In this document: one piece after another, positions 1 through 64,000 of the stretch
Position numbering within the stretch: the stretch's first letter is position 1
Layout: every line of letters begins with the position of its first letter
IMG/VR virus record: IMGVR_UViG_3300025697_000003
Length of the DNA stretch: 64,000 nt
From: a virus
Reading direction: 5' to 3' (one strand)
The notes under the pieces: generated by a model
Told to the model about the DNA's origin: nothing
Database searches by the model: none
What the model saw: only the letters and a program-made list of their open reading frames with translations
Translations under genes and position numbers: made by a program

Positions 1-2742
1 TTGGCCATTGCCGGCGTTACTGATGAGGTAATGATGGGCTTTGTCGAAGAGACCTACGCTCTCATTGCAGCATTCGGGGCGGCAGAAGAAGGATCGGCTG
101 ATCAGGCGCAGATACTGGGAGAACTGGCGGGCAGATATAAGACAGCGGCTGGATGGATGGAGACATTTAAGAAGGCTGGGATTGAAGCAGACGCTGAATT
201 GGTCGACTTGATCGCGGCGTTTGAAGTATTCAATTTTGCCGTTGACGAGGGGACCGATAGTTTTATTGATGAAACCACAAAACTAATCGCTGCGTACAAA
301 CTTCTTGATGAAGGATCAGAAGAGCAGGCTGCGGCCCTCACAGAGTTGACGTCGCGTTATCAGACAACGGCACAGTGGACGGAGTTGCTTGCGTCGGTTG
401 GGAAAGAAGCTGACGAGGAATTAGTTGGTCTTATCGCTTCGCTGGAAGAACTTGGGATCAAGCTAAAAGACACGACGAAGGCGGTGGACCCATTTGATGT
501 AGCCACCTACAAGCTACTTACAACATACGACGAAGCCACAGATGGGTCTATCCTGCAAGCGGAGGCACTCTCGGCTTTGTCGGGGAGATACTCGACGGCG
601 ACCGGATGGTTAGAGCAATTTGCCGCTGTGGGAACTGTGGCAGACACGGTTCTGTTGGACTTGATCGCGGCGTTAGAAGCAATCGGGTTGACTGGAGAGG
701 CCGCGACGAAGGGGTTCGTCGACGAAACAAACGCACTAATTACAGCATTTGGGTTAGCAGACAAAGGATCAGCTAAACAGGCAGATATTCTTGACGACCT
801 TGCCTCTCGATACTCGACAGTAACTGGATGGATTGAGGCATTGAGTGCGGTTGGCATTGAAGCGAGTGAAGCTCTCACGCTACTCGTTGCTGCTCTGGAA
901 GAAGTTGGCCTCAAAGCAGTAGCAGCTGCTGAGAAGACGTTCGTTCAAACGACGTATGAGCTTATTGCTACGTATGATGCGGCGACAGAAGGATCAGTTG
1001 CTCAGGCAGAAGCCCTTCAGTCATTGGCTGGACGATACCAGACTGCGATTGGGTTGGAGGAGTTGCTTACTAGCAAAGGGATCGAGGCAGATGACGAACT
1101 CGTTTTGCTAATTAAAGACCTCGAGAAGTTCGCGGAAGCAGCAGAAGAAGCCGGGGTCGATCTCGTTAATGTTACATCAAAGATGGTAACTGGCGTTGGG
1201 CAGCTACTAAAAAAGTTTGGTGGAGAGGGAGCACAAGGCGCAGGTAGCATCCTGACATCATTAGGAGCATCTATTGGCTCTGTCGGACTAGCAGTGGCTG
1301 CTCCAAATCCTATGACGATAGGCAACGCGATCCTTGCCGTTGCCGACACAGTTGGAACAGCCTGGATGGAACTTGTTGTAAATCCAGCCGCCGACGCTGA
1401 AGAGGAACGTATCAAAACTGAAGAGGAAAGGCTCGCAGCAGAGCAGGAATTCACAGATAACTTGCTACACGCTGCCGATGCAGCTGCATCAGCATTATGG
1501 GGCCTTGTCGAGTCGGCAGAGTCAGTGGCCGAAATACAGAGCGGCCTTGCCCAACTCCAAGTAAACGTCATGAGCTCATTGCTGGCCTTCCTGTGGCCTC
1601 TGGCGGGCATCCTTGGGTACATCAACGAACTGTTCGTGATACAGGCAGATGTGATAGAGGATGAGGTTGAGGCAAGAGAGAAGATGCTGTCTAACCTTAA
1701 CGTACCGATTGGCTTCCCGATCAACAGGATCCGGTTCGCTGCGGGGACACCTGGCGAGCCTGTAACGTTCAACGAAGACGAGATAGGTGGCGGTGCGGAT
1801 GAGATAGTTGCTGAGATACTTACGTGGTGGGAAGAGGCACTTGAGCCATTTAGGGATCAGATCATGGAGATGATCCAGCCTATTGCCGACTTCAGGGACG
1901 CAATGCAGCAACTAGCAATCGACTTAATTCCTGCCATGCTGACGATCCTGGAACCTATCCTGGACACATTCGGATGGGCGCTTGGCGAGATTTCCACGTG
2001 GATGCAGGATGTATTCAAGCCAGATTTCGAGGAGTTCGCAGAGGGCTTTGCGACATTCTGGGAAGACAGGGTAGACCCATTCTGGAAAGAAGACATGTTC
2101 CCTCAACTAACAGAATGGTTTGACACACTGTACGGCTGGCTTGGCGACATCATCGGATTCTTCGGAGATGAAGGATGGGACTTCCTCACAGACGAGGGTG
2201 GTGTGTGGGATAAAGTTGTAGGATTTGTCGATTCCGTGTTCGATATGTTCTCAGAGTTCGGGCAATGGGTAGACGATAACTGGGAGACGATCGAGAATGT
2301 ACTCCTGAAACGTATTCAAGACGCTCTAGATGCTCTTGGGATAGATCTAGACGACTTTCTCCGCAGAGTAGAGAACTGGCTACTGGGCGGAACATGGGAG
2401 CAAGCCGACGAACCATCGTGGATTACTAAGTTCCTTACAGGACTAGGCGAGATGAGGGACGCGATCGTTGCTGTACCAGAACCGTTACGAGATATTGCAG
2501 GCGTACTGGAAGGGTTCGCAAACTGGTTAGGCATAGATTATGAATCGTCTGGAGCGATGTCTGTGCAACCTGTCGCTGCAGGTATGGGTGTGGCAGGCGG
2601 GATGGGATCTGCTGGCAAATCAGCAGTAACGATCAACGTCAACCTGTCTCAGGAACGACTCAGCCAAATCATGATCCGTAAAATGACTAGCCAGAATGTG
2701 AATGATCACGGCGTAGGATTTGCGCCAATCAGGGTGGGATAA
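1..2742 (+). CDS. tail tape measure protein (5' end outside window)
   Basis: 913-aa frame open from the window edge. It has five ~75-aa helical tandem repeats, a Gly/Ala hydrophobic core (GAQGAGSILTSLGASIGSVGLAVAAPNP) and a Trp/Asp-rich C-terminus. It lies directly upstream of the tail-tip genes. Confidence 0.8.
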   Translation: MAIAGVTDEVMMGFVEETYALIAAFGAAEEGSADQAQILGELAGRYKTAAGWMETFKKAGIEADAELVDLIAAFEVFNFAVDEGTDSFIDETTKLIAAYKLLDEGSEEQAAALTELTSRYQTTAQWTELLASVGKEADEELVGLIASLEELGIKLKDTTKAVDPFDVATYKLLTTYDEATDGSILQAEALSALSGRYSTATGWLEQFAAVGTVADTVLLDLIAALEAIGLTGEAATKGFVDETNALITAFGLADKGSAKQADILDDLASRYSTVTGWIEALSAVGIEASEALTLLVAALEEVGLKAVAAAEKTFVQTTYELIATYDAATEGSVAQAEALQSLAGRYQTAIGLEELLTSKGIEADDELVLLIKDLEKFAEAAEEAGVDLVNVTSKMVTGVGQLLKKFGGEGAQGAGSILTSLGASIGSVGLAVAAPNPMTIGNAILAVADTVGTAWMELVVNPAADAEEERIKTEEERLAAEQEFTDNLLHAADAAASALWGLVESAESVAEIQSGLAQLQVNVMSSLLAFLWPLAGILGYINELFVIQADVIEDEVEAREKMLSNLNVPIGFPINRIRFAAGTPGEPVTFNEDEIGGGADEIVAEILTWWEEALEPFRDQIMEMIQPIADFRDAMQQLAIDLIPAMLTILEPILDTFGWALGEISTWMQDVFKPDFEEFAEGFATFWEDRVDPFWKEDMFPQLTEWFDTLYGWLGDIIGFFGDEGWDFLTDEGGVWDKVVGFVDSVFDMFSEFGQWVDDNWETIENVLLKRIQDALDALGIDLDDFLRRVENWLLGGTWEQADEPSWITKFLTGLGEMRDAIVAVPEPLRDIAGVLEGFANWLGIDYESSGAMSVQPVAAGMGVAGGMGSAGKSAVTINVNLSQERLSQIMIRKMTSQNVNDHGVGFAPIRVG
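37..1155. repeat. five tandem ~225-bp (~75-aa) repeats inside the tape measure gene
   Basis: Repeated unit F[VI][DE]ET..LI.A......GS..QA..L..L..RY.T..GW.E....[AV]G.EAD.ELV.LIA.LE is seen five times in the translation. Confidence 0.8.
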
Positions 2743-4691
2743 TGGCCAGAACAATAGACAATGGGAATATCCTCTCAAAGATTTCTGGAGAGACAGTTAG
2801 GGTCTACGACGGCTCTGACTGGATTGATCTTGTTGATCCAGCAGGATCCTCGTTCCCTGGCTATTCCCGAGTGAAGGCCTACCAGTGGAGCTACAATCAG
2901 AGCAACGGTAAGTGGGTGGCCACGGTCACGTTTGCGAACTATGAGTATCTGAGGGATGCCGGCGAGAGCCTTGACCCAACTGACACGTCAGACTTCAATC
3001 CGTTGGACGTTCCTTTGCTGGGTGCTTACCACAAGTTTGAGATCTGGGTTGGCAAGTACAGCGCAGGAAATGTAGCTGGCACAGAAGCCATGGTATTCAG
3101 CGGGCGTATCGGACCTGACTCAATCCAACCAGATGAGGGCATTGAGGGCGAGGATTTCGTCGTTGCTCGAATCGTCGGAGTGACGCAGCCGTGGTTTGCG
3201 GACTACATCGACAAGATCGATCGAGGAAGACTCTACACTGACTGCTACCTATCTGGAATCTGGAATGCGACAACGACATTCGCTGTTGGCGATGTCGTTA
3301 CTCTGTCAGGAGTAGCGTATCAGTGCATCCTAGCGAGTACAAACAACGAACCTCCGAACATTACCTACTGGACTGTCTTCACTGGGACGAACAACATCTG
3401 CAATCAGATCTTGACCGACTTCGGGCATGAAGCGAATATCGTTGTTGCACCGTCACCAACTGGACTAGATCCGTTGACGTTCTACTGCGAGAACTACGAG
3501 ATTGGCGATATATCGGTAGGGGAGGCCATCCTTCGACAGGTCAGCGCGATCGGGTTCCTCCTCCAGGAGAAGTACAACGCGACACAGGCCAACTTCGTTC
3601 CTACCATCGTGGATCCAGATCGAGACAACGTGACTCCTGACATCGACCTTGAGGGAAACATCAACACGTCTAGGATTGTCTATTCTGAAGCTAACGTAAG
3701 GACGTTCTGCCGTGTTGTGTTCTACAACAGGGATGACGGCAGCTTCTCGTATGTAGACGCAGAGAACGATGCTGCAAGGCTCATCTACGGCATACCTGGC
3801 GCTGGTGGTACGAAGCTGCACAAGAGAATGCGTGTTGTCGAGAACGACAAGTCGTGGATTGACACAGAAGTCGAGGCCCAGAAGGAAGCGAATTATTGTG
3901 TGCAGGATGCAGGGACACCGCTCATCAAGAACTCTTTTGTCATTCCGTGGCTAGTCCTTGGAGTCGAGGGTGGAGATCTCGTAAGAATTGTAACGCCATC
4001 GAAGACAATGGACGTTGGCGTGTTGACCATTCAACACAACGTCGGTGAGGGCGACATGTTCGGGCACACCGTCATCACAGGGACACTAGCACGTCGCGTC
4101 GGCAACTACGAATACTGGTTCAATCGGTCGAGGGTAGACAACGCTTGGAAGCAGGACAGATACAACGAACTGATGCAAGGACCGATTCCGATGAAGCCAA
4201 GTAACGTAGTGGCCAAGTCGGTGTGGGGAAAAGATGTAGCAGGCTCTCCTGCGCCAGTAATCGATGTGTCATGGTTTGGTGCAAGAGATGGTAGAACGCG
4301 ATCTCACGTTCTTAGGTATCGATTACTTAGTCCACGAGATTCTGGTACTGCAACTGCTGGCAGCACAACAACTCTGACGGATGGCTCTAAATCATGGACG
4401 ACAAATGCCTACCGTAATGGCGGATATGTGTCCATGGCTGGGAATGTTACCTCAAGGAAGGGGACTGACAATCTACGGAGGATCCTTTCCAACACAGGTA
4501 CTGTGCTGACGTTTGAGAATGCGGTAGATGTTGCGCCGGCGAATACGGAGACATACGAGATCTATTGGGTAACAGGAGAGTGGCACGAAGTCACAGTAGG
4601 CAAGGAACAATTTGTTCAATTACCTGGACTCCCAGAAGGGAACGAATACATGATCGAAGTGGCGGCTGTACCAACAGTCAGCGGGACATAA
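2742..4691 (+). CDS. tail tip/baseplate protein with CBM5/12-like insert and C-terminal Fn3-like domain
   Basis: Start overlaps the TMP stop (TAATG). Motif WNATTTFAVGDVVTLSGVAYQCILASTNNEPPNITYW resembles chitin-binding type-3 modules. It sits right after the TMP. Confidence 0.6.
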   Translation: MARTIDNGNILSKISGETVRVYDGSDWIDLVDPAGSSFPGYSRVKAYQWSYNQSNGKWVATVTFANYEYLRDAGESLDPTDTSDFNPLDVPLLGAYHKFEIWVGKYSAGNVAGTEAMVFSGRIGPDSIQPDEGIEGEDFVVARIVGVTQPWFADYIDKIDRGRLYTDCYLSGIWNATTTFAVGDVVTLSGVAYQCILASTNNEPPNITYWTVFTGTNNICNQILTDFGHEANIVVAPSPTGLDPLTFYCENYEIGDISVGEAILRQVSAIGFLLQEKYNATQANFVPTIVDPDRDNVTPDIDLEGNINTSRIVYSEANVRTFCRVVFYNRDDGSFSYVDAENDAARLIYGIPGAGGTKLHKRMRVVENDKSWIDTEVEAQKEANYCVQDAGTPLIKNSFVIPWLVLGVEGGDLVRIVTPSKTMDVGVLTIQHNVGEGDMFGHTVITGTLARRVGNYEYWFNRSRVDNAWKQDRYNELMQGPIPMKPSNVVAKSVWGKDVAGSPAPVIDVSWFGARDGRTRSHVLRYRLLSPRDSGTATAGSTTTLTDGSKSWTTNAYRNGGYVSMAGNVTSRKGTDNLRRILSNTGTVLTFENAVDVAPANTETYEIYWVTGEWHEVTVGKEQFVQLPGLPEGNEYMIEVAAVPTVSGT

Positions 4692-4701
4692 GGAGGGCAC
4701 G

Positions 4702-5013
4702 ATGAGCACCGCGACATTCCATCTCAAACAGAACGATACAAAGCCATCCTTGTCTGCGAGTCTGACGCAAGATGGTTCAGTAGTCGATCTGACTGGGGCG
4801 ACTGTAAAGTTCCACATGGGCGATACAGTGGATTCAGCAGCAGTAGTGGCCGGCGCATTAACTGGGTCTGTTAGGTATGACTGGGATGCGGAGGACACAG
4901 TAACCGCAGGATCATTCCCTGGCGAGTTTGAGGTCACGTTCTCTGATGGGACGATAGAGACATTCCCGAATGACGGGTATCTGACAATCGAGATCCAATC
5001 GGAGTTGGCATGA
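4702..5013 (+). CDS. small Ig-like tail/baseplate protein (BppU-N/DUF2479-like by eye)
   Basis: AGGAGGG RBS. Pattern KQNDTKPSLSASLTQDGSVVDLTGATVKFHM is typical of baseplate upper protein N-domains. Confidence 0.5.
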   Translation: MSTATFHLKQNDTKPSLSASLTQDGSVVDLTGATVKFHMGDTVDSAAVVAGALTGSVRYDWDAEDTVTAGSFPGEFEVTFSDGTIETFPNDGYLTIEIQSELA

Positions 5014-5384
5014 GCAATAATCACATAACGATCAACAACTCGATTACAGAGGCGGGACGGACGGTAACTTCTCGCATTCCTCCGAATGCGCCATTAGATT
5101 TCGGCACGTTGGCTATCCTGTTCAACAACATGGTCCCACAGTCATCGGCGCCGAGCGATCCATCAGAGAAAGATGTGTATCTTGACGACGGTACGAATAC
5201 CGTGTCAGGGACATTGGGATTCAGACAATACGACGGCAGCGCGTGGGAAGATTTCGGATTGCAGACAGGAGGTGGCAGCAGCATTACTTCAACACCTGAA
5301 AGCGGACAATATCAGGTGACTGACATGAGGCTTGCGTCAGACTTCACATTGATTGTCGAGTACAACGATGTACCCGCAGCATAA
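5010..5384 (+). CDS. hypothetical protein, tail module
   Basis: ATGA overlap with the upstream stop. Co-directional ORF. Confidence 0.5.
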   Translation: MSNNHITINNSITEAGRTVTSRIPPNAPLDFGTLAILFNNMVPQSSAPSDPSEKDVYLDDGTNTVSGTLGFRQYDGSAWEDFGLQTGGGSSITSTPESGQYQVTDMRLASDFTLIVEYNDVPAA

Positions 5385-5390
5385 GGAGAA

Positions 5391-5840
5391 ATGATGATTC
5401 ATGAGACTGCAGACGTAGATCCTACTGCCACGATTGGCGAAGGGACGAATGTGTGGAACAACGCGCAAGTGCGTGAAGGCGCGAAGATTGGGAAGGATTG
5501 TGTCATTGGAACGGGAGCTTACATCGGGAAGGATGTTGTTGTTGGTGATCGATGCAAGATTGAGAACTACGCATGTCTGTTCCGTGGAGTCAGAGTTGGA
5601 GACGAGGTGTTCATTGGTCCGCATGTTTGCTTCACGAATGACAGGATTCCTCATGCAGATGGGTCAGCATGGGATTTAGCCGTTACGTTGGTAGCCAGCG
5701 GTGCAAGCATTGGTGCGAATGCAACGATCTTGCCTGGAGCTCGCATCGGAGTAAACGCCATGGTTGGCGCAGGAGCAGTCGTAACTAGAGATGTATTGGC
5801 GCACGAAACAGTTGTTGGAAATCCAGCGAGGGAAATATGA
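5391..5840 (+). CDS. hexapeptide-repeat (left-handed beta-helix) sugar N-acetyltransferase, WbpD/WlbB-like
   Basis: IHETADVDPTATIGEGTNVWNNAQVREGAKIGKDCVIG hexapeptide repeats. AAGGAG RBS. The start may be the second ATG at 5394. Confidence 0.8.
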   Translation: MMIHETADVDPTATIGEGTNVWNNAQVREGAKIGKDCVIGTGAYIGKDVVVGDRCKIENYACLFRGVRVGDEVFIGPHVCFTNDRIPHADGSAWDLAVTLVASGASIGANATILPGARIGVNAMVGAGAVVTRDVLAHETVVGNPAREI

Positions 5841-6886
5841 TCACAATAGCAAACCCTATCATTGGCGATCTTGAGAAAGCCGCGGTCATGGACGTGCTGA
5901 ACTCAGGGAATCTAGCTCAGGGTTCCAAGGTACGCGAATTCGAAGAGGCGTTTGCGAAGTACGTCAACGCTGAGTACGCAGTTGCCGTTTCTTCTGGGAC
6001 TGCTGCGCTCCATCTTGCATTGAGGGCGCATGGTGTTGGAGGTGGCGATAGCGTTGTGACGACGCCATTCAGCTTTATGTCGACAGCGAACGCGATCATT
6101 CACTGTAATGCGTACCCCGTATTCGGAGACATTTCAGAGGAATCGTTCAATCTGACGCCAGAAAGCGCAGAAGCCGCGATTAACCCCTCTACTCATGCTG
6201 TGATGCCGGTACACCTGTATGGCCTCTCTGCGGACATAGATGGATTTGAGGGCCTCTCTGCTCGATCAGGCGTGCCAATCATCGAGGATGCCTGCCAAGC
6301 TCACGGCGCGACGTACAAAGGCCAGATGATCGGGTCGATCAACACGACATGCTTCTCGTTCTATCCATCCAAGAACATGACAACTGGCGAAGGTGGAATG
6401 GTAACGACAAACGATCCTACGATTGCCGACAAGGTGAGGACATTGCGTAGCCATGGTGTCGTAGAAGATGTCATCGGGTTCAACTATCGGATGACGGACA
6501 TTCAGGCAGCGATTGGGTGTGTGCAGCTAGATTCTCTTGATGACTGGAATGCTATCCGAGGCCAGAATGCGCGACTGCTGACACACTTGCTCTCTGACTC
6601 AGTAATTTGTCCAAAGGATACAGAAGGGCATGTCTACCACCAGTACACGGTGAGGATCAAAGAGAACAGGGACGAGGTATTACTCAAACTCAACGAAGCT
6701 GGGATTGGCGCAAGGGTCTACTACGACACGCCGATCCATAAGATGTATCCATATTCTGTGGCAGAGTCGACGAGACCTACGGCAGAGATGGTGGCGAAGC
6801 AAGTCCTGTCTCTTCCGGTGCATCCAGGAGTTTCAGCAGAGGATATTGAACGAATTGCGGAGGTGTTGAAATGCGCGTTGGCGTGA
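5837..6886 (+). CDS. DegT/DnrJ/EryC1/StrS-family PLP-dependent sugar aminotransferase (WbpE-like)
   Basis: N-terminal PIIGDLEKAAVMDVLNSGNLAQGSKVREFEEAFAKY..AVAVSSGTAALHLAL and FYPSKNMTTGEGG (Lys-containing) motifs. ATGA coupling to the upstream gene. Confidence 0.85.
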   Translation: MITIANPIIGDLEKAAVMDVLNSGNLAQGSKVREFEEAFAKYVNAEYAVAVSSGTAALHLALRAHGVGGGDSVVTTPFSFMSTANAIIHCNAYPVFGDISEESFNLTPESAEAAINPSTHAVMPVHLYGLSADIDGFEGLSARSGVPIIEDACQAHGATYKGQMIGSINTTCFSFYPSKNMTTGEGGMVTTNDPTIADKVRTLRSHGVVEDVIGFNYRMTDIQAAIGCVQLDSLDDWNAIRGQNARLLTHLLSDSVICPKDTEGHVYHQYTVRIKENRDEVLLKLNEAGIGARVYYDTPIHKMYPYSVAESTRPTAEMVAKQVLSLPVHPGVSAEDIERIAEVLKCALA

Positions 6887-8076
6887 TTGGTCTAGGGAGT
6901 ATGGGAGCGAACCACGCACGGGTGCTTGATGAACTCGGTGTGCTTGCGGCGGTATGCGATTCTGACAAGTTGGCGCCATGTCGAACGTCTGTGAAGAGAT
7001 ACACGACCATTGAGGGGATGCTGAAGAATCAGAATCTAGACGCAGTTACGATTGCTGTTCCGACATCGTTGCATTGCATGGTTGGGAGTACGGTACTGAA
7101 AGCCGGCATACCTGCGCTGATAGAGAAGCCACTTGCATCTACAGTTGCCGAAGCACGCTTGCTTGTTGAGGTAGCGAAGGCTGCTGGAGTATTCCTGTCT
7201 GTTGGGCTGATCGAGAGGCACAACCCTGCTGTTATTGAACTGAAGAAACGGTGGGGACAGCTGGGCGACGTATCTCAGATGATCATCCGTAGGATGGGGC
7301 CCTTCCCTTCTCGGGTAGAGGATTCAGGAGTGATACTTGATCTATCTGTGCATGATTTCGATCTCATCCGATTTCTTACGGGATCTACGATAGAGTTTAT
7401 GGCTGGATTGTCGTCACGGTCAATTCACGCAACAAGGGAGGATGCAGTCTCGTGTGTAGGGATGACAAAGAACGGAATCCTTACAACCATAATGGAGAAC
7501 TGGACGACGCCTACGAAGATCAGAGACATAACTGTACATGGGGCTGAAGGCATGTTCCATGTGGACTTGTTGATGCAGGACATCACGTTCTATGCAAACA
7601 ACTACGGGCCTGCATCATGGGAAGCTGTAAGTATCTTCAGAGGCGTGTCTGAAGGGGATCGGACACAGTACAAGATAGATCGAAGAGAGCCGCTAAAACA
7701 AGAGATATCGGCCTTCCTGCAGTGCGTGGAAGACGGGACACAGGACGGAGGAACTCCAGGGATTGAAGGCGTGTTCGCGCTTCAGCTATCAGAGAAGCTC
7801 CAGGGGATGTGTGATGGTAACATGGCGTTGAAGAAAAAGATTGAGCCGAAACTGGGAGTGAAGGGTGGCGCGAAGAAAGAAGCTGCTCCGGTAGAGAAGC
7901 AATTGACGGCGAGCGAAAAGGTGAGAGCCTATCTCGTTGAGCACCAAACCTGTTTTGTGACAAGGAAGCGGTTGGCGGATGGTCCTAATAAAGGGAAGAT
8001 GCAAGCAAAGTATACCGAGCTCAAAGGTGAACAACTGGAAGAAGTAGTAAATTCGTTGGTGTCCCTGTGTCAGTAA
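6871..8076 (+). CDS. Gfo/Idh/MocA NAD-dependent sugar oxidoreductase (WbpB-like) with ~85-aa Lys-rich C-terminal extension
   Basis: MRVGVIGLGSMGANHARVL Rossmann start and an EKPLA motif. GGAGGTG RBS. The oxidoreductase fold seems complete by ~aa 315, and the frame continues to aa 401. Confidence 0.8.
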   Translation: MRVGVIGLGSMGANHARVLDELGVLAAVCDSDKLAPCRTSVKRYTTIEGMLKNQNLDAVTIAVPTSLHCMVGSTVLKAGIPALIEKPLASTVAEARLLVEVAKAAGVFLSVGLIERHNPAVIELKKRWGQLGDVSQMIIRRMGPFPSRVEDSGVILDLSVHDFDLIRFLTGSTIEFMAGLSSRSIHATREDAVSCVGMTKNGILTTIMENWTTPTKIRDITVHGAEGMFHVDLLMQDITFYANNYGPASWEAVSIFRGVSEGDRTQYKIDRREPLKQEISAFLQCVEDGTQDGGTPGIEGVFALQLSEKLQGMCDGNMALKKKIEPKLGVKGGAKKEAAPVEKQLTASEKVRAYLVEHQTCFVTRKRLADGPNKGKMQAKYTELKGEQLEEVVNSLVSLCQ

Positions 8077-8133
8077 AGGAAATCAAATCAACTCCTCAGT
8101 GCTCAACGACACAGAGAGGAAAAGGAGGAAATT

Positions 8134-8508
8134 ATGGCTCTAGCAAGTTTGACGATGCCGACCTCTGTTACAGTATCTGAGGCAGAGTCAACCGGGACTA
8201 GCTCAGGAGTGGCCGCATCTACGGCGTCTTCTTCGGCGTCTGCAGCGATCATTGACGCATCTGAGGCTTCATCTCAGGCGTCCGTGGCGATCATTGACGC
8301 ATCTGAGGCATCCTCGTTGGCATCATCGGCAGCGGCTGACGCATCTGATGCGAAGTCGACGGGTCTTGTTGACAGCTCGGCTGCTTCGGTTACGAAGTCG
8401 TTGGCGGTCTACAGCGATCCGGGCTCTGATGAGTATCCGGTCAAAGAGATTGTCATGAATGCTACACTAGATACCGTCGTTACTTACGATGATTCATCTA
8501 TCGCGTAG
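8134..8508 (+). CDS. Ser/Ala-rich repeat protein (fibre-stalk-like low complexity)
   Basis: AAGGAGG RBS. AAIIDASEASSQASVAIIDASEASSLASSAAADASDAKS repeats, with a 23-bp perfect direct repeat at 8245-8267 and 8287-8309. Confidence 0.5.
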   Translation: MALASLTMPTSVTVSEAESTGTSSGVAASTASSSASAAIIDASEASSQASVAIIDASEASSLASSAAADASDAKSTGLVDSSAASVTKSLAVYSDPGSDEYPVKEIVMNATLDTVVTYDDSSIA

Positions 8509-8516
8509 CGTAATCC

Positions 8517-8546
8517 AGGGGCGGTCTTCGGGCCGTCCCTACTTCT
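8517..8546 (+). terminator. stem-loop with UUCG tetraloop and weak U tract after the Ser/Ala-rich gene
   Basis: AGGGGCGGTC-TTCG-GGCCGTCCCT then ACTTCT. The 10-bp stem includes two G-U pairs. Confidence 0.45.
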
Positions 8547-8557
8547 AAGGAGAGAAC

Positions 8558-9610
8558 ATGAAAATTGCACACTGGAGCAGTTTTGCACCGAGTCGCTCTG
8601 GGCTCTACGAGGCCGCGAAAGACCTCGTTCTAGCTGAGAGGGCGGCGGGTATTGACGCACTGTTCATGAATATGAGCATAGAGGATATCGAGCAGCACAA
8701 GGCGAAGTGTCCAGGAGGCAGGATTGACGAGGCGAATCTTAATCCGAGTGATTGGGAAGCGGCAAAGGATGCGAAGATCTGGGTCATTCATCGTGGCATC
8801 CCTGCATCGATGCTCGAGGAGTCTAAGAAGCACTATTTGATCATGGCGATCCACGGTGCTCCAGAACACATGATGATGCACGACATCGAGAACAGCGGTA
8901 ACGTACAGAGCTTCAATTCGCACATCAACATGGTGAACAATTACGATCGGTCGGTAGCGTTGAATGAGCACGACTACAGGATATGGCAGATGTATGCACC
9001 TCCAGAGAAGCTAGTCCACATTGACGACTCGATTGACGTCACTCGCTTCTCTCCAGATGGATATGCGTGGGAGTTCACAGGCGAGCCATCGATCCTTCAT
9101 GCTGACGTATCACGAAATATCAAGCTGCCGTTCACGCTGTTCTGGGCGATGGGGAAGATCTACGAGAGCATCCCAGAGGCAAGGCTTCAGATGTATGGAC
9201 TGCCGTTTGCTGAGATCAACACATTCAGAAACATGATGGTCAGGGCACAGAACATTCATCTGTTGGGTACGTTGGAATCTGTGCAGATGATCACATCTGA
9301 TCTTCGACCGATGATGAGAGGGTCTGACATTGGAGTCAACCCGAATCTCAGTGGAGTACGCTCGCGTGTAACGATGGAGATGATGGCGTGTGGGCTCCCT
9401 GTAGTTGGTGCTGGCGAAGGCTACCCGATTCGAAGGTATCGCACCTACGACACGCATGGGCTTGCAGAGACGATCCTAGAGGCGTGGGAAGAGATTCAGA
9501 AGGATCCTACGGCAGCGCGTGAGCAAGCTCGAGCGTATGCAGTAGAACACTTTGACGTTAAGAACGCTGTAGAGACTGGATGGATCCCACTCTACGAGGA
9601 GGTAGGGTAA
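8558..9610 (+). CDS. GT-B fold glycosyltransferase (GT4/GT1-like)
   Basis: C-terminal SRVTMEMMACGLPVVGAGEG resembles the E-x7-E nucleotide-sugar binding region. TAAGGAGAG RBS. Confidence 0.65.
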   Translation: MKIAHWSSFAPSRSGLYEAAKDLVLAERAAGIDALFMNMSIEDIEQHKAKCPGGRIDEANLNPSDWEAAKDAKIWVIHRGIPASMLEESKKHYLIMAIHGAPEHMMMHDIENSGNVQSFNSHINMVNNYDRSVALNEHDYRIWQMYAPPEKLVHIDDSIDVTRFSPDGYAWEFTGEPSILHADVSRNIKLPFTLFWAMGKIYESIPEARLQMYGLPFAEINTFRNMMVRAQNIHLLGTLESVQMITSDLRPMMRGSDIGVNPNLSGVRSRVTMEMMACGLPVVGAGEGYPIRRYRTYDTHGLAETILEAWEEIQKDPTAAREQARAYAVEHFDVKNAVETGWIPLYEEVG

Positions 9611-11088
9611 TGGCACTACAAACGACGAAGCTAGTAGGTGACATAGAGTTTGGACCGTATTCGATGCTTGCCTCTGTTTCTGATGATACGCCTCTTGCGC
9701 TGGCGATCGCGGAACAAACGATAGTAGGAAGGATCACGGGCGGCAACATCGCAGCGTTGACCGTGGCTGAATTGCAAACGCTGGCCTTCTCTGCGAACTT
9801 GCCTGAGAACGTTACTATCCGGCTTGATCCAATCCTCAGTGCAGATACCAAGTGGACAGGGACAACTCGTGATGTGGTAGCTGGCACAACTGCGCTTGTT
9901 TATGGCTACTGCTACTACTGCGCGTCGACCGGCAAGTGGGAACTGACAAACGCTACCGCGATCGCCACTTCTCATGGAGAGGTCGGCATGTGTGTCATTG
10001 CCGCGGCAACTGACGCGACTGGTACGTTGTTGATGAATGGAATGATTCGGGCTGATGACGAATTTGATACATTCACTAAGGGCAGTGACATCTACCTGAG
10101 TGCTTCTACGGCTGGGAAACTGACAGCTACTGCGCCTACAGGGACCACGGACTTCGTAGTGAGGATCGTAGCTTCGGCACCAACGGCTGACAGCGTTTCT
10201 TTCAAGGGCGGCCACGCATACGCTGAACTCGGAGATACTGTGTTCGTTACAAAAGCAACTTATGGCGCACAATCAATTCTTGCTGCTGTGTTGAATGATA
10301 CACCAGTGGTTGTTACTGTTGCTGAACAAACGCTGGTGGGGCGGAAGACAGGCGGCGATGTAACAGCCTTAACCGCTGCCGAGACTAGCGCGATTGTTCA
10401 TTCGGTTGGGCTCGCTGCTGACTGGGACGTACTTGACAACAAGATCACAGCCCAAAACCTCACCGCCGATGCGCTGACTGCCGGGCGGGGTGTGTTCACA
10501 GGCACAGACGGGCTTTTGTCGGTTGACGGTGCTTTCATTTGGGACAATACGAATAAGCGGTTGGGGATTGGGGTAACACCGTTACATATTATTCACGTAT
10601 CATCGTCCATTGATACAGGCATTGGGATTGGCACCACCGACGCGGGGAGAGAAGCATATTTAGCGTTGTACTCAAACTCTGTGAGCATAGGAACGTTCGA
10701 GGCGTTTGGATCGACCTTTGCCGTTGCGGATTACCAATCAGCGGTATCTTTTACTGCCCAGGTTAATAACGATGGAAAGATATTTTTCACGACAAAGACC
10801 AGTGGGACTCCAACAGCAAGAATGGTGATTTTGAATAATGGCAACGTCGGCATCGGAACAACCGCCCCCGGCGCAAAGTGCCACGTAGACCAGTCAAGCA
10901 CCTCAGGCGCGATACCCGTGCTGACTTTGGATCAGGCGGATCTTAGCGAGGAGTTCATATCGTTCAAAACTACAGTCGGAGATGGCAATCCGATGGACGC
11001 TACTAATGCTGTCGGCTCAGCTTACGCTAGGTTAAGGATTGACGTAGACGGTGTTGGATACAAGTACATTCAAGTTTACGACGCATAG
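9610..11088 (+). CDS. tail fibre protein
   Basis: TAATG overlap start. Internal duplication (LALAIAEQTIVGRITGGNIAALTVAELQ / VVVTVAEQTLVGRKTGGDVTALTAAETS). NNGNVGIGTTAPGAKCHV motif is common in fibre proteins. Confidence 0.6.
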   Translation: MALQTTKLVGDIEFGPYSMLASVSDDTPLALAIAEQTIVGRITGGNIAALTVAELQTLAFSANLPENVTIRLDPILSADTKWTGTTRDVVAGTTALVYGYCYYCASTGKWELTNATAIATSHGEVGMCVIAAATDATGTLLMNGMIRADDEFDTFTKGSDIYLSASTAGKLTATAPTGTTDFVVRIVASAPTADSVSFKGGHAYAELGDTVFVTKATYGAQSILAAVLNDTPVVVTVAEQTLVGRKTGGDVTALTAAETSAIVHSVGLAADWDVLDNKITAQNLTADALTAGRGVFTGTDGLLSVDGAFIWDNTNKRLGIGVTPLHIIHVSSSIDTGIGIGTTDAGREAYLALYSNSVSIGTFEAFGSTFAVADYQSAVSFTAQVNNDGKIFFTTKTSGTPTARMVILNNGNVGIGTTAPGAKCHVDQSSTSGAIPVLTLDQADLSEEFISFKTTVGDGNPMDATNAVGSAYARLRIDVDGVGYKYIQVYDA

Positions 11089-11096
11089 GAGGGAAC

Positions 11097-11345
11097 ATGG
11101 CATTTGATCCAGTAGTTGCAAAAGCACCAGCAAGCATCGGCGACATCAGCGTAGTTCTAACGGACTACATCGACGAAGAGACGTCGACAGCAAAATACGA
11201 GGTGCAGGTGAAGGACGCAGACGGCGGTATGTTCGAGTTGAAGCAAGGCGATCTAGTACCAGAGTTGCCGCAAGTACACATCGATGCGATGTTGGCGCTG
11301 ATGGCATACGTTGAAGGGCGATCGCAGGAGTTCTTGCCAGCGTAG
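11097..11345 (+). CDS. hypothetical protein, tail module
   Basis: GGAGGG RBS. 82-aa ORF. Confidence 0.5.
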   Translation: MAFDPVVAKAPASIGDISVVLTDYIDEETSTAKYEVQVKDADGGMFELKQGDLVPELPQVHIDAMLALMAYVEGRSQEFLPA

Positions 11346-11373
11346 GATCGATTGTGGAGGAGGTGGAATCTAA

Positions 11374-11988
11374 ATGGCGACCGAGACGCTTAGGCCGAAT
11401 GCGGCGGGTGATGAGACAGCCATTGCCGATCAATATCCTGACTCAACAGCGCACTGGGATAAGGTGGATGAAGCAGTCGCGGATGACGATACTACTTATC
11501 TGCAAGATGTAGGTGGAACCTATGCCCGCGACTTTTACAATATACCAGATTCGGTAGGAAGCGGAACGATAAGTTCCATCAAAGTTTATGCTGACGTGAG
11601 ATGTACTGGCGCACCAGCGCAAGCCAGCGTAAAAATCGTCATCAAGTCTGGTACTGGAACAGGTGCGCCAGACACAGCCGATGAAGGCAGCGAATTGACT
11701 ATTACCACTAGCTATGTTCTCCGCTCAGAATCATGGGCCACGAATCCTGCCACCTCCGCTGCTTGGACTTGGGATGAAATAGACAAGCTGCAAATTGGTA
11801 TCTCTATGAGGAAAGCCTCAATAGTCCCTGAGGCAAGTCGGTGCACCCAAGTCTACGTCGAGGTGGATTATACGGCAGGTAGCGCAACCAGCATCAAGAC
11901 AGTCATGGGCGTACCAATCGCTGACATCAAGACAGTCAACGGGGTAGCAATCGCAGATGTGAAATCATTCATCGGAGTATCGACGTAG
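11374..11988 (+). CDS. hypothetical structural protein with C-terminal short repeats
   Basis: GGAGGAGGTGG RBS. C-terminal IKTVMGVPIADIKTVNGVAIADVKSFIGV repeats. Confidence 0.5.
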   Translation: MATETLRPNAAGDETAIADQYPDSTAHWDKVDEAVADDDTTYLQDVGGTYARDFYNIPDSVGSGTISSIKVYADVRCTGAPAQASVKIVIKSGTGTGAPDTADEGSELTITTSYVLRSESWATNPATSAAWTWDEIDKLQIGISMRKASIVPEASRCTQVYVEVDYTAGSATSIKTVMGVPIADIKTVNGVAIADVKSFIGVST

Positions 11989-12002
11989 GATAGGAGAAGA
12001 CA

Positions 12003-12311
12003 ATGGCTGACTACAGGAAAGTATTTGGTAGGATTGTTACTGATGCTGAAGGAGCGGTAGGCGGAGTTTCCGTAAATGTCTATCAGCCTGGCACAACGAC
12101 AGCGATCACTCTAAAGGCAAACAAGGCTGGGACAGAGGCCAAGGCTAATCCGTTTGATACTGACGCTAACGGTATCTGGGCATTCTTCACAGACACAGAT
12201 GCTCTTTCTGGAGTGGACTACGAAGTTGACATCGTGTTCTCTAAGAGTGGGCTAGACTTCTCGAATATGAACGTGATGTACGAGAACGTGACGGTTCCAG
12301 GCGGATTCTAG
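12003..12311 (+). CDS. hypothetical small beta-rich protein, tail module
   Basis: TAGGAGAAG RBS. 102-aa ORF. Confidence 0.5.
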   Translation: MADYRKVFGRIVTDAEGAVGGVSVNVYQPGTTTAITLKANKAGTEAKANPFDTDANGIWAFFTDTDALSGVDYEVDIVFSKSGLDFSNMNVMYENVTVPGGF

Positions 12312-12335
12312 GCCGCTTCATAAGGAGGAGTGCGA

Positions 12336-13913
12336 ATGTCATCTGCAGTAGCGACTCAAGGATTACCGCTCGGTGAAGGAGTTGGGATTGTCACACACCA
12401 CTCGGGATGGACTCAGGCTACGTTTGGAGAAGTACCAGAGAAGACTCTCGTTCCTAGTGCCCCTGTGATCGATTCTATGGCCGCTCCAGACCAGACGGCT
12501 GGCATTCTGGTACTAAGTATCACCCTGCCGACTACAGACACTGGTGGCAACGCCCTAGCGCAGTCTGAGATCGTTAAGATTCGTATGCACCACAGCACGA
12601 GTTCCGGTGTCGATACTGGCGACTCGTATGTTGACTTCCCTCCCGGCGTAACTATCCAATGGGGTCCAGGAGATGTTGTTGCCCACTACGCTGCTATCCG
12701 CGTCCAAGATACTCACGATCATTGGTCTGTACTCTCGAATGAGAAATCAGCTACAGCGAATGCGGGAACAGAGCCTGAGTACGATGGTCTCTGGGCTCAC
12801 CGGCTTGGGAAGGATTCTGTGTGGACAGAGGACTCTCCGACTACTGATGATGTTGCATGGTCGAACGTAACTCTCTACTGGAAGGATAACAAGTATGCGA
12901 TAACGGACGGCAACACTAACAAGACGTACATTTGGTGGGACCACAGCAGCACTACAACATTCCAGACATCGGATACGAAGCCGACTTTAACGTTTGAAGA
13001 CATCCTAGTGGCTACGACTGATGCAGGGATGCTGTACCTGACAATGTACTCCCCGATGGTGCTTGCTGACTTCATTCGTGCTGGAGTGCTTGAGTCTACG
13101 AACTGGACTACCACGGCTGGATCGTACTTTGATCTCGATGCAGGGACGATCAAGCTCGGGGGATCAGATGATCCTTCATTCGCAGTCGACGCAGCCGGCT
13201 TGATTACAGCAAAAGCAGGAACAGTTGGCGGATGGACACTCGCAGCGACGACCTTAACTGGCGGCGATCTAACGCTCGACTCTGGGAACACGAAGATCAT
13301 AGCTGGCACGGGTGATGATATTGTCATCATAGACGCAGCTGACGCTGATTATCGTCTAGTAATTGGAGATGCTGTATATGCAGACGCTCCATTCTCTGTA
13401 CAGAAGGATGGGAAGTTCTATCTCGGTGGAGTTGCTGGCAATTTGCAGTGGACTCCATCTCCAGCGGCTCTAATAGTTACGGCGATTTATGCCTCTGCCG
13501 CTACATCTGTGGAACGGATTACAATCGCTACTGCTGACCTAAAGGCAGTAGACGCCTCTAACAATACTCGTGCCAATTTCAGCAGCACTGATATCACGCT
13601 GTACGACGCTACTCCTACGCTGATTGCTTTTATCCCGACAACTTCAGGGGTTACTCACGCTACGAATCCATTCTTTGTACATGCCCAAGTAACTGTCGAC
13701 AACAAGTTGGTCGTTGGATCATCGGCCATTGACAATCCATCGCAAGCTCTGCACGTCACAGGGACAGGTCTCTTCACAAGCACAGTAGTCGTCGGAGACC
13801 ATGGCGAAAGCACGACCCCGAGCGTCGTCAACGTCCTCTTCTACACGGCTGGTAATATTCCAACTGCAAGTACGACTCCACGTGGTACGTTTGCTGTGCA
13901 GGTGCCCGCATGA
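12336..13913 (+). CDS. tail fibre / host-specificity protein
   Basis: AAGGAGGAG RBS sits 5 nt before ATG 12336 (the ORF track starts at GTG 12330). Fn3-like N-terminal part and a WSNVTLYWKDNKYAITDGNTNKTYIWWD motif. Confidence 0.6.
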   Translation: MSSAVATQGLPLGEGVGIVTHHSGWTQATFGEVPEKTLVPSAPVIDSMAAPDQTAGILVLSITLPTTDTGGNALAQSEIVKIRMHHSTSSGVDTGDSYVDFPPGVTIQWGPGDVVAHYAAIRVQDTHDHWSVLSNEKSATANAGTEPEYDGLWAHRLGKDSVWTEDSPTTDDVAWSNVTLYWKDNKYAITDGNTNKTYIWWDHSSTTTFQTSDTKPTLTFEDILVATTDAGMLYLTMYSPMVLADFIRAGVLESTNWTTTAGSYFDLDAGTIKLGGSDDPSFAVDAAGLITAKAGTVGGWTLAATTLTGGDLTLDSGNTKIIAGTGDDIVIIDAADADYRLVIGDAVYADAPFSVQKDGKFYLGGVAGNLQWTPSPAALIVTAIYASAATSVERITIATADLKAVDASNNTRANFSSTDITLYDATPTLIAFIPTTSGVTHATNPFFVHAQVTVDNKLVVGSSAIDNPSQALHVTGTGLFTSTVVVGDHGESTTPSVVNVLFYTAGNIPTASTTPRGTFAVQVPA

Positions 13914-15946
13914 GTACCGCAGTAGAGATAATCGGGACTTCTAGTGATGGATACATGTACGCTAGAACAGATGCCCATTTCAGCATCGCAAGAGATGCTG
14001 AAGATGCGTATTACAAGGCTGACGCAGTAGACACATTGCGTGTCGGCTTGTCGTATCCAAATCTCGCAAATGACAAGTACCGATTCTACAGATCGTATCT
14101 ATACTTTGACACATCTAGCATCCCTGATGGCGCAACGATTCTTATCGCAACGCTCTCTCTCTATCTCACTGGGACAGTGACAATCATTCCATCTGGCTTT
14201 TCCGTCATTCTTATGAAGATGAAAGACAACGATGGAACGTACCCGCATGATCCTCTTGTTGACGGAGACTTTGATCGAGAATTCTATATTGGAGGCGGGG
14301 CTTCGTCGCCATCTGTATCCTCCGGGCAATCAGGATATAAGACGTTCACGTTCACTTCTGCTGGAAGGAGTGGATGGATCAATGATGAAGGGACGTCGAA
14401 GTTCGTTGTGATGTCGTCGCTGGATGTTGGATACACAATTCCGAACATCAACATGCTCGCTTACTTCTACTCGCAAGAGAAGGGCGGGAGTTATCGTCCG
14501 AAGATGAACATCACGTATTCTACTCCATGCACAGTGACAACTGGGGCAGCAACAAGCCTCTTGCCAGGAGGGGCCACAGGGAATGGTAACGTCACAGATG
14601 CCGGAAGCGATACCGTTACAGTCCGTGGTGTCATCTGGAACGACGATGGTACTGATCCTGTTGACCTGGCGAGCGCAGACAATTCGGCGGCAGCAGTTGC
14701 TGGAGGAACAGGTGCATTCACAGCAGCAATAACTGGATGCGATGCGGAGACCTCGTACTACTACAGGGCGTATGCTACGACTGTGGCCGGGACATCAGTT
14801 GGCAGTGCAGTCCAATTCACGACGACCGCAGACTCTACCATCTTCTCTGTAACTACTCAGGCAACTGAAGACGCGGCGACTACTACAGCGACAGCAAATG
14901 GAACGGTCGTTGAGGACGCTGCACACGACTTAACAGCGTATGGCTTCGTCTACAAGCTCGGAGGGGATCCTGGTATTCCAGCTGATCCGACAACTGCCGA
15001 TAACTACACTGATAAAGGTGCGAAATCATCTCCAGCAGAAGGCGCGTACACCTCAGACCTTACAGGTCTTACCGCTGAGTCTACCTATTTCATTCGTGCC
15101 TACGCCACGACTTCTGAAGACGGCACAGTGTATGGCGACTTAGACATCTTCCGAACTGGCACGACTGCGCAGACTGACATTGATGACGAAACCGGAGACG
15201 GAACGCTGTACAAATCTACTTTGAAACTTGGTTCGCCATGTACGGCAGGCACAGTTGACGCAACTTCAGCAGATTCAGTAGCTACAGGAGCAGAACTTAT
15301 TGAATTATCTTCTTGGGATCACGCGCTTGGTGCTTATTGTGAAAGCTATACGACTCGCGCCTATCTGTATTTCGATACATCTGCGTTGTCTGGAGCTACG
15401 GTAACGAGCGTCGATCTGAAGCTCTATATGGTCTATGCGTATTATAGCCCAAATTCTGGAGTTTTCGCATGGAATGGGCTTCAAGTCTTACAGGACTCTG
15501 ATGGCGATTATCCATCTGAATCTGGAGGCTCTCCTGCGCTTGCTGTAGGCGACTTCGACAAAACCGAGTACACCCAGATTGCAACGATTGCTGCATCTGC
15601 AATGGGAACCGGGACGGTAGCAATAATAAATGCGTGGAAAACAGTCTCATTGCCAATCAGCGCGGTAAACACGGAAGGACTAACGAAACTCTGCATCATG
15701 GTATACGACGTAGCTGAGATGGTCGCTTACTCTTCTCAAATCGTGAGCTTCCATTCTGCTGACGGCACGAACGTACCATACCTAGACATTGACTACTCTG
15801 CTCCTCAAACCCCGTCATTCCCAAAAGTGAACAAGGGAGATGCGTGGGTTGATCCAGTAGAGATTCTTGTGAACATCGGTGACGAATGGATACCGTATGA
15901 CGATCTAGATGTGAACATTGGAGACGCTTGGGTCGAGCCGGTTTAA
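13910..15946 (+). CDS. large tail-associated protein with two DNRLRE-like and two Fn3-like repeats
   Basis: ATGA overlap. YRSYLYFDTSSIPDGATILIATLSLYL and RAYLYFDTSALSGATVTSVDLKLYM duplicates. Two ~95-aa repeats end in YYYRAYATT / YFIRAYATT. Confidence 0.55.
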   Translation: MSTAVEIIGTSSDGYMYARTDAHFSIARDAEDAYYKADAVDTLRVGLSYPNLANDKYRFYRSYLYFDTSSIPDGATILIATLSLYLTGTVTIIPSGFSVILMKMKDNDGTYPHDPLVDGDFDREFYIGGGASSPSVSSGQSGYKTFTFTSAGRSGWINDEGTSKFVVMSSLDVGYTIPNINMLAYFYSQEKGGSYRPKMNITYSTPCTVTTGAATSLLPGGATGNGNVTDAGSDTVTVRGVIWNDDGTDPVDLASADNSAAAVAGGTGAFTAAITGCDAETSYYYRAYATTVAGTSVGSAVQFTTTADSTIFSVTTQATEDAATTTATANGTVVEDAAHDLTAYGFVYKLGGDPGIPADPTTADNYTDKGAKSSPAEGAYTSDLTGLTAESTYFIRAYATTSEDGTVYGDLDIFRTGTTAQTDIDDETGDGTLYKSTLKLGSPCTAGTVDATSADSVATGAELIELSSWDHALGAYCESYTTRAYLYFDTSALSGATVTSVDLKLYMVYAYYSPNSGVFAWNGLQVLQDSDGDYPSESGGSPALAVGDFDKTEYTQIATIAASAMGTGTVAIINAWKTVSLPISAVNTEGLTKLCIMVYDVAEMVAYSSQIVSFHSADGTNVPYLDIDYSAPQTPSFPKVNKGDAWVDPVEILVNIGDEWIPYDDLDVNIGDAWVEPV

Positions 15947-15978
15947 TCGGGCGGATAAGGGAGACGGGAGTTGGCGAA

Positions 15979-16434
15979 ATGGATGGTATACCACAGGCGG
16001 TAATAGACGGAGCAGGCAGCATGAGCACAACCACATTGTTGTGGATCATTGCTGGCTTAATGACGGTGATAACAACGCTGGGGGGAGTAATCACCTCGCT
16101 GGTCAACAAGCGAGCAGCAACTGCATTGCAACGTACAAACCCCTTGAACGGTACGCTTGTTAGGCTTGATTCTACCTTGAGAGAGGTCAACACTACGCTC
16201 ACAAAGGTAGATGTCAGGGCAGAAGATTCGAACCGTGTTCTTGCAAGACATTCAGAGCAACTGGTTGCAATGGGCGTAGCAACGGCGCAGCTTGCAGCGA
16301 ATGAAGCGCAGCAGACCATCGCAATCTCACAGATTATGCCACAGATAGACACAACGCTAACTGGCTGCGCTAGTAGGCAGGAACAGACTTGCAAAGATCG
16401 AACTGGTATGATTCTGAACGCACTTGAAACGTAA
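15979..16434 (+). CDS. type II membrane protein with coiled-coil ectodomain (i-spanin-like topology)
   Basis: GGGAG RBS. One N-terminal TM (TTTLLWIIAGLMTVITTLGGVITSLV) followed by a helical heptad-like region. The function is inferred from topology only. Confidence 0.45.
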   Translation: MDGIPQAVIDGAGSMSTTTLLWIIAGLMTVITTLGGVITSLVNKRAATALQRTNPLNGTLVRLDSTLREVNTTLTKVDVRAEDSNRVLARHSEQLVAMGVATAQLAANEAQQTIAISQIMPQIDTTLTGCASRQEQTCKDRTGMILNALET

Positions 16435-16450
16435 CGAGATATCTGGTATG

Positions 16451-16479
16451 CTGCATCACCTGTGAGGGCTGCATAGAAA
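16451..16479 (+). promoter_or_regulatory. candidate promoter, member of the TGCATCACCT motif family
   Basis: cTGCAT-CACCTGTGAGGGCTGCA-TAGAAA with a 17-nt spacer. It shares TGCATCACCTG.GAG with sites at 39837, 41444 and 43357. Confidence 0.4.
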
Positions 16480-16517
16480 CTCATAGACACGAGATACACG
16501 AGGAGGTGAATCTCTTA

Positions 16518-16733
16518 ATGGAAAGAAACGCGCTAATGAAGTTCCTCGCAACGCTTTACGCGCAGGCGGGGGTGCTTTTAGCGATTCTGATTCATTGGAT
16601 CTTGGATATGGTCATTGTCTTCCTGCCGACTGTGGTAGTGGACGCATTATCCAAGATGGTTTTCAAATGGACAGCCAATGAATATCGATTTGCCGAGTTC
16701 AAGGCGTTCTGGGACAAGAAGAAAACACCCTAG
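16518..16733 (+). CDS. small two-TM membrane protein (holin-like)
   Basis: GAGGAGGTG RBS. FLATLYAQAGVLLAILIHWILDMVIVFLPTVVV hydrophobic segments and a charged C-terminus. Confidence 0.45.
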   Translation: MERNALMKFLATLYAQAGVLLAILIHWILDMVIVFLPTVVVDALSKMVFKWTANEYRFAEFKAFWDKKKTP

Positions 16734-16767
16734 TAACAACAATCAGCAGAAGAGGAGATTAAACAAG

Positions 16768-17298
16768 ATGAAACGAGCATTAGTTCTAACAGTAGCACTA
16801 TTGATGGTTTTCAGCGCAGTGGCAGTTGCCAGCGTGTCTGACACAGGTGCATATCTTGGCATCGCGCAGACATTCGCTGGCATGACAGACTCGTATGTTG
16901 GCTATACGTTTGGTAATGTACTTCAAACTTCAGCATTCACAATTCAGTTTAACGTGGATGATCTGTTCGGTATAAACCCACCTGCGGGAACGCCATTCTT
17001 GCTTCAGTCGACGTATGGCTTTGGGCTGTTATACGAATATGATGTAGACGCTCTCGAACTGGAGATCTACGCGGATACAGTTCTTACACCAGCCATGACG
17101 ACTTTTGCTAATTGGGATGCTGGTGCTCGGGCTGAGTTCCTTGTCCTTCCCAATCCGTGCAAAGAAGCTGGCCCGTGCTACAACCCGGAGCTTAAAATCT
17201 TTATTGAGATCGGGATTGTGCAGAACTTCTTTGCACGTCCACCGGCAACACGAATGCCTGTTGTTTGGGGCGAGGTAGGATTTGAGGTACACCTGTAG
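16768..17298 (+). CDS. secreted beta-strand-rich protein (possible outer-membrane protein)
   Basis: AGAGGAGA RBS. Signal peptide MKRALVLTVALLMVFSAVAVA. Alternating hydrophobic pattern and an aromatic-rich C-terminus. Confidence 0.5.
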   Translation: MKRALVLTVALLMVFSAVAVASVSDTGAYLGIAQTFAGMTDSYVGYTFGNVLQTSAFTIQFNVDDLFGINPPAGTPFLLQSTYGFGLLYEYDVDALELEIYADTVLTPAMTTFANWDAGARAEFLVLPNPCKEAGPCYNPELKIFIEIGIVQNFFARPPATRMPVVWGEVGFEVHL

Positions 17299-17393
17299 CC
17301 TGTAACGAAACCAACACGGTCTGAAAAAGCAACGTAGTGGGTAGGCGTATCAGGTGCGGGCCTACCGCCTGCCCGCTGCTCCTCTAAGGAGGG

Positions 17394-18368
17394 ATGAACA
17401 TGAAACTGAAACGAGCAGTAACTATGATAGTGATCTTTGCGGTGACGCTCCTTACGGGGTGTACGCTGTTTACAGGGACCGATGGGATACTAACCTTAGA
17501 TGTCCCAGAATCCGGCTATCCTCCATTTGAAGCAACGCTCACTGCGGGTGGCGTACTCAATGGCACGTACACGTTCGAGGTTGAGGGGAGAACGTACACA
17601 CAGCCTCAGAACGTACTGACAGTCACGATCTACTCTCTGCCATGCGATGTGAAGGTAACGTGGATTGGTAGCGACATTCCACAGGAAGTCACCAAGACGA
17701 TAGGCCTTGAGAATGGCGGACCTTCCATCGGGCGCCCTGTACTCAATGCGATTACAAACCTATGGACAATTCATCCACGGTCTCGATACATTGTGACATT
17801 CCCTGATGCTCACGATCCACAAGGCGGGGATGTAACGCTGATCAATGCGACTGTCTTCCACACAGGGCAGCAATCTGAGAACACGGTGTTCTGCCCTCCA
17901 TACACAGGGATGCACCCTCCGAAGCCAGATGTCTACCATGTTAAGGACGGGAATGGAACGCTTGAAAATGCCTTCATGTTCTTCTCGATTTGGGACGGAG
18001 ACATTGATGTCAATATCAACGATTTCGATGAGTGGAAAGACACCACTGACTATGTTTACGGAGATACAGTCCAATATGGCGGAAAGGGATATAAATGTAT
18101 CTTGGCGCATGAGGCAAGCGCACTCCCAACTAGAGCAAAGTATTGGGCATTGATCGGGACAGTTATTTCCGGCACAGGGCTCCCATACTCTCCGCCAGAT
18201 CAAGGAGTACGTGGCTATCCTGGCGCTGGGACATGTGGCCTTCAATGGACTAAGGAGTTTATTTCTGCTGGAATGACGATCATTACGGCGACATTCGAGG
18301 ATGAGATGGGAGCAACGACTACTGAATCATGGTCGATCCCGACTATGGTGTATCCGGGGTGCTCATGA
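17394..18368 (+). CDS. lipoprotein with CBM5/12-like module
   Basis: Lipobox LLTGC after a hydrophobic signal. WKDTTDYVYGDTVQYGGKGYKCILAHEASALPTRAKYW motif. The start may be ATG 17400. Confidence 0.6.
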   Translation: MNMKLKRAVTMIVIFAVTLLTGCTLFTGTDGILTLDVPESGYPPFEATLTAGGVLNGTYTFEVEGRTYTQPQNVLTVTIYSLPCDVKVTWIGSDIPQEVTKTIGLENGGPSIGRPVLNAITNLWTIHPRSRYIVTFPDAHDPQGGDVTLINATVFHTGQQSENTVFCPPYTGMHPPKPDVYHVKDGNGTLENAFMFFSIWDGDIDVNINDFDEWKDTTDYVYGDTVQYGGKGYKCILAHEASALPTRAKYWALIGTVISGTGLPYSPPDQGVRGYPGAGTCGLQWTKEFISAGMTIITATFEDEMGATTTESWSIPTMVYPGCS

Positions 18369-18925
18369 AACTCTACACGAAGAAGACTGTTGTATTGATC
18401 GCGTTGTTCGCCATCCTCTTATCAGGGACGGCACTAATCATCGGATGCAATGACGAGAAGCCGCCTGCGCCTCCGCCGGTCGTTGTCAATCAAACTCCCA
18501 TTGCTTATCCGCCGTTTGTGGTGGCTACCTCGCAGACTACGCGCTCGCCAGTGACATTGGACGTTCGGTATAGGACGCAGGGTTGTGACGCAAGCGGACA
18601 TCCGACAAGCGTAACCGGGGCGATTGACCGCGACGGCGACTTGTTGGAATACCGATTCACTTGCGAGTGGTCGGTGTTCGAGAAGGACACAGACAGAAAG
18701 GTGAACGGCCAGTGGGTTACGTTCGACACTGAGACGAATCCTAATGGCATTTCAGAGCAAGTGTCTGTGGTCGAGTTGTGGGTTGGATGGACGCAAGACT
18801 ACCCTCTGATGCCGATAAGTCCTGCGGCGTGCAGCCCTGTTACTGGGGCTGTGACATTCACTTACGAGGTTCGTGATGTACATGGAGCGGTTGCCAGCCA
18901 TACGGTATTGCTTGGCTCGCCGTGA
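18365..18925 (+). CDS. lipoprotein
   Basis: ATGA overlap. Signal plus lipobox LIIGC (MKLYTKKTVVLIALFAILLSGTALIIGC). Confidence 0.55.
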   Translation: MKLYTKKTVVLIALFAILLSGTALIIGCNDEKPPAPPPVVVNQTPIAYPPFVVATSQTTRSPVTLDVRYRTQGCDASGHPTSVTGAIDRDGDLLEYRFTCEWSVFEKDTDRKVNGQWVTFDTETNPNGISEQVSVVELWVGWTQDYPLMPISPAACSPVTGAVTFTYEVRDVHGAVASHTVLLGSP

Positions 18926-19107
18926 CAGTCACATAAGGTGCTAATGATCCAAGGCGGCTGTTCTACCGCTATGACGGCCCATCCGGGGGACGGTACATGA
19001 CCAATACCGGGCGCACGTCACTCTCTTCAGACGTGAGGAGTGCAAAGCGTGGCGTGAAAGACAGAGAGCTGGGCACCCAGCCGCCAAGGATCAACAGGAG
19101 GATGAAA

Positions 19108-19548
19108 ATGTTCAGCAACATGAAAGCAGCGATCGTCAAACGCTACAAAGAAATGAAACTGCAACTCACCATTCGATTCAAAGACGGACGTGATGAACTG
19201 GCCCTCTATCGGCTTGAGCGAGATCACGGCATGTCAATCCTGTGGGTGCCATCTAAGAAGCAGTGGGTTAGAGCGCGAGCTCTGTACTGGGGGCAGAAGA
19301 ATGTCCTTGTGCAGTTCGTGGATGGAGAAGAGAAGACAGGGTATCGATCCCCGTTGAGCATTCGTCGCAGAGATCCTGTGTGCAGACAGGGAGACAAACC
19401 ATCTGAGGATGCCAAGTATTCTGGTAATCGAGGGCATGGTAATCCGGCATGGCTACATGACATGGCTGTCTCTGGATACCGAACATCATTGACAGTCATG
19501 CGGCTTGTCTCTGCAATGAGTCAGTATGAAGGAGGCACCCATGGCTAG
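19108..19548 (+). CDS. hypothetical protein
   Basis: AGGAGG RBS 8 nt upstream. The second half has weak protein-like character. Confidence 0.35.
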   Translation: MFSNMKAAIVKRYKEMKLQLTIRFKDGRDELALYRLERDHGMSILWVPSKKQWVRARALYWGQKNVLVQFVDGEEKTGYRSPLSIRRRDPVCRQGDKPSEDAKYSGNRGHGNPAWLHDMAVSGYRTSLTVMRLVSAMSQYEGGTHG

Positions 19549-19804
19549 ATTCATGACGCGAGAAGTCGAGGGGCTCTTCAAGAAGCTGGCTGATGCAGCG
19601 GGGGACAACATTGCTGTCAACATGCGTGTCGAGCGGTGGAAACATATAGACTCTCTTCCTGCAGAAGCACAAGTCGCCGTTTCAATCTTGAATAAGAGAA
19701 GCCGCTGTGAGCAGTTCGACCAGGAAGACTACTCATCTCTTGAAGTGATGGTAGTAGAGGTGCTTGCCAAGATCAGAGAATGGAGGGCTAATGAAGAATC
19801 TTAG
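19541..19804 (+). CDS. hypothetical protein
   Basis: GAAGGAGG RBS 5 nt before ATG 19541. Confidence 0.5.
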   Translation: MARFMTREVEGLFKKLADAAGDNIAVNMRVERWKHIDSLPAEAQVAVSILNKRSRCEQFDQEDYSSLEVMVVEVLAKIREWRANEES

Positions 19805-21584
19805 ATTCGTCCCAGCGGAGATGGCTGGCATCATCAGACGCATTGAAGATAATCCGTTCGTTGGTGACAAGGCCCCAAAGTGGGAAACTAAGGTTGATTC
19901 TGTACTATCTGTCGGCATTTACCCGTCGAGGACACAGGCGAAGAAAGAGTATCGGTGTACAGTCCTGTATGACAACACCGAAGGGCCGCAAGGCCAGTGT
20001 TCATGCAGAGGATGGTCACAGTCGAAGAGGGCTGAAGGCCCGTCGAAGCCATGTATCCACATCGTAGACAATCTGATCAGACAGCCGTGGTTCAAGATTG
20101 AGGAGCAACTCGATCTTGGCGAACTGGACATTGCGAAGGGGAAGGTTGCTCGGAAGGCGAAGAAGGAAGCTAAGGAGATTGCAATCGTCGAGCCAGAGGT
20201 CAAGGTCAAGCGCAAGAAAGGTAGCGATGCTGTTGCCGTGATTGCCGAAGACGAGATGCACTTTGGAGCAAGCAGCACGCCACTCCTCGTTGCATGTCCA
20301 GCAAGCTACGTCAGCCCTTCTGAGGCGACAACGATTGTCAGATCGTTCGGGCAGCCGGCGAGCCTTGGGACGGTCATTCACACTGCTGCAGAGTTGATCG
20401 TTGGAGATCGATTGACAGAGCCTCCTGATATGAGCAAGCAACTTGAAGACGCAGGAGTAATCGATCCTGCTCTGCTTGCCGACGTGCCTGGACTTCTATG
20501 GGCTGTCATCAACGAGTGGAACGGTGGCAACTACGACGACCGTGAACCACTGAAGTCGTACTTCAGCACTGTTGACCTTGAACAGCGTTTCTCGATTGAG
20601 ATGCACCCGAAGAACCCGAGGACGGACGAGCGGAAGAAGATCACCGTAACTGCGATCCTCGACTTCAATGGGCAAACGAATATCGAAGGTCATTGGCTGA
20701 TCGGTGATTGGAAGTCGAATCGCAAAGAAGACGAGCCGTACTACGCCGAACAGATGCGGATGAACGCCGCTGCACTTATGATGAATGACAAGTCCGTGAA
20801 CAAGGTGACTGTCATCCTCGTGTGGCTGAGACATGGATCCAGGACAGTGCGAACGTATACGCGAGAACAGATAAGAGACTGGATGAAGGTACTCGTTAAG
20901 CGAACGCTGTTCTGGGATGGTCGAACCTACGTCACTGGCGATCACTGCCTGTACTGTCCTCGGACGTTCACATGCGAAGGTCGAAAGACGCAACTGAGAA
21001 ACTACGTTGACATCATGGGCAACATCGATACTGACATGCTGCTACATGACGACACAGGGACGTTGCTTGCACCTGACGAGCTACAACGGCGCCTGACGGT
21101 CTGCAAGGCGTTCAGGAAGATCGACAAGGGATACGTGGATGCTCTCAAGGTATTGCTGTCAGAGGGTGGAGCAAGGCCGTTGGCTGATCAACCTGGATTC
21201 GAACTCGCACTCAAAGAGAAGAGAGGGGCGTTGAAGATTGATGCTGCTGCTGGATGGCCGACGTTCATGGAGTACGTCACGGCAGAGCAAATATCTCCTG
21301 CGCTGTCGATCAGCAAGACGAAACTTGAAGCTGCTGTGAAGGGAGCGACGAAGGATTGTGAAGCGTGTGGTGGGACAGGGAACGGGAACAGTTTGGCAGA
21401 TCCTAACTCTGATGTAGCGTGCGAAGCCTGCAACGGAACCGGAGAGGTTGAAGTCTACGGTCGAGGGAAGAAGGGTGCGGCTGTCAAGGAATTGATGGGC
21501 AAGCTAGAGGATCGTGAAGTAGCGAAGCGTGGGAAATCATCTCACGAAGTTGTGGTACAGAAGATCAAGGAGTTGAAGTCATGA
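19791..21584 (+). CDS. SWIM zinc finger / PD-(D/E)XK Cas4-RecB-like exonuclease with Fe-S cysteines and DnaJ-type zinc finger
   Basis: CSCRGW...CIH (SWIM). ILDF...IGDWKS nuclease core. C...CLYCPRTFTC four-Cys pattern. CEACGGTG...CEACNGTG. It lies upstream of the RecT-like gene. Confidence 0.6.
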   Translation: MKNLRFVPAEMAGIIRRIEDNPFVGDKAPKWETKVDSVLSVGIYPSRTQAKKEYRCTVLYDNTEGPQGQCSCRGWSQSKRAEGPSKPCIHIVDNLIRQPWFKIEEQLDLGELDIAKGKVARKAKKEAKEIAIVEPEVKVKRKKGSDAVAVIAEDEMHFGASSTPLLVACPASYVSPSEATTIVRSFGQPASLGTVIHTAAELIVGDRLTEPPDMSKQLEDAGVIDPALLADVPGLLWAVINEWNGGNYDDREPLKSYFSTVDLEQRFSIEMHPKNPRTDERKKITVTAILDFNGQTNIEGHWLIGDWKSNRKEDEPYYAEQMRMNAAALMMNDKSVNKVTVILVWLRHGSRTVRTYTREQIRDWMKVLVKRTLFWDGRTYVTGDHCLYCPRTFTCEGRKTQLRNYVDIMGNIDTDMLLHDDTGTLLAPDELQRRLTVCKAFRKIDKGYVDALKVLLSEGGARPLADQPGFELALKEKRGALKIDAAAGWPTFMEYVTAEQISPALSISKTKLEAAVKGATKDCEACGGTGNGNSLADPNSDVACEACNGTGEVEVYGRGKKGAAVKELMGKLEDREVAKRGKSSHEVVVQKIKELKS

Positions 21585-21814
21585 AAGTTACTGAGCTAGT
21601 AGGACAGCGATGCTTGCTGCTGGTATCCGGGTTGAGATATTCGAGACAGAATGATGTTCAAGAATATCGTGTTCTTGAAGCATCTCCATCTGGTAATTGG
21701 ATTAGACTGATGAATGCCTTTGGGAATAAGTTCTGGAAGCCGGTTGGAGAGGTATCTGTCGCGGAAGTGTTGCAGGAACTTATTCCGTGTAAGCGTGAGG
21801 AGGAAGCAAAATGA
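21581..21814 (+). CDS. hypothetical protein
   Basis: ATGA overlap. 77-aa ORF. Confidence 0.5.
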   Translation: MKVTELVGQRCLLLVSGLRYSRQNDVQEYRVLEASPSGNWIRLMNAFGNKFWKPVGEVSVAEVLQELIPCKREEEAK

Positions 21815-22011
21815 ACTACGAAATTGAGAAAGGCATCGAAATCCCAGCAACAACGAAGAAGTATCCGTGGAACGACATGGAGGTCGGAGATTCATTCTTC
21901 ATCCCTGACGGAGAGAAGCAAGGTGCTTCTGCGTCACATCGGACTCGGTACGGCGAGGCGCACGTAACACGGAAGGTTGAAGGCGGCATTCGAATCTGGC
22001 GGACGAAGTAG
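21811..22011 (+). CDS. hypothetical protein
   Basis: ATGA overlap. 66-aa ORF. Confidence 0.5.
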   Translation: MNYEIEKGIEIPATTKKYPWNDMEVGDSFFIPDGEKQGASASHRTRYGEAHVTRKVEGGIRIWRTK

Positions 22012-22021
22012 GAGGCTGAGT

Positions 22022-22783
22022 ATGACTGAGAAGCAGACCGGAACTGATGTTGTTGAAGCTCCAAAGGCATCGTTGCTGATGAAGTTCGGGGCAAAGTATT
22101 CCGTTGACCCGATTAAGATCTACGAGACGCTGTGCAAGACGGTGTTCAAGGAGGCAAAAACAGAAGAGCAGGTTATGGCTCTCCTCGTTGTGGCCGACCA
22201 GTACAATCTCAATCCGTTTACGAAAGAGATATTCGCATTCCCTGACAAACACGGTGGAGTTGTGCCAGTTGTCGGAATCGATGGCTGGAACCGGATCGCT
22301 CAAGAGCATCCTCAATTTGATGGCGTTGAACTACGATATTCTGACACCATGGTCAAGCCATCTGAGAAAGCGAAGGAATGTCCAGAGTGGGTTGAAGCTG
22401 TCGTCTACCGCAAGGACCGTGAGCATCCTGTAACGATACGTGAATTCATCGATGAATGTTTCCGTCCGACTGGTCCGTGGGAGAGCCACACGAAGCGTAT
22501 GCTGCGTCACAAGGCACTGATCCAGGGATATCGAACAGCCTTCGGATTTCACGGTATATATGACCAAGATGAGGCGGAACGGTTCATCGACGTTGATTCA
22601 ACGATCGTTGGTCCACCAGAAGAAGGACGTCAAACGAAGCACGGCGCTGAATCGATTGAGAAGTCGTTGTCGGGGAAAGTGGAGCAAGAGGGCGCATCTA
22701 CCGGCAAAAAGGAAGCAAAGACCATTGAGCTTGATCCTGGGCCTGATGTGAAGCCAGAGGACGACGACGGGATTGACCTCTAA
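22022..22783 (+). CDS. recT: RecT/Bet-family single-strand annealing protein
   Basis: AGGAGG RBS. LVVADQYNLNPFTKEIFAFPDKHGGVVPVVGIDGWNRIAQEHPQFDG is typical of RecT/Bet. Confidence 0.75.
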   Translation: MTEKQTGTDVVEAPKASLLMKFGAKYSVDPIKIYETLCKTVFKEAKTEEQVMALLVVADQYNLNPFTKEIFAFPDKHGGVVPVVGIDGWNRIAQEHPQFDGVELRYSDTMVKPSEKAKECPEWVEAVVYRKDREHPVTIREFIDECFRPTGPWESHTKRMLRHKALIQGYRTAFGFHGIYDQDEAERFIDVDSTIVGPPEEGRQTKHGAESIEKSLSGKVEQEGASTGKKEAKTIELDPGPDVKPEDDDGIDL

Positions 22784-23142
22784 TGCACCACTCCTCGATT
22801 GACAACGAGGAGACAGTTACCGCAAGGCTCTATGCGATTATGTCAGCGCCAGGAGCTCTCGGGGAGTGGCACGATCCGTTGTCACTCCTCGCGGCTCTGG
22901 ACAGAAAGTACGGAATCAAGGTGACTGCGATCTCCACGTACATGTCGTCTATCCGTGGACAGTTGCGAGATGTATTCCCAGACTGGTGCCAGGAACTCCA
23001 GGGGCCTAGAGACTGTCAACCGACCGCTGATGAGCGAAAGGTGCTAGGCAAAGGGAACTTCTACCGTGTCAGAAAGATAACCAAGGTTGTTGAACAAGTG
23101 CCGATGTCGTTTATGAATGGCATTCCATGGAGGGACACATGA
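22783..23142 (+). CDS. hypothetical protein
   Basis: TAATG overlap. 119-aa ORF. Confidence 0.5.
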   Translation: MHHSSIDNEETVTARLYAIMSAPGALGEWHDPLSLLAALDRKYGIKVTAISTYMSSIRGQLRDVFPDWCQELQGPRDCQPTADERKVLGKGNFYRVRKITKVVEQVPMSFMNGIPWRDT

Positions 23143-23351
23143 GCGATGCAGAATTGAATGGGGGTGTGACGACCGAAGCTGATCGACTAATCAGCGCGTT
23201 TGTTGAAGGTGCAAAGTGGTGGGAGTTCCACGAGAAGAAGGCGACAATGTGGCAGACAGATCAGCACCTTGCAGAGACAACAGCGGAGTGTCGGCTTGCT
23301 GCTGGCATCCTTGGTCTAGATTGCGACTCGCAACGAAAAGGACAACGATGA
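23139..23351 (+). CDS. hypothetical protein
   Basis: GGAGGG RBS and ATGA overlap with the upstream stop. Confidence 0.45.
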   Translation: MSDAELNGGVTTEADRLISAFVEGAKWWEFHEKKATMWQTDQHLAETTAECRLAAGILGLDCDSQRKGQR

Positions 23352-23482
23352 AACTTCATCCTGAATTTGAACGTATCCGCCAAGAGACCCAGTCGGCTAC
23401 AGCCATAGCTGACAGAAAGATACGGGAATCATTGGCTGCTGAGAGAAAGGATCTGAGGAAGGACACGCCATGTTCTACTTGA
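23348..23482 (+). CDS. hypothetical small protein
   Basis: ATGA overlap. 44 aa. Confidence 0.35.
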   Translation: MKLHPEFERIRQETQSATAIADRKIRESLAAERKDLRKDTPCST

Positions 23483-23661
23483 TCCTCAACGCGGTCCTCA
23501 TCACTGCAATGTTCATGTGTCACGGGTACGAACAGAACTTGCAGCTATGGCTGATCTTCGACGACGTGAGATGGAATGCTGAATTCTCGTTGGCTGAGGA
23601 CAAGACAAGGGCTGAGAACAGACTGAATTATCTGGCGTATTACAGGCGCGGCTTGGAATGA
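23470..23661 (+). CDS. small membrane protein
   Basis: Hydrophobic N-terminus FYLILNAVLITAMFM. Confidence 0.4.
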   Translation: MFYLILNAVLITAMFMCHGYEQNLQLWLIFDDVRWNAEFSLAEDKTRAENRLNYLAYYRRGLE

Positions 23662-23685
23662 GGGAGGCGGCAGAGTACAATGCAA

Positions 23686-23753
23686 TATGTAGGTGGGGCT
23701 CGCCGGGGCCTTGCTTGCAAGTCGTCCCCGTAAGGGGCGACCTCACCTACATA
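23686..23753. other. 68-nt compound hairpin upstream of the replication initiator gene
   Basis: 13-bp outer stem TATGTAGGTGGGG / CCTCACCTACATA encloses inner hairpins, including TCGTCCCC-GTAA-GGGGCGA. No U tract. Confidence 0.5.
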
Positions 23754-23781
23754 CGTACTCTACCTTACGGGAGTTGATGTA

Positions 23782-24693
23782 ATGCCAGCAAAAGGCACGA
23801 CACGGCGAGAACCGTGGAACCCAATACTCAAATCATATCCATTCAGTGAACGAGTAAATGCTGTCTCTGTTGGCGCAGAAACCCTGTTCACACGTCTGGT
23901 CGCTCAGGCAGACGATTATGGCAACTACTACGGCAGTCCAGTCAAGATTCTTGCATACCTATATGGTCATCGCTTTGCTGCGGGGCACGTTACCGCTACG
24001 GATACGGGCCGTTGGCGTACCGAACTCGTATCGAACAAGGTCGGACCACTCATTTGCATGTACTCGATTCAGGGTGAAGAGTACCTCCATTTGATCAATC
24101 CGAGGAGAAGGATTCGCAAGGATGTTGCCCCCGATATTAGGTTTCCTAGAGAACCAGCAAACATAGAAGAGAAGGCTATTCTAGAACAACGTATCGAAAA
24201 CGGGCCGGGGACGGGCCGTGGACGGTGCGCTAGACTAGACCTAGACCTAGACAAGACCCAGACTAGACTAGACCCAGAAAAACTATTGGTCGAAAAAGAT
24301 TCGACCGATCTATTCGAAATCTTCTGGAAAGAATTCCTAACCATGAAACGCAATGACGGGAAGATAGCAGCAAGAAAAGCATGGATCACTACCACCGTGA
24401 ATGGACGAACTGGGAAAGTGAATGGACACAAGCCGATTGATCCATCTGTGATCTTAAATGCGGCAAAGAATTATCGGGAATTCTGCATTGCCGAAGGGAC
24501 AGCACCGAACATGATCAAACTTCCTGCTACGTTCGTTGGGCCTGATCGCCACTGGGAAGACTGGAAGAACCATCGAAAGCCATCGAGCAACGGTAGCGGC
24601 GGCAATAGCGGCAAGCGACTGATAGACACAGGTGGATACCGTCACGGCAAAGAGGATTTTCTGAGGACAAATGATAGCAAGGAGGAATCATGA
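23782..24693 (+). CDS. replication initiator / replisome organiser (lambda O-like arrangement)
   Basis: Sits directly upstream of the DnaC-like loader. An iteron array lies inside the ORF. No strong protein motif was recognised. Confidence 0.5.
   Translation: MPAKGTTRREPWNPILKSYPFSERVNAVSVGAETLFTRLVAQADDYGNYYGSPVKILAYLYGHRFAAGHVTATDTGRWRTELVSNKVGPLICMYSIQGEEYLHLINPRRRIRKDVAPDIRFPREPANIEEKAILEQRIENGPGTGRGRCARLDLDLDKTQTRLDPEKLLVEKDSTDLFEIFWKEFLTMKRNDGKIAARKAWITTTVNGRTGKVNGHKPIDPSVILNAAKNYREFCIAEGTAPNMIKLPATFVGPDRHWEDWKNHRKPSSNGSGGNSGKRLIDTGGYRHGKEDFLRTNDSKEES
24230..24306. repeat. candidate replication origin: nine (C)TAGAC/CCAGAC iterons, then an A-rich stretch with inverted repeat
   Basis: cTAGACTAGACCTAGACCTAGACAAGACCCAGACTAGACTAGACCCAGA, followed by GGTCGAA-AAAGA-TTCGACC. 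Confidence 0.55.
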
Positions 24694-25355
24694 TCAGCGG
24701 GACAACCATTGGAGACAGATATGCGGCAACAAGTTTTGACACATTCGAGGCTACGAATCAATCTGGCAACAAGGCGCTTGAAGCGTGTAAGAGATTGGCA
24801 AGCGGCAAATCAGATGGTGTCATCCTGTGCGGACCTGTTGGCACTGGAAAGACGCACCTGCTGATCTCAACAGTGAAAGAGTTCAATCGGCTGCGGACTT
24901 ACATCCCTGCTGAAGAGAGCGGACCTGAAATTGAAGTGCCTCCGATTGCAGACTTGATGGCTGGACAGTATGGAGAAGTCGATAGATCTGCACCGTACTT
25001 GACGCGAGCAGAGATATCCGTTGTCGCCAAGGTCCACTACTGGATGATCTTGGATCTTGCCAAGGCGTTGAGGGACGATGCGCTTGACAGCCACGGAACG
25101 ATGACAGAAGAGTGCATGACGTGCCATCTGTTGGTCATCGACGATCTTGGGAGAGAGAAGGAATCCGAGTTCCTTCGACAAGAGATCGAGAGGGTCATCG
25201 ACTTTAGATATCGCCAGATGTTGCCGACAGCAATCGCTACGAATCACAAACTTGATGAACTGTATGACGTGTACGGCGAACACATGATGTCGAGGCTGCA
25301 GCAATCGTGCGAGATCGTTGAAGTTCTTGGGAATGACTATCGCAGGAAGAGTTGA
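24690..25355 (+). CDS. DnaC/IstB-like AAA+ helicase loader
   Basis: Walker A LCGPVGTGKTHL and Walker B LLVIDDLGRE. ATGA overlap with the initiator gene. Confidence 0.8.
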   Translation: MISGTTIGDRYAATSFDTFEATNQSGNKALEACKRLASGKSDGVILCGPVGTGKTHLLISTVKEFNRLRTYIPAEESGPEIEVPPIADLMAGQYGEVDRSAPYLTRAEISVVAKVHYWMILDLAKALRDDALDSHGTMTEECMTCHLLVIDDLGREKESEFLRQEIERVIDFRYRQMLPTAIATNHKLDELYDVYGEHMMSRLQQSCEIVEVLGNDYRRKS

Positions 25356-25386
25356 AAAACAGAACCTAGAACCAAAGGAGAGAACC

Positions 25387-25860
25387 ATGAAAATGAAGAT
25401 CGTCGTAGCAGCATTGCTACTGAGTTTGTTGGTATCGTTGGCTGGATGCACGTTGTTCGAACGTGAGGCTGTTAGTATCGAGATGCGATGGGTTCCGAAT
25501 GTTCGCAGCACGGGGATGAGCCACTGGTTGCCGAAAGTTCTGTTGGCGGCAGAGGTTGATCCATCGCCGGAATACAACGTCGGGCATGAATGGGTAATCG
25601 ACTGGGGCGACGGAACGACCGACCAGTGGAGCGACAACACGCACAACCAAACTGTTGATCCGTGGGGGAACACTCGTGTTGGTGTAGTTCACAAGTTCCA
25701 GCTACCAGGGACGTACACAGTGGTCGTGTCCTACGATGGCCGTGACGTCGGTAAAGGAACCTTGGACGTTGAGCTCCAGGAGTTCGCTCCATCGTACACC
25801 TACGATGAAGACGGCAATCGCCAGCTAGTCGTACTTGATCCATGGACGGTGGGAGAATGA
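25387..25860 (+). CDS. PKD-domain lipoprotein
   Basis: AAGGAGAG RBS. Lipobox LAGC. PKD-like WVIDWGDGTTDQW...HKFQLPGTYTVVVSYDG. Confidence 0.6.
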   Translation: MKMKIVVAALLLSLLVSLAGCTLFEREAVSIEMRWVPNVRSTGMSHWLPKVLLAAEVDPSPEYNVGHEWVIDWGDGTTDQWSDNTHNQTVDPWGNTRVGVVHKFQLPGTYTVVVSYDGRDVGKGTLDVELQEFAPSYTYDEDGNRQLVVLDPWTVGE

Positions 25861-25982
25861 AACCTGGCGTTCCACGAATAATCGGCGGATTGATTGCGAT
25901 GGGAGTCATCATCACCGCTTGCTACTGGATCCTCGTGTTCCTGTACAAGATCGCTGGTCTGATCGTTCGGGGGATCGCATGA
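25857..25982 (+). CDS. small single-TM protein (41 aa)
   Basis: ATGA overlap at both ends. MKPGVPRIIGGLIAMGVIITACYWILVFLYKIAGLIVRGIA. Below the ORF-track cutoff. Confidence 0.4.
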   Translation: MKPGVPRIIGGLIAMGVIITACYWILVFLYKIAGLIVRGIA

Positions 25983-26242
25983 AGATGGAGTTGACCAAGA
26001 CGATACCTGCTCACACGAGGACGTGGAGAGCAAAGTGGTGCAAGCTCGACTACAAGCGGATGTCAATTAGCTATCGGATACTCAGAAAAGGCGAACATGT
26101 TGACACGCTATCATGCCATTGGTGCAAGCGTTCACACCTAAACGGAGAGATGATGGCATTGGCAAATTTCGTCCGTGTAGGAAACCGCACTCTATGCCAG
26201 AAGTGCGCGAAGGAATTGATGAGCGGGGATGACGATGCCTGA
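25979..26242 (+). CDS. small Cys-containing (zinc-binding?) protein
   Basis: CHWC...CQKC pairs. Confidence 0.45.
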   Translation: MKMELTKTIPAHTRTWRAKWCKLDYKRMSISYRILRKGEHVDTLSCHWCKRSHLNGEMMALANFVRVGNRTLCQKCAKELMSGDDDA

Positions 26243-26666
26243 CACCAGGATATGCACGACTGAAGCAGCAAAGATCATGGGATGCTCTGTAACCGCTGCA
26301 AGAGATCGTGCTATGAGATTAAAATGGGATATAGAACTCATGCCTAATCCTAACGGCGGGCAGAAGCGCCTTATGTACAAGCGGTCTACGGTGGCGGCGT
26401 ATGGGGCCAAAGAAGAGAAGTGTAAGACTTCGTTGAGATACACCAGGCCGCATGAGATACGGGATCTCGTTGAGTGGGCAAACGGGCTCAGGTGCTGGCC
26501 GTTGCGTAATGTGGCCATCAGAGCCAGGGTTAGCATCCTCTATCAGGAGAAGGACATCGAGGGCGTGATTGATACGAGGGTGTTTCGGAAGAAGGCTGAC
26601 GGCGAGTATTTTCGTGCGCTGCGCGAGCCAGCGATGAAGCGTGAAGATTCGATACTAGGAGGATGA
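26235..26666 (+). CDS. HTH protein (excisionase/MerR-like N-terminus)
   Basis: ICTTEAAKIMGCSVTAARDRAMRLKW resembles Xis-type HTH. Confidence 0.4.
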   Translation: MPDTRICTTEAAKIMGCSVTAARDRAMRLKWDIELMPNPNGGQKRLMYKRSTVAAYGAKEEKCKTSLRYTRPHEIRDLVEWANGLRCWPLRNVAIRARVSILYQEKDIEGVIDTRVFRKKADGEYFRALREPAMKREDSILGG

Positions 26667-26667
26667 G

Positions 26668-27720
26668 ATGAGCAGGAAAGAATCTGTTAGACAGGATGCA
26701 CTGAAGCGAGACAAGAATCGATGCCAGATAACAGGCGCTGGCGGACCTGAATGGCAAGGCGTCGTCGACGTAGCGCACTGGAAACGACTCGGGCATGGTG
26801 GAAGCTCAGAGCTTGACGACATCAAGAACGTCATCACGCTCAATTCAGAACTCCATCGAACTTGGGAGCATCCAGGCGTTAGCATCCCGAAGATTCAAAT
26901 CGTTCACTGGGATCCGGATGACCTTGACAATGGCCTCGTCGTTGAGCGGCGATCGCTCGAAGGCGACACGATCGGAGAATGGGAGAAGTATCCGAAGTTC
27001 GAGCTCTGGTTCTATCGCAAGCAGTTCGTCGAGCACGTGAAAGAGAACCTTGGCAACATGCACGCAATCCAGACACTGACAGGCTATCACGCGATGACCA
27101 TCTTTGAGTTACGTCTAGTGTGGAAAGATCTCTACGAAGATGCGGCCAGCTTCGATCAGGTAGTGTCGAGCTTAGGATGGGACCCCGAAGCGGCTAACGA
27201 CCTGGCCGACAAACACGTTTGGCTCTTGGATCACAAATGCCAGTGGCCAGAAGGTCTGACGAATCCCCAGTTGACAGAGATCATCGACCGTGAGGCTCCG
27301 ATGACGCTGTTCGACGACGATGTAGATTCGATGCAATCGTTCCTGAACACGTCGGCTGAGAAGTCATTGAGCGATCTGAAGAAGGCGATGATTGCGAAAG
27401 GACTTCGCATCTCGCAACCATTTTACTACATGGTTGTGCCTGAAATTGCTATACATTGCTGCGTCAATCAAGGGGAAGAAATTGTCACGCGGATGGCAAT
27501 CGTTCAGTCACGCGACGAGCTAGGCATGAAGGCCGCAATACGCAACGGCGAGATATGCCAGGACATCGAGTATCCAGTTGTGTTCCGCATGGGCAAAGCC
27601 GTGATGAACCTCACGTCGGTCAAGAACAGCCTGCGGTTGAAGGACGATGAGAAGACGAAGATACAGGTCATTCATTGGCCGCTACCGAAGGAGGCTGACG
27701 ATGTTCGTGACGATGGCTGA
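26668..27720 (+). CDS. HNH nuclease domain protein with large unknown C-terminal region
   Basis: RCQITG...DVAHWKRLGHGGSSELDDIKNVITLNSELHRTWEH. Confidence 0.55.
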   Translation: MSRKESVRQDALKRDKNRCQITGAGGPEWQGVVDVAHWKRLGHGGSSELDDIKNVITLNSELHRTWEHPGVSIPKIQIVHWDPDDLDNGLVVERRSLEGDTIGEWEKYPKFELWFYRKQFVEHVKENLGNMHAIQTLTGYHAMTIFELRLVWKDLYEDAASFDQVVSSLGWDPEAANDLADKHVWLLDHKCQWPEGLTNPQLTEIIDREAPMTLFDDDVDSMQSFLNTSAEKSLSDLKKAMIAKGLRISQPFYYMVVPEIAIHCCVNQGEEIVTRMAIVQSRDELGMKAAIRNGEICQDIEYPVVFRMGKAVMNLTSVKNSLRLKDDEKTKIQVIHWPLPKEADDVRDDG

Positions 27721-27889
27721 GATGATCGTGATTATGGATACGCTCAGAGGATCAGAGGGCATAGCTGACCATGTGAATATCTTTGGCTACACCAAAAATA
27801 CACGCTCTACTCTGCATGGGGATCTACTCAAACGCCTCGACAATATCAAGATCGGAGTTAAGGAGGCTGACGATGGATCATCTGTATAG
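27701..27889 (+). CDS. hypothetical small protein
   Basis: AAGGAGGCTGACGATG junction. Confidence 0.4.
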   Translation: MFVTMAEMIVIMDTLRGSEGIADHVNIFGYTKNTRSTLHGDLLKRLDNIKIGVKEADDGSSV

Positions 27890-28064
27890 CGTTGAACTAC
27901 GACAATTGTTGGTATTCTTCACGCTGTCTATATCTGCGGGTGCTTTGTTCTGCAAAGGCATCAGTTTCAGCAAGGCTCACAGATCACTATTAGTTTTGTC
28001 GATAGTTATTGGCGGTCTAGCATGGTGGGGTGTGTTGACCCAAACGATAGGAGGAGGAGTCTGA
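27873..28064 (+). CDS. small membrane protein
   Basis: Identical AAGGAGGCTGACGATG junction. Two hydrophobic segments. Confidence 0.4.
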   Translation: MDHLYSVELRQLLVFFTLSISAGALFCKGISFSKAHRSLLVLSIVIGGLAWWGVLTQTIGGGV

Positions 28065-28066
28065 CG

Positions 28067-28324
28067 ATGAATGAAACGGGAGTAATCGCCACAGAAGAAG
28101 AACAAGATGAGATTAGATCATTGGCGGCAAGCGCACAGGCATCAGCTATGCTGTCTTCTAGGTTCGGCCCACACGCTGCAGACGTGAAGTTACGTGAGGC
28201 GAGTAAGCGATGTCACGAAATTGCATTGACGCATGGACTTCCAGAAATACAGGGATTCTACGGCATGGCCGAAACAGGAGAGTTTGTGTGCCAATACGAC
28301 GCAGAGGAGGATGACAATGAGTGA
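28067..28324 (+). CDS. hypothetical acidic protein
   Basis: GGAGGAGTCTGACGATG junction. Confidence 0.45.
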   Translation: MNETGVIATEEEQDEIRSLAASAQASAMLSSRFGPHAADVKLREASKRCHEIALTHGLPEIQGFYGMAETGEFVCQYDAEEDDNE

Positions 28325-28742
28325 CCGGAAGATCGGAGCGTGTGAGCAGCACGGTGCAACCAGGATTGATATATGGGAAAAACCAATGGGTCCCTTCCCT
28401 GGTTTCAATCATAGGATTCCACGATGCGTTGTGAATATCAGAATACCTGACGCTCCACTCGACAACATGGCGTTCATTGCGATTGCGAAGGAGCAGAAGG
28501 ATCGAGTGCTGAGCTTCGGCAAGAAGTACAACGCCATGGCTTTCCACTTCTGGACAGAAACGCAGATGACTGAGCGGGATGAGGATGGGAACCTCAAGTA
28601 TCCCCACGAACCGGCTGCAGCCATCGTAGATTGGGCGCCAGGTGGTCTGTGGGAAGAGGCCGTGTCTGCCAAGATCGGTGACTACACGAACCACTCGTTC
28701 AAAGTGATTGCGAATCTCACGAAGGAGGATGACGATGCCTGA
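28317..28742 (+). CDS. hypothetical protein
   Basis: GAGGAGG RBS 7 nt upstream. Confidence 0.45.
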   Translation: MSDRKIGACEQHGATRIDIWEKPMGPFPGFNHRIPRCVVNIRIPDAPLDNMAFIAIAKEQKDRVLSFGKKYNAMAFHFWTETQMTERDEDGNLKYPHEPAAAIVDWAPGGLWEEAVSAKIGDYTNHSFKVIANLTKEDDDA

Positions 28743-29007
28743 ACACATCAAGTTCGAGATGGACATGAAGCCAGTCGAGGAAGGATTGCCGGAAGACAAC
28801 AAGGTCTACTGGATCAGGCGTAAGGACCGTGGCTGTATCAGACAAGCAGCATACTACGACAATGCAGATTTCAAGGCTGGATGGTATCTATGGCCAAGCG
28901 GCTCCATGGTCGATGGAGTGACTCACTACGGGCGACCTCCGCAGATGGGTCCGACACCTTGCGACGAACAGAGAGAAGCAGTGCTGGCATCCGAGCGGCA
29001 CAACTAG
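28735..29007 (+). CDS. hypothetical protein
   Basis: GGATGACGATGCCTGA junction identical to the one at 26227. Confidence 0.45.
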   Translation: MPEHIKFEMDMKPVEEGLPEDNKVYWIRRKDRGCIRQAAYYDNADFKAGWYLWPSGSMVDGVTHYGRPPQMGPTPCDEQREAVLASERHN

Positions 29008-29017
29008 GAGGCATGAA

Positions 29018-29290
29018 ATGAGCGAGAAGAAGTTCGTGATTAGCGGTGGACTCATCCTTGACATCCTGCGCGGCTTGAACGAAGACCGCAAAATACGTGT
29101 CGAAGGAATTCCAGAAGATGCGTCCGTCAATTTTGCGTCTTACGATGAAGCGTCGGGTGGAAAGCTCACGTTGTATGTGGAGACGGCGGCAGAGATAAAA
29201 GGCGGTGTACTTGATGTCATAGTTCACACTAGCGACATAACTAGGAGGGATGATGCCAATTGTCCGCAACATAAACATAATGATCGCTGA
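29018..29290 (+). CDS. hypothetical protein
   Basis: TAGGAGG RBS. Confidence 0.5.
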   Translation: MSEKKFVISGGLILDILRGLNEDRKIRVEGIPEDASVNFASYDEASGGKLTLYVETAAEIKGGVLDVIVHTSDITRRDDANCPQHKHNDR

Positions 29291-29438
29291 TGGAGATCGC
29301 GTCGATGATTCAATTAAATGTTTGGACAGGATTCTCAATCACGAGCCGCCAAAAGCTAGAGATGCGTTTCTTCTAATCGACATTAAGAGCATCCTCCGTG
29401 GTGTCAAGAAAGCGTGGGATGCTGGAGATTCTGTTTGA
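29250..29438 (+). CDS. hypothetical protein
   Basis: TAGGAGGG RBS. Confidence 0.4.
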   Translation: MMPIVRNINIMIADGDRVDDSIKCLDRILNHEPPKARDAFLLIDIKSILRGVKKAWDAGDSV

Positions 29439-29564
29439 TTAGAGAAGATCTAGCCGTGAATCATAGCTGTAATCGTCTTATCCATGCCTCAGACCAATCA
29501 GAGGCGCGAAATGGCATAGTTATACCAAAACGCGAGGAAACGCCTCTCACGGCGTCGATAAAGG

Positions 29565-29906
29565 ATGGAAATGACACAGCGGATAATTCCTAAAACGAGA
29601 GACTATTGCGACCGAGGTAGAGTTGTCAGGCAACGGATGAAATTGCCTAGCCTGAAATGCCTGCCGGATATGGTTGCCGAGGCTGACAAGTTCGAAGGTG
29701 ATCCGACAGAAGCTGAGATCATGGAAATGGTATCCAGGTTCAAGGGCATCGAGGCTGGATTGGCAAGGAAACTAGAACGCGACATGGCCGTGATGATAAT
29801 CAATCCGTACATGGTGCGGAAGCTGTTTGACTACAGGGTACACCGGAAGAAGAGTGAAGAGCGTAGGACGGGAGTGAAGCATGAAGATGCCGTGGAATCG
29901 AAGTAG
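29565..29906 (+). CDS. hypothetical protein
   Basis: First gene after a 125-bp gap. The start may be ATG 29571. Confidence 0.45.
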   Translation: MEMTQRIIPKTRDYCDRGRVVRQRMKLPSLKCLPDMVAEADKFEGDPTEAEIMEMVSRFKGIEAGLARKLERDMAVMIINPYMVRKLFDYRVHRKKSEERRTGVKHEDAVESK

Positions 29907-30252
29907 AGGCAACGTAGTTCTGCCGATTGAGCCAGAAGCGCCAGAAGTACCTATCAGAACCAATTGGAAGCTGACGATGTGCCGTAAATGCAAGCGTGTA
30001 TCCTGGTTCGGTATGCCAATTCCGTATGCCGTGACATCGAAAGAGGACGTTGAGCAACTACGGCGAGTGAATCAAGGACGTGGATCATCGAAGCGGATGA
30101 AAGTGATGATGCCCCTTCGCCTAGTTATGAGTCGCCCAGAACGACATCCATGGAGATGCACGTGCGGTGCTGGAGTTGAAATGTGCGGAGTTGCTCAGAC
30201 TGCAACTAGCGTGCTGGCTGTAACGCAGTTCAAGATGAGGAGTGATAGATGA
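29881..30252 (+). CDS. hypothetical Cys-rich protein
   Basis: CRKCKRV...CTCGAGVEMC. Confidence 0.4.
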   Translation: MKMPWNRSRGNVVLPIEPEAPEVPIRTNWKLTMCRKCKRVSWFGMPIPYAVTSKEDVEQLRRVNQGRGSSKRMKVMMPLRLVMSRPERHPWRCTCGAGVEMCGVAQTATSVLAVTQFKMRSDR

Positions 30253-30437
30253 TGGAAATGCAAATGCTGGATGCTGCAATCTATGAGGCTGAGAGGTTTC
30301 TGAAGAAGGCTAAGCGGTGTAAGAAGAGTCCGACCAAGACAGAATATGGATACGCTTACTGGGATTTCAAAGAGACTGGAGCCACTAAACGATCGAGCAT
30401 GGATCTATCTCGCGCACTGTCAGATCTTAGACGATGA
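30249..30437 (+). CDS. hypothetical protein
   Basis: ATGATG overlap. 62-aa ORF. Confidence 0.4.
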   Translation: MMEMQMLDAAIYEAERFLKKAKRCKKSPTKTEYGYAYWDFKETGATKRSSMDLSRALSDLRR

Positions 30438-30451
30438 AGATAATCGCCTTG

Positions 30452-30480
30452 GGAAGCGGGGGCAACGCACCCCCGCTTCC
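30452..30480. terminator. perfect 11-bp inverted repeat between convergent genes (bidirectional terminator candidate)
   Basis: GGAAGCGGGGG-caacgca-CCCCCGCTTCC. Confidence 0.55.
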
Positions 30481-30485
30481 ATCAA

Positions 30486-30890
30486 TTACCCAGACACTTG
30501 GTTCTCTGGATGCTGTTTGTTCCACTTCGCAACCTTTTTTCGCTGAACATCCCAAGCATTCAATGCCGACATCAATGCCTCACTAAGCGATTCAGTGTCA
30601 TACACAGTCATCGCATCTGTGACGATCGCCGCCATCCTCGCTGGGATGTATATCGTTGTACGTTGCGGGATGCCGCGGGGTATTGGAAGTGAAATGCCAA
30701 GTGCAGCATCGAGCTTCGCTTGTGTGCCTTTGTGCGGCGGGGCACTATGTCGCCCCTTCTCAAGGCTGGAGATCACGCACGGCTTGATACCTGCCAATCG
30801 CCCAGCATCTTCAAGCGACAATCCCATCTTTAGACGCGCATCCAAAATCATCTTGCCGACTGCCTTCTTGTCCCATGTCATCGCGGTCAT
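30486..30890 (-). CDS. XRE-family HTH transcriptional repressor
   Basis: LDARLKMGLSLEDAGRLAGIKPCVISSLEKGRHS. GGAGGA RBS. Confidence 0.75.
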   Translation of the reverse strand: MTAMTWDKKAVGKMILDARLKMGLSLEDAGRLAGIKPCVISSLEKGRHSAPPHKGTQAKLDAALGISLPIPRGIPQRTTIYIPARMAAIVTDAMTVYDTESLSEALMSALNAWDVQRKKVAKWNKQHPENQVSG

Positions 30891-30923
30891 TTGTGTCCTC
30901 CTAAAACACCGTATCTGTCTACG

Positions 30924-31001
30924 TTATCGCCTGTTTCGCTGTAGTATTTTCGTTCTATCGCCTGTATACTAATTATATGCCTCAAGCGCAGACTACATCA
31001 A
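30924..31001 (-). promoter_or_regulatory. candidate promoter (TTGATG-N18-TATAAT) with two 10-bp direct repeats downstream
   Basis: On the minus strand, TTGATG lies at 31001-30996 and TATAAT at 30977-30972. ACAGGCGATA repeats lie at 30964-30955 and 30933-30924, 31 bp apart. Confidence 0.45.
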
Positions 31002-31138
31002 CGTTTGAGGTAGGTATGATCCTTGACAAGTGAACGAGTAATTGGCCGTCGGCGTCTTGCGAGACGAAGTATGAAGACGCCGACTCCTGCAACGATATAT
31101 GGCGCGGTTATCGCCGCCATGATGCCGAGGACGTTCAT
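30998..31138 (-). CDS. small single-TM protein (46 aa)
   Basis: GGGAGGTA RBS. MNVLGIMAAITAPYIVAGVGVFILRLARRRR. The start overlaps the HNH stop. Confidence 0.4.
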   Translation of the reverse strand: MNVLGIMAAITAPYIVAGVGVFILRLARRRRPITRSLVKDHTYLKR

Positions 31139-31920
31139 TCGTATATACCTCCCTTGGCTAGATTCTCTTCCGCCCATAGAGGCTGTAGGTTTGTGTAGTG
31201 ACACGCCTGCAAGAACTGTTCCCTATCTGTCAAGTCGAACGATGCAAGCGGCTTGATGTGGTCGATGTGCCATCCGTAGAAAGACCAGTTATCCCACGTC
31301 ATACCTGGACGGAATAGCGCCTCAAGATGTGCCTTGAGTTCATTGATTGTGCAGCCGAGGTCTCGGACGGCGCTGCCTGTTTTGAAGTTTCTGTCGAGAG
31401 CACGGCGCAAACGTTCTCGTAGATTATGTCCCAATTTGCCTTGAATTGTATTCCTGAAATACTTCTGATATGCCACACAATAAGCCTTGTACTCAGGTGA
31501 ATTGCGATATGATTTCTGCTTCGTCTTCCTTTCTGGCGCATCGAAGTAGTCCTTCATATAGGCTTTCTGCCATGCTTTGTACTTTGGACTCGATTCACGG
31601 ATCTTCTTCTTAGCCTTTGCCTCTTTAGTATTTCGATATGCTTTCCGTTTTGCCTTTTGATCTGGAGAATTGCAGAACTCTTTCATATATGTCTTCCATT
31701 CTGGCGTCTGCCGTCGCGCTTTCTGCTTGGCCTCGTATTCTGGTGTTTGACATCGCGCCTTCGCCTCAGCTTTTCGTTTAGCCGCATATTCTTTGTCGCA
31801 AACACATGCAACAGTTGTCTTACAGCATCCAGCCTCTCTTGCTATCGCTGCATACGTCCACCCATCAGCCTTCAACTCACGCATCCTAGATTTCTCTTCC
31901 TCAGTTACGCGGTTAGACAT
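31135..31920 (-). CDS. HNH endonuclease with N-terminal HTH and Lys/Tyr-rich tandem repeats
   Basis: GWTYAAIAREAGCCKTTV HTH. Repeats of K..(Y)R.(S/T)PE(Y/W)K. C-terminal GWHIDHIKPLA...NLQPLWAEENLAKG. Confidence 0.7.
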   Translation of the reverse strand: MSNRVTEEEKSRMRELKADGWTYAAIAREAGCCKTTVACVCDKEYAAKRKAEAKARCQTPEYEAKQKARRQTPEWKTYMKEFCNSPDQKAKRKAYRNTKEAKAKKKIRESSPKYKAWQKAYMKDYFDAPERKTKQKSYRNSPEYKAYCVAYQKYFRNTIQGKLGHNLRERLRRALDRNFKTGSAVRDLGCTINELKAHLEALFRPGMTWDNWSFYGWHIDHIKPLASFDLTDREQFLQACHYTNLQPLWAEENLAKGGIYE

Positions 31921-31929
31921 CAACCCTCC

Positions 31930-32511
31930 TTAAAGCGCAACGGTCTGATGGACGATTTCGATATCGTCGTCATTCAGCCCGAGGTACAACATGGTCTCTC
32001 GTTGGTTCGAGTGATTGAATGCCGCCTGTACTACTGCCAACTGCTGATCGAACGTAACGACAGCGTGATAACCGAAAGTCTTTCGCAGTGAATGGGCAGC
32101 GATAGGATCCTGAATTCCCACACGCTTCGCCTCAATCCCCATCTGCCGCGAAAGGTGCTCGCGGCTGTAGACTTCTCGCGTGATTGGATTCCTGAATATC
32201 GCCTCATCTCGCTCGGGGATACGCCCGAGGCTATCCAAGAGGAACCGGAGAGATTCGACAACATTCTCGTTGATGAATATCCGCCGTGGCTTATTCGTCT
32301 TCTTCTCAATGAGCGTGAGGTGGTCACGCATCGTGGTCGTACCATCAAGCCACACTGAGCTCCACGTCAATCCCCGGAGATCGGATACGCGCAGGTTGGT
32401 ATTGCAGCCAGTGACGAAGAAGCAATACATCGCCGCTGTCTTCTCCGTCTTCAAGTTTCGCCTAATTCGCTGGATATGGTCTATTCGCCTAATCGGGTGT
32501 ACACGGATCAT
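31930..32511 (-). CDS. short tyrosine recombinase (catalytic domain only)
   Basis: LRVSDL (Arg), AHSLRKTFGYH (H-x-x-R), NHSNQRETMLYLG (His/Tyr). GAGGTG RBS 6 nt before ATG 32511 (the track starts at GTG 32520). Confidence 0.7.
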   Translation of the reverse strand: MIRVHPIRRIDHIQRIRRNLKTEKTAAMYCFFVTGCNTNLRVSDLRGLTWSSVWLDGTTTMRDHLTLIEKKTNKPRRIFINENVVESLRFLLDSLGRIPERDEAIFRNPITREVYSREHLSRQMGIEAKRVGIQDPIAAHSLRKTFGYHAVVTFDQQLAVVQAAFNHSNQRETMLYLGLNDDDIEIVHQTVAL

Positions 32512-32535
32512 CTTAATCACCTCGATTGCATCATA

Positions 32536-32802
32536 CTACTGGGAGAGCGATATATCAAACTTCATCTTAGCTATCGCCTCGGTTGGCAAGTCTGGCAGGT
32601 CGGCCTTCACAAATAAGCCGATTGCTCCCTCTTCGGCATACCAAAAATGACCATCTCCAACGATAACGAATGAGTTGTTCCCGGTGAGAGAAACCTTTAC
32701 AAGTGACCGCCTTGGTTTCTCTTCTATCTCTCCAAATTTCCATCCATAGAACCACCATTCACCTACCTCGTCAGGCCATTCTATTCGCCATTCGTAGATC
32801 AT
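32536..32802 (-). CDS. hypothetical Trp-rich protein
   Basis: AGGAGG RBS before MIYEWRIEW. Confidence 0.45.
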   Translation of the reverse strand: MIYEWRIEWPDEVGEWWFYGWKFGEIEEKPRRSLVKVSLTGNNSFVIVGDGHFWYAEEGAIGLFVKADLPDLPTEAIAKMKFDISLSQ

Positions 32803-33004
32803 CTGCGCCTCCTGATTCCGCCGTTTCAAGCACGTGCTCAAGGATCGCCTGCTGCGTCGCTGTCGGCTGTGTGAGGTACATGCTGTCTCGCTCGATCGCG
32901 TATTCGCCTCTTCCTGCGTGATGGTATACCTGATTCCCGCCGATTGTCAGCGGTGCGCCTGCGATTACGACCTTCTTGTATCCTGGTGCTGGTTCAAATG
33001 GCAT
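32771..33004 (-). CDS. hypothetical protein
   Basis: GGAGG RBS. Confidence 0.45.
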   Translation of the reverse strand: MPFEPAPGYKKVVIAGAPLTIGGNQVYHHAGRGEYAIERDSMYLTQPTATQQAILEHVLETAESGGADDLRMANRMA

Positions 33005-33233
33005 TCGCCGCCTCCTTCAAATTCGCCTTTTCTCGCCCAGTATCGGGCCTGCCTTCATGCCTCTCCTGATGTCGCAGATGATCGCCTACTTTGTCGCGCT
33101 TTGACTCGCTAGGCTCCCACGCTGGCCGGTTCATGCTGGAATAGCACGACAAACACGGTTCGCAGTCGCCTGACGTGTCGAAGTGCTGGCAGTCGCGGCA
33201 ATTATTCGCCGTCCTTCGCTTGATTCCTTTCAC
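32994..33233 (-). CDS. Cys-rich small protein
   Basis: GGAGGTG RBS and a GTG start. CRDCQHFDTSGDCEPCLSC. Confidence 0.4.
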   Translation of the reverse strand: MKGIKRRTANNCRDCQHFDTSGDCEPCLSCYSSMNRPAWEPSESKRDKVGDHLRHQERHEGRPDTGREKANLKEAANAI

Positions 33234-33249
33234 CTTGCACCTCCAGAAA

Positions 33250-33274
33250 TTCGCCTATTTTCGCCTATTTTCGG
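33250..33274. repeat. 2.5 tandem copies of TTCGCCTATT
   Basis: Direct reading. Lies in the intergenic gap upstream (minus sense) of the 33233 gene. Confidence 0.8.
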
Positions 33275-33283
33275 CAGTGCCTG

Positions 33284-33312
33284 GGGTCGCCCCGGTCCGC
33301 CCGGGACGACCC
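33284..33312 (-). other. GC-rich 11-bp stem-loop after the 33323 gene
   Basis: GGGTCGCCCCG / CGGGACGACCC. No U tract, so it is not a classical terminator. Confidence 0.4.
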
Positions 33313-33322
33313 GCGCCCCCTC

Positions 33323-33817
33323 TCAGTCGATCGATTTCATGAATTCGCGCAACGCTTCGACTTCGTTGATGATTTCCGCGCCGCCGTCTTCCCATTCTGT
33401 CGCCTCGACTCGCTGCATGAATTCTAGGGCGCTTGTAAGCGCGGCCACCATCGACGGGTAAGCGTTGAGCGCCTTCATGATCTGGACGAAGGGCGCGACA
33501 TCGTGCGGGTCGTCTCCGCCGTCGTGAGATACAAGAGAGCAAAGAAGGCTTTCCGGCTGTTCTTTCGTCGTGTCCCATACATGGACGCCACGCGCTCCGC
33601 TGTCTTCCGTCCAGGTGGACCCAAATCTGTATCTCGGTGCGGGAACTTGCTTTGCTTGTTCTTCTGGTACGCCCGCCCACTGCAGTAGTTGAACGTCTCC
33701 CGGTTCGATATGGTCAGACAGGTTTTGTAGTTCCACGAGATCGCCATAGCTAATCCGCTCTGCTTCGATCTCGCCGCGCAGGTATTCCAGCCGGTCTTTC
33801 GTTGCTTGATCTGTCAT
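33323..33817 (-). CDS. hypothetical acidic protein
   Basis: 164 aa and Asp/Glu-rich. Start at MTDQATKD. Confidence 0.5.
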   Translation of the reverse strand: MTDQATKDRLEYLRGEIEAERISYGDLVELQNLSDHIEPGDVQLLQWAGVPEEQAKQVPAPRYRFGSTWTEDSGARGVHVWDTTKEQPESLLCSLVSHDGGDDPHDVAPFVQIMKALNAYPSMVAALTSALEFMQRVEATEWEDGGAEIINEVEALREFMKSID

Positions 33818-33876
33818 GATTCCACGTCCTTTCCCTGGGACCGCCCGCACGGACGGCCCCGACTGGGAGGTGATAC

Positions 33877-34293
33877 TTATTCTCCGAAGTAGTGCATCTG
33901 GCAGTATGAAAGAACCGCGTCGCGTTGTTCGCTTGATATATCAAACCATTCCGTCCACGGTGTGCCCCAGTCCTGGAACTGAACCAGCGCCGAGGTCGGT
34001 TGGCAGTATTCGTTAAGATCTCCGATGATTCGCACCGCAGGCCCCCCCGTGCATAGCAGTATGCAGAATTCGTCCGGCTTGTCTTCCGTCCCCGGTGCAT
34101 ACCATGAGCGCCGAACTTCAACGCTTAATGCGTTTTCTTGGATCCGTTCCCGCATTCCGTCTTCGTCGTATTCGTACCCTTCGAGCAATACCTCGCCGGA
34201 TTCCCGCGCCGTCTCAAGTGCCGCCATTAGCTCGACAATGCTTTCAACTTGTGCCCGTGCCTGGTCCTTCGCTTGTGCTGTGTCCGTTGTCAT
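33877..34293 (-). CDS. hypothetical acidic protein
   Basis: GGGAG RBS. Start at MTTDTAQAKD. Confidence 0.5.
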   Translation of the reverse strand: MTTDTAQAKDQARAQVESIVELMAALETARESGEVLLEGYEYDEDGMRERIQENALSVEVRRSWYAPGTEDKPDEFCILLCTGGPAVRIIGDLNEYCQPTSALVQFQDWGTPWTEWFDISSEQRDAVLSYCQMHYFGE

Positions 34294-34373
34294 TCTCATC
34301 ATCTCCCGTGATGTTTTTACCGCTTGCCGCCCGCGAGGGAATTCAACCCCCGCGAGCGGGTGAGGTGGTACGC

Positions 34374-35501
34374 TTATACATTCACCGGCATAACTACCCA
34401 CGATTGAAGCACGCGCCCCGGGACTGTATCTGGAGAGCTTGAGAACGTCCCCGCCTGCAGTCGCCCCCCGAGAGATACGCGCACTGTTTCAGATTTCCCG
34501 AACTTTAGAACGTCCTCGAGTAGCGAACCGTTAAAGCTCACCGGCTCACCGTCCGCGCTTGGTGAATCGTCAAGCCTTACATTTTCGCTATAGCTCCCGA
34601 GGTCACGGCAACCGCTGGACATCTGCAGAACACTAGAACCGCCTACAGTGGCAAGCGTTACCGCTAAGGAATCACGAAAGGCGACAATGAGCCCGCGCCT
34701 TACCGCCGATAGCAAGGCTTTTCTATTCACTGTGAACTCTACCGCGCACGCTTTGGGAATTACGCGCTCAAAATCCGGGAACTCCTCAGGGATACCCCGC
34801 AACTGATAGCAAGCAGACGCGAAAGAGACCACAAGCCGCTCATAATCCCCGTGGATAATTTCAAGCCGCACGCTTTCCGAGGACTTAACAAGCGTTGCAA
34901 TCCTGGCCAGTTCTGCAGCATTGACTAGGACGGCCCCTTCTTCGTTGCAATCCGTAGCGAACTCCTCAAGCAGTAGACGGAAACCGTCTGTAGAGGCGAA
35001 CTTGACGCGCCCCTCGCTATATATCACGTTGACACCTGCAAGCTCTGGACGATTCCCGGTTTTTGAGCTCGCCGCCTTGAGTCGCTTTGTTAGCCCCTTG
35101 AACACGTCGCCGGCGAATACTCCGAGTGTGAAGCTCGGAGCCGCGCCCGGTGTATCTGGGTAGTCCTCAATGGTCAGAGTCGGAATGACCGCGCCCCCGA
35201 TTGTCAGAGTACCGGCCTCAGTTGATAGAACAACCTCACCGGCTGGAAGTTTCCCGGTTATCTTTGCCAGTATCGACGCGGACACAATAACGGAATCCGG
35301 CCCCTCGTCTTTATAGGTCAAGCAGTCAGGGGACGAATAACCCCACGTTTGCAGATTCGTTGCGGACAACTGCAACTCCCCGGGTAGTGCGTCAATACGA
35401 ACCGTCTGCAGGATAGGCATTCTTGAGGACTTACCCCCCGCAACCTTTCCCGCTTGCTTAACTGCTTGCTGCAGCTCTTTTGCTTCAATGATGGCCTGCA
35501 T
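34374..35501 (-). CDS. dnaN: DNA polymerase III beta sliding clamp
   Basis: 376 aa. MQAIIEAKELQQAVKQAGKVAGGKSSRMPILQTVRIDALPGELQLSATNLQTW...TIEDYPDTP matches the beta-clamp layout. Confidence 0.75.
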   Translation of the reverse strand: MQAIIEAKELQQAVKQAGKVAGGKSSRMPILQTVRIDALPGELQLSATNLQTWGYSSPDCLTYKDEGPDSVIVSASILAKITGKLPAGEVVLSTEAGTLTIGGAVIPTLTIEDYPDTPGAAPSFTLGVFAGDVFKGLTKRLKAASSKTGNRPELAGVNVIYSEGRVKFASTDGFRLLLEEFATDCNEEGAVLVNAAELARIATLVKSSESVRLEIIHGDYERLVVSFASACYQLRGIPEEFPDFERVIPKACAVEFTVNRKALLSAVRRGLIVAFRDSLAVTLATVGGSSVLQMSSGCRDLGSYSENVRLDDSPSADGEPVSFNGSLLEDVLKFGKSETVRVSLGGRLQAGTFSSSPDTVPGRVLQSWVVMPVNV

Positions 35502-35503
35502 GG

Positions 35504-35896
35504 TTACACCGCCCCGATTGTTTCCGCGTATCGTTCGGTTTCCTGATCGTGGTTGTGACAAATCCCCGCAATCATTGCACCCTCTGAGCCGCGCACGTGC
35601 AAACGGATGTAGCAGCACTGAGCCCCCCGCGCTTGATTGTCAAACGACTTGTCTAAGCCCTTACCGCTTACCTCGTTCCTGGACAACCCCAGCCGCGTGA
35701 CGTTGTTCTCACCGTCAATCAACGTCTGGAGATTCGATAGGACGGCATCGATAAACTCCGGGTTCCCGTCAATCCGCACCCCGCACGCGCCATACGTCGA
35801 ACCCTTGGCCTTATACGGCAATGGCGCCATATACTGTAGGGGATCCTGACCGGGTGAGAGTTCCTTCCATGTTTGCAGTGCTTCCTTCTTTAGCAT
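35504..35896 (-). CDS. hypothetical protein, first gene of the minus-strand operon
   Basis: GAGGTGAT RBS 7 nt upstream. The stop lies 2 nt before the dnaN ATG. Confidence 0.5.
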   Translation of the reverse strand: MLKKEALQTWKELSPGQDPLQYMAPLPYKAKGSTYGACGVRIDGNPEFIDAVLSNLQTLIDGENNVTRLGLSRNEVSGKGLDKSFDNQARGAQCCYIRLHVRGSEGAMIAGICHNHDQETERYAETIGAV

Positions 35897-35949
35897 CTCG
35901 TATCACCTCAATCAGATATTACCTATAAATGGCGACAGTCTCAATACCC

Positions 35950-35979
35950 TTGCCCCGTCGCTATGTCTCGCCGTATAAT
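35950..35979 (+). promoter_or_regulatory. sigma70-like promoter TTGCCC-N18-TATAAT
   Basis: Perfect -10 hexamer at 35974-35979. Points toward the 36371 gene. Confidence 0.45.
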
Positions 35980-35985
35980 GGTCGT

Positions 35986-36370
35986 ATGTCACGCTTATCC
36001 CTTTCACGCAGCACGAAGAAGAATAACGCCGAAAACGCAGCAGGGCTGCAAAGGACAGCACCCCATCTAACACGGAAGCCTGGGGTGCCAAAGGAGTGTC
36101 TTTCGACGGGTCCTTGCTGCTCAGCCCTGTCATTTCCCCGTGACGCGAGCAGTCGTCTTCCAGGGCCACACTTTGCTGGATACGGAGAGTTCGCATGGTC
36201 GCTCCCTCATCCGTCCCTCGACCTTGACCGCGGCTTGGACCATCAAGTACGGTTATCGGCATGGGTAGGGTTCATGTGTTGCAGCACTACGCTGATCAAG
36301 ACAATCACCCCCTTTGTAGTCCACGCGGGACTACCACACAGAATAGGCGAGAACTGATGGAAGAGTCAAT
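35986..36370 (+). other. ~385-nt apparently non-coding, GC-rich, stem-rich region (long leader or ncRNA candidate)
   Basis: Local stems include GCACCCCA-N15-TGGGGTGC (36058-36088), GCAGC-AGG-GCTGC and GTAGTCC-ACGCG-GGACTAC. The ORFs here have Arg/Ser/Pro-rich non-protein-like composition. Confidence 0.35.
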
Positions 36371-37258
36371 ATGAGGGATGACAATCCTCTAACAATGGCA
36401 GACCTCCCATCATTCCCGATAGAACGGGAGAGATACGGCCCTTTGTACGCTTTCTGGGACGGGGTTGCGCCAATGTACATGGAAGAGGTGTATACTCTTC
36501 CCAATATGACTCTATGTGTCGCAGTTGCAGCAAAAGACGGTGTTGTTTTGGGTACAGATACACAGGAAACACGATCGGATGGATCCAAACGCAATGGCGT
36601 CAGCAAGATTGTAGAAGTTAGCGACACGATGGCCGTAGGGCTTTCTGGAACTGGGAATGTTGCCAAGGGTATTCTAGGACACCATGGCCTATTGGAACAT
36701 GCGCGAAGTCTGAAAGACGCAGACCAGATCGGAGACTTCTTCGGCAGTTGCTTCCTGGGAAGCGTCCAAGGGCACTCGCATAGGCCAGACTTTTATAGGG
36801 AAACATATGACTTGAAAAACGGTGCGGTTGATCCGAAAGTTCTAGATCTGCGACTACTGCTTGCATCCTTCGACGGGGAAGCATCTATTGGAGAGGTATC
36901 TCCTCAGACTGGCTATTCATTTGCCCCGATGCAGAGAGCGCATTGCATAGGAGTAAATGCCTTTGCAAACGCCCTCCTTCCAACGCTTGCCCCAATTGGG
37001 AAGCCTTTGCCAACAGTTGCCGAAGCAGAGATAATTGTGGCGTTATGCCTGATGGTTACAGCAGATCGCTTTTATGGTGTCGGCGAGCCATTTGACATTG
37101 TGAGGATTACAAAGGGAAAGATAGAGCGATATAGCACCGCAGAGAAACCACAAGTGTTGAAATCGGCTAGGAAGTTGTGCAAAGCATGGAAAGAAATGTT
37201 CAGGATCATCTCTGAAGAAGCGTCTAGCAACTCTGAAGAACTAAATCCATCAACTTAG
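36371..37258 (+). CDS. proteasome beta-subunit/HslV-like Ntn threonine protease
   Basis: TLCVAVAAKDGVVLGTDTQETRSDGSKRNGVSKI places Thr1, Asp17 and Lys33 at canonical spacing counted from Thr47. GLSGTG follows. Alternative start Met46 (ATG 36506) lies directly before the Thr. Confidence 0.65.
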   Translation: MRDDNPLTMADLPSFPIERERYGPLYAFWDGVAPMYMEEVYTLPNMTLCVAVAAKDGVVLGTDTQETRSDGSKRNGVSKIVEVSDTMAVGLSGTGNVAKGILGHHGLLEHARSLKDADQIGDFFGSCFLGSVQGHSHRPDFYRETYDLKNGAVDPKVLDLRLLLASFDGEASIGEVSPQTGYSFAPMQRAHCIGVNAFANALLPTLAPIGKPLPTVAEAEIIVALCLMVTADRFYGVGEPFDIVRITKGKIERYSTAEKPQVLKSARKLCKAWKEMFRIISEEASSNSEELNPST

Positions 37259-37514
37259 CCCTTTCATCCCTGTGCGAGCATCTAAACGCGAACTCATCCA
37301 GATATTCCTGTAGATGGATGGCCGATACATGATGGTAGACACCGACGAGTCCTCGCTTGAAAAGCGACCACGCATTCTCCACATGGTTCACGTGCACACC
37401 ATTCTCTGAGTAGTGGAGCCAATGATTGACAGTACGATGTAGCCCGAACTTGGACAGGATCTTGAACCGCCGCGCTTGGTCTGTGTAGATCGTCTTGACA
37501 TAACCAAGGTTCAT
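37224..37514 (-). pseudogene. IS1595-family (ISXO2-like) transposase, C-terminal fragment
   Basis: HRTVNH...GVHVNHVENAWSLFKRGLVGVYHHVSAIHLQEYLDEFAFRCSHR. The N-terminal Zn-ribbon and first catalytic region are missing, and an in-frame stop lies just upstream. Confidence 0.65.
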
Positions 37515-37703
37515 GGTACATACGCGGTTGATCTCAGCGTGAGTGAGCCTATCAATGCGTGTGTCCTAAGTGCAAAAACCCTTATTGGGATAGACCTAGA
37601 CGCGATTCACAGAAGAAGAACTAACACACACAAGGTAGGTGCGCTCTTGAATTCACAAGGCCTAATTCCGTACTCTGCTGCATCAAAGGGATAAGGGGGT
37701 CGT

Positions 37704-38411
37704 ATGTCCTCAAATGGTACAACCAAGAAAAGGGTAACAGATTACGATTGGCCCGCTTTGCTCGCTGAATTCCTTACCCAGCCTACGATGTCTATTCAAG
37801 ATTTCGCAGAGTTCAAGGGTGTACCGTTCTCCACTGTCAAGAATCACAGCGATAAGAAAGGCGATTGGATAACCAAGCGTAATCAGCATTACAGAGAGAT
37901 CCACCAACTCACTTTCGATCGTATCGCAGGCATCATTGCCGAAACTCGTGCAGATGACATCTCATCTTTCAGAGCACTAGAAGAACGCCTGCAGGCCGTT
38001 GTCCTCAAATCGCTTGAATTGCTATTCCCGCCAGAAGATGCACCGCTTGAGGCCGTTCTAGCAGCAACCGCACGACTCGAGGAAATGTCAGCGGACAAAC
38101 TAAGCACGATCATAAACACCGGCATGAGAACGCTAACCGAGACAGGCAGGCATCGACGTCTATTATCTGGACAAGCAACCGCCATTTTCTCGCGTGCTGA
38201 ATTGCCCGATATTGAGCTTCCTATCCCGCTGGAAGAAGCTAAAATGTTGGAATTACGCAGCAGATTAGCACAACAAGCCCTCAACGCTATCGACAACGGG
38301 CAACCGCTTGACGTGGAGTACACCGTGGCAGAATCGCCTGAGATCGCCGGAGATCCTGACCCCGTGGCCAGTTCCGCCGGTTCGCCTGGAGTTCGCCGCC
38401 ACAAAGAATAG
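37704..38411 (+). CDS. hypothetical protein with N-terminal HTH-like region (small-terminase-like by eye)
   Basis: AAGGGGG RBS. MSIQDFAEFKGVPFSTVKNH followed by a long helical region. Confidence 0.4.
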   Translation: MSSNGTTKKRVTDYDWPALLAEFLTQPTMSIQDFAEFKGVPFSTVKNHSDKKGDWITKRNQHYREIHQLTFDRIAGIIAETRADDISSFRALEERLQAVVLKSLELLFPPEDAPLEAVLAATARLEEMSADKLSTIINTGMRTLTETGRHRRLLSGQATAIFSRAELPDIELPIPLEEAKMLELRSRLAQQALNAIDNGQPLDVEYTVAESPEIAGDPDPVASSAGSPGVRRHKE

Positions 38412-38413
38412 CC

Positions 38414-38442
38414 GTGTATACGTTACTGGATAAGGTATACAC
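38414..38442. promoter_or_regulatory. inverted repeat GTGTATAC-N13-GTATACAC
   Basis: Direct reading. Lies between convergent gene ends. Confidence 0.6.
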
Positions 38443-38456
38443 TCGATTTCGCCAAC

Positions 38457-38795
38457 TCACTCATAGCCAAGCTCGCGGTACAGTATCGCCCTGAGGTAGG
38501 CGGCTTTCGTTAGTTCGCCCTCCTGTATTCGCTTGGATAGCAAGTCTTCAACTATTGGGCACACTCGGAACGTGAGAAGGACAGAGTTCGCCTTATCGCT
38601 ATCCTGTAGGGGTATACATGCCGGTTCGCCCTTGTGTATACGTGTAGGGGTGGCCGGTTCGCCTGTTTCAACCCGTGAAACGATCTGTGACGCTTGCGCC
38701 ATTCTCTCTTTCTTCAAGCAAGCAGTACACTTGCCGTATTGCTTCTCTACTGTAGACAGGATGGGAGCTTGACATACCTTGCAACGTGTAGCCAT
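38457..38795 (-). CDS. Zn-ribbon plus ribbon-helix-helix-like DNA-binding protein
   Basis: CKVCQ...CTAC N-terminus. C-terminal VLLTFRVCPIVEDLLSKRIQEGELTKAAYLRAILYREL fits a strand-helix-helix pattern. Confidence 0.5.
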   Translation of the reverse strand: MATRCKVCQAPILSTVEKQYGKCTACLKKERMAQASQIVSRVETGEPATPTRIHKGEPACIPLQDSDKANSVLLTFRVCPIVEDLLSKRIQEGELTKAAYLRAILYRELGYE

Positions 38796-38811
38796 ACTTC
38801 ACCAACTCCAT

Positions 38812-38838
38812 TGTATACGTGATGGCATCGAGTATACA
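38812..38838. promoter_or_regulatory. inverted repeat TGTATAC-N13-GTATACA just upstream of the 38795 gene start
   Basis: Same architecture as the site at 38414-38442. Confidence 0.6.
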
Positions 38839-38848
38839 GTGCGATAGC

Positions 38849-38884
38849 CAAAGAGAAAAGGGCGTCCAGTGCTGCAGACGCCCC
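38849..38884 (-). terminator. rho-independent terminator (minus strand)
   Basis: Minus sense: GGGCGTC-tgcagcactg-GACGCCC followed by TTTTCTCTTT. Confidence 0.65.
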
Positions 38885-38897
38885 TGATCTCCCCTCA

Positions 38898-39041
38898 CTA
38901 GCAAGCGTAGGGATTCTCCTCACTGAACACGATGAACATAGCTTTGGGGTCAATGCCGTCATACTCGCACGCCTTGAGCCAACGCTCTCGATAGGATAGA
39001 AGCACGATCTCTACGGGTCCGTCTGTCATTGTCTTAGGCAT
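38898..39041 (-). CDS. hypothetical small protein (47 aa)
   Basis: ATG overlaps the upstream stop (ACAATGCCTAA). MPKTMTDGPVEIVLLSYRERWLKACEYDGIDPKAMFIVFSEENPYAC. Below the ORF-track cutoff. Confidence 0.4.
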   Translation of the reverse strand: MPKTMTDGPVEIVLLSYRERWLKACEYDGIDPKAMFIVFSEENPYAC

Positions 39042-39366
39042 TGTCTTCCTCCTCGTTGTTGTTGCCCTGCAGCCTGGCCAGTACCACAGCCAGGCTAGCG
39101 CGTTGCGTCGCTGTCATAGCTTCGACGTGTACTTGGTTGTTCACGATGTGAAGCACCTTCCTAGCGTGATTGATCGCTCGCCGTTTAATGCTTCTGCGAT
39201 GTGCTCCCATGTTGAATGGGTGCAGAAGGATCCAGTTCCATTTAATGCAGGGGGACTGAGCTCCTCGCCAAATATAGAATAGCGTTGAACTCTGGCACAT
39301 ATAATCTGGCCATCGCCTAGGCAGTTGACTGTCTTTGCTTCTTCCCTTGCTCGTCGTGCTGTCCAC
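39034..39366 (-). CDS. hypothetical protein (frame B; the 3' part looks protein-like and is coupled to the downstream gene)
   Basis: GTG start without an RBS. The C-terminal RRSIKRRAINHARKVLHIVNNQVHVEAMTATQRASLAVVLARL is helical. Confidence 0.3.
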   Translation of the reverse strand: MDSTTSKGRSKDSQLPRRWPDYMCQSSTLFYIWRGAQSPCIKWNWILLHPFNMGAHRRSIKRRAINHARKVLHIVNNQVHVEAMTATQRASLAVVLARLQGNNNEEEDNA

Positions 39367-39377
39367 TTCTGAGTCAT
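39141..39377 (-). CDS. hypothetical protein (frame A; has the good RBS)
   Basis: GAGGTG sits 6 nt before ATG 39377. Overlaps frame B throughout. Confidence 0.3.
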   Translation of the reverse strand: MTQKWTARRAREEAKTVNCLGDGQIICARVQRYSIFGEELSPPALNGTGSFCTHSTWEHIAEALNGERSITLGRCFTS

Positions 39378-39441
39378 ATCCATCACCTCACTGTTAGATG
39401 TACCATCATAGCGAATCCCTATAGGGTAATACTAGGGAACA

Positions 39442-39629
39442 GTGTCACCTTTCTATCTGGACACGTGTCACTTAATGGGCAGTGTGTGACATGGATGAGC
39501 GGATGAGCCTAGGCGACACGGATGAGCCGAGCCGAGCATGCCGAGCATGTCACACAATCAAACGGATGAGCGGATGAGCGACACGGATGAGCGCATGCCG
39601 AGCGCATGCCGGCACCGGGATCGATGAGC
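39442..39629. repeat. iteron-like array: GGATGAGC x6 (+1 variant), GCATGCCGAGC-type repeats, GTGTCAC/GTGTGAC motifs
   Basis: GGATGAGC at 39493, 39501, 39520, 39564, 39572 and 39585. CGATGAGC at 39622. The composite unit GGATGAGCGGATGAGC..CGACACGGATGAGC occurs twice. Confidence 0.75.
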
Positions 39630-39682
39630 TGTTCGGATCCCGTATGGCCCCGATTGCACGACCAACGGGAGAGGGGGGAGGT

Positions 39683-39734
39683 TGCTCAAGATTTTCTGGT
39701 AATAATTTGAAAAGGGCATGCTCAAGATTTTCTG
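39683..39734. repeat. 16-bp perfect direct repeat TGCTCAAGATTTTCTG x2
   Basis: Copies at 39683-39698 and 39719-39734, each followed by TTTGAAAAG or TTTCAAAAG. Confidence 0.8.
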
Positions 39735-39836
39735 CTCCCAGTTTCAAAAGTGCCAATTCGAAACATCTTTTAATCCTAGCTGGATTTCTTTTGGAGGGGG
39801 GGGTGCCATTTTTTATTTCTGAAATTTCCAGCGAAC

Positions 39837-39865
39837 TTGCATCACCTGAGAGTTTCTAGTAGGAT
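39837..39865 (+). promoter_or_regulatory. candidate promoter TTGCAT-N17-TAGGAT (TGCATCACCT family)
   Basis: TTGCATCACCTGAGAGTTTCTAGTAGGAT, upstream of the ThyX-like/dcd genes. Confidence 0.5.
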
Positions 39866-40025
39866 AGGTGCATGGCCAAGAAGGAAGTGCGGACAGACGG
39901 AGATGAAGACACAGGCAGGTATTGTCCATGCAGCAGGATCCCTAAGAGCTGGTGGGTGAAGTTAAGGTACAGGCCACGAGATGTGAGGATGAAGAACTGT
40001 CGGACTGACGATGATTGATAGGAGA

Positions 40026-40556
40026 ATGAAGATGAAAGTAGAGATTCTGCGTGAAGCTGGATTTGAAGAAGCACTGCTGGGGATATCTCTGAGCTACAAC
40101 AGTGGTGGAGATATGAAAGTGGTTGCTGACAAGCTGGTAAAGAGAGGCGGGAGTCATTCGAAGTTTCTCGAGAGCATTGCAGTGTGGCTGGATATCGAAG
40201 CTCCTCGATATTGGTGGCAGCAATTTGCTACATATCGTATTGGGACATCTGCTCAATCAGAATCTACGATGCACACGCTGCTTGATGGAGAGCTCACTGA
40301 AGATAACTTCTCGTGTGAGGTACATGATGTGTATCTTGACATCATCAACGCAGTGATCAAGGCAGGAGATCTTGCCCATGCGAAAGGACTTCTTCCTGAG
40401 TCCTTCCTACAGCGGCGGATTGTCTGCACGAACTACATGGCGTTGAAGCGGATGATCCAGCAGCGACGGCACCACAAGCTGATAGAATGGCAGATATTCT
40501 GTACTCAAGTTGTGATACAGGCAGAGCATCCAGAGTTTCTTGAGGTGGCGAAATGA
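40026..40556 (+). CDS. ThyX-like protein with a degenerate RHR signature
   Basis: Alignable by eye to ThyX: FLESIAVWLDIEAPRYWWQQFATYRIGTSAQSES versus F.F.I...R....Q..RHR..S.SQ.S. C-terminal RRHHKLIEWQI versus R..SHAQWEI. It carries TYR in place of RHR. Confidence 0.55.
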   Translation: MKMKVEILREAGFEEALLGISLSYNSGGDMKVVADKLVKRGGSHSKFLESIAVWLDIEAPRYWWQQFATYRIGTSAQSESTMHTLLDGELTEDNFSCEVHDVYLDIINAVIKAGDLAHAKGLLPESFLQRRIVCTNYMALKRMIQQRRHHKLIEWQIFCTQVVIQAEHPEFLEVAK

Positions 40557-41104
40557 TTCTTAACGACAGACAGATCCACGAGTTGTGCATGTTTTCAGAC
40601 GATCCAATGATCAAGCCATTCCTATCTATGCAGGTAGGCAAGCCATCGTTCGGCTTGGGCTCCTTCGGTTATGACCTAAGACTAGGAAGTAATTTCCTTC
40701 TGGCATCACGGATTGACATCATCGCTGACCCGATCGATTACGATTCGAATCTATGCCATGTTCTCAAGCGCGAGGACGAGTTTATCCTGCATCCTGGACA
40801 CCACGTCCTAACTGAGTCCGTGGAGACGTTTAACATGCCTAACGATGTCTGTGGAGTGTGCTGGGGCAAGTCGTCTTACGCTCGTTGCGGGCTTTTGGTG
40901 AACGTAACGCCGCTGGAGCCTGGATGGAAAGGAATTCTGACTCTTGAGTTGGCGAATGTGTCTCCGAATCCGATTCGATTGCATGTCGGCAAAGGGATCG
41001 CACAGGTAGTCTTCTTCCGAGGCGAGAGGCCGGATCGAACGTACACTGAGAAAGAGAGCGGCGGCATATATCAGAATCAGATTGGAGTTACAGTTCCGCA
41101 GTAA
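40553..41104 (+). CDS. dcd: dCTP deaminase (dUTPase superfamily)
   Basis: MILNDRQI...GSFGYDLRLG...GKSSYARCGLLVNVTPLEPGWKGILTLELANVSP...GIAQVVFF. Confidence 0.85.
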   Translation: MILNDRQIHELCMFSDDPMIKPFLSMQVGKPSFGLGSFGYDLRLGSNFLLASRIDIIADPIDYDSNLCHVLKREDEFILHPGHHVLTESVETFNMPNDVCGVCWGKSSYARCGLLVNVTPLEPGWKGILTLELANVSPNPIRLHVGKGIAQVVFFRGERPDRTYTEKESGGIYQNQIGVTVPQ

Positions 41105-41403
41105 TGAAGCACGAACCAGCCTCACCGTAGCTGCGACATTCCTCGATGTGGTGTTGGGGTGGGGCTGGTAGTAGAATGCGAACGACGGCGGTGTGGAAGG
41201 ACACGCTGAACCCATAATGAGCTGTGTGCTGGTGACTGGGATGTCAGCTAAGACGTAACGATATTGACGGTTAGCGACCGCAAGCATGTACAGTAAGCAG
41301 GTATCAATCCCTGCCCGTCGTTTGCATTTCCATCCTGATCTTGCTATGTTTGTGTGTGGAAAGGCAGCACCGCTTCAACGCATTACCTCCTTGATTCGAG
41401 AGG

Positions 41404-41440
41404 CGCACCTGGGACTTAGGCCCCTGGGTGCGTTTCTTTT
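41404..41440 (+). terminator. rho-independent terminator
   Basis: CGCACCTGGG-N9-CCCTGGGTGCG followed by TTTCTTTT. Confidence 0.6.
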
Positions 41441-41443
41441 GAG

Positions 41444-41472
41444 TTGCATCACCTCGGAGTTTATCATATACT
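41444..41472 (+). promoter_or_regulatory. candidate promoter TTGCAT-N17-TATACT (TGCATCACCT family)
   Basis: TTGCATCACCTCGGAGTTTATCATATACT, directly after the terminator and ~20 nt before the RBS and ATG at 41493. Confidence 0.55.
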
Positions 41473-41492
41473 TCCAAGAGAGGTGATTGGCG

Positions 41493-41780
41493 ATGGCCGA
41501 TAAAGTAATTGAGAGGCAAGAACTTCAGTGTCATGCCTGTGGCAAATACGTTCAATTCGACATCGATCTATCTTTGAATGGGAATCATGTGCTTAACTGT
41601 CCGAACTGCGGTCATGAGCATTGCTTTGTATCAGGCGTGGGCGAACACCGTAGGAAGCTCATGAGGCATCAACAAGAAATGAGCAGGACCATCGTGGGGA
41701 ATCCCAAACCAAACGGAAGAAACTTGAGTTTAAGTTGTCGGGCGGTGGGCTCCTGCTCGCTGAATATGGAGGATAGATGA
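41493..41780 (+). CDS. zinc-ribbon protein
   Basis: GAGGTGAT RBS. CHACGK...CPNCGHEHC. Confidence 0.5.
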   Translation: MADKVIERQELQCHACGKYVQFDIDLSLNGNHVLNCPNCGHEHCFVSGVGEHRRKLMRHQQEMSRTIVGNPKPNGRNLSLSCRAVGSCSLNMEDR

Positions 41781-42124
41781 CTGAGAAAAACGCTGGCGTC
41801 GTGCGCTCAAGGAACAACAAAGAGAGATCGTTCGCGCCTGTTACAGCTGAATCGATGCGACAGCGGATGACGATTCGAACGAACAAGCAACTCCAGTATG
41901 TGTTGGCGAGGATCGGCAAGGCGGCTAAGAACAACTGTGGTCGAGTGAGGTGCCATCCTGACGAGCTTGATGCAGCGTCTAGGGCATTCCTCACTGATGA
42001 TCTTGGATACGTCGTTACGTTCATCACTGAGAAGGACAAGTACGAAGTGCGATGGGCGGGATCAGCGGACGACGATGAAGAGAATGTTGATGTAGAAATC
42101 GATCCAGGTTTTGCGGAGGGATGA
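41777..42124 (+). CDS. hypothetical protein
   Basis: ATGA overlap. Confidence 0.5.
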   Translation: MTEKNAGVVRSRNNKERSFAPVTAESMRQRMTIRTNKQLQYVLARIGKAAKNNCGRVRCHPDELDAASRAFLTDDLGYVVTFITEKDKYEVRWAGSADDDEENVDVEIDPGFAEG

Positions 42125-42297
42125 TGAGTAGAGACACAGACCAAACGCTCGACAATCTGAAGGATGAAATCGGAGAACTCGATGACAGGATTTCTGATCT
42201 TGAAAACTACAACTACACTCTGAAAGAGCGCGTTGCAGAACTGGAAGCAGAAGTTGGAGAGAGGGATGCACAGATAGCACAGATGGAGGGCTCATGA
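42121..42297 (+). CDS. small coiled-coil protein (58 aa)
   Basis: ATGATGA overlap. DNLKDEIGELDDRISDLENYNYTLKERVAELEAEV. Below the ORF-track cutoff. Confidence 0.45.
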   Translation: MMSRDTDQTLDNLKDEIGELDDRISDLENYNYTLKERVAELEAEVGERDAQIAQMEGS

Positions 42298-42596
42298 GTG
42301 AAGTGAAGCACATGGACATCAGGGAATTCAAAGAGAAAGGGTATCTCCAGGAAGCGAACAGGAGATTCTTCCATCCTCTCGGATTGGCATTGGTCGTCTC
42401 CAGGAATGATAGCGACGGGAGCATGGAACTGTTCGGGATACAAGATTCAAGAGACGATCCAGAAGGCATCGTGTTTGATGAGTTCGACGTCGCTCTGGCG
42501 ACTAGCGTGTCGTGTGACATGCTGGCAAGGGCTGAATACCGCGGCAAGCTGCCCTATTGCAACAATGGTGGAGTACAGACGGAGAACGCATCATGA
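42294..42596 (+). CDS. hypothetical protein
   Basis: ATGA overlap. Confidence 0.5.
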   Translation: MSEVKHMDIREFKEKGYLQEANRRFFHPLGLALVVSRNDSDGSMELFGIQDSRDDPEGIVFDEFDVALATSVSCDMLARAEYRGKLPYCNNGGVQTENAS

Positions 42597-42928
42597 AGAT
42601 AGCGAAAGAGATTGCGGAGCATATCGAAGACCGGCAGTGCCCGGGGGGAGAGATGTCGGCAGCGATGCTTGAGAACATCGTAGCGGCGAAGCTGGAGCCT
42701 GTGAAGAAGGCGCTGAATGATCTGATTGAAACCTGCACAAGCAGTGATGTGATGGAATTTGGCGAGACACCGGACAGAGAGGCAATTAGAGGTGCGCAAG
42801 CCGCCCTTGCGCTATTCGAGGACGAATGCGATCACGAATGGGTGGACGCAACAAACGAGGTTGTATCTGGCGGAGAGGTCTGCGTGAAGTGCCATGCTAT
42901 CCGCGCCACGCACGAGGAGGATTTATGA
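42593..42928 (+). CDS. hypothetical protein
   Basis: ATGA overlap. Confidence 0.5.
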   Translation: MKIAKEIAEHIEDRQCPGGEMSAAMLENIVAAKLEPVKKALNDLIETCTSSDVMEFGETPDREAIRGAQAALALFEDECDHEWVDATNEVVSGGEVCVKCHAIRATHEEDL

Positions 42929-43356
42929 ATCTTCCTGACGGCGTAGCATGTGGCCATCGAGCGTGTCTGTCGCACAAGACGTATCCATGCCCGTTCTGTG
43001 GCAGGATTGCCGGCAGAGAGTTGACGACATCGGAGAGGGTAGCGAAGGCCGTGCTGGATACGTTCCCTGGTTCTGGTGGTAGAACAGAAGAGGAATGGTT
43101 CGCTGCGTGCGTTGAGCTCATAACTCCGATCGTTGATGGTGCCGACGCAGAGCAAGGGATTGACGTAAGCGGCTTCTCTTCATCAGCGGCAAAGAGATCA
43201 GTACCGATAACTCTCAAGATTGAACCTCGTATTGAACCGCGTCCATGGCTATGTATGCCAGCACGAAAGAACTATCTCAAGGCTGCATGGGAGTGTATTA
43301 AGTTCCCGTTCAGACTCGTAGCGAACTTTCTGACAGCGATGGGGCAGGTCAAGTAA
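42925..43356 (+). CDS. hypothetical Cys-containing protein
   Basis: AGGAGG RBS and ATGA overlap. Confidence 0.5.
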   Translation: MNLPDGVACGHRACLSHKTYPCPFCGRIAGRELTTSERVAKAVLDTFPGSGGRTEEEWFAACVELITPIVDGADAEQGIDVSGFSSSAAKRSVPITLKIEPRIEPRPWLCMPARKNYLKAAWECIKFPFRLVANFLTAMGQVK

Positions 43357-43385
43357 TTGCATCACCTCAGAGAATGTAGTATGAT
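43357..43385 (+). promoter_or_regulatory. candidate promoter TTGCAT-N17-TATGAT (TGCATCACCT family)
   Basis: TTGCATCACCTCAGAGAATGTAGTATGAT. Confidence 0.55.
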
Positions 43386-43411
43386 TGCGGAACAAGACTT
43401 TAGGAGGCAAC

Positions 43412-43770
43412 ATGAACCTGTCAGACGAAACACGGAAGAACTTGATCGAGGAACGCAGCAAGATTGATGCGTTGTTGGGAGATGTGCCTACGCTTGAATG
43501 CAAGCTAGGCCGTCCAGTGTTGGTGACTACGGACAAGCGCGGGGTGTTTTTCGGGTATGCAGACGACACATCTGGAGATCCTATCGTGCTGTTGAATGCA
43601 CGCAACTGCATCTACTGGCACAAGTCAGTTGGAGGATTTGCTGGGTTGGCTACTGTTGGCCCTAACGATCAATGTAGAATTGGTGCGCAGGTCAGCCAGA
43701 TTGAACTGCGTGGCATCTGCTCGGTTAGCGAAGTCGAGAGCCCTGCGGTAAAAGCGTGGGAGACGGCATC

Positions 43771-43783
<13 letters not shown>
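43412..43783 (+). CDS. hypothetical protein (conserved phage family by eye)
   Basis: TAGGAGG RBS. GRPVLVTTDKRGVFFGYADDTSGDPIVLLNARNCIYW. Confidence 0.55.
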
Positions 43784-43983
<200 letters not shown>

Positions 43984-44014
43984 AGGTAGTATGATTGCAG
44001 TGGAGGGGATTTAG

Positions 44015-44338
44015 ATGGCAGAGCAACCGCTGAGATTTAACACCATGCAGGGACTCATTCGACATACAGGTGGCAATGGCATCATGTTGAATGGCGTCAA
44101 CTTTGAAGTCCCAGCGGGAGGCTTCACATTCGTAGGAATCGAGCTTGTCATCGCTGGGAATATGATGATGCCGAAGGTGCGCGAGTTGACAGGGCCAATG
44201 GCTGAACGCTACGGCGCGATGCGATTCGGAGAAGAACAGCTGCAGAATGTGATACAGCAATCAGCTATGGCCGGAGGAATGGATGTGCCGTTTATGTTCT
44301 CGTTCGACAGACCGAGGCCAAAGACATCAGTGAACTGA
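44015..44338 (+). CDS. hypothetical protein
   Basis: GGAGGGG RBS. Confidence 0.5.
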   Translation: MAEQPLRFNTMQGLIRHTGGNGIMLNGVNFEVPAGGFTFVGIELVIAGNMMMPKVRELTGPMAERYGAMRFGEEQLQNVIQQSAMAGGMDVPFMFSFDRPRPKTSVN

Positions 44339-44487
44339 AATGTCGTCGGCCATGATGTGGTCGTGCCGTAAAAGCCTTGCGCCTCGCTTGTCGCAGGGGC
44401 ACGCCACGGAATGAGTCGACAACCTCCAAGGAGGGCGGCGTAGGAAGAGAGCCCGCGCCGTCACTCCTGCATATATGAAGGAGTGTG

Positions 44488-44658
44488 ATGATGCCTAAGA
44501 CTGCAGAGAAGCCAGCACTCAGCGAACGTGACTGGGAAGAAGACACCAAGCACCACCATGGGCGCCACAAGAATCGGTGCGTTGTGTGTGGGCATACGTT
44601 CATCGGCTACAGGCGCCGCCACATCTGCAAGAAGTGTATAACGGACTGGCGGAAATGA
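44488..44658 (+). CDS. small zinc-ribbon protein (56 aa)
   Basis: AAGGAG RBS. CVVCGH...CKKC. Below the ORF-track cutoff. Confidence 0.45.
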   Translation: MMPKTAEKPALSERDWEEDTKHHHGRHKNRCVVCGHTFIGYRRRHICKKCITDWRK

Positions 44659-44873
44659 ATTGCATCGTCGCGCACAAGAATCTTGACGACTTCGATCCTG
44701 GGAAGATAAGAGCAGTGTGGAATAATCGAAGAATCCATCCTGTCCGATGGTGGCGTACACGATCGAAGTACGGTGTGAGCGTTGAGACAACCGACGGGGA
44801 GAAGGTGTCTGGTAAATTCATAGTAGTCCTGACGGTATCTGAGTTCGATCAGTGGAGGGAGCGTCATGCCTAA
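44655..44873 (+). CDS. hypothetical protein
   Basis: ATGA overlap. Confidence 0.45.
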   Translation: MNCIVAHKNLDDFDPGKIRAVWNNRRIHPVRWWRTRSKYGVSVETTDGEKVSGKFIVVLTVSEFDQWRERHA

Positions 44874-45132
44874 GCCGAGAGCCACGAAAGAGATCAAGAC
44901 TGCGAAGGTAGCGTTAGAGCAAGAGATAAGTGATGCCATGCACGTCATTACAAGCAAATTCCATGCTAAGTATCCTGGATGGATTGTCACTGATTCAGAT
45001 CTTGGCATCATTGATGTGTCGACGCGTGATAGACAGGAGAGGATGACAGCCTCGTCTCGAGTAGAGCTCACAAAGACTGATATGTCGATGAAGATCTGCA
45101 AGGGCAATCAGGTCAAGGATATGAAATCGTGA
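44866..45132 (+). CDS. hypothetical protein
   Basis: GGAGGGAG RBS. Confidence 0.5.
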   Translation: MPKPRATKEIKTAKVALEQEISDAMHVITSKFHAKYPGWIVTDSDLGIIDVSTRDRQERMTASSRVELTKTDMSMKICKGNQVKDMKS

Positions 45133-45479
45133 AGAGGCATGGTGTGCCAAACACAATCTCTCATTTCCCAGGATGGTATACCCATAAGGCGTTCAAGATT
45201 AGCAGTTGGGCGAGGATAGATGGAGTAATCTATGTTGAATGCGAGAAGCCGTTTGAATGGGGCGAAGGCGGAACAGTTGATGAAGCAGTTGCTTCTCTGA
45301 AGGAGAATCTGTCGGATCATCTTAGGATGCTACTGGAGGACAAAGACACGCTTGCTAAATGTGCTCAAGAAACGTTGTCTCAATTCATGGACGATCATCA
45401 ATGCGAGAGATGTAGCGAGACGTTCTCAAATGCCAGCGACATGATTGTCGAGTTAAGAAAGATCAAGGAGCTCAAATGA
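45129..45479 (+). CDS. hypothetical protein
   Basis: GTGA overlap start. Confidence 0.45.
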   Translation: MKRHGVPNTISHFPGWYTHKAFKISSWARIDGVIYVECEKPFEWGEGGTVDEAVASLKENLSDHLRMLLEDKDTLAKCAQETLSQFMDDHQCERCSETFSNASDMIVELRKIKELK

Positions 45480-45562
45480 AAATTGAATTGGAGTACATCG
45501 TCAAGTTCGTCGTCTTCATGGTGTGGTTTGCGATGATGGCTGATGCTCTGGGGAGACTGTGA
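45476..45562 (+). CDS. very small hydrophobic peptide (28 aa)
   Basis: ATGA and TGATG overlaps at both ends. MKIELEYIVKFVVFMVWFAMMADALGRL. Confidence 0.3.
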   Translation: MKIELEYIVKFVVFMVWFAMMADALGRL

Positions 45563-45852
45563 TGGCTGAGAAACTGAAGCCGTGTCCGTTTTGTGGTGCC
45601 TTTGCCAAAGCAATCATTGATCCAGGATGTCCTTGGGTTGTGACCAAATGCACTCAGTGTGGGGCAGAATCAAATCTAATGATGGAGAACGCCAGATATC
45701 AGGACAATGAAATGGCGGCAATAGCCGCCTGGAACAACCGCGCTGGCCGCAACGAGACAATCGAGGAGTGCGCGAAGACGTGTGAACAGATGGTGAAGGA
45801 AATTGTTTGCCCCGAAGAATGTGCTGCTGCGATACGAGATATGAAGGAGTAA
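45562..45852 (+). CDS. lar: Lar-family restriction alleviation protein
   Basis: LKPCPFCG...V.KC.QCGAES...AIAAWNNRA. Confidence 0.7.
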   Translation: MAEKLKPCPFCGAFAKAIIDPGCPWVVTKCTQCGAESNLMMENARYQDNEMAAIAAWNNRAGRNETIEECAKTCEQMVKEIVCPEECAAAIRDMKE

Positions 45853-45854
45853 TA

Positions 45855-46112
45855 ATGGGATGGGATCAACAGAAGTGTGATGCTGCTGCAGAGAACATGA
45901 CAAATGTGTTGTTCCTATCGTCTAATCAGGAACGCGATTTGAAGATTGCAGCAGCAGTATCAACGCTGACAGAGGCTCTTGGCTCAACTTGTAACGTTGA
46001 GATCAATGCAGAATATGGGGTCAAGCAAGTCGATCCAGTAGATGGGTGGCGTAACTACGAAAGGGATCCTAGTGGCAACAAGGTAATAATCACGATCACG
46101 GTAAAGAAATGA
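45855..46112 (+). CDS. hypothetical protein
   Basis: AAGGAG RBS. Confidence 0.5.
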   Translation: MGWDQQKCDAAAENMTNVLFLSSNQERDLKIAAAVSTLTEALGSTCNVEINAEYGVKQVDPVDGWRNYERDPSGNKVIITITVKK

Positions 46113-46248
46113 ACAATCCTCCGGCGTTATCACCTCACATGATTACCGAGTGTAGATTTGCACTCAGCGCCGGAGGTATCTGTGAACATGGTGATTGCTC
46201 TTATGTGCATCACCTATTACACTTAATGCGGAAATGGAGATGATCTGA

Positions 46249-46422
46249 ATGGCGAAGAAATTGATGCAAACGGCGACTATCTACGTGCCTCAGAAGAAAG
46301 TCGAAGAGAGGCTGATCGAGCGAATGATTGCGGTCGGCGCGAAGAAGGATCGATCGTTTAACTACGTTTTGTTGAAAGCGATCGAGGAGTATCTTGAAAA
46401 AGAGGAATCACAAGGAGCGTGA
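46249..46422 (+). CDS. ribbon-helix-helix (CopG/Arc-like) protein, 57 aa
   Basis: TATIYVPQKKVEERLIERMIAVGAKKDRSFNYVLLKAIEEYL. Below the ORF-track cutoff. Confidence 0.5.
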   Translation: MAKKLMQTATIYVPQKKVEERLIERMIAVGAKKDRSFNYVLLKAIEEYLEKEESQGA

Positions 46423-46424
46423 AC

Positions 46425-46763
46425 GTGGCTAAGGATGAAAAGATTGCATCTGAAGTAGCAACTGGCGGAACGACATCGGCGGAGAAGACTCCATGGCAGC
46501 TACAGAATGAGATAGACAAGCTGGAGCAGCAAATAGAATCACTGAGGGCGCAGAACGCATTGCCGTTGACTGGCCTTGAGATCATGCAACTGCGAACCGT
46601 CCTGGCTGACAAGAAGGAGAAGCTAGGAGATCATGACGCTGTGATTGCTGGGATCGAATTGATTGCCAAGCTGGACGCATATCTGAATCCAGAGTTGCCG
46701 TTTAACGCTGGCGATGGAACGTCTTCTGTGTCGATGCCGCTTGATGGCGTGACGGCGCAATAA
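46425..46763 (+). CDS. coiled-coil protein (small terminase candidate, weak)
   Basis: AAGGAG RBS 7 nt before GTG 46425. Helical QLQNEIDKLEQQIESLRAQN. Position is upstream of TerL. Confidence 0.4.
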   Translation: MAKDEKIASEVATGGTTSAEKTPWQLQNEIDKLEQQIESLRAQNALPLTGLEIMQLRTVLADKKEKLGDHDAVIAGIELIAKLDAYLNPELPFNAGDGTSSVSMPLDGVTAQ

Positions 46764-46836
46764 GATTCATTGAGTAGAAGATGGCGGCATACCTCCTGCG
46801 TAGTACAGCGGGAGGACTGCTGCTGAAGGAGTAGAC

Positions 46837-47010
46837 ATGGCCGTAGCACCAGACATGGAACGGACATCGGCAACTGTTCCCAAAGAGCATGTCGAGTTCT
46901 ATAAAGCAGAAGTGAAGAGACTGCGGATACTTGGCGAACGAACATCAGTGGCTGAACTTGTCAGAGAGGCGATCGCAAGAGATGTCAAACGGATCCAGAG
47001 GAAGCGATAG
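46837..47010 (+). CDS. ribbon-helix-helix protein, 57 aa
   Basis: HVEFYKAEVKRLRILGERTSVAELVREAIARDVKRI. Below the ORF-track cutoff. Confidence 0.5.
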   Translation: MAVAPDMERTSATVPKEHVEFYKAEVKRLRILGERTSVAELVREAIARDVKRIQRKR

Positions 47011-47013
47011 CTG

Positions 47014-47547
47014 ATGGCGGAAGAATGGAGATCAGTCGTTGGGTACGAGGGATGGTACGAGGTTAGCAATCTCGGGCGGATACGAAATGTGAAGAAGAGG
47101 CAAGGTACTGTTGTTGGCAGGATGATGAGTCCATCAACGAATCGACATGGATATTCATACGTGTGTCTCCGTCAAGATAATGAACAGAAGACAGCATTAG
47201 TTCATCGCGTAGTGATGGCTGCATTTGTAGGCCCATGCCCAGATGGATTAGAAACAAACCATAAAGATGGAATCAAAGGAAACTGCCAACGGTCGAATCT
47301 TGAGTATACGACTTCTTCAGAGAATCAAAGACATGCGTATAGACTCGGACTGAAAACTCCATGGGATGAGAGAGGAGAAAAGAACCCCTACGCTAAACTT
47401 ACCGAGAGCAAGATCCACAATATCCGCAGAAGGCTAAAGCACGAAACGCAGACAGCTATTGCTAAGAGCGTCGGGATGTCTAGGGCTGCTATAGGGCTTA
47501 TCGCAAATGGAAAAACATGGGGATGGCTAGAAGAGGAGCCAGTGTGA
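47014..47547 (+). CDS. NUMOD4/HNH_3-type homing endonuclease
   Basis: EEWRSVVGYEGWYEVSNLGRIRN...NRHGYSYVCL...LVHRVVMAAF...ETNHKDGIKGNCQRSNLEY...ENQRHA. Confidence 0.75.
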   Translation: MAEEWRSVVGYEGWYEVSNLGRIRNVKKRQGTVVGRMMSPSTNRHGYSYVCLRQDNEQKTALVHRVVMAAFVGPCPDGLETNHKDGIKGNCQRSNLEYTTSSENQRHAYRLGLKTPWDERGEKNPYAKLTESKIHNIRRRLKHETQTAIAKSVGMSRAAIGLIANGKTWGWLEEEPV

Positions 47548-49136
47548 CTAGACAGACGTTTTCAGGAAAAGAGGCAATTGCTGCATCGCGTGCGAAAGCC
47601 GGTGCGAATGCGTATCAGTGGGCAAATTCCTATCGGGTCATGCCCGATGGATGCACCTACTCGCTATTTAATCCTGATCGGTATATGGAATACCTATATG
47701 AGATATATATTGAAGCATCTCGTCTTAGAATCCCAGGTGGTAGAATAACTGTAATGAAGAGCGTTCAGACCGGGTTCTCAGAATGGGCAATCAATATGGC
47801 ATTATGGTTCATGGATGTGAAGAAAGAACCCTGCCTGTACATGCTTCAGACGGACAAGCAGTTAGGTCCATTCGTACTCGCTAGGCTAGACCCTGCGATT
47901 GAGATCTCACCATATATCAGAGAAGGATTCTCTGGAGAGGCTGATAGTGTTGGGCTAAAGATCGGATGGAAGCAACCAATATACTTCCGTGGTGCGAAGT
48001 CCCCAGGAAGCTTGGTTGAGTTCTCTGTCGGAATGGTAGTGCAGGACGAGAAAGACCAGATGGAGCCATTGGGCGTTGCTGCATCTCAAGGGCGTCTACA
48101 GGGAAGGAAACACAAATGGGTGCTGCGACTCTCTAACCCATCGATACCGGAACACGGCATTCACATCGATTACCTGGAAGGATCAAAGGGCGAACATGCT
48201 CTGTGGTGTGAGAAGTGCCAAGAGTACAAGGTCCCGAGGTGGCCTGACAGCGCGAACGTAAATCATCCGTATGATGTCATGTGCCCAGACTACGATCACG
48301 TCCTAGACAAGAAAAACGGTAAATGGATACACGAAGAGCCTGAGAATCCTCACAAGTCCTATTCAATGGGGCATTTTGCATCACCGACAGTACAGCCGAT
48401 TGAAATGCTCGAGGAGTGGGAACTCATCCGAGGGGATCCTACGAAGATGGGCGCATTCTACAATCTACGGCTTGGACTTCCTTGGGCAGAGGCTGGAACG
48501 CGAATCACAGACGTATCAGGCTTGCCATCGATGGGAGAGATGATCCCTTCCTACGATCGACAGAGCGTGATGGGCGTCGACGTAGGGACATTGCTCCATG
48601 TGGTAGTAAGGCGATCGTATGGCGGCATCTTGTGGGCAGGGAATCTGGTTGGGAGTGCTCAGTGGGAAGAGCTTGGACGAATGATGCACGCATACAATGT
48701 TGACCATTGCGCGATCGATGTCCGACCCGAGACGACGAAAGCCTCAGAGTTCGCAAGGCTATTCCCAGGAAGAGTCACTCTGGTCGAGTACAACCCCAAT
48801 CCTATGGCCACGGAGGAGAAGTACGGGGAAAAGAACGGAGTACCTCTGTACAGCGGCCTGAGGACACCGATGATCGACAATGCAGTGGCGAAGATTCTTT
48901 CTAAGACTGAGGGAGTTCCGTCGAATCTACCGACAGACTTCTGGGACCACTTCAGGGCAGTATCAAGACAGTACGTGACGAGGGCGGACGGGGCTGTATA
49001 CGTATCGTATGTGCATACGAAGCCTGACCATTACGTCCATGCGTTCAACTACGCGGTATTTGCAGGGAGCCGATTCGAAGGCTCTGACGGTGAGAGGACA
49101 CAGTTCTTCAGCCCGAGAGGGAGGGGGAGACGATGA
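47544..49136 (+). CDS. terL: terminase large subunit (lambda GpA-like)
   Basis: MKSVQTGFSEWAIN (KSxxxGxS P-loop variant as in gpA), VVQDE, and nuclease-type VMGVDVG / CAIDVRPE. GAGGAG RBS and GTGA overlap with the HNH stop (the ORF track starts at 47517). Confidence 0.75.
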   Translation: MTRQTFSGKEAIAASRAKAGANAYQWANSYRVMPDGCTYSLFNPDRYMEYLYEIYIEASRLRIPGGRITVMKSVQTGFSEWAINMALWFMDVKKEPCLYMLQTDKQLGPFVLARLDPAIEISPYIREGFSGEADSVGLKIGWKQPIYFRGAKSPGSLVEFSVGMVVQDEKDQMEPLGVAASQGRLQGRKHKWVLRLSNPSIPEHGIHIDYLEGSKGEHALWCEKCQEYKVPRWPDSANVNHPYDVMCPDYDHVLDKKNGKWIHEEPENPHKSYSMGHFASPTVQPIEMLEEWELIRGDPTKMGAFYNLRLGLPWAEAGTRITDVSGLPSMGEMIPSYDRQSVMGVDVGTLLHVVVRRSYGGILWAGNLVGSAQWEELGRMMHAYNVDHCAIDVRPETTKASEFARLFPGRVTLVEYNPNPMATEEKYGEKNGVPLYSGLRTPMIDNAVAKILSKTEGVPSNLPTDFWDHFRAVSRQYVTRADGAVYVSYVHTKPDHYVHAFNYAVFAGSRFEGSDGERTQFFSPRGRGRR

Positions 49137-49486
49137 GCGAATGGGAGGCAGCAACGCCACTTGAGGTTGGACAATTCTACACGATCGATGGCGAACGTCG
49201 GCAGTGCATCAGTGGAGGTATGAACATGAATAAAGCGTGGATGAGAGATAAAGAAACGCGAGATAAAGTTGCCAGCGATATCCTTGTTTATGGGGGCGGA
49301 TACGTGGTGGAGAACAAAGATGGATCGTGTCCGATTAGAATCCATCCAGAAAGAATGGTCGCTATCCTAGACAAGAAAACGCACAAACCTATCGCGTATC
49401 GAACTGTGATAATGGGGCATGAAGTTACATACGAGCTAGAGAACGTATGGCACGGGCGGCTTACTGTAGAGGGAGATGAATCATGA
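49133..49486 (+). CDS. hypothetical protein
   Basis: ATGA overlap. Confidence 0.5.
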   Translation: MSEWEAATPLEVGQFYTIDGERRQCISGGMNMNKAWMRDKETRDKVASDILVYGGGYVVENKDGSCPIRIHPERMVAILDKKTHKPIAYRTVIMGHEVTYELENVWHGRLTVEGDES

Positions 49487-49737
49487 AACTGACGAAAGGC
49501 ACGATACTGAAGGCGAAGGGCGGGTGGGACGCAGAGGTCGTTTGGGTAAGAACGATTGAGGGACACGGATTCTACGCGGTGCATAGACCAGGAGAAACGG
49601 ATCCTACCTGCCCTGAGTCATGTCCAGTATGGCACAGGGCGAATGGCCATGCACATAGCCAGTTTGGTGTGCTGGAACCTCCATGTTACGGTGCTGGCCA
49701 TCCGGCAGATCTTGAGATGGGGGATTACGAGCTATGA
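49483..49737 (+). CDS. hypothetical protein
   Basis: ATGA overlap. Confidence 0.5.
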   Translation: MKLTKGTILKAKGGWDAEVVWVRTIEGHGFYAVHRPGETDPTCPESCPVWHRANGHAHSQFGVLEPPCYGAGHPADLEMGDYEL

Positions 49738-49997
49738 AACTGAAGAGATTCAGCGCGGTCGTGGTACTGGCATTAGTGGCTATCATGCTTGTGAGTTGTA
49801 TGGGGCAACGAGCGATCAGAGAAGGGATAAATACAGTATTCCCGAATGCGGATGGAATTCTTGGAGTAGACGACAATAATGAACTTTGGATGGTGCAAAC
49901 GGAGGCAGAAGTGCTACTGGTCAAGTACATCCGAGGAAGTTATGGAGAGATGGAGAACTCGTTCAAAATACTGGCGCGAATGGAGATCGGACTATGA
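49734..49997 (+). CDS. small lipoprotein
   Basis: MKLKRFSAVVVLALVAIMLVSC lipobox. ATGA overlap. Confidence 0.5.
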   Translation: MKLKRFSAVVVLALVAIMLVSCMGQRAIREGINTVFPNADGILGVDDNNELWMVQTEAEVLLVKYIRGSYGEMENSFKILARMEIGL

Positions 49998-50323
49998 AAT
50001 ACATAAGAGGGCAAGACGGCGGCATTTATTCTGTGTCACGTCTGAAGCCTCCATGCAGGCATACGCATGAAGGTGAAGCGATCTGGCGCATGTCTGTTGT
50101 GACGTGGAGCGGCGAGTACATCACGTATGCGACGTTCAGAACTGAGGCCCTGGCGATCAAGGCATACAAGTCTATGACAGATTTCATGCTCAGTTTCCAG
50201 AATATGATCGTCTTCAGACTAGGCGTTGACGGTGAAGCACCTACCTTGATAACTAAGGGGCAGTTAGATTGCACGGCTGTTGGGCCTGGAGGCACAGAGA
50301 TTTATGGAAGGAGACAGGAATGA
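49994..50323 (+). CDS. hypothetical protein
   Basis: ATGA overlap. Confidence 0.5.
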   Translation: MKYIRGQDGGIYSVSRLKPPCRHTHEGEAIWRMSVVTWSGEYITYATFRTEALAIKAYKSMTDFMLSFQNMIVFRLGVDGEAPTLITKGQLDCTAVGPGGTEIYGRRQE

Positions 50324-50586
50324 CGACACCGCTTGATACGCTGTATAGCATTGGGAAGCTGTTCGTTTTCTTCGGCGCTGCGATGTTCGTGTGGCTGTCG
50401 ATTCTTGGACAGCAGACGTACTGGATGCGTGCTAGGAACACTAAGATGAAGGATCTGCCGAAGAAGTATCGATTCTTGGCGAAGGCAGCTTACTACGAGT
50501 GCTGGTTCTTTGCCGGCTGGTTCGTGATATTCGTAACGGTGGCACTGTGCCGAGTTCTTTGGCGACTGGTAACTGTTGGGTGGTGA
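50320..50586 (+). CDS. membrane protein (two or three TM)
   Basis: ATGA overlap. LFVFFGAAMFVWLSILG and WFFAGWFVIFVTVALC. Confidence 0.5.
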   Translation: MTTPLDTLYSIGKLFVFFGAAMFVWLSILGQQTYWMRARNTKMKDLPKKYRFLAKAAYYECWFFAGWFVIFVTVALCRVLWRLVTVGW

Positions 50587-50801
50587 TGAAGATGAAAGTC
50601 CACATCAAGAAATCGGAGGCAGCGGCGTTATTGGTCCCTATTGGTCATGCGTGGGATTCTGGCGTGTTCTGTCCTTCATGGAAGGATGTTGATGTTGTCA
50701 AGCGGATATTTATTAACTGGCCTGAGTTGCTAACGGAAGGATGGGATTGGCTTCTGCCGTTGATGGCTGGCAAGGATAACGATAAGGAGAATCATGAGTG
50801 A
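50586..50801 (+). CDS. hypothetical protein
   Basis: TGATG overlap. Confidence 0.45.
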   Translation: MKMKVHIKKSEAAALLVPIGHAWDSGVFCPSWKDVDVVKRIFINWPELLTEGWDWLLPLMAGKDNDKENHE

Positions 50802-51309
50802 CGCAACCAAATTAAGGAACAAAGAGGTATTGGACCTATGCAGGAACTTCCTCGACGCAGTTCAGAAACGTGAAGATTGGCATCCGTTCGCGCAGTTGGG
50901 AGCCCGACAGAAGAAATCACCGCCAAATATCCCAGCATTCCAGTCGTTCAAGGTGCTGATGACGCAGCATCCTGGTAAGGGATTTGATGACGATCAGATG
51001 CGAACCGTCTGGATTGAGATCACGCTTGGAGGGAACGAGAGGCTGAAGCTGCAGAGAGTCCCTGCGAAGCTGCTGGCCGTCAGAGAGATTGGCTGGGAGC
51101 AGTGTGACCGCTGTGAAGGTGAAGGAAGCACTGAGGAAGAAGAAGTCTGTGATAAGTGCAGAGGCACTGGCAAGGTAGAGATACAGCCTCCGAGGATTCC
51201 TCAGAAGGGGACTGATACCTATGAGTACGACAACGAACATGCTGTTTGGGGTATCTGCCCGACGAGTTTCAAGTGGCGTGAGGGTGAGCGAAGGCTCGTC
51301 AAACTGTAA
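50794..51309 (+). CDS. protein with DnaJ-type CxxCxGxG zinc finger
   Basis: CDRCEGEG...CDKCRGTG. Confidence 0.5.
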   Translation: MSDATKLRNKEVLDLCRNFLDAVQKREDWHPFAQLGARQKKSPPNIPAFQSFKVLMTQHPGKGFDDDQMRTVWIEITLGGNERLKLQRVPAKLLAVREIGWEQCDRCEGEGSTEEEEVCDKCRGTGKVEIQPPRIPQKGTDTYEYDNEHAVWGICPTSFKWREGERRLVKL

Positions 51310-51533
51310 TGGCGTTGAGTCGTGATCAGATAAGGCAGTTGTCCATTGAGACGAGCATGGTAGCTGTGCAAAATGTCTCATTTATTGGACATACTGGCCT
51401 TATCACATTGAAGATGCACAACGGAATTGTTCAGAGGGTGTGGGCTGGTACTCCTGCAGGCTTGCTATTATGGGTCCAGGGGCAGCAATTGATCCACCTT
51501 GTGCCTAACGCGGAGTTGCCGCTGAAGCATTGA
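51309..51533 (+). CDS. hypothetical protein
   Basis: TAATG overlap. Confidence 0.45.
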   Translation: MALSRDQIRQLSIETSMVAVQNVSFIGHTGLITLKMHNGIVQRVWAGTPAGLLLWVQGQQLIHLVPNAELPLKH

Positions 51534-51549
51534 TGAGGAGTGGTTCTAG

Positions 51550-51717
51550 ATGAAAGAGCAGCGTATCCCTATGTCGGGTGGTGACGAATACGATGCGCTT
51601 ACGCAGTGGAAGAACGTCTGTTATTGGCAATCAGGTGAGCGCAAACGGATCAAGCGCAAATACCGGAAGCGCGTCAGGCGGCTATGGCGTGAAAACCGCA
51701 ACCGGAAAAACACGTAG
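51550..51717 (+). CDS. small basic protein (55 aa)
   Basis: MKEQRIPMSGGDEYDALTQWKNVCYWQSGERKRIKRKYRKRVRR. Below the ORF-track cutoff. Confidence 0.45.
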   Translation: MKEQRIPMSGGDEYDALTQWKNVCYWQSGERKRIKRKYRKRVRRLWRENRNRKNT

Positions 51718-51723
51718 AGGCTA

Positions 51724-51752
51724 TTGACATCTACCATGTAAGTCGCTAGACT
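51724..51752 (+). promoter_or_regulatory. sigma70-like promoter TTGACA-N17-TAGACT
   Basis: Part of the 13-bp AGGCTATTGACAT, which is repeated at 52371. Confidence 0.55.
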
Positions 51753-51761
51753 GTCCTTGAC

Positions 51762-52361
51762 GTGAGAAAACACAAGGATACGGCATTACCTATATTTGGC
51801 GGCACGGAGGGGGCCATCAGTGCCCAACCAAGTCTCACGTCACTCCGTGTCGCTGATGAATTGATCGACAAGAAAGCCAAGAGACGTGCCTACTACGCAA
51901 AGAACCGAGAGAAGATTCTCGCTCAAAGGACCGCCAGGTATGCAGCAAATCCCGAGAAGCTCATCGCTCGCCAGAAAGCATACAACGATACACACAAGGA
52001 AGAGGTACATGCCTATCAAGTGGCATATCGAGCGTCTCACAAGGAACAGCGCCACGCATACTACGCCGCTCATCTGCCAGAAAACGCAGCATATGCGTCA
52101 GTACGAAGAGCTAGGATAGCTGGCTCAATCATCGGTGATCGCGCAGAGATTGCTGAGATTTATCGCAAGGCGAAGGAAGATCCTAAAGTGCGATGCTATA
52201 TCTGCAACAAGATGATTCGTATGGGTGACAGGCATGTAGATCACATTTTCCCAGTTAGCAAAGGATTCCCAACAAGGCCATCTAATTTAGCAATCGCGTG
52301 CAGCAGATGCAATCGGGCAAAAGGCGCGAAGCATCCTAACGAACTAGGAATGCTGATATGA
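51762..52361 (+). CDS. HNH endonuclease with basic helical repeats
   Basis: RCYICNKMI...DHIFPVSKG...NLAIACSRCNRAKGAK. N-terminal YYAKNREK/YAANPEK/YNDTHKEE repeats. GTG start, uncertain. Confidence 0.7.
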   Translation: MRKHKDTALPIFGGTEGAISAQPSLTSLRVADELIDKKAKRRAYYAKNREKILAQRTARYAANPEKLIARQKAYNDTHKEEVHAYQVAYRASHKEQRHAYYAAHLPENAAYASVRRARIAGSIIGDRAEIAEIYRKAKEDPKVRCYICNKMIRMGDRHVDHIFPVSKGFPTRPSNLAIACSRCNRAKGAKHPNELGMLI

Positions 52362-52376
52362 TAGATGAGTAGGCTA

Positions 52377-52405
52377 TTGACATAAGAGGCAGAATGCTGT
52401 AGGTT
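52377..52405 (+). promoter_or_regulatory. sigma70-like promoter TTGACA-N17-TAGGTT (head operon)
   Basis: Second copy of AGGCTATTGACAT. Confidence 0.5.
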
Positions 52406-52425
52406 GTAGTCGAGCAAGTATACGA

Positions 52426-52471
52426 AGGCTCCTGGCGAACAAAACGTTCGTCGAGGAGTCTCTTTGTTTTT
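52426..52471 (+). terminator. terminator-like hairpin plus U tract in the leader of the head operon
   Basis: CTCCTGGCGAAC-aaaac-GTTCGTCGAGGAG (one bulge) followed by TCTCTTTGTTTTT. It lies between promoter 52377 and ATG 52484. Confidence 0.5.
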
Positions 52472-52483
52472 CAGGAGGGCAAG

Positions 52484-52888
52484 ATGGCGGATACAGCGAC
52501 GTCTACACCAGTAGAATCAGGCGACAACATATCTAATCAGCAGTCAGGAAAACCTCGAGCGATGTTGTCGACATTCGTTGCCAACGATACCGATTTCCAT
52601 TTCATGGAAGTCGATATGAGCGTGAATGGTGGATTGACTTATGGTGCAACGAATCCCAGCAACCAGATCCTGACGATCACTCTCTACGGAGCATTCGAAT
52701 CCGGCGTTGATCCAGCAGGAGCAGCAGCATTCCCAATCGATATTACTGGATTCACTGTTCCTGCGGGTGAATCAGAGTACACGACCACAACCGATAAATT
52801 CCCATTTTATCTCATCAGATGCACATTCGCTGTGGTTCCTGACGGCAAAACAGTGACGATCAAGACTTGCAGTTGGGAAACGAACTAG
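52484..52888 (+). CDS. hypothetical beta-rich structural protein
   Basis: AGGAGGG RBS. Confidence 0.5.
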   Translation: MADTATSTPVESGDNISNQQSGKPRAMLSTFVANDTDFHFMEVDMSVNGGLTYGATNPSNQILTITLYGAFESGVDPAGAAAFPIDITGFTVPAGESEYTTTTDKFPFYLIRCTFAVVPDGKTVTIKTCSWETN

Positions 52889-52897
52889 GGAGGAGAC

Positions 52898-54853
52898 ATG
52901 GCGGGATTCGGAGCGGTAGGTAAATCGGCACAGAATCTAGGGTTTCTCATGGCGACTGCCGATGCGTCGCTTCTTCACGTTATTGACGACAGCGCGATGG
53001 CACAGCTATTAGCAATCGGTGGAGACGCATCTGACTTCGACGACACGACCGACTCTCTTGAAGCAATCTCCAACGCGATCTCTGCTATTCCTGGCGGAAC
53101 GTGTGATGCCTTCCTAGCGTCTGTAGGCGGTCTCCTTACCACAGCAGCGGCAACAGGGGCTGTAGGTGTAGGTACGACGCTAATGGGCTATGAGAAGCAG
53201 ATAGTAACCGCCATCCTCGATGGAACGTATGGCCTCTCTGCACTACAGGTTGATATATCGGGAATACCGACAACGATGGTAGGCACGAACTCATCCTTCC
53301 TGGAATCGGTCGGCGGTCTTCTGACCACAGTGGCAGCGACGGGGGCTGTCGACACCGCAACTCCAATGATGGGATATATGAAGCAGGTCGTAAACTTCAC
53401 AGAGAGCGGCGGGGCTACGAATGTTCCGCAGTTTGTAGGCACTCTAGCGTATGCTGATGCTTCTGCTTCTGACGATACTGGTAGCGGATTGACTCCAAGC
53501 GCACCTAAGAAGACTATTGCTGCTGCTCAGGTAGTCGCAGGGATTGGTGGGGCTGTAACGATCAAGGCAGGAACCTACGCAGAAGACGTAGCGATGAGTT
53601 ACGCCGCGCAGGAGCTATGGCCTGAGATTGGGACTGTATTCGATGGCACTGGTCCGTGTATCACGATCTCTGCTGCAAACTGCAAACTTGGGCGACCTGG
53701 AGATAGATTCCAGATCACACCGGCAGCAGATCAGATTGGCGTTGTTACTACAGCCGCAGGTACTGGCTCATTCATCAATGGCGCGATGGTAGTTGGGTCG
53801 GCAAGTGCCGGAGGATTTGACATCAATGGCTCAGGTGCTGAGTTGCATTGGTGCCGTGCTACTGGCATGAAGGCAGGCGCTAAGGCTTTCGATTCAAGCG
53901 TGTCGCAGTTCAAATGGATAAACTGTTCAACGACAGGGAATACGACCTCTTACGGTTTCTATGCAGGTGGTGCGACGATCTCAAGAGGGCTTATACTCAA
54001 TTGCACATCTGTTGGGCATCAGACATCCGGCTTCTACTTGGACACAGGCGTATCGCTTATAACAGTAAACGACTGTTCATCAGGTGGAGGCGACGGTGGT
54101 AAAGTAGACAGCGGAACGAACAACATGTGGGGCAACTTCGTTGATCGACTTAACGACGAACACCATGAGCATATCTATCCTCGATGCACTGGGCAGGGCG
54201 CGGCTGGCAATCCAATATCTGTGGCGAATGCCACCACTGACGGTGCAGGTGGAACCCGCGACGATCAGGACTATTGGGGAGATGTTGCGACGATCATCCC
54301 CATGTCAACTATTACAACTATCTGGAACGCAGTTGGCGTATACATCCATGCGAATACAGCATCAGACATTCAACAGTGGGACATATTCTTCCCAAGGACA
54401 GCTTACAGCTCTGCTCAGAATGGCGGTAACGATTGGGACGAGAACGAAACTGCGTTGACTGTTGCCGATGGCACAATATTTGAAGACGGCGACTTCGTTT
54501 GGATCACTGGCACTGACAGAGCGGCTGGCGAGATCGTGAAGGTCAGCGGAGCTCCTGCTGGCAATGTCGTGACTATTGCGAGAGAGACTACCGCAGACGC
54601 AGAGGCTGGATTGCGGTACAACTACGATGGCACTCCTGGTGCTAACACCATGTACGTTGCGAGTCGTCCTGGTACTCCTTCTCTGCACAGGATCGAAGGC
54701 GACTTCAGCGCGGCGACGACAAGGGATATGAAGGCATACCGATGGCACGAGGCAAGAGAGATGCCTCCGAATACAGGAATGATTATGCGTATGCTAAATG
54801 CTACTGATGGTGGCGCAAGTTCGTTCGACACACGCGCCATCTACGAAGACTAA
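52898..54853 (+). CDS. large protein with internal repeats and beta-helix-like region (fibre/spike-like)
   Basis: FLASVGGLLTTAAATGAVGVGTTLMGYEKQIV / FLESVGGLLTTVAATGAVDTATPMMGYMKQVV repeat. GGAVTIKAGTYAEDV and repetitive Gly/Ser-rich strands. Confidence 0.5.
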   Translation: MAGFGAVGKSAQNLGFLMATADASLLHVIDDSAMAQLLAIGGDASDFDDTTDSLEAISNAISAIPGGTCDAFLASVGGLLTTAAATGAVGVGTTLMGYEKQIVTAILDGTYGLSALQVDISGIPTTMVGTNSSFLESVGGLLTTVAATGAVDTATPMMGYMKQVVNFTESGGATNVPQFVGTLAYADASASDDTGSGLTPSAPKKTIAAAQVVAGIGGAVTIKAGTYAEDVAMSYAAQELWPEIGTVFDGTGPCITISAANCKLGRPGDRFQITPAADQIGVVTTAAGTGSFINGAMVVGSASAGGFDINGSGAELHWCRATGMKAGAKAFDSSVSQFKWINCSTTGNTTSYGFYAGGATISRGLILNCTSVGHQTSGFYLDTGVSLITVNDCSSGGGDGGKVDSGTNNMWGNFVDRLNDEHHEHIYPRCTGQGAAGNPISVANATTDGAGGTRDDQDYWGDVATIIPMSTITTIWNAVGVYIHANTASDIQQWDIFFPRTAYSSAQNGGNDWDENETALTVADGTIFEDGDFVWITGTDRAAGEIVKVSGAPAGNVVTIARETTADAEAGLRYNYDGTPGANTMYVASRPGTPSLHRIEGDFSAATTRDMKAYRWHEAREMPPNTGMIMRMLNATDGGASSFDTRAIYED

Positions 54854-54868
54854 GCATAGGAGGTGCCT

Positions 54869-54988
54869 GTGAAGGCGACAGCGCACACACAATGGCAAGT
54901 CATGAAAGAACGACTGGTGAAAGTGTGGAAGCGGATCAAAGCATGGGTACTGAAGATACTGAACGCAATTGCAAACGTTGAATTTTGA
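54869..54988 (+). CDS. small amphipathic peptide (39 aa)
   Basis: AGGAGGTG RBS 4 nt before the GTG. Below the ORF-track cutoff. Confidence 0.35.
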   Translation: MKATAHTQWQVMKERLVKVWKRIKAWVLKILNAIANVEF

Positions 54989-54998
54989 AGAGGTGAAC

Positions 54999-55334
54999 AT
55001 GACTGAGAACTTGACGGAGACTGTGGCAGAGAGCATGACGGCGCATATCTTCCATGAGCAGATTCAGCTTATGAAAGACACGCTCGACCGCGGACTGATG
55101 ATATATCAGGGAGATAAGACCAATCGCGGGTACAGGCACTACAAGCAGGAGACGATGAGAACGTTCCATGCGTTCATCGACGCCTTCTGGGGAACACTGC
55201 TCAAGGATGGATTGGTAGAGGTATGCCAGTGCGGGGCGCCCACGCGACGGTGGAGCGAATGCCCGTGCTGCGGCGGTTCAGGGTTCAAGGTAGTAGAGGA
55301 GGACTCTAGTGGGCTTCATGAAAGCACTGGATAG
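54999..55334 (+). CDS. hypothetical protein with CxxCxGxG-like motif
   Basis: GAGGTGA RBS. CQCG...CPCCGGSG. Confidence 0.5.
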   Translation: MTENLTETVAESMTAHIFHEQIQLMKDTLDRGLMIYQGDKTNRGYRHYKQETMRTFHAFIDAFWGTLLKDGLVEVCQCGAPTRRWSECPCCGGSGFKVVEEDSSGLHESTG

Positions 55335-56712
55335 GGCATTAGGCACCCCCGTCAAAGAAGCGGCGGAGATGACCCCCAGCCGATTAGTTAGCCAGGAGCG
55401 CCCGAGCTACAACGACGGGCGCGTTACTCGTCCTGCTGGCCTCCAGAATATCTTCAACGCTTTCAAAGAGGATCCTGCTGTCTTTACCGCGATTGAGAGA
55501 ATTGGTGCGTCGATCGCAGACATCCCTCTTATCATGATCGAAGCGGAACAGGCAAAGGAAGATCGCAAGTTCGTCAGCGCACGCCACTTCCACGCAGCGT
55601 CACGGTCTAAGACCTACGCTGGCGTGATGGAGAAATGGGCGTCGATCGAAGGCGGACGAGTGATCAGGCAAGATCCTATTCTCGACATGCTGGCGAATCC
55701 CTGTCCCTCTGCCGGTGTGTCGGGAAACCTCATGAAGCGTGCCATTGTCGCGTACATGGAGCTTACTGGCATGGCCTACGTCGAGAAGCTCTACGATCCC
55801 AAGGACGATAAGAAGGTCACTGGCCTCTGGCCGTTGATCAACCCTCTCAAGATGCAGGTTATTGCTGGAAAGACACGGCTCATTGATGGGTACGTGTGGA
55901 ATGGTTCGAGAGGCGCTGTCGTTTTCAAACCAGAAGATATGATTTACTTCCGCAGCTTCAATCCAGATACCCCGTACTACGGCTACTCACCAACGCAGGT
56001 ACTGCGCGTAGTCATCGGTACTGATCTCAAGGCCCTGAACTGGAATGCTGTGTTCTTTGCCAATTCCGCTAGGCCAGAAGGCATCTTATCATCCGATCAA
56101 TACCTCAACGATGGGGATGTAGAGATGATCATGCAGACCTGGGATGACAACCACAGGGGAGAGGAAAACCAGAGCAGACCTGCTGTTATGGGAAAAGGCA
56201 TGAAATGGCTTCCAACTGGATCTAGCCACCGTGATATGGATTTCCCGTCTCTACGTCGTTACAGCAAGGAAGAGATCCTTGGATCATACGGAGTTCCTCC
56301 TATAGTTGCAGGGGATTATACTGATGCTAACCGGGCGTCTTCTGAGATAATGTACCGATTATACTATGAAAATGGCATACTCCCTCGATGCGACGTGATG
56401 GAAGACTTCTGGAATACCGCATTGATGGAGCCAGGGAGCGGCAAGCGCATTGTCTACGATCTCGGAGCTATCGAAGCATTGAAAGGAGACGTCCTCGAGA
56501 TGGCCAAGGTGTCGGCCAGGGTGAAAGAGGAATTCTCAGTCAACGAACGAAGGGTCTTCCTTTGGAATCTTCCGATTATCAAGGGGAACGACGGTAATGC
56601 TCTGTGGGATCCGAAGCGAGAGGAAATCATTGGATACGCTCCGATTCCATCAGAGGTTGCAAGCGAGAATCAATTGACGGCTGGTGATGGAACAACTGGT
56701 GGACCTGAATAA
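55309..56712 (+). CDS. portal protein (HK97 family)
   Basis: Size and position fit. FFANSARPEGILSSD...WDDNHRGEENQSRPAVMGKGMKWLPTG. GAGGAGG RBS before GTG 55309. Confidence 0.8.
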   Translation: MGFMKALDRALGTPVKEAAEMTPSRLVSQERPSYNDGRVTRPAGLQNIFNAFKEDPAVFTAIERIGASIADIPLIMIEAEQAKEDRKFVSARHFHAASRSKTYAGVMEKWASIEGGRVIRQDPILDMLANPCPSAGVSGNLMKRAIVAYMELTGMAYVEKLYDPKDDKKVTGLWPLINPLKMQVIAGKTRLIDGYVWNGSRGAVVFKPEDMIYFRSFNPDTPYYGYSPTQVLRVVIGTDLKALNWNAVFFANSARPEGILSSDQYLNDGDVEMIMQTWDDNHRGEENQSRPAVMGKGMKWLPTGSSHRDMDFPSLRRYSKEEILGSYGVPPIVAGDYTDANRASSEIMYRLYYENGILPRCDVMEDFWNTALMEPGSGKRIVYDLGAIEALKGDVLEMAKVSARVKEEFSVNERRVFLWNLPIIKGNDGNALWDPKREEIIGYAPIPSEVASENQLTAGDGTTGGPE

Positions 56713-56817
56713 TGGGCGCGGATCTCACAAACCTTGTGAATGCACAGGACATGAAGAGCAGACGGATAGCGGACAAGAAGGACATATTGCTATTACAGCA
56801 TAAGGTAGGTGGGTAGG

Positions 56818-58221
56818 ATGGCAACAGCACTAGATAGCGCAGATTATCGAGTTTGGTGGGTAGCTTCGGACTGCACGACAGTAATCGGTGGGATCACCGA
56901 TGCTGGAGTATTGGAGACGTTAGCTGGGTTTAATATAGACGTCGATTTTTCAACTGGCAAGGCGATAACAATCGACATAGACGTCCCATTGGCGGCTGAC
57001 AATTATGTCTATGGGATCGACAGTGACCTGCAGCAAACGTCGGCCTATGCAGCCGGTACATGGTCTACTAGCGGTGGCATGATCGGTATTCGATCAGACG
57101 TAAGGGTCGACTATAAAATTACCGATGCTTATGCAGGCTACTTCAACGTATTGATTGACCCTGCGGCGACATGCACGGTAAACGACATGTTCGGTCTATT
57201 CGCGCAAGCTCAGTTGATCGGGCCATTTACAGCCGGTTCTGCTGGGAGTCAAATTGCGGCATTGCGTGGAAGCATTACGAACTCGTGTACAGGGACATAC
57301 GACGGTCAGGTATTTGCGTTGTCTCTGGACTACGGTTCTGACATCAACTACGGCAGCACGACTGCGTTGATCTACATGTGGACTCATGGGAACGCATATT
57401 GCGACCATGGGATCTACCTGCAGAACTGGTCTCCGTATATGCAGACAGGCATGACGCTGACGGAGTACAACACGACTTCATCGATGCTTGTTGGAATTGA
57501 CATTGACGTAAACGCTATTGGCGCAGATGTCAACTACTTCGGTATCGACAACGATCTAACCCAGCGTAATGTCGCTGCGGGCGGATATCTAAGCCGTGGA
57601 AACTTGATCGGTGCTGCTAACTCTGTTACTTCGATTGGGAATATCGATGCTGTATATGCTACATACTCCTCTTCGACGCTTACGATGGCAGCAGATACTG
57701 AGTCTAACCAGCTATACGGCGGAATCTTTGCGTCTAATGTTGCTGGTGCTTTCACACTGACACTCCATGACGGAGTGATGGGTGCTCAGTTTGCCGTCGA
57801 AATCGATTCTGGTGTAACTGACGTTACTGGCGGAATTATTGCAGCGGGGTTCTTCTTCCCGAATGCACAGAAGGCTCTTACATCGATCGTATATGGTGGC
57901 TACTTCAAGTGTACGAACTACACTGACTACGGCGTAGCTGTCATCGTGGAGAGCAACAACATCTCTGCCGGTGTGCAGATTCGCACAAAGGATTCGGCTG
58001 TATTGCCGATTGGGTTGCAGATCACATCGACGTCTGGATCCGTTACGAAGGAGATTGAGCTTACGAGCGGAGTTGGCATCTACACAGGCACAGCAGATCC
58101 TAACGGTTCTCTTTCTGGAGTGGATGGCGATATGTATCTTCGCACAGGCACATCCACGGCAAACACGACGCTTTACGTGTGCCAAGGCACGACCAACTGG
58201 TCTGCGCTTGGGACTGGCTAG
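56818..58221 (+). CDS. large structural protein with fibre-type C-terminal knob motif
   Basis: C-terminal GTADPNGSLSGVDGDMYLRTGTSTANTTLYVCQGTTNWSAL resembles the knob motif found at the ends of many phage fibre proteins. Lies between the portal and protease genes. Confidence 0.5.
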   Translation: MATALDSADYRVWWVASDCTTVIGGITDAGVLETLAGFNIDVDFSTGKAITIDIDVPLAADNYVYGIDSDLQQTSAYAAGTWSTSGGMIGIRSDVRVDYKITDAYAGYFNVLIDPAATCTVNDMFGLFAQAQLIGPFTAGSAGSQIAALRGSITNSCTGTYDGQVFALSLDYGSDINYGSTTALIYMWTHGNAYCDHGIYLQNWSPYMQTGMTLTEYNTTSSMLVGIDIDVNAIGADVNYFGIDNDLTQRNVAAGGYLSRGNLIGAANSVTSIGNIDAVYATYSSSTLTMAADTESNQLYGGIFASNVAGAFTLTLHDGVMGAQFAVEIDSGVTDVTGGIIAAGFFFPNAQKALTSIVYGGYFKCTNYTDYGVAVIVESNNISAGVQIRTKDSAVLPIGLQITSTSGSVTKEIELTSGVGIYTGTADPNGSLSGVDGDMYLRTGTSTANTTLYVCQGTTNWSALGTG

Positions 58222-58229
58222 TAACTAAC

Positions 58230-58262
58230 GGGAGGGGCTTCGGCCTCTCCCTCTATTTGATT
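58230..58262 (+). terminator. rho-independent terminator with UUCG loop
   Basis: GGGAGGGGC-TTCG-GCCTCTCCC followed by TCTATTTGATT. Confidence 0.6.
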
Positions 58263-58308
58263 GACGCGGCATAGGGCCGCACGAAAGAGAGCAGCAAAGG
58301 AGCACAGC

Positions 58309-58746
58309 ATGACAATGAAAGTGACGTTGACAGATGCACAGCGGATCCAGGCAGCGGCGGCGAAGTTTGTAGGGATTGACCTTCCGGTTAAGACCTCGTA
58401 CTTGCTGGCGCGAACTGTTTTGGAGATCACGACGCATCTACAAGCATTCCAAGAAACGCGAACGAAATTTGCGAAGAAATACTGTGCCCTGGATGAGAAA
58501 GGGGATCCGAAGTCCGAACCGATTGAAGGCGCTCCTGGTCAGGCGAAGCTGTCGTTTAAGACGCCGGCTGACGAAGAAGCATTCGTGGAGAAGATCTCTA
58601 AGCTCGGTGAGGAAGAAGTGGAGCTTACGCTCAGGAACAAGCTGGCTCTTACAGCGTTTGACGATCCGAACACGGAAGACAAGACAGTCATTCCGTGGGA
58701 TCTGTTGGGCGGCTTGATGCCGATTCTTGAAGACATAGAGGAGTAA
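58309..58746 (+). CDS. hypothetical protein (head module)
   Basis: AAGGAG RBS 7 nt upstream. Confidence 0.5.
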   Translation: MTMKVTLTDAQRIQAAAAKFVGIDLPVKTSYLLARTVLEITTHLQAFQETRTKFAKKYCALDEKGDPKSEPIEGAPGQAKLSFKTPADEEAFVEKISKLGEEEVELTLRNKLALTAFDDPNTEDKTVIPWDLLGGLMPILEDIEE

Positions 58747-58749
58747 GGA

Positions 58750-58884
58750 ATGAAACGAATATGTCCGACCTGCGGAATGGTACAAACAAATCAAACGGAT
58801 GTTTGTCCGAGATGTAAAAAGAAGACCGTTTCCAAAGGTCGGCGTATCGTTCAGAAGGGATTAGCTAAAGGGAGGGCGCAGTAA
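58750..58884 (+). CDS. small zinc-ribbon protein (44 aa)
   Basis: CPTCG...CPRC. TAATG coupling to the protease gene. Below the ORF-track cutoff. Confidence 0.4.
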   Translation: MKRICPTCGMVQTNQTDVCPRCKKKTVSKGRRIVQKGLAKGRAQ

Positions 58885-59963
58885 TGGATAGGAAGGCACT
58901 AACAGTAACCGAGATTGCGGTGAAGGGAGAGGACGGGCATGTAGTTCTCGACCGCGGCGAGATCACGACTCTGTTGAAAGAAGGGAACGTTGCATCGATG
59001 TTCAAGTACGCATTGCATGAACGATCTCTGCCAGAGTCCATAGGAGAGCCGGAGAGGGTGTTTAATGTCGGCGCCCAGGGTGGAGTGCTGTTAGACACGC
59101 GCCCGAAGGCCGAATCGGTAATCTCGTCTTCCTCTCCAGATCGTGACGGTGACGTCATGTGGCAATCAGGCATGGTCATCACGACCAACTACGAGAACAA
59201 CCCGACTGTGTTTGGTCAGCACGATCACGATATCCCGGTGGGATTTACTGAAGTGATCAAGCAATACAGGGATCTAAGTTGGGCTCAGTGGCAATGGCTC
59301 AACGATGTGGAACAGTCGCTAGGGAAAGATTACTACGAGATGTGGGTTAAGCATGTGCTTAACTGCGTCTCTGTTGGCTTCATGATCAACGAGTGGGCGC
59401 CTCTTGACAAAGGCGACATGTGGGGCGGCTGGGACATCAAGGAGTGGGAACTCCTCGAGCATAGTCCAGTCGGACTGCCATCGAACAGAGAAGCGATGCG
59501 AACGGACGGCATGAAGTCGATGTTCCGTGCTTATGCAGAGCAAGTGTCTGAAGGCCCCTCACCGATTCTGAAGCAGATGTTTGAAGAGTTCGAACACGAA
59601 GGAGCACCGTTGTCTGTCCCTGTGAATATCACTCTCACAAACGAGAAGGATCTACGACAGGCGATCAAAGACGGCGTTTCTGACGCATTGAAAGAAGGCG
59701 GAGAAGCAGCGGTGGAAATGACATGCTCTACTAAGGTCGACGGTGATAAAGCACTTGAGACTTTTGAAGAGATTCGAATGGCAGCAGCGGCGGGGGTTCT
59801 TCCAGTCGACAAAGCCTTTGAAATGATTGGAGATCTAGTCGACGGATACAAGGCTGTCATTGTAGAGAAGGATGCTGCGGTGGCGACGGCGGAAGGACAA
59901 ATCCAAGATCTGAAGCAAGAGCTAGTAACGCTCAGTGCTGGGGTCGTGGAGAAATTCGGATAA
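58884..59963 (+). CDS. prohead protease (HK97/S78-like) with C-terminal scaffold-like helical region
   Basis: SSPDRDGDVMWQSGMVITTNYENNPTVFGQHDHDIPVG. Helical Ala/Glu-rich C-terminus. Immediately upstream of the capsid gene. Confidence 0.7.
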   Translation: MDRKALTVTEIAVKGEDGHVVLDRGEITTLLKEGNVASMFKYALHERSLPESIGEPERVFNVGAQGGVLLDTRPKAESVISSSSPDRDGDVMWQSGMVITTNYENNPTVFGQHDHDIPVGFTEVIKQYRDLSWAQWQWLNDVEQSLGKDYYEMWVKHVLNCVSVGFMINEWAPLDKGDMWGGWDIKEWELLEHSPVGLPSNREAMRTDGMKSMFRAYAEQVSEGPSPILKQMFEEFEHEGAPLSVPVNITLTNEKDLRQAIKDGVSDALKEGGEAAVEMTCSTKVDGDKALETFEEIRMAAAAGVLPVDKAFEMIGDLVDGYKAVIVEKDAAVATAEGQIQDLKQELVTLSAGVVEKFG

Positions 59964-59976
59964 CGAGGTGAGCAAC

Positions 59977-61335
59977 ATGGCGCGAGATCTGAGCCAAATG
60001 ACCCCAGAAGAGAAAGAGATGGTCCTGCAAGGGGCTAAGATTCTACTTGCCGGGGGAACAAATGATGCAGAGCCAGAGATTCCTGCTGATGTGCAGAAAT
60101 TTATGGACGATAACAACTATACGATCGAGGCGAAGAAGCCTACGGTCATCGGTGCTGTTGATACTGCTACGGCAGTTCGTAGCACTGAAGAGACCCAGCT
60201 TGACGGCATTGGTCCGCAGATGAAGGCACCTGCAGGCCCAGCGATTATTCACGAATCGACGAAGCGAACAAAGAAGGACTTTTTGATCGTTAATGCAGTC
60301 GGTATCTTGACACAAGGACGGGACTACGAGCATTTCCTAGATTCCGGCCTTGAAATGGACGTGCTGAAGGCACAGAAGGCTTTCAGCCGCGAACCTAGTG
60401 AAGAGATCAGGAAGGAAATCAAGGAACGCGAACAGCAATTGAAAGACCTGAACATCGGGTCTGAAGTTGCCGGCGGATTCTTCATTCCTGAAGAAGTCAA
60501 TACCGAGATGATTAAGAATCTCCGCGGCCAAGAGATTTGGATGAACATGGGCGTCGACTACATGCCTAATTCTCCGAAGTATCAGTCTTGGCCGAAGGAA
60601 GGCGACGATCCTAACATCACGTGGACTGGCGACACGCCTCCGAGCGATATCGAAGACACAGACATGGAGTACGGCGAAGTTACGTTGTCCCTCCATCAGA
60701 TGGCGTGTCTCGTTAAGATTCGTCTCAACTTGCTCAAGTATGCTCGGGACAATGTTGAGAAGAGGGTCAGGAACCAGATTGTACAGTCGATGGCCGTTGA
60801 ACAGACGAAGGTTGGATTGCGCGGAACTGGCGGGAAGCAGCCTTTGGGCTTGTTCAATCTTCCGTCGATGGTTTCGTACACGACTGACCTTGGCTCCGCA
60901 ATCCCGACCTTCAACAACCTGCTCGATCTGCAGAGTGTTGTTCGTGGACGAGATGGTGTCGTTGATGAAACTCGTAGCGCGTGGGTTATGTCTGAAACGT
61001 ACTTGGGCCTGTTCAAGAAATCAAAGACTGGGACAGCGCAGTATGACTACATCGTTGACCTTACTAATATGCCTCCAAACCGTATCCTCGGCTTGCCGGT
61101 ATACACGTCGTCCCAGATTCGAACCGATCTAGGGACTGGATCCGATTCTCGATTGATGTTGGTAGGCGACAAGAACCAGATCATGTTGGCCGATGGCGGA
61201 CAGACTGAAATCACGATTCTCAAGGAACTCTTCGCACGAAAGTTCCAGGTCGGGTTGTTGGCTTCCAGAGAGATCGACTTCGGCGTCCAGCAAGAGAAGC
61301 AACTACAGTTCCTCACGGGCATTAAGGCTTCGTAG
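59977..61335 (+). CDS. major capsid protein (HK97 fold)
   Basis: GAGGTGA RBS. Position after the protease and ~450-aa size. Delta-domain-like helical N-terminus. Confidence 0.75.
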   Translation: MARDLSQMTPEEKEMVLQGAKILLAGGTNDAEPEIPADVQKFMDDNNYTIEAKKPTVIGAVDTATAVRSTEETQLDGIGPQMKAPAGPAIIHESTKRTKKDFLIVNAVGILTQGRDYEHFLDSGLEMDVLKAQKAFSREPSEEIRKEIKEREQQLKDLNIGSEVAGGFFIPEEVNTEMIKNLRGQEIWMNMGVDYMPNSPKYQSWPKEGDDPNITWTGDTPPSDIEDTDMEYGEVTLSLHQMACLVKIRLNLLKYARDNVEKRVRNQIVQSMAVEQTKVGLRGTGGKQPLGLFNLPSMVSYTTDLGSAIPTFNNLLDLQSVVRGRDGVVDETRSAWVMSETYLGLFKKSKTGTAQYDYIVDLTNMPPNRILGLPVYTSSQIRTDLGTGSDSRLMLVGDKNQIMLADGGQTEITILKELFARKFQVGLLASREIDFGVQQEKQLQFLTGIKAS

Positions 61336-61356
61336 GAAAAGGATAGGTGAAACATT

Positions 61357-61977
61357 ATGGGTGTGGACTTTACACGCGATTTCAACAGTAAGTTCTACAT
61401 TGCTCCGATCCTGGCTACTGAAACACGTAACGGGACTGGAACTGAGGCAGATTCTACTGCGAAGCTAGTGTGGGGATGCCGTGGTGGGGCGTTCTTGGTC
61501 GAGATGGGGCTAATTCATGCGGCAGATACAATTTCTCTGACGTTCCAGAAATCCCCAGATAACTCGACTTGGACCGACCTTGTCCCAATCGGATATGCGT
61601 CCGCAGATATCGAGATCACTCAAGCAGCTGGACTTGGTGGAGACAACATTATTGCCTTCTCGACCGACGAGTTGAACGAAGGTGGGTATGTCCGTGTTCA
61701 GTATTCCAGCGAAAATGCTTACTCGGATACCGTTTACGGTGTGAACTTCATCGGCTTCCGTGGTGTCGACCAGCCAGTTCTGAAGAAGTGGCGCGAAGGG
61801 CTGACCTACGTTGTTGACGATGTTGTTCAGAACGACGGGTTCTACTTCAAGTGCATCGTGGCGTTTACGAGAGCGTTGGCCGAATCAGAGGTCACGAACG
61901 ACTCGTTCCTGTCCGAACCTGGAGTAGGGGCATCGACTGGCACGTACTGGGAGATCTACAAGGGCGCGGCTCTCTAG
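61357..61977 (+). CDS. head-associated protein with CBM5/12-like C-terminal motif (decoration candidate)
   Basis: WREGLTYVVDDVVQNDGFYFKCIVAF...TGTYWEIY. Directly downstream of the capsid gene. Confidence 0.5.
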   Translation: MGVDFTRDFNSKFYIAPILATETRNGTGTEADSTAKLVWGCRGGAFLVEMGLIHAADTISLTFQKSPDNSTWTDLVPIGYASADIEITQAAGLGGDNIIAFSTDELNEGGYVRVQYSSENAYSDTVYGVNFIGFRGVDQPVLKKWREGLTYVVDDVVQNDGFYFKCIVAFTRALAESEVTNDSFLSEPGVGASTGTYWEIYKGAAL

Positions 61978-61986
61978 GAGGGCGTA

Positions 61987-62613
61987 ATGGGATGGCCTAC
62001 TGCGAGTGAAATTGGGAGTATGACTCGGGTATCGTTGAAAGAAGTTCCAACGGGTGTCTTCAAGACATCCTACGGATTCAACGTATCCGAGATGATAACG
62101 GGAGTAATCGCAGATATAGCCGCCTATTGTCGTCGGCCTTTTGGCTTCGACCAACAGACATTGACTCAAATCTATGATGGGGGGCGTTACATGCTCATGG
62201 TATCATGCCCCCCAATCATCTCGGTTACTTCGGTGACTGATAACGATTCAGAAGAAGTATTGGACGCATCAGACGACGACTACTGGGTGTACGACCGCTA
62301 CGTTAGGCTCCCAAGGCCCTCAGACGTGGTTAGGATCCAGTTGAAGGACAGAACGCCGCAACTATATACAGTTGTCTATGTGGGCGGCTACGACGATGCA
62401 GGAACACCACTGCCGGCAGATATCAAAGAGGTCTGCGCTGAGATGTGTACGCGGACTCTGCTAAGAGTCGACCAGCAGTATCGTGTGTACGACAACGTTG
62501 ATCAATTTGTTGACGGAGAGACTGAATCAGTCTTTGCGAACAAGGACAAGTTCTTCGCAGATCAGTATGCGAAGCTGGCGAGAAACGGACGAGTAATGAC
62601 GGTGGTGAGGTAA
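61987..62613 (+). CDS. head-tail connector/adaptor protein
   Basis: Called by position in the HK97-type gene order. Confidence 0.5.
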   Translation: MGWPTASEIGSMTRVSLKEVPTGVFKTSYGFNVSEMITGVIADIAAYCRRPFGFDQQTLTQIYDGGRYMLMVSCPPIISVTSVTDNDSEEVLDASDDDYWVYDRYVRLPRPSDVVRIQLKDRTPQLYTVVYVGGYDDAGTPLPADIKEVCAEMCTRTLLRVDQQYRVYDNVDQFVDGETESVFANKDKFFADQYAKLARNGRVMTVVR

Positions 62614-62975
62614 TGGTCGGCGGGAACAAGGAGTTTACCTTCTTCAGTAGGACGACCACTCTGAATGCGGCGAGGGAGAAAGTTGATTCCTACGACATCG
62701 GTGATCCTGACCACGAGAATGTATGGTGCCGGAAGACACAGCGAGTACGGCAGGACAGGAAAGAAGTTACGTGGACGGACTACGCGCAACCGCTGGTAGA
62801 AGAGTTTCTACTGACTGTACCGATTGACGTAATACTAGAGGCGAGAGACTTGGCAAAGCAAGTGGACACAGGACACGACTATTTGATCCTTGGAGTGGAG
62901 AACACTTCAGAGATGAATCGGTCGTATCAATGCCCGATTGTGCGAGTAGCTAATGTAACGAAGGTGGCCGACTAA
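62613..62975 (+). CDS. head closure protein
   Basis: TAATG overlap. Called by position. Confidence 0.45.
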   Translation: MVGGNKEFTFFSRTTTLNAAREKVDSYDIGDPDHENVWCRKTQRVRQDRKEVTWTDYAQPLVEEFLLTVPIDVILEARDLAKQVDTGHDYLILGVENTSEMNRSYQCPIVRVANVTKVAD

Positions 62976-63421
62976 TGGCGCTTCCAAGCAAGGGATATTT
63001 CGGCGGCAGCAAGTACAACGTAGGCGGCAGTGTCGTTCAATTTGACGCTACGCCGTTTACTGCTGTTGTGCTGAGTAATCTCAGCAAGAGGCTTGAGGAG
63101 TGCGGCAAAGTGTGGGTAGAGAGAGCTCAGGACAATTTCACGTTTGTCTATCCTCCTCACTCGATGCCATGGGATTTTCCTCACCATTCAGGGGATGCGA
63201 TGTCGATGGTGAATGCCATTGATTGGACAGTATTTGACAGAGGTGCAGAGATGGTGATGCAGGCTGGGATCATTGACGACAGCTTGCCAGGTAGATTGAA
63301 CATCTACCCGCACATGCTGGAAACGGGGACAGATTTCATGGCCCCGCGTCCGTGGATAACGATCACTACTGATGAAGTATGGATGGACTGGGCAACGATT
63401 CTTACAGGGATGGGATCATAA
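62975..63421 (+). CDS. neck/tail-attachment protein (HK97 gp10-like position)
   Basis: TAATG overlap. Called by position. Confidence 0.45.
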   Translation: MALPSKGYFGGSKYNVGGSVVQFDATPFTAVVLSNLSKRLEECGKVWVERAQDNFTFVYPPHSMPWDFPHHSGDAMSMVNAIDWTVFDRGAEMVMQAGIIDDSLPGRLNIYPHMLETGTDFMAPRPWITITTDEVWMDWATILTGMGS

Positions 63422-63864
63422 TGAATGCAGCATTCTTAGGCCCGTTCACGGTAGCACTGCTGGCCGCTGTTGTCGATGCGGACGTGGAGCGCAATGCGAA
63501 TCTGCTTGCCCTGGTAGACGATGAGTTCATTCTCAGCGCACGCCCGGGGACTGCGGCTAACGAGATGGTCATCTTTGACATTCCGTTCGGCGGGAGATCC
63601 CCAGCGTATGTGCATGGAACAGACGGTGATGCAGTAGGGAATTGGTCAAGGTTCCAAGTGACTGGATTCTCAACGGTGAAGTACACAGCGACACAGATAA
63701 TGGATGCAATCATTCAAGCAATTGATGGCCGAGACATTGTTGTCTCTGATTCCTGGGCGACGGTTAGGTTGATGCAGGTGTTGGCTCCGCAAAGCATTCC
63801 AGAAGTAGTTGCGAAACAAATGATGCACGGAGTCTTCGCACGGTACGAAGTCCTGTTCTGTTAG
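63421..63864 (+). CDS. tail completion/terminator protein
   Basis: TAATG overlap. Called by position directly before the major tail gene. Confidence 0.45.
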   Translation: MNAAFLGPFTVALLAAVVDADVERNANLLALVDDEFILSARPGTAANEMVIFDIPFGGRSPAYVHGTDGDAVGNWSRFQVTGFSTVKYTATQIMDAIIQAIDGRDIVVSDSWATVRLMQVLAPQSIPEVVAKQMMHGVFARYEVLFC

Positions 63865-63873
63865 GAGGACAAT

Positions 63874-64000
63874 ATGGCTCTAAGCCAAGGCTATAACGCG
63901 ATATTCGTTTGGGACACAGATCATGTGCTCCAGACGAATGCAGACATTACGATGGACGTCTCCAGGGCGACGATCGATGTGACGACTCATGGAAGCGCGA
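63874..64000 (+). CDS. major tail protein (3' end outside window)
   Basis: TAGGAGGA RBS. MALSQGYNAIFVWDTDHVLQTNADITMDVSRATIDVTTHGSA resembles the N-terminus of TP901-1/phi13-type tail tube proteins. Confidence 0.55.
   Translation, partial: MALSQGYNAIFVWDTDHVLQTNADITMDVSRATIDVTTHGSA

Follow-up and report, generated by a model that had tools for sequence, protein, structure and literature searches.

A predicted 3-acetamido-sugar pathway and a glycosyltransferase linked to Ser/Ala-rich fibre genes in an uncultivated tailed phage

Enzyme genes in the distal-tail region

The DNA analysed here (the window) is a 64-kb stretch from an uncultivated tailed phage with a purely metagenomic source. The phage genome comprises about 69.5 kb, and the approximately 5.5 kb beyond the window are probably occupied by tail genes, as other contigs of this phage suggest. 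The window begins with the 3' part of the tape-measure gene (1..2742, plus strand; phrog_167 tape measure), which codes for the C-terminal part of the protein and opens the distal-tail region; the full gene, present on contigs of the same phage, codes for 1679 aa including PF10145. Three distal-tail or baseplate-type genes follow on the same strand (2742..5384) in a region with a weak tail-fibre match in PHROG, coding for a 649-aa protein with a CBM_5_12 domain, a 103-aa BppU_N-like protein (4702-5013; both assigned by Pfam) and a 124-aa protein. Downstream of these, the four ORFs of the original prediction were found on the plus strand at 5391-5840, 5837-6886, 6871-8076 and 8558-9610, the first three overlapping by 4 nt (ATGA) and 16 nt, respectively. 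The cassette is on the same strand as the tail genes and contiguous with them; no sigma-70-like plus-strand promoter was found between positions 1 and 12822, and there is no GC deviation at the cassette. Its placement downstream of the tape-measure gene, between tail-tip and fibre genes, is real in this phage, as indicated by phrog_167, PF10145, the BppU_N-like protein and the fibre-module homologues described below.

The families proposed for the three overlapping genes were confirmed, and the logic of oxidation, amination and acetylation holds. The first gene (5391..5840; start placed at 5394 by gene callers) codes for a left-handed beta-helix (LbH, hexapeptide-repeat) N-acetyltransferase of the class acetylating 3-amino sugars (Pfam Hexapep, 90.8 bits). 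Its best PDB matches are 4mzu (5.2e-35), 7s43 (5.9e-35), WlbB (3mqg, 1.7e-28) and QdtC (3fs8, 1.1e-21), all of which we take to be nucleotide-sugar 3-N-acetyltransferases. The second (5837..6886) codes for a PLP-dependent DegT/DnrJ/EryC1 sugar aminotransferase (PF01041, 403.4 bits, E=1.3e-120) which matches QdtB (3.5e-62) and WbpE (7.2e-60) in the PDB and keeps the PLP lysine motif SFYPSK179NM and D151. The catalytic part of the third (6871..7815) represents a Gfo/Idh/MocA NAD-dependent sugar-nucleotide 3-dehydrogenase (Pfam GFO_IDH_MocA, 73 bits; C3 domain, 45.8 bits) with the conserved motifs GLGSMG (7-12), EKP (85-87) and D157/H161. The last ~85 residues of this 401-aa protein are a fused small ORF consisting of a Lys-rich linker and a domain of ~60 aa (7816..8076), which occurs as a separate ORF of 61-62 aa in relatives (L007 7170-7358 and L010 10864-11115, E~7e-7); only the two closest homologues share the length of 401 aa, all others having 303-382 aa.

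Predicted sugar product

The dehydrogenase had been regarded as WbpB-like, but it is closer to UDP-GlcNAc 3-dehydrogenases, the name which JGI also gives to its homologues (UDP-N-acetylglucosamine 3-dehydrogenase). It matches NCBIfam NF040723 (UDP-GlcNAc 3-dehydrogenase) over its full length with 226.6 bits (E=4.9e-67), below the equivalog cut-off of 450 bits, and the solved structure closest to it is 7bvj (E=4.9e-23), as opposed to E=1.2e-4 for WbpB (3o9z). The phage enzymes belong to the same three families as WbpB/WbpE/WbpD of Pseudomonas aeruginosa and WlbA/WlbC/WlbB of Bordetella, which catalyse C3 oxidation, transamination and N-acetylation in UDP-ManNAc3NAcA synthesis, and WbpE and WlbB are clear homologues. 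Unlike these systems, the phage lacks WbpA and WbpI in the window, as originally stated: no C6-dehydrogenase, 2-epimerase or nucleotidyltransferase was found by Pfam among window ORFs of at least 200 aa. The closeness of the dehydrogenase to UDP-GlcNAc 3-dehydrogenases fits this gap and a product of the UDP-GlcNAc3NAc type, which remains the most economical reading. Comparable routes are presumably those of MMP0352/0351/0350 in archaea and GnnA/GnnB in bacteria (lipid A GlcN3N), and we take the methanococcal operon to share the phage gene order of acetyltransferase, aminotransferase and dehydrogenase. The phage set differs from these routes in being phage-encoded, coupled to glycosyltransferase and fibre genes, and equipped with the extra C-terminal domain.

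Because the dehydrogenase is only remotely WbpB-like and WbpA and WbpI are lacking, the substrate is probably UDP-GlcNAc rather than UDP-GlcNAcA, and the product would probably be a neutral gluco sugar, not a mannuronic acid. From the family assignments, host UDP-GlcNAc would be oxidised at C3 by the Gfo/Idh/MocA enzyme, the 3-keto intermediate would be transaminated by the DegT enzyme to UDP-GlcNAc3N, and N-acetylation by the LbH enzyme would yield UDP-2,3-diacetamido-2,3-dideoxy-glucose or a close 3-acetamido analogue. Since none of the three enzymes reaches its NCBIfam equivalog cut-off, the substrate could be UDP-GlcNAc, UDP-Glc or a dTDP-sugar. This leaves some room for an alternative which we consider rather unlikely, namely that the glycosyltransferase decorates virion proteins with an ordinary host nucleotide sugar, while the three enzymes serve another purpose or make a different 3-acetamido sugar, such as UDP-Glc3NAc from UDP-glucose. 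Glucose-type substrates are also oxidised at C3 by Gfo/Idh/MocA enzymes, as in the kanosamine pathway, and NtdA is among the PDB matches of the aminotransferase. The linkage data described in the next section bear on the same point.

The glycosyltransferase, its flanking genes and their conservation

The fourth gene (8558..9610) codes for a GT4-like, retaining-type GT-B glycosyltransferase (GT). Its Pfam match is weak (Glyco_trans_1_4, 28.7 bits with a cut-off of 27), but the assignment is secured by a confident AlphaFold2 model (pLDDT 93.5, pTM 0.92), the best PDB matches of which are GT4 GT-B enzymes with TM scores of 0.70-0.75; the predicted nucleotide-sugar GT-B fold is therefore present. 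Top Foldseek matches are MshA, BshA, HepE, PglA, PimA and GtfA, with WaaG also among the top structural neighbours. Conserved residues are G15, H99-G100, R186, K189, R270, E274 and G279; among them, R186, K189 and E274 of the donor site show no or almost no variation. The proposed active sites hold for the PLP lysine (K179) and the dehydrogenase GLGSMG motif, whereas the EX7E motif of the GT is only half kept, with E274 present and G266 in place of the first Glu. The family is small (334 representatives among 1.84 billion proteins), its members were seen in phage-like contexts only, and they are often fused to or located beside methyltransferases and further GTs, the fusion partners being SAM methyltransferases, FkbM domains and GT11.

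The stretch of 0.5 kb that separates the GT gene from the dehydrogenase gene is no spacer but holds a conserved gene (8134..8508, plus strand) for a Ser/Ala-rich repeat protein of 124 aa with 54% Ser+Thr+Ala. In a set of 2606 ORFs, an HMM built from GT-upstream proteins of distant loci picks it out at E=9e-9. A tandem repeat with a 42-nt unit lies within the gene (8214-8309), and the C-terminal ~35 aa of the protein are conserved, the C-terminus being 87% identical in relatives. We propose it as an O-glycosylation acceptor or fibre subunit; it is the likely acceptor of the GT and the most informative gene of the locus, although overlooked in the original prediction. Between its stop codon and the ribosome-binding site of the GT gene lies a GC-rich hairpin with a UUCG tetraloop (8517..8540, plus strand; -19.7 kcal/mol, z=-2.2), whose stem and loop are kept in L007, L010, L013 and L015 and which may give the two genes differing expression levels or add to mRNA stability.

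Downstream of the GT, a modular fibre protein of 492 aa is encoded (9610..11088, plus strand), which we regard as the second candidate acceptor. Otherwise near-identical genomes carry length variants of 508 or 727 aa, and homologues contain Mtd_N, collagen, CBM5_12, Peptidase_S74 and pectate-lyase modules. L010, L013 and L015 have its N-terminal domain after the GT, and residues 80-217 find their match in the C-terminal half of the post-GT protein of L021, where a Ser/Ala-rich segment is fused to the homologous domain. Two small proteins of 204 and 102 aa (11374..12311, plus strand) travel with the GT in other phages too: homologues of 11374-11988 are located directly 3' of the GT in L013 and L014, and those of 12003-12311 lie 1.4-1.7 kb upstream of it in L017-L020.

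Relatives keep an intact unit of acetyltransferase, aminotransferase, dehydrogenase, small ORFs, Ser/Ala-rich protein, GT and fibre-like protein, in which conservation is highest for the GT (76% identity, compared to 48-62% for the enzymes). The survey of related phages recovered the cassette but not its genome position: in these relatives, it lies, fibre-like genes included, directly upstream of the portal gene, and embedding in a tail-fibre module is not a conserved trait. The enzyme set is rare among viruses, as proposed, but not unique, since the aminotransferase-dehydrogenase pair occurs on about 20 other IMG/VR contigs, six of which (four distinct arrangements) also carry the acetyltransferase.

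At least four other phage lineages encode Ser/Ala-rich homologues directly 5' of the GT. In four of these, which are more distant (GT identity 34-37%), such proteins occur on both sides: L016-L020 (HK97-type capsid), L021, L022 and L023-L027 (P22-type portal). All significant matches of two motif HMMs among 2606 ORFs adjoin a GT. A C1q-like domain and a tail-collar-fibre motif occur in the downstream partners; those of L023-L027 have the C1q-like domain at their end, and a collagen-repeat fibre comes next. The link is broken in one sampled lineage, L030, with an early-gene context.

The three enzymes are missing beside the Ser/Ala-protein-GT pair in L016-L027. The GT family is therefore independent of the three-enzyme pathway, which favours use of a host sugar or, in a weaker form of this alternative, synthesis of an oligosaccharide, free or lipid-linked, that has nothing to do with the adjoining fibres. 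Against it, the clade of the window always has the three enzymes and the GT together and in the same order, across ~50% divergence and the change of position. Moreover, other family members have different genes for sugar tailoring nearby (DegT, an SDR-like ORF, methyltransferases): L028 (~27% GT identity) has an upstream Ser/Thr-rich repeat protein and an SDR-like ORF (judged from sequence, unscored), while L029 and L031 add methyltransferases and L029 also a second GT. This suggests that each GT may be paired with its own donor supply.

Possible roles of the cassette

Among the three roles originally considered, the comparative data favour glycosylation of virion proteins. Remodelling of the host surface, i.e. 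transfer of the 3-acetamido sugar to an envelope glycan (O-antigen, teichoic acid, S-layer or capsule) with superinfection block or serotype change as in lysogenic conversion, appears improbable. PglA, WaaG, PimA and HepE are among the top structural neighbours, envelope glycans are the usual products of GT4 enzymes, and 2,3-diacetamido sugars are classic O-antigen components; an integrase-family gene (31930-32520, minus strand) indicates that the phage may be temperate. However, the cassette lies inside a late structural operon, away from the lysogeny region and with neither a promoter-like site nor a GC deviation of its own. No module protein has a convincing transmembrane segment, membrane glycan machinery was not found in the window, and no gene for a flippase, a GtrA/B-type protein or a polymerase was seen. 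A pattern scan of one genome each from 185,579 bacterial and archaeal species yielded no close GT relative, and host remodelling leaves the conserved flanking Ser/Ala-rich fibre genes unexplained.

Very improbable is DNA hypermodification, in which the GT would couple the amino sugar produced by the phage to a modified base of phage DNA for evading restriction. Structural matches in BFVD include a GT of Bacillus phage SP-15 and a cyanophage 'DNA alpha-GT', a dCTP-deaminase-like and a weak ThyX-like protein are encoded at 40011-41104, and the cassette of the relatives comes after early genes. DNA can be a substrate of GT4-like phage GTs; among the DNA glycosyltransferases of phages are GT-B enzymes with kinship to LPS/teichoic-acid GTs, and some DNA-glycosylation clusters lie near structural genes, both of which count for this reading (Pyle et al., bioRxiv 10.1101/2023.12.21.572611). 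Intact hypermodification pathways are, however, commonly clustered (same source), and we found no 5hmC/5hmU-forming enzyme in the window and no ThyA-type hydroxymethylase, cytosine methyltransferase or TET/5mYOX by Pfam among its ORFs of at least 200 aa; the ~5.5 kb beyond it probably hold tail genes, as noted. The T4 alpha- and beta-glucosyltransferases are absent among the 50 PDB matches listed for the GT, its fusion partners are sugar-type methyltransferases and more GTs, and its conserved neighbours are fibre proteins.

Taking the protein families with their catalytic motifs, the GT fold and the conserved gene neighbourhood together, our best explanation, held with about even confidence, is a self-contained virion glycosylation cassette that would be expressed late with the structural genes and O-link a phage-made sugar to fibre proteins. 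Adjacency of the GT and Ser/Ala-rich genes does not prove an enzyme-substrate relation, and Ser/Ala-rich repeats of 14 residues are typical of coiled-coil fibre shafts without glycosylation, too.

Phage GTs in or near structural genes are also found in mycobacteriophages, whose virions carry glycans on the C-termini of capsid and tail-tube proteins (Freeman et al. 2023, as summarised in PMC12619734). Compared with the acceptors given in that summary, the partners here are dedicated Ser/Ala-rich fibre proteins, and the phage, of an unrelated uncultivated lineage with an unrelated host, has its own three-step amino-sugar pathway. A GT4-like GT-B gene adjoining a Ser-rich repeat protein also resembles the Gram-positive GtfA/GtfB system for serine-rich-repeat adhesins, and the partners in L023-L027 recall BclA-type collagen/C1q exosporium glycoproteins. 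This likeness is an analogy, not homology of systems: the phage GT has ~12% sequence identity to GtfA, a GtfB-like partner and an accessory Sec system are lacking, and the phage proteins are putative virion components rather than cell-wall adhesins. Giant viruses (Mimivirus, chlorovirus) possess their own nucleotide-sugar pathways and GTs for fibril glycosylation. The phage would likewise use its own amino-sugar nucleotide pathway for decorating surface fibrils, but is a tailed phage of ~70 kb, and both its sugar and its GT family differ.

For virion glycosylation, the conserved gene linkage points to a last step in which the GT would move the sugar onto Ser-rich repeat regions of the flanking fibre proteins encoded at 8134-8508 and/or 9610-11088. 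The outcome would be a virion bearing a rare, bacterial-type glycan.

A putative pathway for a diacetamido sugar

The first three genes of the cassette, located on the plus strand at 5391–5840, 5837–6886 and 6871–8076, overlap by 4 nt (acetyltransferase and aminotransferase) and 16 nt (aminotransferase and dehydrogenase), and their products match the Pfam families Hexapep (90.8 bits), DegT_DnrJ_EryC1 (PF01041, 403.4 bits) and GFO_IDH_MocA (PF01408, 73 bits, followed by the C-terminal domain PF22725 with 45.8 bits), respectively. The best PDB matches of the acetyltransferase are 4mzu (5.2e-35), 7s43 (5.9e-35), WlbB (3mqg, 1.7e-28) and QdtC (3fs8, 1.1e-21), all of which we take to be N-acetyltransferases for 3-amino groups on nucleotide-bound sugars. 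These matches place the protein in the WlbB/QdtC 3-amino-sugar class of LbH N-acetyltransferases, in line with the original prediction of a WbpD/WlbB-type enzyme; against the NCBIfam family NeuD/PglB/VioB it scored 109.9 bits, which is under the cut-off of 160.8. The second protein is likewise confirmed as a DegT-family PLP aminotransferase by its similarity to WbpE (3nyu, 7.2e-60) and by the catalytic lysine: it is of full length, K179 in the motif SFYPSKNM takes the place of the lysine in the alignment with the best PDB match, and D151 is present, whereas its regiospecificity for C3 or C4 is not decidable from sequence.

The proposed orthology of the dehydrogenase with WbpB or WlbA was not borne out beyond the superfamily level, with an E value of 1.2e-4 for WbpB (3o9z) versus 4.9e-23 for 7bvj. 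The latter is its best solved relative and is listed as 'Oxidoreductase, NAD-binding'; we presume it to be GnnA, a UDP-GlcNAc 3-dehydrogenase. The highest-scoring NCBIfam family is NF040723, the archaeal UDP-GlcNAc 3-dehydrogenase (EC 1.1.1.374, E=4.9e-67), which aligns over its full length (residues 1–306 on profile positions 1–293 of 302) with 226.6 bits, under the equivalog cut-off of 450 bits. The motifs GxGxxG, EKP and D157/H161 (D-x3-H) are kept, and many homologues are named 'UDP-N-acetylglucosamine 3-dehydrogenase' by JGI. The last ~85 residues of the 401-aa protein (7816–8076) consist of a Lys-rich linker and a C-terminal domain of ~60 aa. Because this domain is encoded by a separate ORF of 61–62 aa in relatives, the first of two small ORFs there (7170–7358 in contig L007 and 10864–11115 in contig L010), the window contains a gene fusion, which was seen only in the two closest homologues.

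The predicted absence of the C6-dehydrogenase WbpA and the 2-epimerase WbpI was upheld: the Pfam scan of the window ORFs detected no domain of either type, and no nucleotidyltransferase. Conversion of UDP-GlcNAc to UDP-GlcNAc3NAc, the 2,3-diacetamido-2,3-dideoxy form, is therefore the most economical pathway. Going by the family assignments, UDP-GlcNAc of the host would be oxidized to a 3-keto intermediate, aminated to UDP-GlcNAc3N and finally acetylated, although UDP-Glc or a dTDP-sugar may be the substrate instead. The trio shares its chemical logic with WbpB/E/D and WlbA/C/B but differs by the missing WbpB orthology and the lack of WbpA and WbpI, and the UDP-GlcNAc 3-dehydrogenase route is the closer model.

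Among viruses, giant viruses are known to encode amino-sugar pathways of their own. In a pattern-based scan, the pair of DegT aminotransferase and Gfo/Idh/MocA genes was found adjacent on ~20 further IMG/VR contigs (L034–L055), several of which span 100–194 kb. An LbH acetyltransferase gene is additionally present in six of them, in four distinct arrangements (L034, L039, L044, L047, L053 and L054). A viral gene set for oxidation, amination and acetylation is rare but not unique.

The glycosyltransferase and its Ser/Ala-rich partners

The glycosyltransferase (GT) encoded at 8558–9610 on the plus strand matches Glyco_trans_1_4 (PF13692) with 28.7 bits, barely above the cut-off of 27. An AlphaFold2 model based on a 10-sequence alignment was unusable (pLDDT 49), and we used the model from a 65-sequence alignment instead (pLDDT 93.5, pTM 0.92). 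The modelled structure agrees with the predicted GT-B fold of two Rossmann-like domains with a C-terminal nucleotide-sugar site. Foldseek aligned it to BshA, MshA, HepE and GlgM with a probability of 1.00 and TM scores of 0.70–0.75, and the best PDB matches are retaining GT4 enzymes of the GT-B type (TM 0.65–0.75), namely a mycobacterial mannosyltransferase, MshA, HepE, BshA, GlgM, PglA, PimA and GtfA. The conserved residues G15, H99-G100, R186, K189, E274 and G279 are compatible with a GT4 donor site. The expected EX7E motif is only half kept: its second glutamate, E274, is nearly invariant, while the position of the first, eight residues upstream, is occupied by G266, and R270 is nearly invariant instead.

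Relatives of the GT are scarce, with 11 found among 5.8 billion proteins in a word-indexed search and 334 family representatives among 1.84 billion proteins in a full profile search. Fusions to SAM methyltransferases, FkbM domains, a GT11 domain or a second GT1-type domain occur in the longer members of the family, and two representatives, P0136 and P0143, are interrupted by inteins (Pfam Intein_splicing). We found no description of this subfamily in the literature searched.

As predicted, the GT gene lies among virion structural genes, downstream of the end of the tape-measure gene (1–2742; full protein 1679 aa) and a BppU_N-like gene (4702–5013, Pfam), and upstream of a modular fibre gene (9610–11088) whose homologues carry Mtd_N, collagen, CBM5_12, Peptidase_S74 or pectate-lyase modules. 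It is located between capsid and head-tail connector genes in L017, and between a capsid gene and C1q/collagen fibres in L024, both of them more distant loci. Two adjacent genes of L017 (5040–6263 and 6277–7302; 407 and 341 aa) have products that both match the HK97-type family Phage_capsid. CBM_5_12 modules, which bind chitin or carbohydrates, occur in three window proteins (2742–4691, 17394–18368 and 61357–61977), one encoded after the tape-measure gene and one just past the major capsid gene, the latter match being weak.

The 0.5 kb between the dehydrogenase and GT genes, previously read as a gap, codes for a 124-aa protein (8134–8508), which consists of 54% Ser, Thr and Ala, is encoded with a 42-nt tandem repeat and has ~35 conserved C-terminal residues. 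In distant lineages with GTs of 34–37% identity, the ORF directly after the GT opens with a repeat that is rich in Ser and Ala and follows the pattern 'F-[DNK]-P ... SDAASxAL ... SKIxAxSxAW'. This applies to L016–L020, which have an HK97-type capsid and a gp6-like connector, to L021, to L022, and to L023–L027, which have a P22-type portal. An HMM of this downstream segment found a second Ser/Ala-rich protein directly before the GT at the same loci, and an HMM of these upstream proteins, run against 2606 ORFs from all loci, matched the window protein at 8134–8508 (E=9e-9); all significant matches of the two HMMs among these ORFs lie beside a GT. Judged by their sequences, the downstream partners are fibres. 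The one in L024 ends in a C1q-like domain, matches a tail-collar-fibre PHROG and is followed by an Mtd_N-collagen protein, and that in L021 consists of a Ser/Ala-rich segment fused to a domain homologous to residues 80–217 of the 9610–11088 product, which ties the two window proteins (8134–8508 and 9610–11088) together. The 14-residue Ser/Ala-rich repeats could also simply represent coiled-coil shafts.

At ~27% GT identity, the pattern largely persists, although the sample as a whole is small, with about nine GT lineages. In L028, a Ser/Thr-rich repeat protein precedes the GT and an SDR-like ORF follows it, both recognized on inspection of the translated sequence; L029 has an S-rich 'SFNP' ORF along with two methyltransferases and another GT; and L031 encodes a Ser-rich repeat protein two genes upstream of the GT. 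The exception is L030, where the GT is in an early-gene context with no Ser-rich protein nearby. Searching IMG/VR with an alignment of the Ser/Ala-rich proteins retrieved only contigs already collected, providing neither a counter-example nor new support. A conserved pairing of such a GT with Ser/Ala-rich fibre proteins, in phages whose structural modules are of unrelated types, was not described in the literature searched.

The cassette and its phage

Closer relatives of the cassette (L007–L015) contain the genes in the same order, coding for acetyltransferases of 60%, aminotransferases of 61–62% and dehydrogenases of 47–49% identity, followed by two small ORFs, a Ser/Ala-rich protein, a GT of 75–76% identity and a protein sharing the N-terminal domain of the 9610–11088 product. 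The GT is the most constrained member of the cassette. In these genomes, the unit follows early genes (RNase_T, and a DCD-like gene in L010) instead of the tape-measure gene and is itself closely followed by the portal gene. The tail-module position emphasized in the original prediction is thus not the conserved feature; rather, it is the association of the pathway genes with those for the Ser/Ala-rich protein, the GT and the fibre that is conserved. A moron or a recent acquisition was considered and rejected because of the flat GC content (0.51–0.52), the lack of an own promoter-like site and the conservation of the cassette across ~50% divergence.

These comparisons also bear on the coupling of the GT to the sugar pathway. 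Because the pair of Ser/Ala-rich protein and GT occurs without the three enzymes in other lineages, the GT might be uncoupled from the pathway and use a different donor here; however, the GT and the three enzymes are strictly co-inherited in the window clade, which suggests a donor-supply relationship. We found no description in the literature searched of such a GT coupled to a complete 3-acetamido-sugar pathway in a phage of ~70 kb.

A GC-rich hairpin with a UUCG tetraloop (8517–8540, −19.7 kcal/mol) separates the end of the Ser/Ala-rich gene, past its stop codon, from the ribosome-binding site of the GT gene, and it is conserved at the same intergenic position in L007, L010, L013 and L015. 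The consensus scan did not call it a terminator after 8508 because it lacks a T-run. One may speculate that the hairpin suits a gene order in which an enzyme follows a structural protein that is made in large amounts.

The remaining genes of the window code for RecT, an exonuclease, a helicase loader, DnaN, an integrase-family protein, a dCTP-deaminase-like protein, the large terminase, portal, protease and major capsid protein. The window therefore represents most of a phage genome of ~69.5 kb, the length of the longest contig, with structural genes like those of long-tailed, siphovirus-like phages. The same phage was seen on >20 metagenomic contigs. Megablast of 5000–11100 gave no match in GenBank phages, and tblastn with the dehydrogenase retrieved only GenBank phage matches of ≤37% identity, each covering <80% of the query. 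Pattern scans of 185,579 bacterial and archaeal species, each represented by a single genome, revealed neither a prophage relative nor any protein closely related to the GT or the portal protein, and no tRNA genes were found when sought as a host clue.

Otherwise near-identical copies of the phage differ in the fibre gene that follows the GT, with products of 492, 508 or 727 aa (12740–15841 in contig L001 versus 9610–11088 in the window), and an IS200-type Y1 transposase gene lies just downstream of one variant, which suggests receptor-binding-protein swapping within one phage population. A minus-strand block at ~30400–36700, with a GC content of up to 0.565 versus ~0.51 elsewhere, codes for a short integrase-family protein of 196 aa, an HTH protein and a DnaN beta-clamp homologue, and could be a lysogeny or foreign module. 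The window further contains three HNH-type endonuclease genes (26668–27720, 47014–47547 and 51762–52361), one of which (NUMOD4 + HNH_3) overlaps the large terminase gene at its start, and a gene for a 295-aa protein (36371–37258) with a weak Proteasome-subunit match in Pfam (30.4 bits, residues 49–95), which is odd for a phage.

Possible targets of glycosylation

Known phage DNA glycosyltransferases include GT-B enzymes derived from envelope GTs that can lie close to structural genes (Pyle et al., bioRxiv 10.1101/2023.12.21.572611). We consider DNA glycosylation by the window GT highly improbable. Most characterized DNA-glycosylation pathways are clustered with a ThyA-like hydroxymethylase or 5mYOX (Pyle et al., bioRxiv 10.1101/2023.12.21.572611), whereas Pfam detected no ThyA-like hydroxymethylase, cytosine methyltransferase or 5mYOX/TET protein among the window ORFs of ≥200 aa. 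There is only a short and weak ThyX-like protein (25.6 bits) translationally coupled to the dCTP-deaminase-like protein, both of them encoded at 40011–41104, 30 kb from the cassette. T4 DNA glucosyltransferases were not among the 50 PDB matches listed for the GT.

Remodelling of host glycans is also unlikely, if less so. The GT4 ancestry of the enzyme and the integrase-family gene in the window speak for it, but the cassette is located in a late operon and shows neither its own promoter-like site nor a distinct base composition, and the linkage to fibres would be left unexplained. Membrane components appear to be absent by a crude test, in which the highest 19-residue hydropathy was 1.69 in the module enzymes and the GT and 1.84 in any gene of 2742–15946. 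A GtrABC-type seroconversion module would comprise a membrane flippase, a bactoprenol GT and a membrane GT-C, but Pfam detected no Gtr-type domains in the window ORFs scanned.

The activity, sugar, acceptor and biological effect attributed to the cassette are all predictions. Phages of several lineages may share a hitherto unrecognized glyco-fibre system, which we regard as possible rather than probable: a dedicated phage GT4 subfamily would O-glycosylate the flanking Ser/Ala-rich fibres, each phage being equipped with its own donor toolkit. This toolkit would comprise the full UDP-GlcNAc3NAc pathway in the window, and DegT, SDR-like, methyltransferase or extra GT genes elsewhere. The virions would then be coated with rare glycans of a bacterial type that serve in adhesion, mimicry or protection.

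To our knowledge, glycosylation of phage-particle proteins has so far been demonstrated mainly in mycobacteriophages. Their virions are glycosylated by phage-encoded GTs on the C-termini of capsid and tail-tube proteins (Freeman 2023, as cited in PMC12619734). If the proposed fibre glycosylation is true, glycosylated virions would also exist among unrelated phages from the environment whose structural modules are of the HK97 and P22 types, and there would be a defined acceptor family in the Ser/Ala-rich fibres, while a phage of ~70 kb would carry a complete three-step amino-sugar pathway for donor supply. A compact set of four to five genes would then be available for decorating a defined protein scaffold with a rare diacetamido sugar, with a possible use in glycoengineering, and the glycan-coated fibres would matter for how phages recognize their hosts, for their stability in the environment and for their recognition by immune systems.

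Follow-up and report, generated by a model that had tools for sequence, protein, structure and literature searches.

Stand-alone proteasome homologues are numerous and the functions of almost all of them are obscure. The main survey of these proteins (Fuchs, Alva & Lupas 2021, PMC8665760) distinguished 22 families, the phage-borne PPH and AAH among them; it found propeptides only in beta subunits and HslV, and gene neighbourhoods gave no informative clue to function. Among insertion sequences (IS), the IS1595 family has 8-bp target site duplications (TSDs) as a hallmark, and most of its members carry a single gene (PMC8101967). In the 64-kb stretch of phage DNA analysed here (the window), a proteasome-type protease gene lies inside a 1,710-bp IS1595-family element (35990-37699) with inverted repeats (IRs) and an 8-bp TSD. 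Passenger genes are reportedly found in the IS1595 subgroups ISPna2+, ISNwi1+ and ISNha5, as ISfinder and Siguier et al. in 2009 are said to record. Our literature search found no paper connecting a proteasome homologue with an IS, and proteasome-homologue cargo conserved in an insertion sequence appears to be undescribed. We consider the locus to be, with fair probability, a fossil two-gene IS1595 transposon in a phage, with a deleted transposase and with a proteasome-type hydrolase cargo made as a pro-protein.

The protease gene and its pre-sequence

The protease reading frame and its predicted catalytic positions are as follows.

36371-37258, + strand: proteasome beta-type Ntn hydrolase homologue, predicted pro-form, 295 aa, ATG start
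36428-36508, + strand: conserved core of the N-terminal extension (propeptide), 27 codons, supported by an open frame in 6/6 loci and by pN/pS
36509-36511, + strand: Thr47 codon ACT, predicted N-terminal nucleophile (Thr1) from alignment and conservation
36557-36559, + strand: Asp63 (equivalent to Asp17), codon GAT
36605-36607, + strand: Lys79 (equivalent to Lys33), codon AAG
36647-36649, + strand: Gly93 (equivalent to Gly47, GTG motif), codon GGA

The Thr1-Asp17-Lys33 spacing on which the sequence-only reading was built is borne out by the codons: counted from Thr47, Asp63 falls at +17 and Lys79 at +33, with Gly93 at +47, and the residue before Thr47 is Met46, as that reading had it. PF00227 matches the reading frame at 30.4 bits, above its gathering cutoff of 22.4, over residues 49-95 only, and phmmer places Thr47 on Thr1 of archaeal beta subunits and on the HG/T processing site of M. 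tuberculosis PrcB. All four residues are invariant among the 6 close homologues. In a 35-sequence family alignment, whose members are about 20% identical, Asp and Lys are present in 35/35, Met at -1 in 34/35 and Gly47 in 32/35, while the nucleophile is Thr in 31/35 and Ser in 4/35. Judging from these alignments, the Thr/Asp/Lys/Gly47 spacing is no chance match.

Since a profile built on A1 only matched nothing in the PDB at 1e-5, the broader family profile A2 was needed; it aligned with archaeal beta subunits over the full length at 2.3e-27, with Thr on Thr1. Both A2 and phmmer ranked archaeal beta and alpha subunits ahead of HslV, and the PHROG 1040 'HslV family' was matched weakly (E 0.0024). 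The earlier description of a canonical threonine protease holds for Thr/Asp/Lys/Gly47 only, because the second-shell residues Ser129/Asp166/Ser169 are replaced by Val195/Phe234/Val237 at positions that are not conserved. A conserved acidic residue is found at 232, two positions before Phe234.

The AlphaFold AF2 monomer (pLDDT 86.2, pTM 0.82) predicts a four-layer alpha-beta-beta-alpha Ntn fold. Foldseek returned 1175 PDB matches at E<1e-3, of which the top ones are all 20S subunits (E ~1e-11, probability 1.00, TMt 0.7-0.77); Anbu (5nyg_A) gave the highest TMq, 0.57, yet stood only 50th by E-value. In BFVD the top fold matches are phage HslV-like proteins, and the phage homologues there are 11-19% identical. 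The model includes an insertion of ~25 residues (about 133-159) and a long C-terminal helix (260-288) among the 249 residues that follow Thr47, and packs the last pre-sequence residues onto the core. Sequence homology rests on the N-terminal ~50 residues in combination with the fold prediction and the profile of the broader family. Overall, the comparisons support the reading of this phage protein as a proteasome beta/HslV-like Ntn threonine hydrolase homologue that stands alone and keeps the canonical primary triad; catalytic activity is predicted for it.

Two options had been given for the N-terminus, a 46-aa propeptide or a start at ATG 36506, and the difficulty posed by Met at -1 was rightly raised. 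The pro-form is now backed by pN/pS values of 0.16-0.45, at pS 0.45-0.9, over the 27 codons before Thr47 in 6 loci. This pattern indicates that these codons are translated and under purifying selection, and therefore that a pro-form with Met, not Gly, at -1 exists. The core of the pre-sequence reads E-R-Y-G-P-L-Y-A-F-W-D-x-V-A-P-M-Y-M-E-E-V-Y-T-L-P-N-M, its last residue being the invariant Met46. In the 35-sequence alignment most members of the broader family begin directly with Met-Thr, so that Thr1 would be exposed once Met is removed; the subfamily found in the window has the 46-aa extension. Its active form is expected to begin at Thr47, which may be exposed by self-cleavage between Met46 and Thr47; alternatively, a share of the molecules could be initiated internally at Met46 and have it removed by methionine aminopeptidase. 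With Met at residue -1 in place of the Gly that beta subunits use for autolysis, self-processing of the pro-protein is only putative.

The IS1595-family element and its insertion in the phage

Outside the protease reading frame, the element and its edges comprise the following features.

35950-35979, + strand: sigma70-like promoter TTGCCC-18-TATAAT, 10/12 consensus match, putative function
35982-35989, no strand: left TSD copy, 8 bp, TCGTATGT, the same 8-mer as at 37700-37707
35990-36013, + strand: left inverted repeat (IRL), 24 nt, CACGCTTATCCCTTTCACGCAGCA, 20/24 against IRR, 90% identical to the IRL of locus L025
36014-36348, no strand: variable spacer within the element (the 'structured RNA' region), not conserved, no Rfam match, no fold signal
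36349-36380, + strand: block conserved at the start codon of the protease, GAGAAcTGATGGAAGAGTCAAtATGAg, 91% identical to its counterparts in L025 and L006
37224-37556, - strand: IS1595-family DDE transposase remnant, C-terminal 110 aa, PF12762 at 8e-19, stop codon at 37224-37226
37557-37675, no strand: right-end region of the element, aligned to L025 across the deletion junction
37676-37699, - strand: right inverted repeat (IRR), reverse complement CCCCCTTATCCCTTTGATGCAGCA, 20/24 against IRL
37700-37707, no strand: right TSD copy, TCGTATGT, holding the ATG (37704) of a 235-aa phage gene

The IR motif occurs exactly twice in the 64-kb window, with 0 occurrences expected by chance, and homologous IRs are present in L025, L008, L010, L009 and L034. 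Perfect 8-bp TSDs flank the homologous boundaries of four complete elements: the window (TCGTATGT), L025 (ACAAAGGC), L009 (AAGGCCGT) and L034 (AAGAGGCG). One of the four comes from a Ca. Bipolaricaulis genome. The transposase remnant is 91% identical in amino acids and 86% in nucleotides to the L025 transposase and stands tail-to-tail with the protease, overlapping its 3' end by 35 nt. Because it is truncated, it scores 67 bits with NF033547, under the 75-bit cutoff; full-length Zn_ribbon + DDE transposases in L008, L009 and L025 reach 156-166 bits. The junction lies at ~37556/37557, where 37240-37555 aligns with L025 1696-2011 and 37557-37699 with L025 2713-2844, and corresponds to a clean internal deletion of ~701 bp by which transposase residues 1-171 and the 5' region were lost from the window copy. 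With the N-terminal two-thirds of its transposase deleted, the element is no longer self-mobile. As a second, convergent proteasome-like gene lies between its IRs, we regard it as a cargo-bearing IS1595 variant.

These boundaries change how the surroundings of the gene are read. What had been taken for a phage accessory module is the cargo of an IS1595 element, with IRs, a TSD and the previously unrecognised transposase remnant at 37224-37556. The proposed system with an upstream structured RNA is rejected as well: the 360 nt in question lie inside the element as filler that is not conserved even in an 84%-identical relative, matches nothing in Rfam and folds no better than shuffled sequences (z -0.88 and -0.23). 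The upstream ORFs 35929-36357(+) and 35912-36262(-) lack homologues, and each spans the element boundary; in the search for conserved partners, small divergent ORFs upstream of the protease were not homologous between loci and matched no family. Within the conserved start-codon block, an SD-like GGAAGAG is placed 5 nt upstream of the ATG, and the block is common to otherwise unrelated cargo alleles.

The earlier remark that no AAA+ partner is adjacent extends to the full 64-kb window and to every homologue locus, none of which holds an AAA+ unfoldase. The sole P-loop match in the window is an IstB/DnaC-like loader (24690-25355). Anbu is said, by Valas and Bourne in 2008, to have ATP-grasp, alpha-E and transglutaminase operon partners; no such gene was found, whether inside the elements or across the window. 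The L001 locus has a weak Transglut_core gene, but outside its element.

The insertion site is intergenic and promoter-proximal, between divergent phage genes (130-aa on the minus and 235-aa on the plus strand). The sigma70-like promoter stands in phage DNA just outside the left end of the element and is directed into it; it probably drove the 235-aa gene originally. The uninterrupted site can be reconstructed as TAATGG-TCGTATGT-CCTCAAATGG, predicted as ...CCGTATAATGGTCGTATGTCCTCAAATGG..., and an exact 24-mer and 21-mer across it were absent from viral contigs and metagenomes, so that insertion is inferred from the IRs and the TSD. Element-free variants of the phage, sought via exact flanking proteins, were likewise not found: every contig bears the element, in dozens of contigs from several samples, and more distant phages have only one flanking gene in common.

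All phage copies encode an identical protease (one cluster member), with no variation within the phage by which to gauge selection. Between loci, protease dN/dS is 0.12 against L006, a value that is uninformative as proof of upkeep by the phage since the dead transposase remnant is equally low (0.07 against L025); divergence is thus largely older than the insertion. PADLOC matched neither the protease nor the transposase nor the flanking genes, leaving a defence role without direct support.

Relatives and exchange of cargo between transposon backbones

The homologue search proposed in the sequence-only reading pointed away from phages and towards bacteria. By tblastn, GenBank phages held no protease homologue, and the relatives sit in bacterial chromosomes and MAGs. 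An IS1595 transposase or remnant is near every homologue locus with readable downstream sequence and is convergent at the protease 3' end in 9/10. The convergent arrangement holds for 7/7 close loci and also for P0011 and P0019, which are distant. The two genes overlap at their 3' ends by 35, 32, 11, 35, 4 and 11 nt, in protease lineages that are 22-28% identical. The pairing of protease and IS1595 transposase thus recurs in unrelated bacteria.

Of the 8 closest relatives in a reciprocal search anchored on the transposase, L032 and L034 have proteasome-like cargo, and L036 probably does too. The L032 and L034 assignments are weaker, because Pfam is blind to them (no PF00227) and the custom family HMM alone detects them (E 4e-12 and 1e-4, respectively). 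Four close transposase relatives (L029, L031, L033 and L035) are without protease, and in one MAG a copy with cargo (L034) coexists with one that has none (L031). Such cargo was present in 0/71 more distant IS1595 loci, and a scan of GTDB (185,579 species genomes) with the close-family alignment returned no relatives, the family being reached there only via the transposase.

Strict co-divergence of protease and transposase was considered and rejected, as the identity matrices are discordant: between the window and L025 the transposase is 91% and the protease 28% identical, whereas between the window and L006 the protease is 84% and the transposase 49% identical. Around unrelated cargo, the IRL, the start-codon block, the 3' third of the transposase and the right end keep 72-91% nucleotide identity. 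By these comparisons, protease alleles have been swapped between near-identical transposon backbones. The window, L001, L010 and L027 each combine an intact protease frame with a transposase that is truncated, frameshifted or almost gone; the loci first reached via the protease are, however, biased to intact proteases. In L024 an in-frame stop interrupts the protease, and the transposase next to it looks intact.

Interpretation and comparison with described systems

Our best explanation supposes that a two-gene IS1595 element inserted between divergent phage genes with an 8-bp target duplication and that a deletion of ~700 bp then took the N-terminal two-thirds of its transposase. The cargo gene (36371-37258) would give a pro-protein with the conserved ~27-residue pre-sequence up to Met46, and the phage copy would now be placed for transcription from the captured phage promoter (35950-35979). 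Working without an AAA+ unfoldase, the protease may act on peptides or loosely folded proteins, as is thought for Anbu/BPH-type homologues. It would be optional cargo, a conflict or fitness gene that benefits either the element or its carrier, and not an obligatory transposition factor. This last point bears on an alternative that we find unlikely, namely that the protease has a function in the transposon itself and processes, degrades or remodels the transposase or a host factor, for example by limiting transposase lifetime or by disassembling the transpososome, the tail-to-tail overlap coupling expression of the two genes. Retention of the pairing and of the 3' overlap across such divergent proteases, its re-formation even after module swaps and the near confinement of the protease to an IS context (none outside it in the GTDB scan, none in the distant IS1595 loci) all favour such a role. 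Against it, close transposase relatives do without the protease, one of them in the same MAG as a cargo-bearing copy, and so it is not required for transposition; the protease frame outlasts transposase loss in four loci, and IS1595 members are mostly single-gene (PMC8101967). A bolder and somewhat less doubtful proposal, which we offer tentatively, is that the protease is a functional module of an unrecognised two-gene IS1595 class: either a self-compartmentalising protease controlling turnover of the transposase or a host factor, or a rapidly exchanged conflict cassette (defence, counter-defence or addiction) spread among Bipolaricaulota/Thermotogota-type hosts and phages. If so, it would be the first proteasome homologue whose genomic context points to function, and its propeptide the first conserved one outside beta subunits and HslV, processed at an unusual Met-Thr bond.

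As for the phage, the gene may be idle there: inserted and crippled only recently, the IS would have reached fixation by hitch-hiking, and the protease would be the half of it that has yet to decay. This is a real possibility, albeit not the one we would choose. The remnant is still an open frame with low dN/dS, consistent with too little time for decay, and the identical phage copies offer no variation for a test of selection; yet the gene has reached fixation, across dozens of contigs drawn from several samples, the deletion hit the transposase while precisely sparing the protease, and the protease is likewise kept at three other loci with a dead transposase. Very improbable, and largely refuted as to origin, is an accessory protease that evolved in the phage against host defence or regulatory proteins, possibly together with the upstream RNA. 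The gene is intact, fixed in all sampled phage copies and downstream of a good phage promoter, and phage-borne proteasome homologues are known (PPH and AAH, PMC8665760; BFVD matches). Co-option following insertion is conceivable, but the IS1595 boundaries and transposase remnant, the bacterial relatives, the low identity of the BFVD phage homologues and the featureless upstream region all speak against it. Whether the protein is a protease at all can also be questioned: it might be a sequence-specific transpeptidase or ligase of the connectase kind, or a catalytically dead scaffold with a permanent N-terminal extension. Hydrophobic residues in place of Ser129, Asp166 and Ser169 fit that idea, Met in place of Gly at -1 speaks against classical autolysis, only beta subunits and HslV otherwise have propeptides according to Fuchs et al. 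(PMC8665760), and a monomeric ligase is known in the proteasome-like family (PMC7980362). We nevertheless hold it to be quite unlikely, as the retention of Thr/Ser, Asp, Lys and Gly47 across 35 sequences of such low identity is not easily accounted for unless Thr1 chemistry is at work, most family members begin with Met-Thr, leaving Thr1 exposed after Met removal, and the model appears to lack the connectase-like helical insertion between S3 and S4.

If the locus is the fossil transposon that we favour, annotators should reckon with cases in which an 'auxiliary phage gene' is the relic of a transposon; here that relic also takes in the adjacent 96-aa 'transposase' ORF and the 'non-coding RNA-like' stretch upstream. 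The present lineage has a strict and testable context, inside an IS1595-type transposon, swapped between backbones and arrived in a phage. It offers a defined system, with an intact element of 1.7-2.7 kb, for asking how the protease affects transposition, host fitness and phage infection, and would be informative on activation of a pro-protein at Met-Thr.

Compared with archaeal or actinobacterial 20S beta subunits (PF00227, MEROPS T1), the window protease shares the Ntn fold, the Thr1/Asp17/Lys33/Gly47 spacing and the presence of a pre-sequence, and its C-terminal part aligns too. It differs in having Met where beta subunits have Gly at -1 for autolysis, Val/Phe/Val in place of Ser129/Asp166/Ser169, no alpha subunit, ARC/Mpa/PAN partner or Pup system nearby, and the insertion (about 133-159), C-terminal helix (260-288) and transposon carriage described above. 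HslV (ClpQ) is likewise a Thr1 protease homologue, with the weak PHROG 1040 match as noted, but is a compact ~175-aa subunit with an HslU partner, whereas the window protease is longer, has extra C-terminal elements and has no HslU.

Like Anbu, BPH and the stand-alone families of Fuchs et al., the window protease has no AAA+ partner, and its broader family shares the Met-Thr start of BPH and of Anbu, a protein of about 240-260 aa; the subfamily of the window has the 46-aa extension. Likeness to both alpha and beta subunits is a trait of WPH/group II (PMC8665760) as it is of this family. Unlike the surveyed families, it has a conserved pre-sequence and is tied to an IS1595 context; PPH measures ~140 aa against its 295 aa, and group I lacks the C-terminal S12/H5 elements, whereas the window protease continues for 249 residues after Thr47 (PMC8665760). 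With the IS1595 family, elements of the window type have in common a Zn-ribbon + DDE_Tnp_IS1595 transposase, IRs, 8-bp TSDs and a size of 1.7-2.7 kb; they are set apart by a conserved second, convergent proteasome-homologue gene whose alleles are exchanged between backbones, the window copy being a defective one.

Fold, catalytic residues and pre-sequence of the protease

The quoted 295-aa protein is the translation of the ORF at 36371-37258 (+), and the Thr1-Asp17-Lys33 spacing claimed for it by the sequence-only reading is right: with Thr47 as residue 1, Asp63 is residue 17 and Lys79 residue 33, and residue 47 is the first Gly of G93-T-G. The residue before Thr47 is indeed Met46 and not the Gly of the canonical −1 position. 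The catalytic codons are as follows.

36509, +, ACT (Thr47)
36557, +, GAT (Asp63)
36605, +, AAG (Lys79)
36647, +, GGA (Gly93)

PF00227 (Proteasome) matches the protease with 30.4 bits (gathering threshold 22.4) over residues 49-95 only, and PHROG 1040 ('HslV family') matches weakly. Against PDB sequences, phmmer aligns Thr47 on Thr1 of an Archaeoglobus beta subunit; in M. tuberculosis PrcB, the N-terminal extension and Thr47 have as their counterpart the propeptide with its HG|T processing site. Judged from these sequence matches, chance is ruled out as an explanation of the proteasome resemblance. An AlphaFold model built on a 35-sequence family alignment (pLDDT 86.2, pTM 0.82) shows residues 1-39 as disordered, a confident core from about residue 41 and a long C-terminal helix (260-288). 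Foldseek returned 1175 PDB matches, with 20S proteasome subunits taking all the top places (E about 1e-11, probability 1.00, target-normalised TM 0.7-0.77), and the highest query-normalised TM-score is that of Anbu (0.57). Searched with the family profile, the M. jannaschii beta subunit is hit at 2.3e-27 in a full-length alignment that places Thr on Thr1; alpha subunits are hit at 6.5e-23. The expected Ntn/proteasome fold is recovered by profile and predicted-structure searches (Pfam, family profile, Foldseek) and, together with the primary catalytic residues, can be regarded as established computationally. Phage HslV-/proteasome-like proteins already in BFVD are 11-19% identical to the window protease.

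A word-indexed search of 5.8 billion clusters yielded six relatives only, and GenBank phages held no protease homologue. The triad is kept among these six close relatives: their alignment shows no substitution at Met46, Thr47, Asp63, Lys79 and G93-T-G95, nor at several residues preceding Thr47. When 1.84 billion representatives were scanned exhaustively with HMMER, a wider family of just 63 proteins emerged at E<1e-3, most of them 240-270 aa long and starting exactly at Met-Thr. The 35-sequence alignment has Asp and Lys in 35/35, Met at −1 in 34/35, Gly47 in 32/35 and Thr in 31/35, with Ser in the remaining four. Besides Gly at −1, the canonical proteasome residues Ser129/Asp166/Ser169 are absent, their equivalents being Val195/Phe234/Val237. 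One homologous locus, L024, has one in-frame stop in its protease (about 392-394, where Glu110 would be) next to a transposase that looks intact; decay to a pseudogene, a sequencing error or recoding could explain it.

The frame 5′ of the Thr codon is open in 6/6 loci and encodes R-Y-G-P-L-Y-A-F-W-D-x-V-A-P-M-Y-M-E-D-V-Y-T-L-P-x-M. Over 27 upstream codons pN/pS is 0.16-0.45 at pS 0.45-0.9; the conservation is therefore at the protein level, and the protein is made as a pro-form. Since the wider family begins at the Met46 equivalent, this Met is ancestrally an initiator. Two routes to the active Thr1 form are conceivable: processing of the Met46|Thr47 bond, or an internal translation start whose Met is then removed. 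As the sequence-only reading had it, an AAA+ unfoldase was not found in the window, whose only P-loop match is an IstB/DnaC-like protein 11 kb from the protease. We infer that the pro-protein gives rise to an active Thr1 peptidase that works without an AAA+ partner.

The protease as part of an IS1595-type element

Directly downstream of the protease, the opposite strand encodes the C-terminal portion of a DDE transposase of the IS1595 family (PF12762, 8e-19). This remnant, 110 residues after tblastn extension (37227-37556), overlaps the last 35 nt of the protease gene. When the contigs of every homologue were considered, a convergent IS1595-type transposase or remnant was found at the protease in 7/7 independent loci, and the pairing persists in protease relatives at only 22-28% identity (last three lines).

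L008, L009: full-length transposase (Zn-ribbon + DDE_Tnp_IS1595) overlapping the protease 3′ end
L024, L006: transposase reaching the contig end
L001: full-length transposase, frameshifted
Window: last 110 residues only
L010: last 17 residues only
L025 (protease P0011): convergent transposase, also with a 35-nt overlap
L026 (P0019): transposase at the contig end
L027 (P0014): 21-residue transposase remnant, 1.3 kb away

The window element is bounded by 24-nt inverted repeats, CACGCTTATCCCTTTCACGCAGCA and CCCCCTTATCCCTTTGATGCAGCA, a motif with just two occurrences in the 64-kb window, inverted, at 35990-36013 and 37676-37699, where chance would give none. Under one boundary definition, perfect 8-bp direct repeats flank the window element (TCGTATGT), L025 (ACAAAGGC) and L009 (AAGGCCGT); a fourth element, L034 in a Ca. 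Bipolaricaulis genome, is likewise flanked by a perfect 8-bp repeat, AAGAGGCG. Hallmarks of the IS1595 family are 8-bp target duplications and a transposase with Zn-finger and DDE_Tnp_IS1595 domains (PMC8101967). The mapped ends and duplications indicate that left repeat, variable spacer, protease, transposase and right repeat transpose as one piece. The earlier assignment to a phage accessory module thus gives way to a gene inside an IS1595-type element with inverted repeats, target-site duplication and transposase remnant. In L034 a solo repeat end (3897-3950) adjoins the element with only the 8-bp duplication between, and in L009 (3400-3415) the host sequence right after the duplication carries the initial 7 nt of the inverted repeat, which suggests that the IS favours insertion beside sequences like its own ends.

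The ~360 nt between the left repeat and the start codon belong to the element. Here the sequence-only reading had also proposed a structured RNA; the region is not conserved even in L006, has no Rfam match and folds no better than shuffles on either strand. What survives of the sequence-only reading is the stand-alone proteasome-type homologue with no AAA+ partner. As the left repeat directly precedes the protease ORF in L008 and L010, the spacer is variable filler. Long, mutually antisense ORFs fill it (35912-36262, −; 35929-36357, +), gene callers annotate a 94-aa protein in it, and the plus-strand frame can begin at the duplicated ATG 35985; these ORFs are probably spurious, since they cross the IS/phage boundary and no homologues of them were found. 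By consensus match, the phage DNA flanking the left repeat contains, immediately beyond the element, a sigma70-like promoter (TTGCCC-18-TATAAT, 35950-35979) directed into it. In the reconstructed uninterrupted site its TATAAT is only 6 nt before the ATG (37704) of a 235-aa phage gene, an arrangement (35950-35989 / 37676-37710) that looks like a leaderless mRNA; after insertion, the right-repeat sequence AAGGGGG precedes this ATG, resembling a Shine-Dalgarno site 4 nt upstream.

At the nucleotide level, the window element and L025 share four matching blocks.

Left inverted repeat: 90%
32 nt spanning the protease start codon: 91%; shared with L006
37240-37555, transposase 3′ third: 86%
37557-37699 (L025 2713-2844), right end: 72%

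The alignment jump from L025 2011 to 2713 indicates a clean ~701-bp deletion in the window copy, which removed transposase residues 1-171 and the transposase 5′ region. The protease bodies of these two elements are only 28% identical, whereas relative to L006 the protease is 84% and the transposase only 49% identical. Such discordant identities indicate that protease alleles have been exchanged between backbones, with junctions that, from the alignments, map to the conserved start-codon block and the protease gene 3′ end.

Probable optional cargo and the phage setting

Because protease-anchored loci are biased towards intact proteases, a reciprocal search was made in 185,579 species genomes with the transposase as anchor. 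Its eight closest relatives (54-71% identity) come from MAGs of Ca. Bipolaricaulota and Thermotogota. The family HMM detects a convergent proteasome-like ORF abutting the transposase in L032 (E 4e-12; contains a Zn-ribbon insertion) and in L034 (E 1e-4; starts Met-Thr); in L036 the ORF is split and shows the D...K...AGxG signature too. No proteasome-like ORF is present in L029, L031, L033 and L035, nor at any of 71 more distant IS1595 loci. MAG STA_74 holds both a cargo-less (L031) and a cargo-bearing copy (L034), so the cargo is typical of this IS clade but optional, which disfavours an obligatory role in transposition.

Other genes can occupy the slot at the 3′ end of the transposase: L035 has a DUF3800 protein there (5422-6324, −), and in L027 (4227-5517) an N6/N4 DNA methyltransferase gene comes next to the proteasome-like gene, downstream and overlapping it, with the 21-aa transposase remnant beyond. 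A SmaI-like restriction endonuclease is near the L008 element. The L032 cargo (5026-5877, −) carries a rubredoxin-like Zn-ribbon (CPKC...) shortly after the Asp17 equivalent, a domain combination of which we know no description. Anbu operon partners include transglutaminase-like genes; the weak transglutaminase-core gene of L001 (4207-4944), about 300 nt beyond the decayed element and outside the IS, is probably coincidental.

The window belongs to a tailed phage with no close cultured relative (terminase identity to any ≤23%).

31930-32520: tyrosine integrase
34374-35618, −: sliding clamp
40011-41104: ThyX-like protein and dCTP deaminase
47517-49136: large terminase
55309-56712: portal
58884-59963: protein matching both major-head and head-maturation-protease PHROGs
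59935-61335: major head protein

The ThyX-like ORF (40011-40556, 181 aa, 25.6 bits against a Pfam cutoff of 24.8), directly followed by the deaminase, could represent a thymidylate synthase, truncated or divergent, within a nucleotide-modification module. Directly upstream of the terminase gene, and overlapping its start, is a gene resembling HNH homing endonucleases (NUMOD4 + HNH_3, 47014-47547). A sugar-modification cluster (DegT/DnrJ aminotransferase, 1e-120; GFO/IDH/MocA oxidoreductase; group-1 glycosyltransferase) and two large CBM_5_12 carbohydrate-binding proteins, probably tail fibres, are found at 5837-9610, 2742-4691 and 17394-18368.

Every phage assembly examined (dozens of contigs, several samples) has the element and encodes an identical protein; an empty insertion site was looked for in viral contigs and metagenomes and not found. 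The protease has a dN/dS of 0.12 against L006, and the dead transposase remnant an equally low 0.07 against L025, so the divergence largely predates insertion and the protease value is no evidence of selection within the phage. The phage setting is secondary, that of a fossil insertion in which most of the transposase has been deleted and the protease cargo retained. A transposition cofactor is the alternative to cargo; intact proteases beside dead transposases (window, L001, L010, L027), extremely divergent, swapped alleles on near-identical backbones, and cargo-less sister elements all argue for cargo. We infer that the protease is optional cargo of benefit to its carrier or to the element. 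Retention beside dead transposases, allele swapping and cargo-less sisters are compatible with a conflict-type gene; PADLOC gave no support for a defence role.

Comparison with known proteasome homologues

The 22 new proteasome-homologue families of Fuchs, Alva and Lupas include phage-borne ones (PPH, AAH); their paper reports no genomic context that would point to a function, describes propeptides as confined to beta subunits and HslV, and does not mention transposons (PMC8665760). A proteasome-like phage protease is therefore not new in itself. A search of literature full text gave nothing relevant on IS1595 passenger genes or on proteasome homologues tied to insertion sequences. Within the searchable literature, a proteasome-homologue lineage as conserved cargo of IS1595-type transposons, its conserved Met-terminated pre-sequence and the cassette-like exchange of proteases between IS backbones all appear undescribed. 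The IS1595 setting gives an otherwise function-less protein family a defined, testable context. The feature joins two known kinds, the proteasome homologue and the cargo-bearing IS, and the window lineage differs from the homologue families as reported in PMC8665760 in its transposon context and conserved pre-sequence.
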